Notes under the pieces: generated by a model
The model's input: only the letters and a program-made list of their open reading frames with translations
What the model was told of the DNA's origin: nothing
The model's database searches: none
In this document: piece by piece, positions 1-64,000 of the stretch
How positions within the stretch are numbered: position 1 is the stretch's first letter
Layout of the letters: each line of letters starts with the position of its first letter
NCBI GenBank assembly: GCA_030704615.1
Contig: CM060731.1
Coordinates: 38,130,001 to 38,194,000, forward strand
From: Takakia lepidozioides
Lineage: Eukaryota; Plantae; Bryophyta
Direction: 5' to 3'
DNA: 64,000 bases
Made by a program: the position numbers and the translations under genes

Positions 1-1278
1 ATGTTATGAGTTGCAAGTTATTGGAAGTGTGAGCCTACATTTCTTGGTGACATTATCTATCAGATGCACCATTCATCTTAGAAAATTCACCTCCCCACCA
101 ATAATGTTCTGGCGTTCCATGGTGTATCAACAGGGAAAACAATCACAACATGTATGTGTGGTTGTGAATAATGCAAACAGACAAACAGACAGGGAGGGAA
201 AGAGGTGTCAAGACGAATTCCACATCTGTCTATCAAAAACACTGACAATATTGATGGCACCAGCATCATACTTTTAATACTATGGCAATACGTTCCACTA
301 GCACTCCCAAATAGCAACAACTTCTCCAGTTCTTCCCCAAAAAGTTCCTTATCGAGTTTAAGGAACACATGAAACCCGTATTGCTGCCAAAAGTGCTCGG
401 CAAGATGCATGCTAGCTATAAAACATAGTGCAAACCGCAGACAGGCCTTCAGTTCTATAGAAAGCATGTTTCAAGATTGCCGCAAAGGATCTTCCTGGGT
501 GCATATTGTTTGGGCACCTGACTGTTGCTTGCAAGGTAACCCAAGGAGAACAAGCCAATCCCCGATACAGACATTGGAATAATACTGCAAACGGTTCCGA
601 TGTTTCAATGCATTGACCGCCATTGTGAGCCCAATGCAAGTAACTGCCAGGTTGTCATGGACATTCGGGTGACTCAGCCAGGTGCCGGTTTAAGAATTAC
701 AGCAAAGAACTTGAGCACTGAAGTCCGTGACAGCAGCCTCTCTATCCTCCATTCAATACTCATTCCTGTGATAACAACATTCTCAGCAAATCTCGTGTGC
801 AGCAACATAGCCTCTTCCACAGTGCCCCATAGTCTCTGTTGGGGGGTGGTTAAAAACCAGTCTTTCACTACCAGCTCAGTCCTCCATTGCATGATAGTGG
901 ACAAATTGGCCGCATCCAACTCATCATGTCTTGAAGACTTCCCAAGGATACCTACAGCTGTGGTTCTGCTTGTCATAATATAAGATCCTCAGTGCACATA
1001 CTGCTGGTGATTAAAGAGGAAATTTACTTCAATCTGGATTGATAATTCGAGATTGCACTTAAACAGGGACACTGACCCTAGATGTTACGAACAAATTGGC
1101 CTCGAAGAAGCTGAGTTGTTTACATAACAGCATTTCCAAGGCATAACTCCCATCTCATGTGTTGATACACAACACTTTGGGAACATTTTAGCTTCCCCGT
1201 TGTTCAAAGCTCGAGTGGCGAATTGTATATAAACGTTATTCACAAACCCAGACATGGAAGAAATAGAGAAGAACGTAC

Positions 1279-1716
1279 CTGGGTGAGAAGCTCTCTCTGC
1301 ATTTCCAACAGCCGCTTAGTCTTCTCCAGCACGGGGGGCCTATCCCCACTGCTGCTTGCAGACCCCTGCTCACTCTCCGCGCGCAACCGCACACAACGAT
1401 CCTCCGGCAGAGGCCCCCGCACATGAACTCTCCTGGCGAAGGTCGCACCTCCCCCATCACACTCAAAACAGCCCGAAGATTGCAGGAGCGGGATTCCCGC
1501 CCGTCTACTGCGAGAGCGAACTCTGAATCTTTCTGACAAACCATGCGAATCAAAGAAAGCCGAAGACGGGAATGGCCAAGACAGAGAACCAGGGGAGGGG
1601 CTGCAGTGGAGAGGGGATGTGAGGCAAGTAGCGGAAGAGGATGAAAGAGGGTTCTCTGTGACAGCAGAGGCGGACACGATGGATCCAGTTCTAGGCGCTG
1701 CCACGCACTGCGCCAT
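1279..1716 (-). CDS. First exon of a plastid-targeted protein, possibly soluble starch synthase II-like; rest of gene not resolved, probably running off the left edge
   Basis: ATG at 1716; Ser/Arg-rich transit-peptide-like N-terminus ending KTKRLLEMQRELLTQ, then CAG|GTACG donor at 1278. The motif resembles, from memory, the N-terminal coiled coil of plant SSII; product call is weak. Confidence 0.45.
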
Positions 1717-3813
1717 TTCTGAAATGGGTTGTGCTCTAGGCTAACATTTCTCTCTACAGCAGCATTTCCCTACTGCTCCTGGATCAGCTCCACCGCCATT
1801 GGGGTAGACAAATCACCATGAGAGAGAGAGAGAAACTGTCAACGCAACCAAGATTGGGACTTCAAAAGAGAAAAGTGAAAGGGAGGAACGGAAGAACGAT
1901 AAAGTGTCATTACTTTGAGGGTGCGAGATCAAAGGAAAAGCAAAGCTTCCGATGGCCGGGAGTGGCGGAGGCTGTATGTATGGACTGGGGCTGGCTTTAT
2001 CCACTTCGCCCACACAGATACTTAGCTCCGCCTCCTCCGAGTGTGGAAAATGTGTTGCTGCCATGGCACTGCCGCTGCACGTCAGCACAGCACGGCTGCG
2101 CAAGACAGGATCGGCAGTGGCCACGTTTGCGCATCGTCTGGCCTCTGTCACGTGCCTGCCGCGCTCCTCATCATCGCTCTCGGATCTCCCCGACCGCTTC
2201 CCGACCCAACGCCACAAACATCTGCACATGCCTCTCGTGTCACTCCCACACCGCCCCCTCCCTCTCTTTTCACATCGCCCACTTTAATACATTTTTCAAT
2301 AGCGTTACGGAACTTGGGTCTGACCTCTGATTCTGTTTATAGACACATAGCTTCTCCCTGCCATCAATCTTTCGTGATTGTGTTCATTACCGATCCAAAA
2401 CTTACCGCAGGGAAAACCTAGGACATTCTTTCACTGCACACTATATTCATAACTCAAAATTTCCTCATATCTACAGAATTTCAATGTTCATGTTTCTAAG
2501 TAGTGTCTACCTGCATCCCCTGCCTTCAACAGGAATTCATAGCATTTTGATGTGGGAATGGGAATCTTGGAACTTTTTAGTGCGCAGGCGAAGATTCTGT
2601 AAACCAAAAACATTCACAAATCTTGGCGGAATTCCGAGCCAATTGAGTTCAACTTCCACAGGAACATGCCTCATGATGTTGGCCACCCTTTTTGTAATGT
2701 TTCAAATTTTTATTAGTGTGCGTTATCTCTTTTGTAGGGAGAGCATCCCCACCCTTCTCACTAAAATGGCCCCTCTATGCCTACATTGGAGGGGTCGGTT
2801 CAGAACTCTGGAAAGGTGTGTGAAGGGGTCGGCTGCTGGTAGCCACACCTTGCCCCTCGTTATGCCCCTGTACCATATGTTCCCAGAGTTCCCAGTGACG
2901 TTCTCAACGCTCTTTATCACGTTCCCCACCTACTGCTTGCCTTCGTCATCCCCGTGTCGCACCTCTTGTCTTCGGCTGGAAGGGAAGCCAGAGGCTGGGA
3001 GGCACGCTCTGACATGTCCATGGTTGGGACGACTCGGTTCAGGGACGAGTACAGCGGACTGAATATTGTGCATGGATTCAGTTAAAGAGAGGCGATTCAG
3101 TGCCTGCCCTGAATGGTGTATACGGTAGCCGGCAAGGGTGTGGTACGTTTGACAGCGATTTTGAACCTGTATACGAGAAGTACCGGTGCAGGGGTCCATA
3201 GAGGCGTAGAGTGGGGATGCTCGGATTTGAAGGGGGGTGCACACTGCACACTGCACACACTTCATTTTCTGCACTTTGCATGGTTTTGGGAAAAATTTGG
3301 GTGTGGTTCTTGGAAAACTGAAGGGCACAAGTCCATCAGGACCTCTAATTCTGCACCGCCCCATTGTTTCTCTGGGCATATCCAATGGCCCCTCTGTAGA
3401 TGGGGTACCCCTGCATTCAATGCAGACCCCACACCTCCCCATCTCATCTTGTGCTGTGCGAGATTTGGGCAGGGGCAATATCAAAGGCCGAGCTGCCCGC
3501 AATTCACAATTTGCGCTGCACCGTCAGCTCGCGAGTAATTACATTGTCAAGTACTTTTACCAACCAAAGAAAGGCTGAGTTTCTACATGACATAAAGTCT
3601 TTTAGCTATTGATAGTGTGTGAGATCCAAAGGTTCTGTAGCATATTTCTACCGACTAAAGATACATAACAAAAAGTTCAGTTCGTAACATCAGGTCAACT
3701 AGCATTTTAGATTATTGATCACTTCTTGTTTTTTTAAATATTTACCTTACAGCCATGAAATCATTCACAACTATTATTACCAACTAATGCAAACTAACAC
3801 AATCATTGTTTAT

Positions 3814-3890
3814 GACCAGTCGGTAGCTCAGTTGGATAGAGCACTGAGTGCCACCCAGATGATTCTGCGTTCAAATCCTGCTAGGTTACC
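3814..3890 (+). mobile_element. tRNA-like sequence (SINE head or tRNA pseudogene)
   Basis: A-box GGTAGCTCAGTTGGATAGAGC and B-box GTTCAAATCC at tRNA spacing; anticodon arm imperfect (ctgag-tgccac-ccag), acceptor stem degenerate. Confidence 0.6.
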
Positions 3891-4102
3891 TTGTCTGGTG
3901 TGGTATTCTTAATCCTCTCCCCCTTCCCTTCGGCGGTGTGCCTAGAGCCCTTGCGAGCATGGCAAAGGTTGAGGTTATTGGGGTTACTATGAAAGAGGGT
4001 ATATTCTCCTCTCACTATAATTATGTGGTCTGATTTGTGGGTGGATATGTCTTCTAAGCATCCAGCCCCTATATAGCGCAAGGTGAAGTGACTTTTAATT
4101 AC

Positions 4103-4265
4103 GCCGACTTGACTACGGTCGGAGTCTCCTCTTGCTTTAGAGGGGGATATGTTTTCTAAACAACACCGACTATGGTCGGAGTCTTCTCTTTCATTAGATG
4201 CGGATATGATATGTTTTCTATACAAACGCCGACTATGGTCGAAGTCTTCGCTTGCTTTAGATGCC
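4103..4265. repeat. Three tandem ~60-bp units, each with a CCGAC-TATG-GTCGG-like palindrome
   Basis: Units gactacggtcggagtctcctcttgctttag / ccgactatggtcggagtcttctctttcattag / ccgactatggtcgaagtcttcgcttgctttag, spaced about 58-63 bp. Confidence 0.8.
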
Positions 4266-4951
4266 CCAACCCTAAGGCAAAAAGCCTTACCAGCCTCACA
4301 CCACGGAATCCCAAATCACCTAAAATACACTTTACGGAATATATTATTGAATACCAACCTGGAAAGATGTTATGATTGTAGCTTTGTGATTGTCCTTTGG
4401 AAATAACGAAATAACTTAGGTTGAGCAGTGGGCTGTGGTGGGGCTCGAATGCTTGAGTGGGCATGTCGGCAGCAAGCACATCATTGGACCACTGTGGAGC
4501 GGGGTGTTGAGCGGGGTGCCGACTGAAAAAGCACGCTACAGGCCTAGAGAGTCGTGAACCCACGAGACGGGTTAGGGTTGGCAGGGATTGAGGCCACTCC
4601 AGAGGGGCCACCCGGCAGCACAGTACGTTCCAAGATGGGGCCAGCACTGTACAAACGTACAAACCGTTGGGCCCCGTAAGTACCTCTTTTAACTTTCCCT
4701 CTGGTTCCGGCTTCTTGGGTTGGAATCCCGGTCCGGGATACATAGTTAATAGAATTTCTTATTTCAACTTAATGCTATCTGATTTAAGGCCAGGCCACAC
4801 CTGGAGCTAAGTTGAGGAAGAATCTGTAGCAGAACTATGAACAGGAGCTAGTAAAAATTATGGAAGGTTGGAGAGCGCTGGGGTCCACACCAACAGTGTT
4901 TACTAATATTGCAACAATTTTTGTACTCTTCATTGTCACAATTTCGCAGCG

Positions 4952-6861
4952 ATGGAAGCTATGGATGTGCTGCCTGTAGGAAACGACCTTCATCAAGAGG
5001 AGAACGTGACACCTACAAGAACCTTGAACGCATCCAGAACCAACGCATCCAGAGGTAGAGGAAGAGGACGAGGTTCTCGTGGGAGGGCCAAGAGAAATGT
5101 CGCTGAAAACCAACCCGCACAATCAGACTCTTCGGATTGTCGTGCAAAAAGACCCAGGCAGCCCAACTGGGAGCACGCGGAGATTTTTTCTTTGATCAAG
5201 GCCAAAAAAGATGAATACATTGCAACCCTAGATCAAGTGGATCCTCGGGACCAATTTCAAACAGCTACTGTCAAATGGAGGAGGCTGTAATGGCAGATGG
5301 AAATTCCCCTCAACAACGAAATGGATCTGCCTGCAAAGATAAGTGGGGGGCTCTCTATGGGGATTTTAAGAACATCTATGATTACCACCAAGGGACTGGT
5401 CATAATGAACAATATTGGATCATGACCCCTGCAGACAAGCTGGCTTTCAATCTTCCTCAACATTATAGTCGCTCAATGCATGAGCTGATAGACGCATTTA
5501 TGGGGAGCAGACCAATCTTTAATCCTCCACATGCACGTGATTTGATGCAAGAAGGAGATGGTGTCTACATTTCTCCGGAAGTGGTTCCTGCTGAAGATTC
5601 ACAGGACACCATGAAGTACATTCCTCAGTTGCAACGTTCTCCACAACAGGCTGGAGATGTTCAAATGGAGGTACCTGCAAGTTTCAACCAAATTCCTCAA
5701 GGTGTGGAGCCTGAAGCTTATGAGACTGTGAACCGGTCATTTCTACCTAGAGCTGCGAATAATCTAAGACGCAGCAATCAAGTTACACCTCAGCCCATTG
5801 TTTCCCCTAGACACGGTGCAACAACACCCTATTCAACAATCTCATCTCCTCCGCCAATATTGGACAATGTTGGCATGCCACAGTCAGGAACTCGTGAGGA
5901 CCCAATTCGATGCAGTAGCTTCCAGGAGCAAATCAATGATGCAATTCGGCAACCAGATTCTTTCAGATACATCAAATTCATTTGTCCGCATTGTAAGCCA
6001 GCCTACTCTTACACGTCCGATTACTGGCAGCACTGGAAGAAGAAGTCATCTTTTGTCCATAAGAACATGGTCGAAGCAACTGAGAAAGGAAGTAGAATGC
6101 TCGTTGAATCAATTGATCGCATTCGCACTACAAATTTGGAGATTGAAGAGAAACGTGCAAAGGCACATGACCAGATTGTGCAAAAGCAGTTGGAGTACTA
6201 CAAAATGCGTGAACAAGAAATCAATATCACACAAAGGAGCATGGTCCAGGCGATATTTGGACTAACACAGGTACTAGGCACAGCTTTTGCAAAACCTACA
6301 ATTCCTGAAGGCTATCCTACAGTTTCTGACGACCATGCCCTATTTCACCGAGACATAGGTTCGCAAGAGAACTTATCTCCTTATCTGTTGGGAGACAAAG
6401 GTTATCCTTTGTTATCCTGGATCATGGTTCCTCATAAAGAAGGTAATCACACGATCTTGGAGGCACTGTTCAACCGCAAACACAAGAGAGGTTGGTCAGT
6501 GTTGGAGAATGCTTTTGGAATCATGAAACGGACTTTTCGTGAGGTGTCCACAAAAACTGAGCTGCACATTACATTGGTACCTAACATGATTATATGTTGT
6601 TGTCTTCTGCATAATTTGATCCTTGGTCATCATGAAATTGATGTTGAAGAGACTCTACGACTTCTAGAGGCTGAAGCTCAAACTGAAGTACCCGCTAGAG
6701 CACCTGTGGCTCCACGCAGACACAGACCAAGAGACAATAATAGAAATTTGCACCCAGAGACTGAACCAGTGCAAGAGACAATTCCAGGTCAAGAAACATG
6801 TGGATTGCAACTTCGAATTCAATTGGAGCAATATCTTGGCAGTCAACGCCATGTGACCTGA
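4952..6861 (+). mobile_element. PIF/Harbinger deletion derivative: Myb/SANT (trihelix-type) ORF, frameshifted near 5280, running in frame into the C-terminal half of a DDE_Tnp_4 transposase
   Basis: RQPNWEHAEIFSLIKAK...VKW...CKDKWGALYGDFKNIYDY (trihelix Myb); YLLGDKGYPLLSWIM...FNRKHKRGWSVLENAFGIMK...CCCLLHN (Harbinger transposase C-half); N-terminal catalytic DG motif absent; TIRs not identified. Confidence 0.85.
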
Positions 6862-7319
6862 AAAATGGTACACCAATGCTATCTATTCAAAATTTTGATC
6901 ATTTCTATGAAATCTGTCTTTGTAGCGAAAACAGCAGTAATCATTGATGCAAAAAGTAAAATGATCAGAAAGAGTAACGTTGGTGTGAGCTCAATCTAGT
7001 CTTCAGCAACAGCTGTACTAGGATCTCGCAAACTTGCTTTCAATACTGACACTCTGCATAGAAAATCTGTGACATAAAAATGCTCTTAGATCAAGTTCAC
7101 CTTGAATGTTGGCATGCACTTCTGTTCTTGTTTTCACATCATTGTCCGACTGAAGTATTACAAAGCAAATAACTTCATGGGGAATAAGTTTCCCCACAAT
7201 AAGTTTCTGAATACCCACAATGTCCAAACGATCCATCTATTTTAAATGCTCCAGGGAAACACCATGCTCACAGATTAGGCCCCTTACATTGAGAAAAAGA
7301 ATTAACCTCTTCCAAAGTA

Positions 7320-10300
7320 TCATTTTGAGTCCAAAAGCATTTGGATTTCTTCGAGTGAGCGACCTTTGGTCTCAATAATGAAGCTATTGGCAAATGCCAC
7401 GGACAACAGGGACACAGCACCAAAGCTTGTATACACAGTAGAAAGACCAAACCTCTCTACCAGCTCGAGAAATAATAGTCCAATCCCAAAATTGCAAACC
7501 TGTGAACAATTCCACTGCCAGCATTTAAACTCGTATTTATGTACAGTTCGTTTATGCGAAGCGCCCACATGCTTTGAACCAGAAAGTGCTTTGTGATCAT
7601 TCAGGCACAGCAATGAAGTGGATCTCAAGTGAAGGGGGTCGAGGATGGGAGTGGGAAGAGTGAAGACTTTGAACCACTCCCATTGCTCAATGCTTGATCC
7701 AGAAAACAACATACATCAAGGTGTCAAATTACTGGTTGTAAAAATTTGAAACTGCACCATTCGAAATAAATCCTGTAAGCATTGGAAGCAATGAGAAGAA
7801 AATGGGTAAGAATTGTTAATACCCAGTGTGTACAAAGGCTAACAGCCATTATCTTTGCCCGTGCTCTTGTAGTACATAACTCTGGGATGATCATTGCCGT
7901 GACTGGTCCTGCTCCCAATGCAAAGGTGAAGACATACCTGCATCCCGCAGCGTGAGACACACCACACCCTCAGAACCTGTATAGCCCTTTCCAACCACAA
8001 ATCATCCTCCCCCAAAGACCATATTCCTATTCGGCACATACAAGCCCAAGATAAAAATGCTGCCATGTAATACATCTATACCTGCACTTATACACTGATT
8101 CCTTCCTGGGCTAGACCTATCACGCAAACAAAAGTAACATGGCAAGATCAAACATTATTGCAGTACAACTTTTCAAACAAATCCTGCGCACAAAGCATCC
8201 TTAGCCCACAGACATCAGGAGAGCTGTGCCAATAACCAAGTACTGTAGTGTCTTCCTTAGCCCTGTCACTCCTAAAAAGCAACTATGACCTTTTTATTAT
8301 TGCTGTTTCTGCCATGGTAAGCCTCAGTCATCCTGCATTCAGAATGTTACAATAATTCACAGAAAAGTTGAAGGACATACAGGAGTGTACCACCAACAGA
8401 AAGCAAGTGAGACAACTGTTCATTTTCCGGAATGTTCAGCGATAGCACCAATATTGCCATGGCCACTGCCTGTTTCAAATACACGCACCCTATGCAAGTT
8501 AATTCATTAGATTCAACTTCCAACTTACGCATGCAAGAATGGGAAGGCAGGGAGGAGTGTGGAAAATGGCTTTCAAGATAAACAACGTACGATTTTTCAT
8601 CTAGCCAGAGATAAAACTACTGACTTCACACCCCTATAGGAAGTCTCTACACACGGTAAACAAACCTAATTTCAACTGAAATCCACCCAATTACTAAATT
8701 ATTCCACTATCATGAACTTCTGACTCCATGATTTCCATAGCTTGTATTGGGCCCTGACCATTCTTACACATCGACAGGCCAACTGTAGATGCAATCAAGT
8801 ACAAAGATGAAGTGGTGAAATACAGAGTAGAGCCGAGGTGCAAGAAAATCGTTACCATGCCCCCATAGCTACCCATCAGCAGTTTACGCCGACCCTGGTT
8901 GTCCATCAATGATAATGCCACCACTGCCCCTGCATACAAAGCATCCATAATGTCCAATTGATCTCCTTCACTTAATACTTGAGCATGGCGCATTCTGTGA
9001 CTCGACAAATGAAACATCCATCATAGATAAGGGAAATCTGCTGCAAAGTGAAGGCGAGGCACCAGATTTCTTACCAATAAGGCTAGCAAGCCCCACAGCA
9101 GCACTTGCAGCAATGTCATTGGTGATACCGGCATCTTTAAAAGTCAAGGATGAGAAGTAGAGCACACCATTGATTCCTGCAAACTGCTGCAGTGCAAACA
9201 ATGCACTTCCAATAGAAGCAACTGCAAGCCATGTATAGGGTTGGTCAGTCAGCTGCTCAAGCTTTTGAATTTGTTTGAATTTGTTTAATGCAGGCAAGGG
9301 AAAAGCAGGATACGGTTGATTGACTATACACCCTTCTCTAAAAGAAGCAATGGACAACATACTAAACGAGTGCCAAAACCTGTCTAATCAAAGTGAGCCA
9401 AGAAAGGTAATCAATTGGACCTTTGAAGTACTCTTTGGACAGAAGCTCTGACCAAGGAATCTCATCATCTGGGTTTTGGCCACTATTAATGTTCCTCAAC
9501 TCCTCCATGGCGACTTCTACTTCTGCCTTCCCCCAGAGTTCCTCTATTAAACTTTGAGCCTCATCCCACCTTCCCACCTAAATCATCACAGATCCCAACA
9601 TTAGCTCGAAGTTCACCTGGGAACAGCAATAGAGAATACTACCACAAAACCAGCATTGAAGGCTTCTTGAGTGGAATCAAATCACCTTTCCAAGCCAACG
9701 AGGACTTTCTGCTGCCAGTTGCATGCCAACTATGAGTAGAATCCCCGGTACTGTGGCCAACCAAAGCATGGTCCGCCACCTGCCGCCCATACATCAAGCA
9801 CCCCAATTATTTGTCCACAATAGTTTGAAGAGTACCCTCTCCCACCCACCTACAAAAAGTATAAAATGTCGATATGGTTCAACAATGAGCCCTTCACATC
9901 TCCCCTGTATGTACTTAATTTTCGATCACACACATGGAACCGGAATGTTCCTTTCCCATCTGAAGACCATGCCTTTGAAAAGGTGCATGGAGTAGCTGGA
10001 CTGCAATGGCGAAGGACAGCAGCTTCCAAAGAATCAAAATGAGGTGAACAGGGCACAAGTGAGAGAGGGTTTCAATCAAAAGGCAAGGTCATGTGAACAC
10101 CATGTTGCGGCAGGTGACCTTAAGCTATAGACCTTGGTACAAAGGTCATCATCACCATTCACAAACCAGCATACCGTGGTATGGCCAACAAACAAAGCAC
10201 AAAATATGAGGGAATTTAGGCACAGACTGTGCATGCACAACCTATCAACTCAACCACATTCAGCACCTACTTGTATTGGCATGACTCTATCATACTTACT

Positions 10301-13300
10301 AAAATTAGTATCTGGTTCACTGGCACCTTCCTTGCTACCAAGTCTTTAGCCTTTAGTTGTGCAGGTCACAGCACTAGCAATAATGTAGAGCTGTTATTAA
10401 TTCATACTTGTGGCTCTCCTTCATTAAGGACAAACCACAATTGCCAAGAAAGAACTTATTTGAAACTCAGACGCCTTCAGAGCATTAGTACAATGAATTA
10501 CACCTAAGTTGACTCAGGTGGCTTTTCAAATCACATGATAACCTGTCATATCTCACCAATGTGGATCTGCCTCTGCAGGAATTCCTATGAGAAGAGCTGC
10601 AATTATGCCTACGCATGTTCCAATCTGGCAAAAGCTCCCGAGTGCTCCTCTATACTTTGTAGGTGCAACCTGAAGACAATACACACACAACTTAGGTCTG
10701 ATGCCTCTTCTCTCAGAAGGATCTAATATCTAACATGTGTCACTTTGGTTGTTCACATGAAAAACATATGTGCCAGCTCTCCAACTTATTCTCCTTCAAA
10801 ACATATATTGACAGCTTTCACTTACTGGAGCATCATGTAACTGTTGGAACACAATGATTGGATTCATAACATATCGATTCCTGGCTACAACAGACTTGGG
10901 CATCTATGCTCAGTAAAAGGGAGCCGATTGCCGACAATACCAGTGTCTCTGTAGACCTATGCATATGTAAAATATGAGAGAATGTGCTCATATGACATAT
11001 TTGAAATAGCCTTGTGGCCATAGACCCTTTGCCCAGTTTGGGTAAAACAAGAGGCAACAGACACAACCTTTGTGAGGGGCTCACTGATCTAGTGGGATCT
11101 ACCTTGATATAAACAATTACTTCAGCCATTCCAGATTCCCCCTAGAAACCCTTCACACAAGCATCAATCTGCTGTATGTGAGCTGCCCAGCAATTAGACC
11201 CTAATAGGGCCAGGGCTTAAGGCTCGAGTTTTGAAAATTGGTGAACAGAGGTGCCGGGACTATGTTCTTCATGGCCCTGAAGAGGGTCGTCCTCTAATGA
11301 GAATACCCAAGACATTGTATCAGAAAATGGATATTGTCTTCAGGCTGCCCACACATCAGGCATTGATAATCTCCATTCCTCTCTGCATCTGTTTATTGTT
11401 CAAAGGTGGCTCATATGAAAGAATGTACTCATAAGACTTGTTTGCCATAGCCTTGTGGCCATTGACCCCACGCCCAGTTAGAGCTCATAGGAGAGAGAGA
11501 ATGTACTCATAAGACGTTGTCTGCCGTAGCCTTGTGACCAATGACCCCGCACTCAGTTTGAGCGGATATAAGAATGTACTCATAAGACGTTGTTTGCCGA
11601 AGCCTTGTGGACATTGGGCGGATATGAGAGAGAGAGAGAGAGAGAGAGAAACGTGAGTGAGGGAAGAGAGAGCACCTCAGAAATATACAGAGGTACCAAG
11701 CCGGTGTTAACTCCAATGCCTATTCCAACCATAAATCGTCCCAAAATCATGATGCCAACAGATTGTGCACTTGCGCTGCATAAGCGAAAGAGGAAAGGAA
11801 AACTTGCAGCTCCTTACTCAACAATTAAACTGACAGCATGCTTTTGGTCAAAACTACCATAATGCACCATAATCCACAAAGGAGCTCCTGTGACTTATGA
11901 ATCACTATTCTTTCATTTCCTTAATGCTGCAACAACACAGTATCGGATGACAATGTTGCAAACTGAGCTTCAAGTTTTCTAACCATGAGCTAACTTTTTG
12001 CAGCAGAAATTCTGTGGTCCACTTTTGAGGTACTAGGCTGACAACTGTCTCAAAACAGGAGCTTTTATTCTTGATTCTGGACGTATCACTGGCTCGAACA
12101 AAAAACACATTCTCCTCATGACTGGACGAACTCGAATGCGACGGCAGCTTCAGTTTTGGGATGCAGAAATGCAAACATTCGCTATCCATATCTCACATAT
12201 TATCACAGCAAAAACTGGGAAATAGCTAACATGTCACCAAGGACATGGAATTGTCAGCTCAAAGGTCCATATCCAGATCGCAAACATTTCATAAGACAAA
12301 AAGAGATCATGCATGCAGGAAAATATTTGCCAATACCTTAAAGCAGCTCCAAGGACAAGCGGAACTGCATCAAGCTGGAACGTTCTTCGCCGACCAATTT
12401 TGTCTGAAAGCACACCACCACTTATGCTCCCCAAAAATGCACCAACCAGAAAAATGCTGACCACAAATCCCTGCATTATGTTATCTCCTTCAAACCCCAG
12501 CTCACGGGCAATTGACTCCAACGGTCCATTCATTACCCTGCAGGAAAATGATGTGAACTGATGTCTGAGACCAGTGTGTGATTGGTACTAAGAAACAAGT
12601 AGTCAAATTAAAGAGATCCAAACACACACTATGTCAGTTTGAACAGACTATGACGTTCACCATGGCACAATCACACCAAGAACTGCACTTACGACCATGT
12701 CACTCTGCTAAAATTGATTTCTCCCGACATATTCAGACAATTTTGTTCAGGACAGGGAAATAAAATGAAGAGGAAAGAATGTACATACCCAATGTGGTAG
12801 CCAAACAGGAAATTCGCCATGGCTGCAGTTAACACGTGAGGGAGCACTGGTAACCATGTACTTTCGGACTTCGACACGAGAGATACAGACTCAGTGAGGC
12901 TGCTGCCATTGACTTCAGCTCGGCTGTGCTCATCTGTACCCAGTTGAACCTCAAAGTTTCAAACAACCAGACTTCCTATCCAGCACCAACCATGAACTGA
13001 CAGTTGTATTGTCCCCGACCTTCTCCACTGTAATGAAATTGAAGTCCAATAATTCATTTCTCACAGGGCTATAAGTCGCTTTTCCTAGTCGGCTCGTGAT
13101 TAACCTGCAGCGTTTTTTCTTTCCCATGCAAAATCGCTTAAGTACGCACAACGATCGCTTCCCTGACCACTACGGAAGTGCTGCTTTCTCCTATCCCTGT
13201 TTGAAAATCAACTGTTTTAAGAGCACAAATGAAAAGAGAGATCGAAATACCAACCACTTAGAGCGGAATTAGCAGATTCTTTCTCTATTTGCGCCCTACA

Positions 13301-13492
13301 CAGCAGCCTTCTGCTGTAAACCTCTGAAGGACGGTGGCATGAGGTCATCATTAATCTCCATTTCTGAAAACACAGCCTGTGCCGAGCGGCACGAACACCC
13401 CGCATGTCCGGGAGCGCAGGAATCCGGGGAAGAGGCGCAGCAATGCTGCGGCATTGCTGCGCCATCATGGCCTGCCCTGCTCCGCTCGCCAT
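7320..13492 (-). CDS. Plastidic glucose/monosaccharide transporter (MFS sugar porter), 12 exons
   Basis: Approximate exons 13255-13492, 12789-12933, 12338-12538, 11695-11775, 10556-10669, 9686-9779, 9421-9577, 9075-9221, 8856-8929, 8380-8469, 7822-7937, 7320-7499. Motifs LPHVLTAAMANFLFGYHIG, DKIGRR, PLYISE, ESPRWL, QQFAGINGVLYFS, ETKGRSLEEI; transit-peptide-like exon 1; GT-AG junctions. Confidence 0.93.
10981..11620 (-). mobile_element. Intronic cluster of RTE/RTEX-like LINE 3' ends: one ~430-bp copy plus three 50-65-bp tails
   Basis: 10981-11412 aligns by eye with 51486-51910; tails tgtactcataagacgttgtttgccgtagccttgtgg recur at 11422, 11499 and 11572; followed by (GA)n. Confidence 0.85.
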
Positions 13493-13585
13493 AGCGCTAT
13501 GGAAACACGAGCCTGCATAGAGAGTAAGTTATAGACGATACACCGTTTTATCACTTCCATGTCGTCTCCACTACTCAAGTTTGTC

Positions 13586-13707
13586 CACGTGGAGTGACGT
13601 ATATGGCCGAACCCTCTTCAATACGACTTCGAACGTTCCGTACAGACCAGCTGAAACCATGACACGTGGGAGAAAAGCGTTCTTGCGCAGTATGCGGCAT
13701 CCACGTG
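13586..13707. promoter_or_regulatory. Cluster of three G-box/ABRE cores (CACGTG) plus TGACGT upstream of the sugar transporter
   Basis: CACGTG at 13586, 13663 and 13702; TGACGT at 13595; about 95-215 bp upstream of the ATG at 13492. Confidence 0.55.
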
Positions 13708-13864
13708 CTCTCCGAAATTATCCATTCATCCATGAGTTGCTCTGTTGAGCCTTGTTTGGAACGAGTGTGAAAAAGTTTTTGAAGTTTCACCGAAGTTTGA
13801 AGAAATTTTGTGATGAGGTGTGAAAAACAGTGTCTTTTCCAAGAAAGTTGAAGAATAGCTGATC

Positions 13865-14361
13865 ATGACCGGTCGTAAGACAATTTCAATTCCTTTCAAT
13901 TCATGTAAGTAATTCTACTTGCGTCAACTATTGGGATGCCGATGGCATCAAAACAGACAAACTAAAACGTTCATTTTGCTCTCCCAATTTTGCATGGCTT
14001 ATGTTGGATTGCAGGTCGATGTGGAGAATTTGTTCGAAGAAGCAAGAAAAAAACAAGTCTTGGAGATTGTTCCCCGGTTGCAGGTGTCCACTTTCCAAAC
14101 GGAAGGCAAGGGACACCATTAGTTAAAAATGTCTGGGCAAGAGTCTTCCTCTCTCTTTTTAGTTCAAGACATTCGACATTTGCATTGTAATTTGCAGCTC
14201 TGGAGCATACTCGAAAAAAAATTGAAATAGCAGTAAACAAGATGAAAGTTGCAAAACTTGACAAGGAGGAAAGAAGGCTAATGAAGAAGCAAAACCTTAG
14301 GGAACACGTCCCGGACTCTGAGGCCGCACAGGGCTTCGGTTCCATGGAGGGCCACGCATAA
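13865..14361 (+). CDS. Candidate 3-exon gene encoding a 90-aa basic small protein of unknown function
   Basis: Exons 13865-13904, 14015-14083, 14198-14361 with donors GTAAGT and GTGTCC and TTGCAG acceptors; 40+69+164 = 273 nt, open ATG to TAA. Confidence 0.5.
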
Positions 14362-14951
14362 TGATGCGAGATCAAAATATGTAGATTGAACTGTCGTGCG
14401 GCGAGACGCCGAGACGCCGAGACCCTTTTCTTTGTGACAATTATCTCATATTCAAAATAAATATTCTATATGAGTACCTGCAAGGTTGTCAAATAGTAGC
14501 TGCACACCGCACTATAAGTCATCCTTGTACAAAACAACAACCATGAAGTGGTAAAATATGGAAGCAGCTGCAAAATCAAGTGGAGGAGGACAGAAAAGCA
14601 CAGTAGCTTTGCTATTTCAAATGTGTTTAACTTAGTTCCGCCTTCTCTCTCAATCTTTTGTTGAAATTACAGAGCCTGTTCATGGAGAAGTAAGAACTAA
14701 GAACCAAACAAGAGAAGATAAACCCAAGCATAGCAAGATCCATATGATCTATCTTCAGTAGATGAGGTAGACGCAAGTGTCAGTATTGAAAGGAAAGTGT
14801 TCGAGAAGATGTATCGAGCCAAGGGCACTGCCTCCTACTATTTATTTCCTTGTTTTGGCAGCTCATTTTATTCATAAGGAAAAACCAACATGTAACCCGA
14901 CATGATATATATATTGTGTAGAAGGTTTGCTCAGCTCAGAACGGTGGCAGT

Positions 14952-17900
14952 ATGGCTAACTTGCGGACCAGCTTTCATGTCACGGAGCTCTCTGAGTTGG
15001 CCGACAGCGCTCTTCCATCTGAGGTTCTTTCGCATGCATCCGTTGGGGAATCAACTCGCCTGCTCTGTGTTTCAATCTGCGCTTCGCTGTTCGCTTACTT
15101 TTAAAGTAGTAATAGTGTTGATCATTTTGGAGTGGTGAGTCAAAGAATTTGCGTGTTCAGAGGTTGAATGGGCCATCTAAGGTGCCTCTATTCCCAGTCC
15201 CATTCAAGTCTTCTGCCTTCTCTTTGTACCTTGAGCACCATGCAAGATCTCATGTTTTTACAAGGTGATGCTGAATTGAATCTGGTTTGCAGACTCGCAG
15301 CAGGATTGAGTGCATTGTGAAGCGGTTTCTTGCAAGTTTGGTGGCAAGTAAACCTTCAATTGAGCCGCTTTCCTTGGTAAGTTTTGCAAAGCTGTAAAAG
15401 TTCCACTACATCGACAGCTCGTTTTAGGGAGCATAAGGATGGGCTTCCATACATAGCTGACTCAAACCTCCAGATAGTAATTCCTGAGAGATGCTTGTCT
15501 CTTGCTGTAATATTGTGGTCCTGTACATCCATTCAAAGGACGATGGGACGGGATGAGATCGCCGGAGAAATGTCGAGGGAAAGACGATTCCGGTGGAGTT
15601 GAAGTTCGTTTGCTGGAGATTCCATCTGAAGCTCTTAGCTAAACTGTCGTCTTTGCGTCTATCGGTTCAGATTTGCCGAACAGAACGAAATACGCAACTA
15701 TATGAGGGAGCCTTTGGTCATGGTGACAACATCTATTTATCGCACGCCATATACAAGAAAAGCTTTACAAGAAAGCACGGCCAAAAGACCTATTACAGAG
15801 GTCCTCATTTTAAACTGAAGGAAACCGGGATTCTGCATGAAATTGTCAATAAGAGAGGTTGGACAGCAGAATCTTCATGTGCAAAGATAGCAGAGGCCGG
15901 TCGGTTCCTCTACATCCATGCACAAAATGCTTTTGTTGATGCACAACTAGTTGTATATTTGCTTAGATCATTGCACACGTAAGTTACTGTGTCACGGAGT
16001 TCATGATTTGTGCAGTGTGGAAGGTTTTACAAATCTGCTACGAGTTGCTTGGACTGGGAAAGAAAGCGACTCAGCGAGAGCTATTCTACCGTCTACTTTC
16101 AGATTCACCCGACTATATCGATAGCCAGACTCAAGTGAATGATTCGATACAAGGCAACTACTCTGACGCGAACTACTCTGCCGAGTGACTTGTTTAGAGT
16201 AGTTGTTGCCCCTCAACAAAAATGAAAGTAATAATCACGGAGTTGTATCACATCACCAGACTCTAAGTCCTGTGATGGCGTGCAGACGCTGTGGCGTTGC
16301 TCCGATGCGATCGCCAGAGTCTTGGGATTCTTGCATCAAGCAGAGGAGCTGTGGTTGGACGACTTTTGATCGAGGTATACCAAGCCTGAGAGGCCCTAAG
16401 TAACTAGCCTAGTAAATAATTGTAAGAAACCACTTCAAATACTCGGTGGGGCAAATCTCCTCGTTTCCAAAAAGAAAGAACCAAATGAAATGTGTATAAT
16501 CGTCGTAACAAAACTGCATATTGTTTGCTGACTAGGATCCTGGTGGTGAGGTAGTGGACTGCAGCAGACTCGGACCATCTGCTCATGTGATTCGTGGCGA
16601 CCTACATTTCAAGCACCAGAAGTTCCAATCTAATGCCAGATACATACTTATTGTCGAGAAGGTGACTTCGGCAGCTTGATGAACTGTGTACATGCTAGGA
16701 GTGCGATACTCGCTGGCAGATATTCTCTGCAGTTGCAATTAGCGTCGAAATGCTACTCACATGGCTGTCAATTAATCACGTGCATTCTGAACGACTAACA
16801 GGACGCAATTTTTCAACGGTTGGCTGAAGATCGGTTTTTTCAGTCTGTTCCAAGCATCATCCTCACTGCTAAAGGGTATCCAGATTTGGCCTCCAGGTAC
16901 AACAGGACCGACTGGTTTGTCGCCAATCTATGTTTCTTTCAATTGTGTTTGATATTATGCTGCCACATACGCACGTTAGCCTGTCAAATGTGCGGATGCA
17001 CAAAGACCCTGGTATCTGGCAGTGTCAACCTGTAATGTAGAGTTGTTTTGCTTATTGTGCAGGGCTTTGCTGCAACAGTTGCACACTTCTTTCCCGAGCT
17101 TACCTATTCTTGCACTGGTTGACTGGTGAGTATCATGAATACTACACCTGCTAGTCCAATTCATCCATATGTGTTTGTCCAAGCTGGTAACCATACATCT
17201 TCTGCCGGTAATGGATGGTGCATTCAAAGCCAGTTGCGCTCCTTACACCTCATATTATTATCCACCAATACGCGTATATTGCAGGAATCCATCTGGCCTG
17301 GCAATTCTTTGTTCCTTCAAGTTTGGGAGCATTAGAATGGGACTGGAGGCTCCCCAATACGGTAAGACATTGTGCTTTCCACATTTTTGAGGTGAGAGGA
17401 TCTACGTCTTCGACCTGTTTTCTTGTATGCCAAAGTTTACGAGTTGTAGTGCCTTTGTATACCGATACTCGTCATTATTGAGATGCAAGCTTTCCTTCTT
17501 ATTGTCACTAGCAACCAATATTATTTTCGGTAATGTCATGCTTCGGCTTACAGTTTGCGATGTCAAATGGCTTGGATTGCGTTGCCACGACATTCAAGCT
17601 TGTGTACCGAAAGAAGCTCTGTTGAGTCTCACAGACAAAGACCGCAAGTTGGGGAAGAGTTTGCTGAAATCCAAAATGCTTCAGGTACTTAATCTTTTCT
17701 TCTTAGCAGCTCCTATTAGAAATGGACCACTGGTGATAGTACTGGCAAGGGTAAACATATACAGTGGTGTCCACTTGAGCCACTTTTGACATATCATTTT
17801 GAATTTCTGTATACAGAACCATGAGGACTACCGGAGGGAGCTGAATGATATGCTTACATCCGGACACCGAGCTGAACTACAGGCTCTGTATGCTCATGGC

Positions 17901-17957
17901 TATGACTTTCTTGGAAAGTTTATCACACACAAATTAATTCACCAAGATTACATCTGA
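14952..17957 (+). CDS. SPO11-2: Meiotic recombination protein SPO11-2, 11 exons
   Basis: Approximate exons 14952-15023, 15293-15376, 15671-15800, 16015-16153, 16286-16374, 16536-16661, 16802-16896, 17063-17125, 17285-17361, 17554-17684, 17817-17957. Motifs [16 protein letters not shown] (catalytic Tyr), [34 protein letters not shown]-terminal QDYI*. Confidence 0.95.
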
Positions 17958-19069
17958 CCTTCAACGTACTCTTCAAGTAACGTCCAACAACACTCTTGAC
18001 ATCCAATACTCTTTTGTGGGGTGTTACAAGCAAACTAGTTGAACAGTTTTGTAAGTGATGAGACTAGCCCATCAGTTTTCCCAGGCTCCTCCTCTCTATT
18101 CCTCCATGGACAGCTTATATTTGTACCCTGCTCTCTCTATTCCCACAAAGAAGTTGCATAAATGATCGAAGGAAACACTGTCCATGACTAATTGCCTTCT
18201 CTGACCCCATTTTCTTTTTTCCTGTTGGTGCTCATATTCTGTGGGCATCACTTTCTTCAAGAATATTTTAGAAGTCATCACCTGATAATGTCTCAAAGCC
18301 TTTCAGAGTAGTCCAAAGGCCCAGTGTGCAAGAAAATCCCACAAGGGGTGAGTACCCCCCCTTCCAAGAAACTCCAGGATAGATTCAACCGGCATGGTTC
18401 CTTTCTTGGCTCCTAATGGGTGCATCTGGCCGTGCTAAATCTGAACGCCATGGAAGGGCAATGGTCAACCTGTTTGAGAGTGCTACTGGAAAGCAACGTC
18501 AGCCATGTTCCCGTGAGTCATGACAGTTGCTAAGCAAAGAGCTGTGGACTCTTCTATTGCTTGCAGCAACACTTAACTTTGAGCTCACATGCAGAAGGTC
18601 CTAGGGAGACACATTGGTGGTCCCCCTGAAGAGCACCATTGCATGGGAAATCGTCGGCGAAAAAGTCTCTAGCACTTGCATAGTCTCTAGTTCTTGGATG
18701 ACCAGAGTTGTGTGCCAACTTGAACTCTGAGAGAGTACCCATCAACCATTCCCTGCAATATCTGCCGTGACAAACCCTTAAGGGCATTGTACTCGCTGGA
18801 CATCAACTCTCCCCTTACCGAGTGTGGGATTTCCGCCCACGAGGGTATAAGAAGCTCAACCAAACTATCAATTGTGCTGACACACAGGTGATGACAACCC
18901 AGTTGCAGGGATTGACTGTGGTACTAAGCAATGGACATTATATTACAGGGTGCCAGGTTGATTCCCACACTATTGCTGCAGTTCTGCAGGTGGATCTTGC
19001 TGAGGTTGCACTGCCAGTTGCAGAGTTAAAAGCTTGGGAGATGTTGTTTGTTGTTTGTTTTGCTTATCA

Positions 19070-21340
19070 TCACCAATAATCCCCACAAGAACACACCCCA
19101 TTCTTGAAGTGGTGAAAGCGATTCGCATCCCTTGCGACAATCTCTCGCCCAACAATCTTGGTGATGAACTTGGTGGCAGTGTGGCAATCACCACATACCC
19201 GCAGGTTCTTCATTATGCGGATAGTTGTCCCAGGGGGTGTACTGATGAGCCCAAATGCAATGGCCAGTTTTTCACTGTGGTGGCAGAGAACCTGTTCCTT
19301 TGTCTGCTTATCCAGATCATGCAAGACAAACCGTGTGTCCGGCACATATCCTGCCTCCTTCATCTGCCTGGTCAATCTCTCCAACTCAGCATAGATCTCC
19401 TCTGTTTGTGGGTGTGATCTATCTTGCACACCGAAGGTATGTACCCTGCTGTTGACCTCAATCCAGCAGCACCCCGCCTCCTTTTTCACACCTCTGTCCT
19501 CCATGACCTTTCTGACCTTTGCTACATCCTCCCACCTTCCGGCCACAGAATAAGTGTTTGAAAGCTGCACATACACTGCAGCATTTTCCGGTTCAGACCT
19601 GAGGACCTGTTCTGCAGCGCATTCTGCTAGTTCCACCCGGCCATGGATCCTACAAGCACCAAGCAAGGCCCACCACACTGCAGCACCTGGTTGAATTTGC
19701 ATGTTGTTGATGAAGTCCTCAGCCTCGTCCAACCTTCCTGCGCGGCCAAGAAGGTCAACCATGCAGCTATAATGATTCTCTGTCGGGGTGATGCCATGAT
19801 CTCGACTCATGGAAAGAAAGTAGTGATGACCTTTATCCACCAGGCCCACATGGCTGCAGGCAGAGAGAACACAGAGGAATGTGACATGGTTGGGTTTCAC
19901 CCCTTCCAGTTGCATGTCTTCAAAGACTTGCAGGGCCTCTTCTCCGTGCCCATGCTGGGCGTATCCCATCATCATTGCATTCCAGGCGAACAGGTCCCGT
20001 TCAAGAATTTTGTCAAATGCTTCTCGTGCATCCTTGAGGCTTCCGCACTTGGCATACATGTCAACAAGGGCAGTCCCAACATAGACATCTGACTCAGATC
20101 CAGATTGCAGAATGTGCGCATGGACCCGTTTGCCCTCTTCAAGAATTGCTAGGATGGCACACGCTTTGAGGATGCTGGTGAAAGTCATCTTGTTTGGGCT
20201 GATGCCTTCTCGTTGCATCTGCCAAAAGAACTCACAAACGTCCTCAGCATGACCACATTGGATTGATCCAGCAATCATCGCAGTCCAGGAGACCACATTC
20301 CGTTCAGGCATTTTGAAGAACACTCGGTGCGCATCCACCACACTCCCACTTTTGCAATACATGCTGACAAGAGCAGTCCCCACTTGGACATCTGACACAA
20401 ATCCAGCTTTGATGATGCTTGCATGAATTTGCTTGCCCATTTCCAGGGTGGTCGGGCTGGCACACGCATTGAGGGCGCTGATGAAGGTGATCTTGTTTGG
20501 CTTCATGCCTTCTAGTTGCATTTGTTGAAAGAGGTCCAAAGCCTCTTCACTGTGCCCTTGGTGAGCATATCCTGCCATCATCCCAGTCCATGAGACCACA
20601 TCTCGCTCAGGCATTGTGTCAAATACTCGGCGGGCATCCCCCACACACCCGCACTTGCAATACATGCAGACAAGTGCAGTCCCCACTTGGACATCTGCTT
20701 CAAAACCAGCTCTGATTATGCCGGCGTGTAGCTGCTTGCCCTGTTCGAGTGCTGCTGGGTTGGCACATGCATTGAGAATGCTAATGAATGTGACCTTGGA
20801 GGGCTTCAGGCCTTCTTCTTGCATTTGGCGAAACAATTCAAATGCCTCTGAACCATGCCCTTCCTGAGCAAGCCCTGCAATCATCGTGTTCCAAGAAACC
20901 ACGCTCCGTTTAGGCATTTGGTTGAACACTTGGTGTGCATCCACAACACTTCCACACTTGACATACATACTAACAAGGTTGTTTGCTAGGAAGATATCTG
21001 GCTCGAATCCACTTTTAATGATGTGGGCATGGACCTCCTTGCCATCTTCCAGGGCCTTCGTCTTTGCAGATCCCTGCAAGAGACGAACACAGCTCTCGGA
21101 GTATGCACGGAAGCCGCGTTGCTGCACGACATCCAGAATTTCCAGTGGTGTCTCCAATTGCCCCCCTTTGCAGAGTAGTCCCACATTTCCACTAGATACA
21201 CAATTGCCGTTGCTACCTCCCTCTCCCGGTCTTTGCCTCCAGCATCCATTAAATGCAGTGCTGACGCTGTAGTTGCAATGAATGGCAGGCCTGCCCCCAG
21301 CTTGCATACCGAGCAGTTGACTGGGTGTGATTCCAGACAT
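19070..21340 (-). CDS. PLS-class PPR protein with E1/E2 and complete DYW cytidine deaminase domain (organellar C-to-U editing factor), intronless
   Basis: 756-aa ORF; 14 P/L/S motifs; PG-box variant KKEAGCCWIE; HSEKLA, CGDCH and terminal CSCGDYW. Confidence 0.97.
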   Translation of the reverse strand: MSGITPSQLLGMQAGGRPAIHCNYSVSTAFNGCWRQRPGEGGSNGNCVSSGNVGLLCKGGQLETPLEILDVVQQRGFRAYSESCVRLLQGSAKTKALEDGKEVHAHIIKSGFEPDIFLANNLVSMYVKCGSVVDAHQVFNQMPKRSVVSWNTMIAGLAQEGHGSEAFELFRQMQEEGLKPSKVTFISILNACANPAALEQGKQLHAGIIRAGFEADVQVGTALVCMYCKCGCVGDARRVFDTMPERDVVSWTGMMAGYAHQGHSEEALDLFQQMQLEGMKPNKITFISALNACASPTTLEMGKQIHASIIKAGFVSDVQVGTALVSMYCKSGSVVDAHRVFFKMPERNVVSWTAMIAGSIQCGHAEDVCEFFWQMQREGISPNKMTFTSILKACAILAILEEGKRVHAHILQSGSESDVYVGTALVDMYAKCGSLKDAREAFDKILERDLFAWNAMMMGYAQHGHGEEALQVFEDMQLEGVKPNHVTFLCVLSACSHVGLVDKGHHYFLSMSRDHGITPTENHYSCMVDLLGRAGRLDEAEDFINNMQIQPGAAVWWALLGACRIHGRVELAECAAEQVLRSEPENAAVYVQLSNTYSVAGRWEDVAKVRKVMEDRGVKKEAGCCWIEVNSRVHTFGVQDRSHPQTEEIYAELERLTRQMKEAGYVPDTRFVLHDLDKQTKEQVLCHHSEKLAIAFGLISTPPGTTIRIMKNLRVCGDCHTATKFITKIVGREIVARDANRFHHFKNGVCSCGDYW

Positions 21341-21799
21341 GGAACTCCACCGCCCTGCATGATGAAAGAGAGAGGCTTGAGCAGAGTGTCTTGGGAGTGG
21401 AGTATTTTGTGTGGAGAAGTATAGGACGGTTCATTAGGTTCCCGCGGCAGTACCTGTGTGGGCGTCTGCCGTCTTGAACTGGATCTTCGGGATGACCAGT
21501 CCATACTAAAGCCAGTCTCCACGGATTGCTATTTTGCAAGATCTGTCACCGTCGAGAGAGGAAGCATGCGCAGAAGGAAACCGGAAATTCATCTTCACTG
21601 CAGCCCTATTTGATTCTTTCGGCCGTGGAACGCTACCTGCACCTGATTTCGGCGTGGAGACTGACAAGATAAGCATGATTTAGCAATACCCAGGGGCCAG
21701 GGCATAACGTTCTTGCCAAGGTACTGAACATAGGTTTAGGAGGAAATACAGAAACCACAAATTATGGACAGGAGTTCAATTTATGTTGATGAAACCTGT

Positions 21800-23175
21800 A
21801 AGTCTCTATTTACAACATGTACAATGGGTGAACGTACATAGGATGAGAAGTTCCAGAAAAGGGGGAGGGAGGAGGGAACAAGAAACAAGAGAAGAAAACA
21901 AAAGCTATAAGCTACTCAACCAGAACGACCCTCCCAGCCAACAGCCTGGAGGAGATCGGGCAAAGAGATAGGTAAAGTGTCAGGCATAGGTGGAAGACGA
22001 GATGACGCGGAGCTAATGCAAAATAGATATGGCTTGTGCTCTCTGCAGTGCTCTCTGCAAAGCAACTGAAACACACGTTATCGATAGTAGGCGACAAGGA
22101 CGGAGGCATGCGGGATGCCAGTGGACTTGCTCTGTGCTGCATGATGTGCACATGTCCGCACGAAATCGTCGAAGTACCTATGCAAGGAGCCAAATATCTC
22201 GATCGCCAGCGGAAGGAATCTGTCGGTGGGGTGACGATCGTTGTAGTCGCGTTCCTTGGCCTGAGCTGCTACAGTGGCTGTCGTGCCTGGTGTGGTAGTT
22301 GCGCGAGATAGCAGATCCGCTCGAGTGGGGTCGGCGAGAACGACATCCGCAAGGGTACGCAAACCATCTCTAGAGAGGAAGATGTCAACACGGCGGCGTG
22401 TAGAGTGGGACGTGAGCGTGGGTCGTAGATGAGGTTGCTTACGCAGTACATGATATCCTGCCTCCCGAGCAACAGATGTCACCGCATCGCAAACCACATC
22501 ATGAGACGCAATGCGCTCGCCACCACATGGGCAGCGGAGGAGGTGGATGGAAAGGTCATCGATGGGCTGACAACAGACGCACCGCTGAAGGCCCAATGCC
22601 GAAGAATGAGGCAAACCGAGTCGAAGGCGGAAAATAATGAAAATAGGGGATGAGAGGCGAAAAGGTGCGATAGTGGGTCGTGTACCAACCATGCCCCTGC
22701 TCCAGGTCCTGCGCATGATAAAAGTCGGGCCCAATGCAACTCAGAAGCAACACTTGAGAGCACGTCGGAAAGGAATGACGGTGCACGTGCTCGGAAATGG
22801 ACTCATGAAGATGGTCGAGGCCTTGAGCAACCAACTGCTCAAATGGTGGTTGACATGTTCGTGTCGGTGCCGGAAGAACATCTCGTGCAGAGCAAACATA
22901 CTGCTGGAAGGGTAAAATGTCACTGTCGATATGTGCAACGGCGTCCATAAGGATGGGACGATAATCGAGGAAATCGTGAAGCGACGGCTGGCGCAACCAA
23001 CGCCTGACTGCCGAGGAAGGCTGACGGGGCTGTAGTGACAGTGGACAAAAGACCCACACCACCGGAAGAGATGGGCAAGGTAGCTTGTTGCCGTGGCAAA
23101 AATCCCTGAGCATCCTCCAGAGCTCCTAGTCCTAACAAACTCCCGAAAATAGTCATCGTGGTAGTATCAAACACT
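21800..23175 (-). mobile_element. 5'-truncated, frameshifted CRE-clade non-LTR retrotransposon with restriction-like endonuclease
   Basis: QATLPISSGGVGL (post-RT motif); RLRLGLP...CVCC...HLLRC...HD (zinc knuckle); RRVDI...LADVVLADP...AKERDY...FLPLAIEIFG (RLE); pyrimidine-rich 3' UTR. Confidence 0.88.
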
Positions 23176-23215
23176 AAGATTATATTGTGTCTTGTCCAAG
23201 CATTTTGACAAATTT

Positions 23216-23990
23216 TGAGCCCTAGATGTTGCTTTCAAGAATGCTCACTTGGGCTGCCACGTGGGCAAGTCAATGTTGGATTTCCAAACCCTTGGCACTT
23301 TGAGAAATTCTAGGGAGTGGATCTTGTATTATTTCAGGGCGCTTTAACCCTTAAAGGACGAGACCTCTTTTGGTAGGTCACCCCCAAAACTCTACATACC
23401 TGCCTGTCTTGAGCTCTATCTTGCTACCTTGAATTAGCCAGAAATTTGAACCTTACAAATACGTTCTTGACTACCACATTCATCTACCCCCAGAAAAGTA
23501 GTAAGATCCAACGTTGGAATGGGTAGATTATAACAAAATATTATTGTGAATTTTTGAAGCCCACTCAAAAAAATTCATGGCAATGGTTTGACCATTAAAT
23601 TCAAATGTCCAGTTGAAATTTTTGAGGCAGATGCCCTTCATAATGTGATTATATGGCACCCAAGGGACTCTCTCCCCCAAAAAGCAGACCAAAATTCCAA
23701 AAATACAAATAGGCTGCTTTGTATGTGAAATCTGGGAGGTAAATTCTTCTTACCCAAGCTGTACAGCCATGACGTGATATTTGTTTTCTAATTCCTCTGG
23801 TGAGTAAGTGCACACTAACATTACACTTGTAAGAAAAAATTGGCACCTTGATAAAATCTGAGCCCTAGATGTTGTTTTCAAGATTCCTCATTTGGCCTAC
23901 CACGTAGGCAAGTCAACGCTGGATTACTAGACCCCTGGCACTTTGAAAATTTCTAGGGAGTAGAGCTTTTAATATTTTAGGGTGTTTTAA
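23216..23990. repeat. Two diverged ~130-bp direct repeats (23216-23347 and 23859-23990), probably part of a non-autonomous transposon
   Basis: tgagccctagatgttg...cacgt(g/a)ggcaagtcaa...tggcactttga...tctagggagt...tttaa present twice. Confidence 0.75.
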
Positions 23991-25224
23991 ATTCCCACGT
24001 GTGCTTCTCCCTAACCCCCTCACTTTATAACCTTCGGGACGGTTGCAGCTTCCACCTCAAAGGATAAAGTCCATGAGCTGCAAGGAAAAAATCTAGTTGA
24101 TGTGTTAATCAAAATGCACTTTAGCAAGTATGATTACTTCAAGTAGGAGCAATGTTACAAAAGACACAACTATGGAAATAGAAGGTTATGATGGTATAAT
24201 TGATTTCCCAAGGGTGTGACTAAGGAGGATGGGAAAGAATACTTGGACTAGTTGCACTCTTGTTGGCCCACTTCATGGCCAAGGTACGATTCTCCCCGAG
24301 GATTGAATTGCCTTACTGCAACAACTATTGTCAATTTTAGAGTCTTCCAAGAATTCATAAAAGGAGATGAGGCACACAAGAAATATGCCCATAAACACCA
24401 CAAACATCTTTGTGAGTTTATTGAGAGCTGGATACATAAGCAAACATTCTAGTTCCATTGGAAAAACACCTTACATAGGGGAGAAACCAAAGGGAGTTAA
24501 CGTGGCCAAATTGTATGTCATGGTTAAGAATGCCAGTGAAGCTGATGACGACCCCTAAGCCTCGTTGAGTATGCATAAGTACTGCCATATGCAGAATAAT
24601 AGCAGTAGCCTACATAAATACATCAAATGTGAATGGAGCAATGCATGTTCTGAACAATGTGTCTGCCTTTAGCGAGGTGACTTATACTTTAGGATATTCT
24701 TGGTCCAGATGGGCAGAATTAGAGGCAAGTCTCTCAATATTACTCCTGATCCACTCTCTCAATCTAGTAGAAGAATTCGAAGTGAGAGAGATTTATCGTA
24801 CCCTCATTTTTCACTTCTTTTCCTTTGTCCTTCACAAAGTGAATTACTTCCAATAGCAAGAACGTCCAAGAAAACATCAATTCAAGGACAAAGGAAAAAA
24901 GGGTCAATGGACTGACGATGGATACTCTTGAAAGCAGGTTCACACGACTAAAATCCGTTTATCCTATCGGGACGTGGCGGCTGCAACGGGTGTGGCGGAG
25001 CGGGTCCACCCTCGAGGAACGCGACGAGGAAGGGACGGACGACCTAGCCACTGTAGGTACTTCCTGCTATCCGTGTCATCCCTCCATTCCTTCCCCATGG
25101 CTATCATGGCTAAACCTGTGTGTAGGGTTTGCCGGAGGGCTCTTTGTAAGAGCTTCTTTTGCTCTTGCCTAGGGTTTAGGATGCTTTCACGTGTTGTACA
25201 GTGCCTTTATCTTTGCAATGAAAG

Positions 25225-25657
25225 GTCCAGTGGAGCAAGTCGGTTTGGATCGTGGAGAAGACTTATGGTTTCTTGGAGGCTTTTGAAGAACGGTATGCGC
25301 ATATCAAAAAAGGAAAATTTAGGCCATCAGATTGGGTTACCATTCTCAATAGTGTGAATGTGGTCAGACATCCAAGTACTCTGGAAAAAAACTGCCAAAC
25401 AATTGAAAGGAAAGATGGACAACTTGAAGAGACGTTATCGTGAGGAGAGGGATAAGTGCACTTTCACAGGAGCAATGCCTTCTAAATGGCCATACTTTTC
25501 GAACATGGAACAAATTTTTGCTACAAATTCGAAAACAGGTGGTGTGCTAGATGCTAGTGACAATGGCAAGAGACTAAACACCAACTCGACTATGCCAGAA
25601 GCTTTCGAAGGGCATGTTGATGATAATGTTGTGCCAAACACACCAAGTTGCACATAG
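25225..25657 (+). pseudogene. Trihelix/Myb-SANT-like DNA-binding domain fragment, likely Harbinger-derived, frameshifted in an A-run near 25390
   Basis: EKTYGFLEAFEERY...DWVTI / KTAKQLKGKMDNLKRRYREE...SKWPYFSNMEQIF split across two frames. Confidence 0.75.
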
Positions 25658-28162
25658 GATGATGGAGTAAATATCGATACTTAGTACCAGCGGAGCTCTC
25701 ACAAACACAGAGGCCACAAAAAGCTTGGGCTTGGCTAAAATCATTATGTTGCGTCATATGTACAGTATCGCATGTGAACGTGCTGCACCGTCCGTCCCGT
25801 CCGTCCCCCTCCATACGTGTGAATGACCCTCCACTATATACTTTCCACTCATGCATGTGCAACCCTATCATTGACAATTGCGTTGTTTTAAAAAAAAAAT
25901 CATGCACACAAGCAAAATACTAGGAAAATATTTTCATTACATTGGAGATATTTCAAAGCAACTTCTTTACATTGAAGTAGTAAGAAACCATATCTATGAC
26001 TACAAACATATATCCCCAAACATAACCCTGCCTAATTGCAAATAACATCATGAATATAGCATAAATGTTTTGGACATCACAAAGTCACTTCAATAGATCA
26101 AATCATACCTAGATGACAGTCTAGCTTAAAGTAAAGTCCATTGATCAGCAGTGAAATCAGTTACAAGCTGAAACAAGGTTCAATCTTATGCCGGACAACA
26201 TCTTCCCACTTATATCAGCTGCACATGCACCAATCCAGATGGAGGAAAAGGAAGGGATCACAACTTCATACACAATAAAGCCATATTTCATGGGGGCCAA
26301 GAGTAACTACGTGATGCCAATCTTTGTGAACGCAACTCAAGCTAGTGTTGAGCCTCTCTATATGATAGAGCTTTCATTACTATTATCCTACAAAGAACAA
26401 AAAGTTTTTACATTACCAAGAGTTCATATTGTCGACAGTAGGTAACTATATCAACTTAAACTTTGATAGTCCATATTTTGAGACTAGGTTGTGATAGTCC
26501 ACATTTTCAAGTATAACAGCAGATGACATGATCATGATAATTAATTTTAGTGCAATGGAAATCTGGCAGCATCAATCTTTACACCAAGAAACTCTAGATT
26601 TCAACAAGAATTCCATAAGTTACACCTCCCCAACCAAGAGGAGGTAAGAAAAATCATTCAAGCACCAACCATTAATGCAACCGAAGAGAAGGCTATCTTA
26701 AGATCATAGGTACATGGAAATAACTCGTTCATGATATCTAAACATATGCATGAACATTAAACTAGTATCCTAAACAATCTTACCCAAAACACCTGTCACC
26801 ATATGCCCAAAGAGGGAAATGACAGCATTAAAACAACAAGAGACTAGACTAGGCTGTGATAGCTCACCTTTTGAGGTGTAACTAGAAGATCTCGAACTCT
26901 TGGTAATGAAACTAGTATTAGTATAATGAAAAGCTGATGGTACCATCCTTGAATAGAAGGCTAGAACAAGATGATGGCTCCTTATAATTTTGGTCATTTC
27001 CCTATGCTCCGCTTCTTTTGGTGGACTCCCCTCCTTGCTCTCGAAACCAAAAGCATCAGCTAATGGTTTTTCTTCATCTCTTCTCTCGAATAGGCAGTTT
27101 TACTTGGCTTGTTGTTCTTTCACAGCAGTGTACCCCTACCCTCATAGAGAGCTAACCCCTAGGTGGTCTGGATCTGGGTATTACCCAATCACTGGTTATT
27201 TTTTCCATGATTCATCATTAATATGATTGAAAGGGCTTCCTCCCCTTTCTTAAAGAAAAACAAAAAAACAAACAATCAATGCGTCTTTGGTTATCCATGT
27301 ACATTCCATGTAAGAATCATAATGATTGTTTAATTTGAATATGATCATGCAAGATGTCCAAAATTGATTATGCATACCATGCAACAGATTTGGAGAGGAG
27401 ACCCACTTGGACATGTAAGGGTTTGTTTGTGTGCGAATTACGTTTGCATTTGCTCTTTCGTTTTGTTTGCAATGTATGTATGCAAGTCACGTATGGGAAC
27501 TATGTCATTGAGCTTGGTTAACGACAACCACAACGGATATATGTGTGTAAGGGGTATACCGTCATTTGCGGGTTTGGTAGTAGGTTGAATGGCTCCCCAA
27601 TTGGTTTGCTATTTTATTTCTCGCAAAGCCTGTGTAAGAACAGAATTTTGTAACGATGATGAGGTTACAAAATCAATGATTAAGCCTTGGATTACATAAT
27701 AGTTTGAGACGGTCGAAGCCTCATAAAAGGCCGTTGATTTAAGGAGGAACGATTAGAAAAGAGTGGATACATTTTCAAGAAGGGCGATTCCTTTTTGGGG
27801 ACAGTTTCATTAGGGATAATTATGAGTGGCTATGGAACCTAGGCCTTATATTTGCTTCAACCAAAGTCCTCGTCCTCTCTCTTTTGGGGTTGCAAATGGA
27901 TAGATGTTAAGTGTAGTGTTGCACATGTATGGGAATGAAGGAGCTGACCAACCTTATGGAAGGCTCTCCCAACCATTTGACGAGGCTGGTGCTCAACCAC
28001 GTTAAGTTGGTTTAGTGGGCTATGCAAGCAAGCCCACCAATAGCAAACTGAAACATGAAACATGATTATATTATATAGAATTTCATTAAATATTATAGGA
28101 ATGAGAGGACTATTGAAAGTTAATAAAATTTTGGGGGATTGTCGGGGGGGGGGGGGGCACAC

Positions 28163-31043
28163 TCTGCATCATCCCTAACTAGCCAGCCTCCAGCGACTTT
28201 AGCCAGTAAGGTTTAGTTTTCCTCAGTTTCGTTTCCCGCCATCTCCATCCCACTATCTTATCTCTCTTCCTACTTTTGCTCCTTCTCCAACAGCTCCGTA
28301 ACTCAAGCGTGAGTCTTAGAGTATCTACAAATCCTTCTTTCTCTCGCGTTTTTATGGCACACGGCAGCAATCAGCCTAGGAATAACAATATCATGGAATC
28401 TCGGGGCATCAATCGTGGACTGCGGAGCAACAATAGAAGGCCAATCCCATCCTTAGGCACCGGTTTCTTTCTGGCACATCAAGCTCGTTCAAGGATCGCG
28501 TCTGACAATGGTCCAGTAAGAAACCTCGCTCCCCTCAACCCTCTCTCTCCCCCCCAACCACTTCTCAAAATTCACAAACTTGGCTCCTTTGCTCCCAACC
28601 TTCAGGATTCCCCCATTATGGACAACCCATGACATGAGAAAAATGTTCTTAATCAGGATGATCTGGACAAAGACTACCCCATGATCAACGTTAGTATCCC
28701 AGAACTGCAGAAAAGAGTTGCCACAATGGAACAATCTGGTATTCTTATTCATTTCCCTGGGGAAAAAGTGGACAAAGCAACAGTCACGGACTGGCCATCA
28801 GACACCTTGGAGGTCATGGAGAACTGAGGCAACAGTTCTGCCATGCAAAGGGAAGGGGTTTTTTTCTCAATAGTCTTTGAAACACATATTGGGCGTGGCA
28901 AAACAAAAGACCCTTGGTGGCATGGGCACAAATCTGTTTGCCAAAAAAAAAGGGAGGAATGGGGGTACTCGACCCCGAAACCCAGATTGTGGCATTATTT
29001 GGAAAATGGATACCTCGATTCCTTGGACCGGATGGGGGTTGGTGGAAATTTTTGGTCTATGACCATATTGTCTCTTCTTCCCCCCTAAAAACCACCCAAT
29101 GGAGCCCTTCACTTCGATGGCTTACTCAAGGTTTCAACCTTAAGACTGTGGGATCCCCTCTTTGGTCAAGCATCTGGCTGGCTTGGGGTAGGCTGAGGAA
29201 GTTATTGGTAAAAGCCCAACCAACCAACTTCTACGAAATTAAACGTCAACACCTATTTCTAAATAGTTGCCCAGTCACACCAGCTCAGAAAAACTAGGCC
29301 ATCAGATGGTCCAAATGGGACTGCCTTGGAATCAGGCAGATTCACAACATTTGGACTGAGAACAGCCTCAGATCTCAAGACTCCATAGCTCAACAAGTTG
29401 GTGCAGCAAGGGCCTCCAAAAGCCTTCAGGATATCATTCAATCTATCCTAGTTCAATGGCTTGACTCCCTATCCTCTGGTCCACCAGTGCCAACCCCTAA
29501 CTCATGGGCCCTCGTTATTCTCCAAAACCAACTGACGGTTCTCTTTGTGGATGACATCTCCATATCAGATATTTCAGTCTTTACATTTTCAGTTGATACT
29601 ACATCTCTCAAGCTCTCTCTTACATCTCCAGACCCAATACGCTTGCAACCAATGCCTCTCACTCCAATAAGAATATGTTGTTGGACTGCACCGGACAAAG
29701 CAATGAATCCCTAACCCCCCCTCACTATCACTAAGAGGGCTTGGCTTACAACCAACTCCTTTGTGTGGATCCTAGGTAGACCCCTTGCGGAAATGGAGAT
29801 TGATCCCCTGGAATGGTCATGGAAATTCAGCAATCAACCAGAGAACTTCTTTGCCTATACAACCAAAAAAGGATATAAAGTCGTATCCGTTACCCAACCT
29901 ATGCACAAAAAATGGGAGTCTAGATGGGGACTTTACAGATTCCAGGATGAGAACTGGCAAACTATATGGGGCTCAGTATGGATTAAAACACGCCCATCGA
30001 AAATTGTTGCTTTCCTCTCGCAGATAGTGAATATGGTTTTTAAGGTTGGGGAATGGCTTCAGTTTCCAGGGGCGGTACTATGTGCTTGTTGTTCCACTGC
30101 TGTTTTGGAATCTTTAGAACATTGTCTTCTTCTTTGTCAAGCTCCAGCCAAGATCTAGCCATATGTGAGATTGTTCTACAAATGTTGGATTAACGGGTTC
30201 TCTCGGACACAAACATCTTACTAAACTATGATCCAGCAACCAAAGGTAGAAGCCTCAACTGTCCAGTGTTTGAAACCCTCAGGGCATCGGTATTGTGGCA
30301 TATTTGGAAACTTCCATGCAAAAATACGTTAAATGGCCAAACCTCAACTATATCAGCCCTTCTTACCTCCGTCTTTCTTGATTTGCAAACTGAAAGCCAG
30401 GAAGGCCTGGGTCAAACTCTGTGCAGACATCCAACGACACTCCACGAATGCAAAAGCGATCCACATGAGATTTCAACACACCTGGGGCAAGCAGAACATC
30501 ATATGCAGCAGCCCTACGCAAGACCAATGCAGCTGGAACGAGCTCCCCCCTCAACCGTGGCGAGACCTCCGTGCACCACTCCACACTTTCCTCTGAGTTC
30601 GAAAGGGAGGTCAACTGGAAGCATCTAAAACACTCCATGACTACTTCTAAGCTATTCTATAGATAGAATGATCTCTTTCCCACTTCCAAGTCAAAGACTC
30701 ATTTACACCAATCTCAAAACATCCCTGCTATACCATGTTTGCTCTTCAGCAACCCAACAGTAATTAGGTTACACATCTGCTACACTTGGAGTCTTGGGCT
30801 TTTGGTCTCTTCGATTCTTCTCCATTGGGAGCTGTTATGTTCGTTTTTTATTGCATTTACTAGGGACTTGGTCTTCGTCCCTTGGACTTAAATCTCCATC
30901 AGAGATTGTGGATTCTTCAAACACTGATCACAGTGTGTGTGCCTTAGGCGTAATTGGGGTTTTAATTTTTTTCCCCTCCAAATAATTATTTCAATAAATT
31001 AATCAGGGATTCAATCCCCCTGTTCAAATAAAATAAAATAAAA
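28163..31043 (+). mobile_element. Internally deleted, decayed L1-clade LINE
   Basis: Pyrimidine-rich 5' UTR and ORF1-like start; VAWAQICLPKKKGGMGVLD (post-RT motif); zf-RVT region W..IW...PSKIVAFL...CACC...ESLEHCLLLC; AATAAA, short hairpin and (AAAAT)n tail at 30990-31043; EN and RT core missing. Confidence 0.85.
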
Positions 31044-31723
31044 TTGGGAATGGTATGAAAAACCAAAGGCATGTGAGAGCTCATTTTCTGTCAGTTACCA
31101 ACACAATTCCATCAGTGACGAAGGTCAACAAAGGTGAACAAGAACATTTCAATCTGCCCAACGAACCTACCCGAAAAAATTAAATTTTAGAGTTTGAAAT
31201 TGAGTACAACATCACATTCCAAAAAGCGGAAAGTACCTTATACAAATACAGAAGAGCCACCTTCGTTCAACTTAGGTCCAAAAAATATATATATTTTTCA
31301 TCAATATCCCTGGACATTTCCGTAGCATACGATAATCCAAGCTAGAGATTAAAATGGCTAAAAAACATGCAGAATTCTTCCACGTTAGAAGTCCATATCT
31401 CATGTTGGTTTGGTTTGGTTTGGTTTGTTTTGTTTTGTTTTTTTTTACATCCATTTATTTTGTTTTTACCTTTATGTTCTCCCGCTCAGCCTCCATCTTC
31501 GGCAACCAAAGGTGGCATGTCAGTACAATCCTGTGTCATTTTTCATTATTGTTTCTCACAAATCCAAGCATATAGTTACGGGCAGCCCCAGAATAATATT
31601 ATATTGCCACGTGGCCGTCGTTTCCGCATCCACGTCACACTGATGGCTGATGACTAATGGCAGATAGCTGATAGAATAGCAAATCCCAAGGCGTGTGAGG
31701 ATAACATTTTAGCTAGCCTTTCA

Positions 31724-31726
<3 letters not shown>

Positions 31727-31767
<41 letters not shown>

Positions 31768-31776
31768 AGAGAGAGA
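31727..31776. repeat. (GA)n microsatellite abutting the 3' end of the Penelope-like element
   Basis: Direct reading of the sequence. Confidence 0.95.
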
Positions 31777-32457
31777 GGCAGCCTAAGGTAGATTGCCCGC
31801 CAAGGGAATAGGTCACCATATTGAGGGAATTGAAGCACCGCCGCCGTTACGCCTCCCAAAGGGAGATGAGAAAGGACTGGAATCTTGCCAGAGTACTTGT
31901 AAACAGCATTGAAGCGTTTCCATAGCCATCAAAATCATAAAATTCGTGCTAAGAGATCCCTCTGACACCATCACTTCATCTCCCGTAGAAAAAACGCACA
32001 GTATCGTGCAAGTTTTATGGCAGGAGTGGAAATATGGCAAACCATTGCGATTTCATCCATGTGGGATGAAAAATAAGGAATGAAAGGTGAATATTCCCCT
32101 GTTGTCATCGCCATGTCATCCAGCAGGGATGACATCCTAAAATCGATGACCAGAACCTGGCATTCATTAGGGTTAGATATAAATGACCTTAATAATCCAA
32201 AGGAACCAGGTAAAAAATGATAACCATAATTAACATTTAATGGAATTCATCCATTATTAACTATATCCGGTATGGATGAAGATAGCAGAAAGTTAATTAT
32301 AGTTTAGTCAAAAATTACCTTAGTACCAAACCCTCTGGGTTATGGAATAGGTTACCAACATGATCCATGTACAGAGGGAGAGAGAAAGGGAGAGAGAGGG
32401 ATCCCACCAGCCAGCCCCTGGTATGGCATTCCCTTATGGGATGAGTGTGGTATACAC

Positions 32458-34974
32458 TCACCCCGTAAGGGAGTGCATACTAGACCCATTCTCATAAAAA
32501 CTCTCCCTTCTCTTTGTAGTCTTCATCGCTGATTTTTCTATTTTAGAAAAACCAGATGGATATGAAGGTCTACACTCACATCTCCCATGGTCAAAAAAAG
32601 AATAGTACAAAGGAAAAAGGTATACAATCATGTAAGAATGAGTGCAGAGTGTACCTTTTAATCTTTCAATGAGCTCTTGTAAAGGGAAGAAAAGACCAGG
32701 GAAGGAGCCCTGTTCAAGGAAACTTATCAAAATCCGGGTTAGTTTTTTGGTTTTGAAACCATTCCTCCCAAGGGTATGTATGAGAATATAGCATTCATTC
32801 CAAGCAAGATTAACACTGCTGGAAATATACAAAATCGGAAAGGCTTGTGAAATCACTACATTGTAGGATTGATTCACAGGTCTATTGGATAAGAACTGGA
32901 TATACTGAGTATAGGAGAAAGGCAAGAGTCTTCTCTTATCATATTTCTGAAATTGAAACTCACCTGAGTTTGGGTTTAGCACAGAGATCTGAACGTTCAT
33001 AAAACAGGCTTCCAAACCTGTTCTCAACAATTCAGGTTTGATTTCCACAACATTCAATGGGTAAATCCACCATGGATTACTGCTGCTCCTGTCTGCGTCA
33101 GGATTAAGGAATAACATAGCATTGCCAATATTAAGCCAACAGATGTCATCTATATATCTGAAAGCATATTGAAACTTAGGCATCAATTGATATTGTCCAA
33201 GAGCTGTCAGTCTCAAGATAAATTTAAGCTCATAGGAAAGGAAATATATGTTGCACCATAATGGTGAACACGAAAATCCCATAGGAATACCTGACACTTG
33301 ATGCCAAACACGGTCACCCAATGCTACGAAGCAGTGGGACATCAACCACTTGTGGAGCTGAAGCAACTTGGCTTCAGGAAGCTCTATCCAAGTACCATTC
33401 TTTGGGGAAGAAAGACTCCACTTGCACTTCCCGAAGATCCCGTTTTTTGTTTGGATCCAAATGGTGTGATGTGACCTTGGGTGGTTTACATGATATTGCT
33501 GGAAAGCAATTTTGATCACGTATTCAATAGCATCACCCAGATTATCGTCACCTGCCAAAGGGATGTTTTCATAGCACTGGGTAATGTCAGCCACAAACAC
33601 ATCATAGATTTTTGCAGGGAGGTTTAAAGTGAAATCAGTGATGCTATCTATAATCCAATACATGGCAGTAGACACTTTGAAAAATTGTTTGTAGGTGTCT
33701 AAACATGCTTTGGCCCATTCCTTGACCAAGGGTAATAGGAACATAGTGGCACGTGTAAGAAGACAAGCAATTTCACTGAACACACAATTATGTGCATTGG
33801 TAATCCAACGGTACTTTTTTTTGTGTAGCTTGTATATTCCCATCATGTAGGGAAGACTACAAAAAGCCACCTCAACTTCAGGGATCAGATTCTGTACCTC
33901 AGTAAACAGGCTTTCCAAGACTGAATCAGGTGATGACCATACCTCATTTTAGGTGCATGGTTTGAAATCCTTACCCATAAGCCGGTGATAAGCTTGGGTT
34001 CGGATGTGCTTCACACAAAGAAAACATACGTTGTTGTTAGCCTCATCAAGACCAGACATGTACAAGTGTTTAAGAAGCCAATCCAGTTCCTCCGGAGCTT
34101 CTTTTTTGACAAGTGGGTTACCCTCATGATGAGAGTAATTGCACCGTGTCAAACTGGCTTTTTTCTTCAGCCTGTCCCAACATGTAACCTTCAACCATTG
34201 ACAGCATTCTACTATCCAGGGTTCTGAAATGTTCACATGAAGAATGTCACATGTTTTAGAGAAGGCAAGAGCTATCTCTATAACAACATCCTTTATTAAG
34301 GTTTTTTTCAGTGGAATGTGGTTCATACCTAGGCTGAAGAGTTTTCTCAGCTTGGGATGTCTTATAATGTTCAGATCCATAGTTCTGACATGTTGTATGG
34401 GGGCAGAATCAGTTATTTGAATCTCAGCCAAAGTATCCACATCACAAAAAGCCTTGAACCTCTTGGCTGTATTGCAGAGGCAAGGGGGAGATTCAATCAG
34501 ATCAGGTAGGAAGTTAAAGTCACGAAAAATAGATGCAGGCAGATAGTACTTTGTACTACTCTGTTTATGGTATGTCCATCCAAACATCACTTCCTCAGTT
34601 AACATAGCCAGGTCATTCTGTCCGAAATTCAAGAATGCTTCTTTTATCATACCCTTAGGACTTATCCATTCCATAGCCCGGTTAGGGTACACCGTGTGTA
34701 CAAAACCAATTGGGGCTGGCTTTGATGCATGGGTGATGAAGTTCCGGCCATGGGCATGTATCTCAATTCTTCTGATTCCATCTTCTTGAAAAAACATTTC
34801 ATCTGCACAACCAAAGTAGAGTTGCATACCATGAGAGAGGCGGTTACAGGTCCATCCACGAGTTGAAGTCTCTCTTGTGGATTGGGGAGAACTCCCCGTT
34901 GCCTTGCCTATTTCGAAAAGGCTCTTGGCTGGCGATATTGATAGCAGTGCTGGAACTGGAACCTGAACCTCCAA
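32458..34974 (-). pseudogene. ORF2: Penelope-like reverse transcriptase, one in-frame TAA at 33949-33951
   Basis: ORFs 33949-34974 and 32458-33918 are in the same frame. Motifs CLC...HVRTMDLNII...LRKL...G.NH, DEANNNVCFLC, YKLHK, ADITQCYENIP, GIPMGFSCSPLWCNIY, FRYIDD, IYP, YDKR, SNRP. Confidence 0.88.
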
Positions 34975-36460
34975 AAGGAGTTCTGGTCATCGTCTTCGAG
35001 CTGTCAGAGTTGTTGTTAGAATGTTGCCCACAGCCAGAGCGCCCACCTCTTTGGTACGAGCCTCTGCCTCTTACAGGTGTGCTTCTGCCTCTGTTGTTAC
35101 CAGTCTTGCCTTGCTGTGGAGGAGTTTGTCCATCCGGGCGCTGCCTTTTGTAGCCACTGAATTGTGGTTTTGGAAGGCTGTCAGAAAAAGCTCCAGGCTT
35201 AATCATCTTCTCAACATATCTGGCACATTTTGCTTCACCCATTTTGCTAAGTAATTTAGCATTAGGTTCTGCAGCAAATTCGCATGCGGCCTCCATGATA
35301 ATCTCCCGTGTCATTTGAAAGGTTATCTGTGCCAAGACCGTTGACCTGGCAGCTTTCATCATCCATACCAAGAAGTTGTAATACTTTGCCTGTATAGATG
35401 GGTAAGCATCATTGGGGAAGAACACCGTCAGATTGTTGAGCATGAACCACACAAGGTGGTCAAACCAAGCAACACTTCCCATGCAAGGTGACGGCGCACC
35501 TCCAGATCCACAATTACATCTGATGTATGGCCTATGCCAGTTAAACAACTGACTCTTGTGGTTCCGAGACCTTGTCGAACCAACAGGCATGTCATTCTTT
35601 GTCCTTAGAGTCATGTCATCCCCTTTCTCACAGAGCTTGTAGTAGAAGGTTTTCAATGGCCAAGAAACAGCAATAGGTTTTTTTTTTAACCTTTGGATCC
35701 CTTCTTTTGCATCTGCTGCACACGCGTTCAGCAGGTGTAAGGTTGGTCCATTTGACCCACATGTCAATTGATATGGGTGCAATCAGATTGATATTGGCCT
35801 GGGGTGCCACATCATGCGGTCGTTGTTAGCAATCTCAAGCTCCACGGCTCTAGGGGGCATCCAAGGGACAAACTGCAGGTTACCTGGAGTTGCTCCCGCA
35901 GCCCTTTCTTGCTCCACTTGGGAAAGTTCCACTTGTTCATAGAAGTCCCTCACTGCATCCAATTCCCCTTCAGGTACCACCATGTTCCCGAGTATGGGAT
36001 GGTTAGTGACGGACGGAATGAAGTCTTTTTCCATTGTGTTGGAGGACTTCTGTGTGGGGGAGCTGACTGCTCATCATCAGGGTTAGCAATTCTGAGTGCT
36101 TCCTCAATTGCAGCTCCTTTCTTCTCCCAAAACGTCACTTCACTAACATCTTGCTCCAATATCTTAACCAATTCATCGCTGTATTCCTTGAGTCTTACAA
36201 GGTAACTGCCTTTTCTGTTTGCACATATTCCAAGGGCTACCCAATCCTCCAGGGCTAGTGTCTCAAGCAATAGGACAAGATTTTCATCACCTGAATCATT
36301 AATAGCTGCAGAGTCCAACATTTGCAATGTAGAATGAAAATCACGTGGAGTGATTTGTGTGAGGGTAGCTTGTACAGCAGGAATCGGAGGGGGAAGAGGG
36401 GATTGGTACCCCAATTCCTTGAGGTCATCACTCCATTCACGAACATGCTTGGTCACCTTC
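34844..36460 (-). pseudogene. ORF1 of the Penelope-like element, unknown protein with Cys clusters and an RG/RGG-rich tail; disrupted
   Basis: Contiguous fragments 35950-36456, 35783-36034, 35628-35810 and 34844-35782; CSRC, CNC...C; tail NRGRSTPVRGRGSYQRGGRSG; overlaps the start of the RT frame. Confidence 0.65.
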
Positions 36461-39400
36461 TGCCATAAAATGAAGTCAGTGCATCATAAACAGATCTGGA
36501 AAGTGAAGGGAGTAAGACTGATAACGTGTACAGACACCACTAAGTACATTGGTCAAGGGAAAGAGAGGGAAGATACTATGTCTTGTCGGGACATGGACAG
36601 GACCAAACATGGTCATTGTCAATTTTTACGACAAATCAACCTCATGAAGAGGCATTATCAGTCAAACTCCACTTCAAATCAGATCTTATGATGACCTCCA
36701 TTACATTTCAAAGACAAAGAATCTACCTGGTAGATTTCAATGACAAGAAAATACGGGTGGGAGGGTGGGATTACTTAGAAGATCCCCTCCTTATAATAAT
36801 CCAGCTTTATATTCTAAGGAACAGTATGCTAAACAAGTGTTCAGCCTGTTTTTATGCCTGTTTTAGAATTATAAGCTATGGGTGGCATCTAAGCAAACAA
36901 TTAAATGTTTGCCTATATCATGCAATAGTATTGCTCATCTGGAACCCAAAAGTTCCAGCTATTTTCCATTAATCACACAACCGGGATATTAAATCATCTG
37001 GTTACTTGATAAGATAACCAATTTTTTAATAACAAAAACCCAGAGCTTATCTGCTACATTTTTAGAACTTCTTGTATCATGACACAGAGTCAAAACTCAT
37101 TGCATTGTTTAGTAAGCTTGATTTCCCAGAACTGCTTTCTACTGCAGTGCTCTGTATCAGAATATGCCATAGCTAGCAAAAAACACACAGCTATCTTTTT
37201 TGTAACATAAAATCCAAAGCCATGTTGTAGGTTAATCAGTCTTTGATTACCAAGCAACAACAGGGGCTTCTCTTTAAAACAACCAGACCTGGTTTAGGTT
37301 TGGGGTCATTATGTTACAACCTTGACAAGGTGTTTGCACAAACAAAACTGTATACAATCTGTAATTACAGAGTGACATGAAGAGGTAGCAGGTTACTTAC
37401 CTTAGCAGATTGTATGCAAGGTAAAAAAGAAAGGGGGTTCAGACATCCACAGAGGTTCCATATATTGAGCACATAAAGGCATACAGGGCTCAGTATAAAC
37501 CATATGCAAGCTCTGGCCTCTCCCCTACCGTGTTGCTTGAAAGTGTACATATCAGAGTAGCAAATCGTGCTCTAAGCATGAAAAAAGAGCATATATTTGG
37601 TCTGGAAACCCTACTTCCAGTACCATATTTCAATGCAGCGGAAATCATAACCCAGAGTCCTTAATAGAATTCCTGTGTTCTAAAAAGGCTCGCTAATGCA
37701 CTTGCTGCTTCAACACATAGATAAAGGTTGTAAGCATATCCAGATTGATCATGTAGTGAGGCAAAAATGAGACATCTCCCTGGATAATCAGCTGATGTCG
37801 ATGTCACTTCACTTGCAGGTTTGTCATCAGATTCAAGCTTCAAAAATCACATTAAGTGAGGACCCTCACCTGGTCCCATCACAAGCCCCCACAAGAACCA
37901 AGAGGTTATTGAGAATTGTGGAACCCCAGGTGAATCGGGTCTCACGCTTGTTATCGCTGTACAACAAGAGTTCTAAAGCAAGAATCAGTTCTAAACACAA
38001 GCAAGGTTATCCACAACCTTAATCGATTGCGGAAGAGGACTCGACATCGCTCCAAGCACTTGACAATCAACAGCACAAACAAGCAATGGTTTGCTTGAAA
38101 TCTATGCGCATTTTAACAGGTGAAGAAACCCCCTGAGTTTTTATGAGCAGTGCTGAAACTTAATGATCCAGAGAGGATCTACAAGCAGTCGGGCAGCCTA
38201 AGGTAGATTGCCCGCCAAGGGAATAGGTCACCATACTGAGGGAATTGAAGCACCGCCGCCGTTACGCCTCCCAAGGGAGATGAGAAAGGACTGGAATCTT
38301 GTCAGAGTACTTGTAAACAGCATTGAAGCGTCTCCATAGCCATCAAAATCATAAAATTCGTGCTAAGAGATCCCTCTGACACCATCACTTTATCTCCCGT
38401 AGAAAAAACGCACAGTATCGTGCAAGTTTTATGGCAGGAGAGGAAATATGGCAAACCATTGCGATTTCATCCATGTGGGATGAAAAATAAGGAATGAAAG
38501 GTGAATATTTCCCTGTTGTCATCGCCATGTCATCCAAGCAGGGATGACATCCAAGCAGGGATGACATCCTAAAATCGATGACCAGAACCTGGCATTCATT
38601 AGGGTTAGATATAAATGACCTTAATAATCCAAAGGAACCAGGTAAAAAATGATAATCATAATTAACATTTAATGGAATTCATCCATTATTAACTATATCC
38701 GGTATTGATGAAGATAGCAGAAAGTTAATTATAGTTTAGTCAAAAATTACCTTAGTACCAAACCCTCTGGGTTATGGAATAGGTTACCAACATGATCCAT
38801 GTACAGAGGGAGAGAAAGAGGGAGAGAGAGGGAGAGAGAGAGAACTCCGACCCAAGCCGGCATAACTAAGAGCCACTTCGCCTCACGGCTACTGCCCCCT
38901 CTCGGGGGTGGGCCCTATTTTCACAAGAAACTTTTAAGGGGGAGGGGGAGGCGCACCACATCCCTTAGAATTTTCTTCCATGTGGTCAAATCGGACCAAA
39001 ACATGGCTTTTAAGCGGGGAGCTTTATTGAAGAAAACAGAGTATGAGGTTGGACCATAGATAGGGTTTTGGGTGGGGGTTGCTCATGGCCCTAGGAGATG
39101 AGGTGGTTACATGGGTGGGCTGATGCCAAGTCCGTTCCTCAAGCTTTGGTCAAACCCATTCTAACAATGACTTCATTGGAGGGTCTGAGGTACATGGAAA
39201 TAGACCCTAGGCCGGTAAGGCAAACCAACTTCTATAAGATGACACAACAAGAAGCGTATCAGGGTAGAGGTCACTATATTCCGACTTTAATTAATTCATT
39301 TTAAGAGATGATGAATATTTTAAATTTTTTCCCTGGGAGTAGATGAAAGAGGGGAATAATTTTCATTTAAAAAAATGAACTTTGGAAAAAAAAATGTGGT

Positions 39401-39849
39401 AATTGTCGAATGCAAAAACATTAGAGTGGTGAATTCTAGTACTAACTACTTACTAACTACTTACTAGTTAAATTTAATGAGAAGTACCCAGGTGCCGAAT
39501 TCCAGAAAAATTGGATGAAGCTTAGATGAAATAATTAATATTGTCATTAAGCCTGCCGAACCTGGCGATCTGCATGTATTTAACGATTCCAACAGGGTCC
39601 GTCGAAGTAGAGCGGCTCTACGGTATTATTATATTATTTTGGAGAATGGTCTCATACCTGGAAATTGTCACATGTGACTTTTCCATGTGATTCATTTTCC
39701 CACTATGGGTCAACATGACTTTTCCCTGTAGTTGGTTCCCATTTTTTCTGGCCTATGATAGCAAGTCACTACAATATGACTGAGGACGAACGTACTAGAC
39801 TCTTAATGACATCAGCGGATTACGGCCGACAAGTTTATCCGATGGAAAC

Positions 39850-40177
39850 TAGTGTTGGGAGGTTATTTGGTTATTTGATTCAGTGGATATATAACTGCAG
39901 TTCTAAAAAGAACAAAGAACCGGCCATGAAGGCTCGTAGCCGCCGGTTACGTAGTTTTGACATAATCGGTCTGAAAACCGTCAAAGATTTGTCAAAGACA
40001 TGTCAGTTATTTGATGAAAACCGCCCGTTCTTTTAGGTTCTTACAATTATCCGGAAACGGTGGTTCTTTCCACCAAAAAAATGACAAAACCCAGAATATA
40101 AGGTTCTTTGATTCTAAGATTTTTGTAAAAAACGGAACCGGAGGTCATGAAAGAAATCAAATAATCGCCCAACACTG
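39850..40177. mobile_element. MITE with hAT-like terminal inverted repeats
   Basis: Left end TAGTGTTGGGAGGTTATTTG; right end reverse-complements to CAGTGTTGGGCGATTATTTG; candidate 8-bp TSD only partly conserved (atggaaac / atatcaac). Confidence 0.7.
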
Positions 40178-40332
40178 ATATCAACCCAAAATGACAAAAA
40201 TCCGAGACTCTTAGGGTACAACCAGATCATGGAATCCTTTATTAGGGCTGTGACACTCCAAATTGGGGTCGTCCTCGTGTGAGTGAACACGAACTAGCAC
40301 AATAGTGACTATCTATAGGCCTCGTTATTTAT

Positions 40333-40445
40333 AGGGCAATGCCCCTGAGTGGAGGGCATTCCCGGATTTGAGGGCCTGACGCCGAGGCGGTAGCCGGAGA
40401 GGAAGGGCCCAAAAATCTGGAATGCCCTCCACTCAGGGCATTACC
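40333..40445. repeat. GC-rich inverted repeat (~35-bp arms)
   Basis: gggcaatgcccctgagtggagggcattcccggattt versus aaatctggaatgccctccactcagggcattaccc. Confidence 0.8.
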
Positions 40446-42510
40446 CTGCGTAAAGAAATGCCAAAACATTTAAAAAAAATCTAATGGCCGGTGCATTCTG
40501 CATTTCGGAATGTACAGCTGATGGGGTGCATTCCGCCAGGTGGAATGCACCCCGATGAATTCTGCTTTTTAACGGCACGATAAATACAAATAATATTTTT
40601 TGGCAGTGCTGTACGGATGGGAAAGTCCCCCCTCCGAGTGAGGGGAATAGTTCAAGGGCGTAGTCCGAACAAGAAGGGGACTTCCCTTGCATAAAGACAT
40701 AGGGTTGTTTCCAGTGTTGGACTGGTATCACAAAAATATGATACCAGACTGGTCCTGGTATCACAAAGGCCCATGCCTCCCAAGACTGATATAGTCCTGG
40801 TATTGGGGTAAAGGGGTCGGGTAGGGTATAGGAGGGTCAATAATGAAATTTTGTGGGGTATCAATATTGGTTTTCTTTCATCTGATATGGGGGAATATGA
40901 ATACTGCCCAGGTAGGTATATAGAATATTCAATAACCTGAAAAAAAAAAGACCTTCATACTGAAAATAATTCGTATTAAAAGATGTCCTGGAAAAAATAA
41001 CCAGGACAGGAGGCCATAAGGCTTACATCTATGGATAGATTAGACCGTATTTATGCTCAATTACCCTATGACTGCCATATGTGGCTCCTATGTCCGTTCT
41101 AGGGTTCATGATTCAACCATATCCATGAAAACCTGACCTAATTTTTCCTTTGTATAAATTGGGAATTTATAAATGTACACATTTATAATTTGTATAATAA
41201 TAAGTAAATAAATTGGAACTCTCTTAGCGTAAAATGGTATGGAATTTTTTCCTTTGTATTTTGGGGGACCTTATCTGGCGCAATTTCAGGCCAACAGTGG
41301 GCACCGACCGGACGGCGGCAAGCGTAAGGCTCCCTTCATCTTTTCTTTTCTAATTTATTTTATTTTATTTTAGTTCTAAGAATCTCAGCCACCACGATCT
41401 TCAAGAGATCTCAGTCATCCACCTCTCAGAAACAACCAGTGTTGAACCAGTATATAGGTCCAACCCGGGCATCAATATTGGTAGGTACTACCATACCCGA
41501 CTGGTGGCCAACACCCCGGGCAATACCATATTAGGGGCAATACATACCTCGTTCCATACTACAGTCTATACCATACTTGTTTGTTGGTATTGCGATGAAG
41601 GACATTGCTATTGATACCAGTATTGTTGCGATTCGAGCTTCCAAATAGCAGAGGTGTATGTGTGGAGTTAGGGCAAGGTAATTACTCTGTTCAATTAAAA
41701 AGGCATGTAAACTTTGGGGTGGGTGTCGATCAGTACTGAAATAGCTAAGGGAAGTTCTTTGCTTCAAATGTAAATTGGAGGTAAATGAACTATGCATGTC
41801 ATTGAATGTTACAGTTACTGGTGAACAGTCTGAGCAGTGCCTCGGGCAATAATCACAATTGTTTGGGGGCTCAATTCTGGGGTTTCTCCTTTTTTAAGTA
41901 GTCTATCTCTGGTCTTGAGTAGGATCGGTGAAGGTCAAAAAAAAAAAAAAAACCAGCGTAATTTCCTCTATTTGCTAATATAAAATTATTTAAAATAAAA
42001 GTAATAATTAATATTAAAACTAACATTACTATTATCTGATTTTGTTTTTCTATTTATAAATTATGGAAAGGCCCTATAAAATCAATTTTCTCCAAAAATA
42101 ACTTACTAGCCCAACAAAAGAAAATTGCATAAAACTACTCACCTTTTTGGGAAATTTAATCTCATAAAAAGAACCTTCTGTATTAGAAGGTGGCATGCTG
42201 TTAATAGTAACTAGATAATCTAGGGTTTATAAAATTATCTCGCTTTCACTGGACGTTAAAGAAAGAAAAGGTTAAAGAGTATAGTTTCAGTGAAAGAAAC
42301 TTTATGCCTGGACTTTCTGCCCAGAATATCATTTTCAACTCGTTGTTGAGCTAATTATTCACCTCCACAACTGGGAGATGTGAGTTCAACTTCCAGTAAG
42401 GCCACATGTGCGTTGTTGTTTGTGCGTTGCTGAACAGTAAAGTTGATGATATAAACTGTCACACTTCACGGGATGCGGCCCCACGGAAAGCTGCACATGG
42501 GTCCTTCGCC

Positions 42511-48054
<5,544 letters not shown>

Positions 48055-49356
48055 TTTGCATAAAGAGTGGCACATAGCAATCGGCAGTTTATGCTGTTGA
48101 TGTCTTACAGACTCAGCATCAGATGTCATTGTGGACGATGCACCCTCTTAGGTAATGATTGGCTGTATATATGTACCCTCATGTACTTCCATTGCCATCT
48201 AAGTGGGAGTTGTGATGACAAGGCGTGGTGCATAATCGGCTCTCTTGAGATCAAAATGACGACGTGCTTGAATTGTCACTCAATGGTGTAGTGTGACATC
48301 ATGCTCCGGTGCTCTTGTCAAGTGCTTGATTGTAGTAGGTATATTGTGTTAATGAGAACTAATTTAGCCACTAGCACATTGATATGTGTCATCATGCTGC
48401 TGTGCTGTAGGCTGTTTTGATATGTACTCATAAGACGTTGTTTGCCTGGGCCCAGTTTGGGCAGAATCATAGAACCAGTGCTTATCATAGACAGAGGATA
48501 TCAAGAATCTCTTGCAGGCAATATGGAAAAGCAATTTGATCAACATCTGGATCCATTCACAGGATCGCAGGTCCAGTGTGCACCTTTCAGAGTCTGTAGA
48601 ATAACTAGATAAGTTGCATGACAAGCCTTGATAGAGAGAAGCTGAAGAAACCTCACATAAATGACAATCTCAGAACACCACAAATGTTCCTTACATGGTT
48701 GTAGAAGCTCGTGCACCAACATCATTGAGCGAGCTTCATCACTGATCACTCATCAGAACAAAGAAACCAAAGATTCCCAAAATCTGGGGCAACCCCACAA
48801 TCATCTAAAGAATCTGCAGTCCTAGTGAGTCTGCAAGACAATGATAATGTGTATCAGAGCAAAACGTTTTCTTTCAATCAAAGTGATGTGAATGAGATGT
48901 ACAAAAATTCTGTTCTGTCACTGAGATTCTCTGCCTCTAGACTGTCTGTTCCAAAGTTCTGTTAAGTGCGGCCTGTAAACCGTCTGAGGGTCGTTAGTAG
49001 TTACTCCTCTCCTCTTGCGCATCACTCAATCGCTCAGGTTTCGACATTTCATCTGCTGTATCGACAGAGGCTTCCAGCTCAAAATGATCGAATGCTAGCC
49101 TTCTGAAGGCTCCACCGTTTCCAAACCAATATGTTGTCCAGTTAATTGTTGCGAGGTATGCAGTTGCCGGATGGTTGTTGTCGTTGTCTTCCCCCTGCAT
49201 CATCATGTACTCCCCTGGCACAAGTATCTGGCCCAGAGGATGATTGAAATAGATAATGCAGAGCGCAATAGATGACTGCTCCAAAACACTAGCAGCTCAA
49301 TGGGAGGTGTAGCCATTAGGCACGAATCCCCAGAGAGTGAGACGGTAGATCGATAG

Positions 49357-52300
49357 AATCAAACTTTGGAAATGGACGGAGACAATTTTGAAGGCACTCT
49401 GACTGTCTTGGACGAGGTTGATCGGTGGGAAAAATTCCTCTGCAGCGCGACAGCCTCTGCCACTTGTAAAAAGCAAGCAGCAAAGGTCATGCACGAATTG
49501 AAGCCCATCAGGGATTCCTTTCAGGTGCGTTCAATCAATCCCACTGTTTTTTCGGTTCTATGATTCACTGTAAAAAAGTTGCACTTGCCACTCGTTGCCG
49601 AGGCTAGCTAGGGGATAGGGGCAGTTTGTCTTACAAAGAATGTAGACACAGACTCTGCCTCAGAGCCACATGGGCTAGCCTGAAGAACAAAAACAGCTGA
49701 ATGAGGAAAGAAAGAAAGAAAAGAAAAGAAAAGAAACTTTACAACATCCACGGAAAGCTCAAGGACAAAAGAAAGCAGAATACAAGAAAGAAAGAATCTG
49801 GGTCGCCCAGCAGTCTCTATCCCCACCCTAAGCCTTCCAAATGTCCGTAGAAGAGAGAGTTGCAAACAATTAAATGGGCTGCAAGATTCCATCGTCGCGG
49901 AGAGGGAGGTGTCTCGACAGAATTGCAGCTTTGTAGTAAGTGGCGTCGCTGATTGCCACGTCCGCTTAACTTTGAGTGCCTACAGCTCTTGCCTCATGAG
50001 CCTGTCCCTGTCTCACTTGCAAACGATTGTCAAGTATCCCAGGTTTTAGGCAGCAGAAATGCAATGGAGAGGTCTGATAGAGGTAGCGAAGGCACCGACT
50101 GTTAAGCACTTGAAAGGAGTGATCTCAACCTTTCATAATATTTTGGCCCAAATGTGGCCTGTAGCTGGGGTTTATACAAGCAGATTCGATGTACATGGTG
50201 TTGTGCACCCAGCCCCAAGAACTATTTGAAGAATAGATGATTATATAGATTCAAGAAACAGAACCACAGGGGCCCAGAATTCCCAGCCATAGAGAGTCGT
50301 GGGAGTAACAACTGAGTTGAAAAGCCACTTCATAGTTGGAGGGAAGATGGATTTGCTTGCATTTCCCTGCTCATCAAAGCTGATTCTGGCAGTATAGCCA
50401 GGCTTCCCAAGAGATATCTCTGGCTTTTGTTAATGAAGGGAGAGATCAAGTAAGGGTGAAGTTGTATTTAGTGTGTAGGGTGGAGGATCAATGTGATTGT
50501 AGGACAAAGCCACATACTGAAAAGAGCTCATAATCCTGGTGGAAAGTTTGTAATAGATGATAGCAGATTGTGTTATGATTTGTTTCTAAATCTCATAGCA
50601 AGTGTGTGCAGGACATAGATTCACTCAGCATAGAGGCCTTGGCGGAGCTGGTGGAATTGACCCGTGATGCTGCAGAAGGACTCTGGCAAGTCACTCTTTC
50701 TGACAAGGAGGAGCGAAGTGTCTTATGTCATGATCAGCCCTGCATGTCTCACTTCTTCACTCTTGTTGGCGAGTCCTTCCATGCTACTCTGTGCACAAGG
50801 TTTGAAGGATTGGACTTGTGGACTGATCCGTTTCAGAAGGTCTATCTTTCCCCCTGCTAAAGCTCTCTTTCAGCCTTCCTTGTATTGATGCTGCAGCAGT
50901 CATACATTGGTATTATTCATAATTAGACCTTGCTGCCCAACCCTGTGCCTATTTGGGCTGAGCAAAAATGGGTCGCAGGTTGGGAAAGGGGAAGACAGAG
51001 AAAGAAAGAAACGTTTATAACGTCTGTGGGAATCTCACAGAGCTTATGTGGCAAAAGAAAGCGGGATAAGACATGAAATGAAATGAAATTGTACTTTTAT
51101 AACGTCCCTGGAAAGGTCGAAGAGCTTACGAGACAACAGAAAGAAAGAAACCAGAAATAGAGAGGGCCCCTCCACAAGCAGCCCAGAAGATGTACTCCTA
51201 CGACGTTGTTTGCCATAGCCTTGTGACCATAGACCCCGCCCCCAGTTTGGGAAGCAGCCCAAATGAATGAAAGAGAAAGAAGAGAGGATGTACTCATAAC
51301 ATGTTGTTTGCCGTAGCCTCGTGGCCATAGTCCCGCTCCCAGTTTGGGTGGACAAGAGGGAACACATACTACCTTTGTGAGGGGCTCACTCCGGTACTGG
51401 GACTTACCTTGATATAAACAATTAGTTCGGGCTTTGCAGACATCCTGCCCAGCAAGGAGAAATGAAATGAAAGAGAGAGAGAGATTGTACTCATAAGACG
51501 TTGTTTGCCGTAGCCTTGTGGCCATTGACCCCGCGCCCAGTTTGAGCGGGAACAAAAGGGACAGAACCTACCTCTGTCAGGTGCTGACGTTGGTAGTAAG
51601 ACTTACCTCCATATAAAGAATTAATCCGGGTTTTCCACGGATCCCTTCACACAAGCATCAATCTGCTGTGTGTGATTTGCCCAAAAACTAGGCCTCAGGA
51701 GGGCCTGGGCTTTGGCTCAGCCTCGAGACTTTCAAAGTTGGTAAACAGGGGTACAGGCACAATTCCGTTAATAGATTTGAAGAGAGCGTCTCTTTGGTGA
51801 GAGAACCCTGGACAGTGTATCAGAAAATGAATACTGTCTTCAGATTGCCCACACAACGGGCAATTGCACTCTCCCTTTCCTCTCTGCTTCTGTTTGCTGT
51901 TCAAAGGTAGGCTTCCTGCCCTGAGTTTAAATTTCAGTCTAGTGCCGAGAGTGGGTAGACCTTGAGGTCATCCAAGATGTCCTCCCCCATGTCACAGACT
52001 GGAAACAAGTTCAGGGAAGTTTTCTGCCTAACTTCATTTTCATCAGACAATCTCATGGCAACAGACATGGCTTCGGACACTACAGCCTCTAAGTCAGATT
52101 TATCCAGCAGGGTCAAGACTTGCGGATCCAGGTCCAGGTCCTTGAGGATCTCTTCTACTCTCTTCTGCCAGGACTTAGCCTGTTTGACAGGGCGGTCCTG
52201 TTTCCAAGATATAGAGTCGATTAATTTAGGATATCTGGTGTTGGGCATATGTTGCAGCTGACCCCACCATCTGACCTTGAATTCATCTCGTCGGGAGCTT

Positions 52301-53795
52301 AAGGACGGAATGCCAAACTCACCCCGAACAGCCACATTGGCTGTTTTGGAGCATGCTGACATACACTCCTTAAGCACCCCCACTTGAATGGATTCTAGAG
52401 ACTTAGCCTGGTTGGAGTTATCAACCCATATAGCAGATCCGTACTCCAAGGCAGGTCTAATAACGCGACAAAGCATGGTTTTCTTAACCTCAGAGTTGAC
52501 CCCTCTGCAGTGGAAAAATTTAGTGAGCCCAGAGCTTTGCCCTTGCCAGTTTGAACAACTTTCCGGATATGTGCATCCCAATTACAATTGGAGGAGAACT
52601 CAACGCCCAGGTAAGTGTAGGAAGGGAGGACGGGGATCTCTTGGCTACCCCACTGCCACTTAAGATCACTTCCTCCCTCTCCTCTGTCGTTGAATGCTAC
52701 CACTGCACATTTGCTGACATTAGCCTCTAGCCCCCAAAGATCAAAGTATCTCTTCGCGCAATCAATCAACTCCTGGAGATTGGTTGGAGTCTCCCCTATG
52801 CCTGCGAAGTCATCCGCAAACATAAGGGCTGGTATGGTGGTATCACCCACCCTTAACCCAAATCCCTCACTTTCCACATCCTCGAGGAGTTGATTGATGA
52901 AAACATTGAAGAGCAGAGGGGAGAGAGTACATCCTTGAGCTACACCTTGGTCTATGTCAAAGAAGTTGGACTTCTGTCCGTTAACAGTGACACAGCTTTT
53001 GGTGTGAGCATACAAGTTGTGGACAACTCTCCACATCTTTCCCTTGATCCCACAAGACCAGAGGCGGAACCATAGGCCATCTCTCCACACTGTGTCATAA
53101 GCCTTTTTGACATCCAGGAAAAAGACATAAGTGGGTTTTCCCTTCTTTTTTCCTTCCCTGGATAATCTGGCTTAGAGTGAAGATATGATCCACACAGCCC
53201 CTATTTCGCCGAAAGCCAGCTTGGCCTTCGTGGAAACAACCTCTAGACTCCAGATCAACCTCGAGACGAGTACTTATAACTCTGCAGAATGTCTTGCCAA
53301 CAGCATTGAGGAGCGTGATGCCACGGTAGTTCCCCGGTTCTTCTCTGTCACCCTTCTTGTATAGATTGACAATGACCCCCTGTCACCAGCGAAAGGGGAT
53401 CATTTCAGTCTTCCAGATAAGGTTAAAGCGGAGAACTAGGGCCTCTATCATGGGATCGCCACCGTGCTTGATAAGCTCGTTGACAATACCATCAGGTCCA
53501 CCAGCTTTATATCCATTTAAATGTTCAATTGCTTCCACAATCTCAGAAGAACTAATGGGAACATTATAAGCCATTGAAATATACTCCAGTTCATCAGGGC
53601 TGTTTTGAATCATAGGAACAGTTTTTCCAACTGTGTCCCTCCATTCAGCAGAAGACCCCTCACTGTTAGACCTAGAAGTTCTGCCAAGGATACTGTAGTG
53701 AGTTTCAAAGGTTTTGACAATGTCATCCGATGAAGTCACCACTGCACCTTTAGTAGTCTTCAGCGCTTGTACTTGCTGACCGTTTTTCGGTTAGT

Positions 53796-53836
<41 letters not shown>

Positions 53837-56800
53837 AATGTTCATAGGGATACTGAATTCTGTTCTTTGAAGAGTCTTCAGGTAGAGGTAGCGCTTACAC
53901 AAGGCTTAAGGCTGCTTGAGAAGTGGGAGCATGCTACGCTGCAGTTGACACAGTTGACCTGGCCCATGTATGAGCTTCATACTTGGGTAGGGAAGCCCTT
54001 CAAGGATGACATGCTGTTGATGTTTCATACTCGACTTGATGACATCCTCAAAATACGAGAGGTTAGTACTGTGTTACACTAGCATCTAGGAGTAAACCGA
54101 AGTCGGGGTTGACTCTCTGTTCAGTCAGATATCATTATGCACACAATAGGTGAGAACTCATTCATGCAGACCTGTTCTTGCTGACTAGAGCTAGGTTTTG
54201 CATCAGAAGAGTACATGGTGACATCTGACATGCCCTCATCTTAGTTAGATTGCAGCGGCTTACGTAGCATGTCCTTCCTTCAGTGCTTGAGCCTTGTTGC
54301 TACAAAGGGTGGAAAATCAAAATGAACAATCTGTTACAAACAATGTTAGCGCAGGTACATGAAAGGCTGCTGATGCTGGTCTCTGCAAATGAGATGCGCT
54401 CACTGGCTGAGCGTGTGTTCCAACCTTTCTCTACTGTGAGACCTTTTGAATGCACGTCGACTGCTGAGAGTCTGTGGAAGGTTGCTTTCTCCCACCTGTT
54501 CACTCTAAGGGCTCATAGTCTTGTTTCAGTGGTAACAAGTGGTATTGACTGAAAAGACTTTCTCATAATCTTTATCTGCTTTCTCAACGAGGTATAGGTG
54601 AAACCCTAAAAGCAGATACATGTCCTGAAAGATGCATGCAAAGGGTTCGATAATTTTGGTTTGGCATCAGAGCAGCATTCTAGGACGCCCAATACTTACA
54701 GATAGATTCATGTTGTATGTCTGATGTAGGCTGCTTTGGTGGAGTATGAGGAAAAGATGCTTCCAATAGAGGGGAAGATAGCCTTAAAACTGCGGGAACT
54801 CTTTTGCTCTTCTCTCCTACCTTCCTTTGCAGCATCTGTCAGAGAAAATGCAAACAACTCTGTTTCAGCTATGGCTCGGCCTCATCAGGTGGCAAACTTC
54901 TTTTCTTCTGGTTATAATGCATTCCTTAGACCATCTGGTGTTTGCAAATTTCTCTTTAGCTTTCAGGAATGTCCCAATTGCACTGACTTTATATGCAAAG
55001 TTTCCCTCTGTTGGGGAACCTTGGTAAATGAAGGCTAGTAATAAGATAAAGAGGTCGGTGTATCCTTGCACAGCCACATCTTTTTAAATTTGTTGTGCTG
55101 ACAGCTGTGTGTAGGTGATGGGAGAACTGCGCAGGTTTAAAGAGCTCTTTGGAAAACCTCTTGTGGTGCAGTGTCTGGCAAGTGAAGGACACAGGCTCCT
55201 CTCACTAATTCAAAGGTGATTGGCAGAGAGTCACAACTTCTTGTTGTTGTTTGATGCCCTTTGTTGTTCTTTGTCTGTCTCCTGTAGAGGAAATCAAAGT
55301 CGCAAGCTCCTCAATCAGAAGCATTCCTACTTTGTGTTGTGTGAAGGAGGAACCATGGAATCATTGATATGCACCAGTGTCAGCATGCAGGCATGTTGAA
55401 GCTCTGAGGAGTACATTTGAAGAGAAGTGTGTTGTGTTCAGCACCCATAATAGAAAGAATGAATTTGATGTGGCCTTGCCCCACTGCCATGCGGGGATAG
55501 TTGTTGGAAGCATCTACTGGTTGCTCCAACATGAATATAAGGTATGTTATGCTGTTGGCTGCTCTAAAGTTGTCTTTTAACCATTGTAGTAGATGCTGAT
55601 CTACACCGTTCTTCAACAAAATCCAGGACCCTCCAGGACCCTGGCCGCACAAAGTCATCTTGAATCTGTGGAACTCCTTTAGCAGTACATAATAGCTGGA
55701 ATGCAGCATCGAACAGATGGCCCAGTAGTTAGGGCACAAGGCCTCCTTATAACCAGTTGTGGGTTCAAAGCCACATAAGTGTATGTTGGATGCCACCCAT
55801 TAGGAGACCAAAATTCAAATGGTTGGACGTGCGAGATAGGTTGCCCGATAGCCAAGTGGCCACATTTTCAGAATAAGACCCAGCTATAAAAGGGGGGTTG
55901 CTGGGTCAACCAGTCACCTAATGTGTGGGTACCTTGGGACTTTCGAGTTCTTGGGGGAGGTTTGGGCAACCATGCCTGGTTGTGGCTGTTAGATGGTGTC
56001 CACCTTGCAAACAGAAGGCAGTAGCACTTTGGGGTAAAGTGACACCATATATCCGCTTGCTTCAGCAGGAGTGAACACTTTTTATTTTGCTGGAATGCTG
56101 ATTGTGTCAATAGAACACACTTGAAGTTATCTTGCAATATGTGAATCAGGTAGAGGAGACAAGGTGTACAGTTCTTGCCTTGATGCCTATTCTTGAAGCA
56201 GCAACCTCTGAAGCTCCATCCGCACAATGGCTTAACAATGAACTGAGGTGCTACACTTGACTATTGCAGGCTACCAGAATACTCTGGTCACTTTAAGTGT
56301 ATGGCTCGTGGGGTACCTTGTTATTGCAATTGAACTCTAATAGTTGCACTCACATGAAGAGATATCACATGTACCTAACTGGTTCGCCAGCTTGTGCCTT
56401 TCAGTGAATTGTTGCAGGATATTTCTGGCTACAAGAGAAGCCAGTTCAAGGTACGTACTATCTACATAACTTACATGTGGTGTGTGTAACTTAATGCCCA
56501 ATAGAAGGCTACCTTCTGAGGGGAGGAGTATGATCAAATATCTTCACATACCCACATATTCTGAGAACATGCTTCAGACATTTTAAACTTGATGGTCGGG
56601 TCTAGAAACCCTTTCATACCCGTTTTCATATGTGTCTGATAGTAGCCAATTACTTCTTGCCAGTTATGGGAGATGGGGGTTCGAGCAAATTTGAAGACTG
56701 TGTCCTTGGAGACCTCAGACAGGCTTCTGAGACTTGATCCAACAGATGGACATGTTGAGGTGACCTTTTCTTACTTTCAAGGTGGTTTATTGTTATATGT

Positions 56801-59800
56801 AAGGAAAATGGATCACTGTTAAGAAAGTGGACAAGGAATGCATGGAGGTCAAAGAGCTGAGGGTTGGCATCGTTCTTGCAGGTCACTTTTGATGATGAGT
56901 TGATGGCCATTATTCGTGAGACTCGCCAGCTTGTTACATTGGGGTTCACCATCGACGTATGTTCACTCTATTTCAAACTTTTGCGTACCTTACGTGGACT
57001 GACGGTATTCAATGAAGTTGATCACAGTACAGAGTTTTAGATGTTGCAAATAGAGACCCAAGGATGAAGCAAAGAGGCCTGGTCTCTGTTTGATGGTTGC
57101 ATTACCCCATGTTTACAAATCCAGCACATGGATTTCTCTTTCCCAGCTGCATGGAGTCACTGTCCCTGAAACAGCCTATTCTCAGTTCGAACTTGGCTTA
57201 TCATCAAGGGTGATAGGCCTGTTAGACACATGTAAGGCAAGAAAGTTGCCAGGACATCCATGCCTTAATAATGAAGGGATTCTCTATCCAGTGACTACTT
57301 TGACAAGATTGTGGGTGCTTGTATTGGCAGCTGGAAATAGTTAATGCAGTGGAGACAGCGCAGAGATTTCAGAAGCAGGGCATGCTGTTGAAGCAGGTGG
57401 CCAACTTTTACAATGAAATTGCTACTCAAATGATCCCCTGCCAAAAAATTATCATGTTGCAAGATGCACTGCGCTTTGAGGCCATTTTAAAGAACCCTTG
57501 CGACTCTTTGGGAAAACCTATCCACTGGAACAATGTTTCAGCTGTGCAGGTACTGTTTAATATGACTTCTCTGAGGCATCAAGCTTTCCTTGTTGCTCAG
57601 TATGCCATTGATGGGGCAAATGACATATAGGTGGCAGTCCACTACTATGAGTCTTAGGAAGGATATAAAATAGAAATCTGTCCACTATGTGTAATGTCCA
57701 TTTTGCTATCGTATGAACTCATCTGTAAGACAACCTCGCCTTTGCATCGTTCTTCTCCATTATTTATACCAGTGTGCTTCTAGTATGTTCATCATGAAAA
57801 ATTTGTGTTCGTCATCTGTTGTACTTGGAAGATTACGGATGTGTACATTCCAAGTAGCACATACTCGTGTCATACATGTGCTTGCTTGACAGACTTTGAA
57901 ACTGTTGGTTGTATATGATGAAGAGCTACACAGAGCGACTCCAGGAGATAACCACTGAGCTGTCAAAGAAAAACAGAATGCTCCAGATACAGCATAGGTC
58001 TGTCGTGCTTGGGCCTTGCTGCACATGTTCTGGTTCAAACTGTGGTTGTGCTAATCTGTTTGTGTTGCTATTCAACCTTGTGCCCATTTGAGGTATGAGA
58101 CTTATGTAGAGCTCTATTCTTAAGAACGATGCAACTCAATTTTTGGCTCAGACATGAAGGGTTTCAATGGACCTTAGATCAGGGGCTGCCAAGTGGTCAA
58201 CCATGAACAAGGTCCCTTTTGTTGCGATCATTATTTTTCGACATTTGAAATGATGAGTAGGTAACAAAGGAACTTTATGATATCCACGACAAGCGAGGAG
58301 GGTCCATGGACAATGTACATCAAACCAAGATATACTTCAGGTGTCTCCCCGAGATGAAGGGCCACACAGCCAGGCACTTGGATCTTCAAAGCTGAAGGCC
58401 ACTGCCAAAGATTGGGAAGCTCTAAGATTGGCAAGAAGGTATTGTACGCGAAGGAATAAAGTACACTCACAATTTGGCACAATGTGAGAGCACTGCCGAG
58501 GAAGTGGGCAGATACTTCTTATCACTTCAAACAGAAACTCTAAACTTATTATTGCATATCAAACTAAAAACTCGCCATTTCAGGTTAGATTAGTGCCTCT
58601 TCAGGTGCCCATCTCTATACTCTCCAAGTACTAACACAGACAGAAACCTGGGTGCAGTAAGCTGGTGCAGATTGTTAAGCACTTACTGACCATGGGGCTG
58701 CAACATAATCAAGACCAGTGGAAGAGCTGTTTGAGGGCGATGGGAGTCATCTTTGATGAGGCTGAGAAGCAGGGCTTCTCTCAACTCAGTGAATGGCGTC
58801 TTCATTGGGATGCGCAGGTATCTTCTGCAAGATAAGCGGCACTTTTCAAAAACTAATTTGATGATTTGACATGCTGGTATTGTATACGGAGTGGGTCCAC
58901 AAACTCTTGCATTTGAGAGGGGGATCCTAATCCTGTCATCGGCAGTCTTTGAACAAGCGTACTGCATGGGTGCCAGCTCTATAAAGCTTTGGAGCATCAG
59001 TACCATCTGGGTCTCAAGCAGATGACAGATTTTCTTCCTGAGGTTAATCTTTTTTCCCCATCTATTATTTGGTCCTTGGAAGTCTGATTCTCTCTTTCTT
59101 TCTTGGCTCTGGTTTTGTTTCCTCTCTCTTGTTTTTCCATTTTGTCCCATAAGCTCTTTGAGCTTTCGGCGGACATTATAAAGTACCATTTCTTTTCACT
59201 TCCGTTCATTTCTTTCTTGCACCGGGCGCAACCAGGAAATTGAAATTGAAGAACGCTTCTTCTTTTATTGCCCTCTGTATTGTGAGATCCGTGGGAAATT
59301 CCACTGTCTATTCCCTGGAACTCAATCTCTCACTGAAGTCTTCCACTATGAGGACCAGAAATGCTTGCCAGCTTACCTGCACGAGGCCTTGACCTTAGAC
59401 AATCCCTTGAGCAGTAGTTGCTTTTGGGCTGTTTTTTGGCTCTGGTTTTGTTTCCTCTCTTGTTTTTTCCATTGTGTCCCATAAGCTCTTTGGACATTAT
59501 AAAGTACAATTTGATTTGATTCGATTTTGTAATTAATATGTATAGAAAAGGCAAAGCCACATCAAATTTGTATTCATCTAGATGCCCATTGGTCCCTTTG
59601 GGCCTCTCATGGAGTTCTTATGGAAGTAAATCTGTTTGTCTTTTTTCTGTCTCGAAGTTGAATCATAGTTTTTGGTTGGTGGCTACTTGATGGGGGCCCC
59701 ACTTTTCTTTTCTATTTTTTTCTATTTTCTTGTGTACCCTAAGATCTTTGAGCTTCCCATGGATGTTGTAAAGTTCCTTTCTTTTCCTTTCTTTTGATTC

Positions 59801-62800
59801 CATAGGCCTTAAGAGTCTCTTCTTTGGTGTGATGCACATGAATAAATAGTCTACGAGAAGCATCAATTATGTGAGCTTTCAAGTACTTTATTTGCTTATC
59901 TGCAGACATAGCTGAGGTGTATTTTAAATGTGTATCTCAAGTATACCTGTAGAACAAAGCTTTGTTGGAAGACGTCTTGGTAGTTTGGGATGTATCTGTG
60001 TGACTTTGAGTTGGGTAATGGGCTCAACACTTCTGCTATGGAATGTTACTTGTTAGTGTTCATGTACGAAGTTTACTGCTTGAAAAGCTGGGTACAAAAT
60101 TCCAATGGCTCTTCAATGTCAGATGCAAGTAAAGTTGGTGCTCAAGCACAGATGCCTACAATTTGAACCTCCTTTTGAGGAGATCCGTGGAAGCCTGTAC
60201 AAAGAGATCAAAAAGCATCTTAGGTACATGGGCTATGACAATACCTTAAATTATTAGCTTAATGTGGTTTGAGGATAATGGAACACTTACCCAATAAGAA
60301 AGAAAAACAAATTTGAAAGTCAATCACCCAATGGTTGTGAAGCGGCAGTAATGCACAAGATAATGACGGTCTCTAGTCAAGCACCTGAGCCTGCTCTTAT
60401 CATTTATCACAAGTGCAGAAAAAAGGAACACAGTTTTCCATTAAAGCATCAATACTAGTCTCCTTTATAATTTTGGTGGCCAATACACTCTAATGGCAGC
60501 TTGATATCGCACCAAGACTTCAAGCACAATAATTAGGTATTCTCTGCCAACCACATGTCCACCTCTCCTTCAAAAAACCTGCTACATCTGCAAGGACTCT
60601 TCACAAAACATTCAGTGCCAGATAAAATCCTTGCGAGGTGGCATGCAATATAAACTCCTAATATAGGGGGACACTGTTTGCATTTGCAGCGCTGAATCAA
60701 GTTTGACAGGGTGTGTCCAACTTGTCGGAAATTTCTGAGAAGTGGTTCAAGAGACGTAGATCTGGTATTCAGGGTTGGGTCTGGACTTCAGCACTGAAAA
60801 CATTTAGCAAGTACTGGAGTTTTTCCATCTTTTCTCATGGAAAAATCCTTGCACATTGCAGCTTGCCTTTGAACTTCAGAGGAGTCAGCAGCCATATTGA
60901 TCTGTTTCAGAAAATTGTGATGGGCGTTGGAGCTGTGTCTGGCATGAAGACTTTGTACGAGAGGTAGACCTTTTTCTTGCAAAGCAGTGACATCAATACT
61001 TTGTCCGTCTTGAGAGCAGCCGAATCATGTTCTTAGCAGAGCCTACTTAAACTCAGTATTAACGTCACTGCATGGGTTTATTTTTCAAATGCACCATGCC
61101 TTCCTTGTCTGACCAACACATTCTCCCAGGACTGAGAACCTACTTGGACGGTTGGTTGACGAGCAGCGAAAACTTGTGGACCTGTTTGTATTGGTAATTC
61201 CTCCCACTATCTTCATGACCAACAGTCTATGCAACCTTTCCAGCTTAGGTGACGTTTAGTCTCAGGTTTCACTGGTGAATGTTGTTTACTATGCAGGGAA
61301 CTGTGGATGTGGAGGAGCTTGTTGAGTCACATATGAAAGATGTCACAGACTGGGAGCTCAGTTTTAAGAGCCTGAGAGCCCGTAACAAGGAATCTGAAAA
61401 ATTCCCTTCAGAAATTAAGGTAACTGGTGTCCTCCTTTTTGTGCATGTTGCTCTCTATTTCATGGTTTTTTCATAATTCCATGAGTACAGATCAATAGTT
61501 CATTTGGTTTAGGGTGGGCTCGCACAGTCTGTGGATAGAGACTGGTGGATGGGAAAATCTGCAAAATGATGACCGCCTATGCCCTGCTTGCTCTGGGAAC
61601 TACAGGGAAGTCAAAACTGAAGGACATTCCCTTGACCTTTAGTTGCTTGTGGGCTGTTGTTGCCCCTCTCTCTTTTTTTGTCAGGCTACGGCAAACAACG
61701 TCTTATGAGTACAATCTCTTTTTTTTTTCTTCCACTTGTCCCATAAGCTCTTTGAGCTTCCTGCAGACGTTATAAAATACCATCTCATCTCATTGTCTAT
61801 TAACACATCCTTAAAACTAAGCTATCACAGTTTCTATCTAATGCAGCATCTGGGTGGCCCCTGGCCCAACCTTGATTCCAAGAGAGGGAATACCGTGCAG
61901 GTCAGGCTCACATTCACATATTGATCTTGAAGCCTTGTCATGCGACACCTGCTTGGAAAATATCTTCACTGGCCAATATATTGTACTGGTTAAGCAGTCT
62001 AGAGGGGTAGTCAAACTTTGTGTGTAAGAGACAGGTGTTTGTGTATGACAGGTAGGGTGCTATAGAATATCTACAGTTCCAGCAAAAGCAGCGTTGGATG
62101 AACACCTGAAGCGACTACACAAGGGTCTATGTGATACATTGCAAAGGAGAGCCATGGCAGACATGAAATTAATTGAGGAGGTTATGGCAAAAGGGAATAG
62201 CTTACTTGAAAGCAACCTTTATTTTGTGGAGGATATTGAATGCACACGGCAGGCTGCCTCAGAACTAGTGAGTCTTTCACCCTTCAGGTTCAGACTGCTG
62301 CCTAGGTAGGATGGTGCTGCAGATACATATCACAAGAACGAAGAACCTTGCACAATTTAAAGACAGAAAGTGAAATGAAATGAAATGGTGCTTTATAACG
62401 TCTGTGGAAAGCTCATAGAGCTTATGGGAGAAAAGAAAGAAAAATTAAGAAATGAAATGGTACTTTGTAAGAAGATAAAAAATTATTGCATCCATTAGAG
62501 ACCCGAGGGGCTGTCGACAAAGTAAATTCTAAAATAAGAATTCCAACAAAGAGTTAATCCAGACAATTTTCTTTTCTTAACGTCCAATTTTCTTTTCTGA
62601 TACACTGTCCGGGGTTCTCTCACCAAAGAGACGCTCTCTTCAAATCTATCAGGAATTGTGCCTGTACCCCTGTTTAACAACTTTGAAAGTCTCAAGGCTG
62701 AGCCAAAAGCCCAGGCCCTCCTGAGGCCTAGTTTTTGGGCAAATCACACACAGCAGATTGATGCTTGTGTGAAGGGATTTCTAGAGTGTATCTGGAAAAC

Positions 62801-64000
62801 CTGGATTAATTCTATACATGAAGGTAAGTCTTACTACCAACGTCAGCCCCTGACAGAGGTAGTTCTGTCCCTTGTTCCGCTCAAACTGGGCGCGGGGTCA
62901 ATGGCCACAAGGCTACGGCAAATAACGTCTTATGATTACAATCTTAACGTCCACTGTATGCCCAGGAGGGCTTGTTAAGACAGGATAAAGAAGGAAAGAA
63001 AAGAAAATGTCTTTAGTGAGAAGGAAGCCTATGCGACCACTTGCATTGTTCAGGGAGTTTTTTGTGGAAGGAGAGGATGAGGTGGTTGCTATCTTTTCTG
63101 TCTACACAAGATCAATTAGTCTAGGACATATTTTGGAACAAAACCAAAAGGACTTTGATGTGACTCGACACTTTTTCAATCAATGGCACTTCTGTGGTTT
63201 TGAGTAGCTACTATTTGTATCCTCCTCACTGAGAACATAGGACCCACTTCTGAGATCTTTCTGTGCAGATTGCACTGACACCAAAAATGCTGGAGTTGCG
63301 GCGTAAGTGTGAAGCGAAAATGTGGCTGCTGCGGCAAGTCACAGGACTTCAAGGTTTTGATAATGGTCTTGTGAGCTACAATGAAGGACTCAACAGCTCA
63401 ATCATTGCTAATGACTGGGAAGGATTTGTTGCGAATCTCAGTCAGCATGAGGTTTGAATCCGATTGCACCTACTGTCCACTGTATGTGAAGGCACCTTAA
63501 ATTCAGCGAGGATCTTGCAAAGCATATGACCCCTTTTATAGAAGCCTATGTCTCTCAAGTACGCAATAGTACAAGACTTGGTTCCTGCTTTGGTTCCTGT
63601 GATTGATGGACGTTTAAGAGTAGATTGGGTTGTCTCAAGGTCCATTAGTGCTTCATACAAAGACGGGAAGGTCTTGACAATTTAAGTGCATGGATTCAGG
63701 CCCATCTGACACAACAAGGAGATAGGATGAGAGAAAAGATGAACCGAAATTGAGGAGCTTGATGCCAGGATTCAAGTATCTGCTGCTCGCTGGTACTTCA
63801 TGTTTTATCTTGGTGTTGTCACATGGTGTATTTTTTTTCATTCTAGTTGACCCATTTAGGTGGTGTGTTATTTCGCTCTTTTCTTCTTAGGTTCTTAGAG
63901 ATATGCTTGCACTCCGGAAGGGAGATCAAATGATGCAAATCAATCAGACTTTGCTTCGTAGGAGATGGTTTGATGGTGCCAGGAGGCCTGCTAACTGCAC
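49357..64000 (+). CDS. DYNC2H1: Cytoplasmic dynein-2 (IFT) heavy chain, N-terminal tail exons, running off the right edge; apparent lesions suggest a possible pseudogene
   Basis: About 22 short exons. Motifs NFEGTLTVLDEVDRW, GLDLWTDPF, RLDDILKIRE, IIRETRQLVTLGF, LKQVANFYNEIATQMIPCQKIIMLQDALRFE, WRLHWDAQLYKALEHQY, LQFEPPFEEIR, DWELSFKSLR match dynein-2 heavy-chain tails from memory. Confidence 0.88.
51000..51485 (-). repeat. Head-to-tail stack of short LINE 3' termini of two families
   Basis: Family B at ~51012 and ~51089; family A at ~51190 and ~51288; separated by GAAA/GAAAT/GA tracts; all co-oriented with the LINE at 51486. Confidence 0.8.
51486..53790 (-). mobile_element. 5'-truncated RTE/RTEX-like LINE in a dynein intron
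   Basis: KAGGPDGI, GVAQGCTLSPLLFNVFI, ALMFADD, YTYLGV, RPALEYG, VRGEFG, C-terminal CPLC...HFLIHC; frameshifts and stops; TGAA(GA)nTT on both flanks. Confidence 0.9.
55717..55780 (+). mobile_element. Degenerate tRNA-derived SINE head in a dynein intron
   Basis: A-box-like TGGCCCAGTAGTTAGGGC and B-box-like GGTTCAAAGCC about 30 bp apart. Confidence 0.5.
62600..62942 (+). mobile_element. 3'-end copy of the RTE/RTEX-like LINE
   Basis: PVPLFNNFESLKAEPKAQALL... matches the reverse complement of 51486-51800 and ends ggctacggcaaataacgtcttatgattaca. Confidence 0.9.

What the first reader, a model, noticed from the sequence alone, without database searches (positions are those of the whole stretch)
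31777..38830. Apparently endonuclease-less Penelope-like retroelement with pseudo-LTRs and an extra ORF1, inserted in a (GA)n microsatellite
Seen: ~620-bp direct repeats; an RT with GIPMG..SP, FRYIDD, YDKR, and the upstream CxC..H and D(K/E)ANN motifs; a separate upstream ORF1; 3' end joined to (TC)n. Established: these motifs fit Penelope-like elements, especially Naiad/Chlamys, which normally carry an N-terminal GIY-YIG nuclease and often hammerhead ribozymes, while known EN-less PLEs (Athena, Coprina) are mainly telomere-associated. Inference: a two-ORF, nuclease-independent or trans-dependent PLE lineage primed at interstitial GA/TC repeats, possibly undescribed in land plants.
Basis: partly seen in the sequence, partly recalled or inferred. 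Interest (0 to 1): 0.9.

Follow-up and report, generated by a model that had tools for sequence, protein, structure and literature searches.

The report
Nuclease-less moss retroelement guided by microsatellites
This is a slightly broken copy of a two-gene, telomerase-related jumping gene with no DNA-cutting enzyme; its group is already known from spike moss and stonewort, and its relatives suggest it finds its landing sites by pairing its own pyrimidine repeat with a matching microsatellite.

Summary
On the minus strand, 31777-38843 is a retroelement with 625-642-bp direct repeats (98-99% identical), two ORFs, and a (GA)25 tract touching its 3' end.

It is not a new class. ORF2 groups with the endonuclease-less, CxC-bearing "PLE-X" Penelope-like elements of Selaginella and Chara (Craig et al. 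2021, PMC8557442). ORF1 is homologous to their "N-terminal extension" with the CxCX1-8C motif.

No GIY-YIG or other nuclease was found by Pfam, PDB profile searches, or two AlphaFold models searched against three structure libraries.

The copy is defective: ORF1 has a 2-nt insertion and a TGA, and ORF2 has a TAA.

What is new:
- In 14 related elements from at least four sources, ORF2 is followed by a hairpin, a box (CCAGGGG..GG.GG.GGG) and a polypyrimidine tract.
- In all eight elements with readable ends, the tract type, (TC)n, (TTC)n or T-rich, matches the repeat at the element's 3' junction.
- Two elements sit inside a relative's tract.

This fits annealing-guided, nuclease-independent integration, which is inferred and not shown.

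The scan's first readers noted at least eight similar two-ORF elements elsewhere in this genome.

The parts
31727..31777 (.). (GA)25 microsatellite, which is (TC)n on the element's sense strand, abutting the 3' end. It has one CC interruption.
   Evidence: TRF; sequence
31777..32401 (-). 3' direct repeat (pseudo-LTR copy). By comparison with relatives it appears shortened.
   Evidence: comparison with relatives
32373..32401 (-). Main polypyrimidine (TC-rich) tract at the start of the repeat, 57 nt after the ORF2 stop.
   Evidence: the same position holds (TC)n, (TTC)n or a T-rich tract in 14 relatives
32402..32421 (-). Conserved G-box CCAGGGGCTGGCTGGTGGGA directly 5' of the tract.
32421..32483 (-). 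Stable RNA hairpin overlapping the ORF2 stop (about 25 bp; 86-nt fold -41.8 kcal/mol, z -4.45).
   Evidence: an equivalent hairpin in 8 relatives, z -1.3 to -3.9
32458..34797 (-). ORF2, probable ATG at 34797. Order: pre-CxC domain, CxC, DEANN (DKA-type) region, RT with a 99-aa motif A-B spacer, thumb. Broken by TAA at 33949-33951.
34450..34797 (-). Pre-CxC domain (about 100 aa) plus the CxC motif (Cys codons at 34480-34482 and 34474-34476). It sits where Naiad/Chlamys carry GIY-YIG.
34844..36456 (-). ORF1 (about 560 aa when intact). Broken by a 2-nt insertion near 36056 and a TGA at 35783-35785. The start codon reads GTG here.
   Evidence: (table 4)
35483..35518 (-). ORF1 CxCX8C motif (RPYIRCNCGSGGAPSPC) inside its conserved core.
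35018..35110 (-). Arg/Gly-rich (RGG-like) segment of ORF1.
36555..36573 (-). Short internal TC tract followed by a GGTG box, 98 nt before ORF1. It aligns with the pseudo-LTR end and main-body start of relatives.
36457..38191 (-). Non-coding leader between the 5' repeat and ORF1. Probably part of a longer canonical terminal repeat in other copies.
   Evidence: depth; unchecked notes
37870..38236 (-). Candidate GT..AG intron (367 nt) in the leader, seen as a joint in one contig of a run guessed to be RNA.
38192..38843 (-). 5' direct repeat. It starts with the same TC-rich tract (38805-38844) extended by about (TC)5 of target repeat.

Best explanation
Window 31777-38843 (minus strand) is a young but defective copy of a two-ORF, endonuclease-less Penelope-like retroelement. 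It belongs to a bryophyte-rich branch of the 'PLE-X' group described by Craig et al. (2021) within the Chlamys clade.

Shown:
- ORF2 is pre-CxC domain, CxC, DKA-type region, then RT with an IFD-length insertion.
- ORF1 (about 560 aa) carries the PLE-X CxCX6-9C core and an RGG-like tail.
- No nuclease fold or family is detectable.
- ORF2 is followed by a conserved hairpin, a G-box and a polypyrimidine tract, which is where the terminal repeat begins.
- The element ends against (TC)25.
- In relatives the tract type, (TC)n, (TTC)n or T-rich, matches the repeat at the 3' junction.

Inferred mechanism:
- A free 3'-OH on the purine strand of a matching microsatellite (a nick, break or replication end) anneals to the short pyrimidine run at the RNA 3' end and primes reverse transcription.
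- At the RNA 5' end the RT jumps to a second RNA and copies its 3' UTR back to the main tract. The hairpin and G-box favour exit there.
- The purine-rich cDNA end then anneals to the pyrimidine strand of the target and closes the 5' junction.
- This gives pseudo-LTRs bounded by the repeat on both sides.
- ORF1 probably acts as a nucleic-acid-binding chaperone.
For: Identity:
- phmmer finds 458 relatives at E<=1e-10. They include Selaginella P0125 (E 3.7e-81, 41% identity) and Chara P0140/144/145.
- P0125 lies in tandem beside a truncated 28S rRNA gene, which matches the published 28S-targeting PLE-X.
- CxC is invariant and GLDKA is near-invariant.
- The motif A-B spacing is 99 aa.
- The ORF1 core matches Selaginella P0269 (5e-11) and Chara P0145 (1e-12).
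- ORF1 precedes ORF2 in L002-L008 and L033-L037.
- In a quick tree the window sits in a 99%-supported clade of 16.

No nuclease:
- Pfam on the window ORFs and 30 relatives.
- PDB profile searches.
- AF2 models with pLDDT 82 and 84. No GIY-YIG or other nuclease fold appears in any list. Best rows: VIA Z 5.6 (an unrelated methyltransferase) for the 282-aa model and Z 2.1 for the pre-CxC domain alone; no Foldseek hit below E 0.39; Atlas TM <=0.31.

Mechanism:
- A tract follows ORF2 in L003-L007, both Ceratodon elements, L002 and L034-L037.
- The repeat type matches at the pseudo-LTR start, pseudo-LTR end and 3' flank in 8 of 8 elements with readable ends.
- Ceratodon element 2 is nested in element 1's (TC)n tract, and L036 is nested in an older relative's (TTC)n tract.
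- L037 has a 230-nt, 5'-truncated upstream copy with a fixed 3' end, which is the classical PLE layout.
- Hairpins are stable, with a CCUGGU/ACCAGG to UUUGGU/ACCAAG compensatory change.
Against: - No biochemical or read-level evidence for priming exists. All junction logic comes from 9-14 static copies, several on short-read metagenome contigs where repeats may be collapsed.
- In the window copy the 3' repeat ends 598 nt after the tract, not at the canonical short tract. That needs internal priming, a truncated template or a later deletion.
- My tree contains no canonical PLE or TERT references. Placement inside PLEs rests on homology to proteins that the paper places there, on motifs, and on weak TERT-TRBD structural rows (Z 4.0-4.7).
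- The conserved pre-CxC domain has no known fold, so a novel nuclease cannot be excluded.
- PLE-X families are reported to carry hammerhead ribozymes. I found none, but my scans also found none in the Selaginella control.
Confidence: 0.62

Rival explanations
1. The element has its own unrecognised nuclease. Either the conserved 100-aa pre-CxC domain, which sits exactly where Naiad/Chlamys carry GIY-YIG, or the Cys-rich ORF1 core nicks polypurine/polypyrimidine repeats. Integration would then be ordinary target-primed reverse transcription with sequence-specific cutting.
For: The domain is conserved from mosses to Chara and Selaginella, with near-invariant G-R, Y, E and W residues. It folds confidently into a beta-beta-beta-alpha-alpha-alpha-beta unit. 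EN+ Chlamys and Naiads also prefer microsatellites (PMC8557442). Insertions are interstitial, with no telomere repeat in the window. The Chara ORF1 core gives a sub-threshold GRF zinc-ribbon hit (E 0.002).
Against: There is no sequence or structural similarity to GIY-YIG or any other nuclease in Pfam, PDB or the ESM Atlas. The candidate Arg is not conserved in distant members. A nuclease model alone does not explain why the element's own tract type co-varies with the flanking repeat.
Confidence: 0.18
2. The flanking repeats are made by the element and are not pre-existing targets. The telomerase-related RT would reiteratively copy the short pyrimidine run of its RNA onto a broken DNA end, building (GA)n or (GAA)n arrays, and then copy the rest of the RNA.
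For: The junction arrays can be very long and always match the family's own tract: 418 nt of (CTT)n in L034, 240 nt in L037 and (TC)25 here. PLE RTs are the closest relatives of TERT (PMC8557442). There are weak TRBD-like structural rows. Tract lengths differ between the two repeats of one element.
Against: GA microsatellites are common in this window without elements nearby. Ceratodon element 1 ends with only about (TC)6. Two insertions landed in tracts that clearly pre-existed inside older elements. No empty site was available for comparison.
Confidence: 0.1
3. The element depends on another element in trans. It would use nicks made in (GA)n/(TC)n by the endonuclease of another retroelement, for example the GA/TC-targeting LINEs that first readers noted in this genome.
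For: No nuclease of its own was found. Unchecked scan notes s1-459633 and s1-460756 report (TC)n/(GA)n-targeting LINEs in the same genome.
Against: The same architecture occurs with (TTC)n and T-rich tracts in other organisms, so a matching partner would be needed each time. The LINE notes were not verified here.
Confidence: 0.07
4. It is not a Penelope-like element but another RT class with true LTRs.
For: It has direct terminal repeats with defined ends. Pfam sees only a weak RVT_1 match (E 0.006).
Against: There is no RNase H, integrase, protease or tyrosine recombinase. It has the CxC and DKA motifs and is homologous to published PLE-X proteins. Upstream repeats are variable-length and multiplied in relatives. 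The nearest language-model clusters are rotifer and chlorophyte RTs carrying the Pfam family HTH_animal.
Confidence: 0.03

Closest known systems
PLE-X families of the Chlamys clade (PLE-X1_sTam and relatives in Selaginella and Chara; Craig et al. 2021, PMC8557442)
   Same: The RT carries the CxC motif and lacks GIY-YIG. The N-terminal CxCX1-8C module is shared. Direct sequence homology exists to the S. moellendorffii 28S-inserted proteins and to Chara proteins. The elements form tandem or pseudo-LTR arrangements.
   Different: Here the CxCX8C module is a separate 560-aa ORF1 with an RGG tail, not a spliced N-terminal extension. Targets are GA/TC (or TTC, T-rich) repeats and not 28S rDNA. No hammerhead was detected. 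The hairpin, G-box and tract module and the matching of repeat types were not described.
Chlamys and Naiad (N-terminal GIY-YIG Penelope-like elements)
   Same: They share the CxC linker, the DKA/DK motif, the long motif A-B spacer (IFD position), pseudo-LTRs, a microsatellite insertion bias and a usual lack of hammerheads.
   Different: They carry a functional-looking GIY-YIG domain before the CxC. Here that position holds an unrelated 100-aa domain. Most of them have a single ORF.
Athena and Coprina (endonuclease-less, telomere-associated PLEs; Terminons)
   Same: They have no nuclease. Their RNA 3' end carries a short run complementary to a repeated DNA end that can prime synthesis.
   Different: Those elements use telomeric repeats at chromosome ends next to a hammerhead. 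This lineage is interstitial (no telomere repeat in the window), uses polypurine/polypyrimidine microsatellites, and is of the CxC/IFD type.
Stringent-type LINEs with a 3' stem-loop and a microsatellite tail (for example eel UnaL2; recalled from my own knowledge, not checked here)
   Same: A 3' hairpin sits next to a simple repeat that is thought to guide RT recognition and priming.
   Different: They are an unrelated RT clade, encode an AP endonuclease, and have no pseudo-LTRs.

Membership tests
Penelope-like elements (general) | Conserved DKG-type motif N-terminal to the RT core | tested here: met
   GLDEANNN in the window; GLDKAxNN is near-invariant in 38 relatives. Naiads have DKA according to PMC8557442.
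Penelope-like elements (general) | The RT groups with PLEs and TERT in a phylogeny | tested here: inconclusive
   The tree holds only relatives from this search. The link rests on homology to Selaginella and Chara proteins that the paper places in Chlamys. Weak TERT TRBD rows at Z 4.0-4.7. No PDB sequence hit.
Penelope-like elements (general) | Pseudo-LTRs formed by a partial upstream tandem copy | tested here: met
   Direct repeats here. Relatives have upstream copies that are multiplied (L034) or truncated to 230 nt (L037).
Penelope-like elements (general) | Hammerhead ribozyme in the pseudo-LTR (many clades) | tested here: inconclusive
   None at Rfam E<=10 in the window, and none in 21 related loci (gathering threshold for 19 loci; E<=5 for L031 and L033) or by a core-motif scan. 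The Selaginella control was also negative, so the tests may lack power.
Naiad/Chlamys N-terminal EN+ clade | CxC motif between the N-terminal domain and the RT | tested here: met
   CLC in the window; both Cys are invariant in 61 sequences.
Naiad/Chlamys N-terminal EN+ clade | Insertion in the fingers (long spacer between RT motifs A and B) | tested here: met
   99 aa lie between VADIT and GIPMG. This tests length only; the structure was not modelled.
Naiad/Chlamys N-terminal EN+ clade | N-terminal GIY-YIG endonuclease | tested here: not met
   Pfam, PDB profile searches, and AF2 with VIA, Foldseek and Atlas were all negative.
PLE-X (EN-minus Chlamys subgroup) | CxC present, GIY-YIG absent, N-terminal module with CxCX1-8C | tested here: met
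   ORF1 has CNCX8C. Its core aligns to Selaginella P0269 and P0134 and to Chara P0145.
PLE-X (EN-minus Chlamys subgroup) | Sequence kinship to the Selaginella 28S-targeting and Chara families | tested here: met
   P0125 at E 3.7e-81, located beside a truncated LSU rRNA gene.
Athena/Coprina telomeric EN-minus PLEs | Telomeric repeats at the 3' end and a chromosome-end location | tested here: not met
   No (CCCTAAA)2 in 64 kb with up to 1 mismatch. The 3' end abuts (TC)25.

The most novel reading that the evidence does not exclude
This lineage carries a heritable microsatellite 'address'. A hairpin, a G-box and a family-specific pyrimidine repeat let a nuclease-less, telomerase-related RT both start and finish integration by base-pairing with matching genomic microsatellites. 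The RT may also extend those repeats in a telomerase-like way, so the elements would seed or lengthen (GA)n and (GAA)n arrays at broken DNA. That would answer the question Craig et al. left open: how PLE-X elements integrate inside chromosomes without an endonuclease.
Probability: 0.15. Interest if true: 0.85.

Novelty: new variant of a known kind. Interest (0 to 1): 0.6.

Why it matters
Craig et al. (2021) wrote that it 'remains to be seen' how endonuclease-less PLE-X elements achieve genome-wide or rDNA-specific insertion. The comparison made here gives a concrete, testable answer. There is a conserved RNA module next to a family-specific pyrimidine repeat, and that repeat matches the repeat at both ends of the pseudo-LTR. 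It also shows that the group is widespread and diverse in bryophyte-type genomes and has a regular two-ORF plan. It further suggests a link between retroelements and the growth or targeting of polypurine/polypyrimidine microsatellites. For annotation, these units are easily mistaken for LTR elements or unknown repeats.

Tried and rejected
- **Nuclease search.** Pfam on all window ORFs of 60 aa or more in the element and on 30 relatives; PDB profile searches; two AF2 models searched with Foldseek-PDB, VIA-wide and the ESM Atlas. All were negative.
- **Hammerhead search.** Rfam at gathering and E-value thresholds plus my own core-motif scan found nothing. The Selaginella control was also negative, so this is a weak negative.
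- **ORF1-ORF2 frameshifting.** Rejected. The relative frames differ among relatives and stop codons separate the ORFs in L002.
- **An intron removing ORF1.** I considered a window donor CAG|GTGATG near 36292 and an acceptor near 34806, which are phase-compatible by eye. No read joint supports it and the donor position is not conserved in L002. One contig (L001/P0020) does fuse the first 55 ORF1 codons to ORF2. This is left open.
- **Alternative unit definition.** I considered an RNA ending at the main tract, with the repeat being the 5' UTR of a second unit. This is disfavoured: it needs internal priming in 8 of 8 elements, and L037 shows a 5'-truncated upstream copy with a fixed 3' end.
- **Searches that returned nothing useful.** The single-protein metagenome locus search found nothing. 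PDB sequence searches with the RT found nothing. The Atlas feature search for ORF1 gave no usable lead.
- **RNA evidence.** It is limited to contigs of runs only guessed to be RNA.
- **Unused resources.** The last large protein search and the complex prediction were not used, because no remaining question justified them.

Full report
**Observation.** The region holds a retroelement on the minus strand.
- Direct repeats lie at 31777-32401 and 38192-38833. They match in three co-linear blocks at 98-99% identity. The 5' copy has one extra 17-bp tandem unit.
- (GA)25.5 at 31727-31777 touches the repeat end.
- The minus-strand ORFs, in order, are 36456..35950, 36034..35783, 35782..34844, 34974..33949 and 33918..32458.
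- The last ORF carries SGIPMGFSCSP, FRYIDD and YDKRR. The one before it carries CLC and GLDEANNN.
- Pfam sees only a weak RVT_1 match (E 0.006).
- Only three other pure GA/TC tracts of 20 nt or more occur in the 64 kb, so exact contact with one is unlikely by chance.

**Gene structure.** Relatives of 650-790 aa align across both of the last two ORFs, so they are one ORF2 interrupted by a TAA at 33949-33951.
- Many relatives start 10-25 codons before a conserved LGR motif. The matching ATG in the window is at 34797.
- The three upstream pieces align in order with an intact 556-aa ORF that precedes the RT gene in L002, at 31-40% identity and E down to 1e-35. ORF1 is therefore one conserved gene.
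- In this copy ORF1 is broken by a frameshift and a TGA at 35783-35785.
- A DNA contig of the same organism lacks 2 nt at 36056, which is where the frames change (table 4).
- ORF1 precedes ORF2 in L002-L008 and L033-L037. Their relative frames vary and stop codons lie between them, so frameshifting is not the link.

**What family it is.**
- phmmer over 1.8 billion representatives gave 458 hits at E<=1e-10.
- The named hits are Selaginella moellendorffii (P0125 cluster, 41% identity, E 3.7e-81) and Chara braunii (P0140, P0144, P0145), plus the moss Ceratodon purpureus (P0094).
- ORF1 also has a hit in the liverwort Calypogeia.
- In L031 the Selaginella element lies in tandem next to an LSU rRNA gene that stops at about model position 1170.
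- That matches the 28S-targeting 'PLE-X' families of Craig et al. 2021 (PMC8557442, section 9). Those families have CxC, lack GIY-YIG, and have an N-terminal extension with CxCX1-8C. The paper also mentions moss BLAST hits.
- The ORF1 core (W-N-x2-RPY-x-R-C-x-C-x6-9-C ... W-x-D-H ... LNxLD) aligns to the N-terminal parts of Selaginella P0269 (5e-11), Selaginella P0134 (2e-6) and Chara P0145 (1e-12).
- So the 'extra ORF1' is the known PLE-X extension, here a separate ORF with an Arg/Gly-rich tail.
- A quick maximum-likelihood tree puts the window in a 99%-supported clade of 16 moss-type RTs, next to P0126/127/129, then Selaginella and Chara. It has no canonical PLE outgroup.
- The motif A-B spacing is 99 aa, the length expected for an insertion in the fingers.
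- Language-model neighbours are rotifer and chlorophyte RT clusters carrying the Pfam family HTH_animal (a lead only).
- Other agents' notes call this genome a moss. I did not check that independently.

**Is there a nuclease?** I found none.
- No GIY-YIG or other nuclease family appears in the window ORFs, in the small ORFs of both strands, or in 30 relatives.
- The 100 aa before CxC occupy the position of GIY-YIG in Naiad/Chlamys. They are conserved out to Chara and Selaginella.
- Profiles of this region find nothing in PDB sequences.
- AF2 models (282 aa at pLDDT 82; 116 aa at pLDDT 84) give no Foldseek match below E 0.39. For the isolated domain the best VIA Z is 2.1 and the best Atlas TM is 0.31.
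- The larger model gives only weak rows: a best VIA Z of 5.6 to an unrelated methyltransferase, and Z 4.0-4.7 to telomerase RNA-binding domains.
- The domain therefore has no recognisable fold. A novel nuclease cannot be excluded.

**The conserved 3' module.** In the window, ORF2 ends inside a stable hairpin (z -4.45). Then come CCAGGGGCTGGCTGGTGGGA and a 29-nt TC-rich tract, which is where the repeat begins.
- The same order of hairpin, CCA(G/A)GGG..GG.GG.GGG box and polypyrimidine tract is seen in nine compared elements: the window, L002-L007 and both Ceratodon elements. The box and tract recur in L034-L037.
- The ORF2 proteins of these elements are only about 45-60% identical.
- In six of the nine elements compared, the base of the hairpin pairs CCUGGU with the ACCAGG of the box. 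L003 and L007 have UUUGGU with ACCAAG, a compensatory change.

**Matching repeats.** The tract is (TC)n in the window, Ceratodon and the JGI contigs. It is (TTC)n in L034, L036 and L037, and T-rich in L002 and L035.
- In all eight elements whose ends are readable, the repeated region ends in a short run of the same type, about 100-130 nt before ORF1.
- In those eight, the 3' copy continues into the same repeat: (TC)25 here, (CTT) for 418 nt in L034 and 240 nt in L037, and T runs in L002 and L035.
- Ceratodon element 2 lies inside the (TC)n tract of a different element 1. L036 lies in the (TTC)n tract of an older relative.
- L034 has two upstream repeat copies, each starting at (TTC)n. L037 has only a 230-nt upstream copy with the usual end. 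That is the classical PLE layout of a 5'-truncated copy before a full unit.
- The window also has the short tract plus GGTG box at 36555-36573, 98 nt before ORF1. Its canonical repeat is therefore probably about 2.3 kb, and the 3' copy here is shortened to 625 nt.
- Higher DNA depth over 36.7-38.8 kb than over the ORFs fits this, but only loosely. So do unchecked notes of 1.4-2.2-kb repeats in other copies.

**Mechanism (inferred).**
- A purine-strand 3'-OH in a matching microsatellite pairs with the pyrimidine run at the RNA 3' end and primes cDNA synthesis.
- After reaching the RNA 5' end, the RT switches to another RNA and copies its 3' UTR as far as the main tract, before the G-box and hairpin.
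- The purine-rich cDNA end then pairs either with another RNA's 3' run, giving tandem repeats, or with the target's pyrimidine strand, closing the 5' junction.
- In the window, about (TC)5 of target remains before the 5' tract.
- The early end of the window's 3' copy remains unexplained.

**Expression.**
- DNA contigs of the source organism cover the whole stretch at 95-99% identity, so the family is multi-copy.
- One contig from a run guessed to be RNA joins 38237 to 37869 (read as 37868; shifted by one mismatched base to place the AG). It skips 367 nt with GT..AG ends on the sense strand. Two such runs share the same acceptor with a second donor at 38017.
- No DNA run shows these joints.
- This suggests transcription from the terminal repeat with a leader intron, as in Penelope and Chlamys-3 (PMC8557442, section 10). 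The run types are not certain.

**Verdict.** It is wrong on novelty of the lineage, because this is a bryophyte branch of the published PLE-X group, and this copy is dead. The added value is the conserved module and the family-specific matching of repeats, which point to annealing-guided integration.

Noticed in passing
window 37830-37980: A stretch of about 150 bp inside the element's leader has DNA contig depth about 100 times that of the ORFs (37,000-64,000 against about 300). It also appears in contigs of the two runs guessed to be RNA. It is probably a separate very high-copy short repeat or a non-autonomous derivative.
   Followed up: partly
L001 1866-4172 (JGI contig Ga0175859_1152522): A related copy fuses the first 55 or so codons of ORF1 in frame to ORF2 and lacks the rest of ORF1. 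It is either an internal deletion or a retrotransposed spliced RNA.
   Followed up: partly
L033 1-14400 (Ceratodon purpureus CM026427.1): Two different members of the family are nested. Element 2 (repeats at 5850-7169 and 11485-12804) sits in the (TC)n tract that follows ORF2 of element 1 (repeats at 1-1308 and 13075-14381).
   Followed up: yes
L034 12332-12749 and L037 11167-11406: Very long (CTT)n arrays (418 and 240 nt) lie at the 3' junction of the (TTC)-type family members. They are longer than ordinary microsatellites, which raises the question of whether the RT adds them.
   Followed up: no
L031 9331-12936 (Selaginella moellendorffii GL377659.1): The PLE-X tandem abuts an rDNA unit whose LSU gene is cut at about model position 1170. 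Rfam finds no hammerhead in this element even at E<=5, although the paper reports ribozymes for these families.
   Followed up: partly
window 11626-11651 and 53796-53832: Two further pure (GA)n microsatellites have no element attached, so such tracts are common in this genome.
   Followed up: no
window 49030-63800: Another first-reader note places an IFT dynein-2 heavy-chain gene here, which fits an organism with flagellate sperm. Only ORF coordinates were listed here.
   Followed up: no
L002 2595-3734: A PIF/Harbinger-type transposase (Plant_tran, DDE_Tnp_4) lies just upstream of the related element. This supports a plant-like host for the ENA ERZ25073694 long contigs.
   Followed up: no
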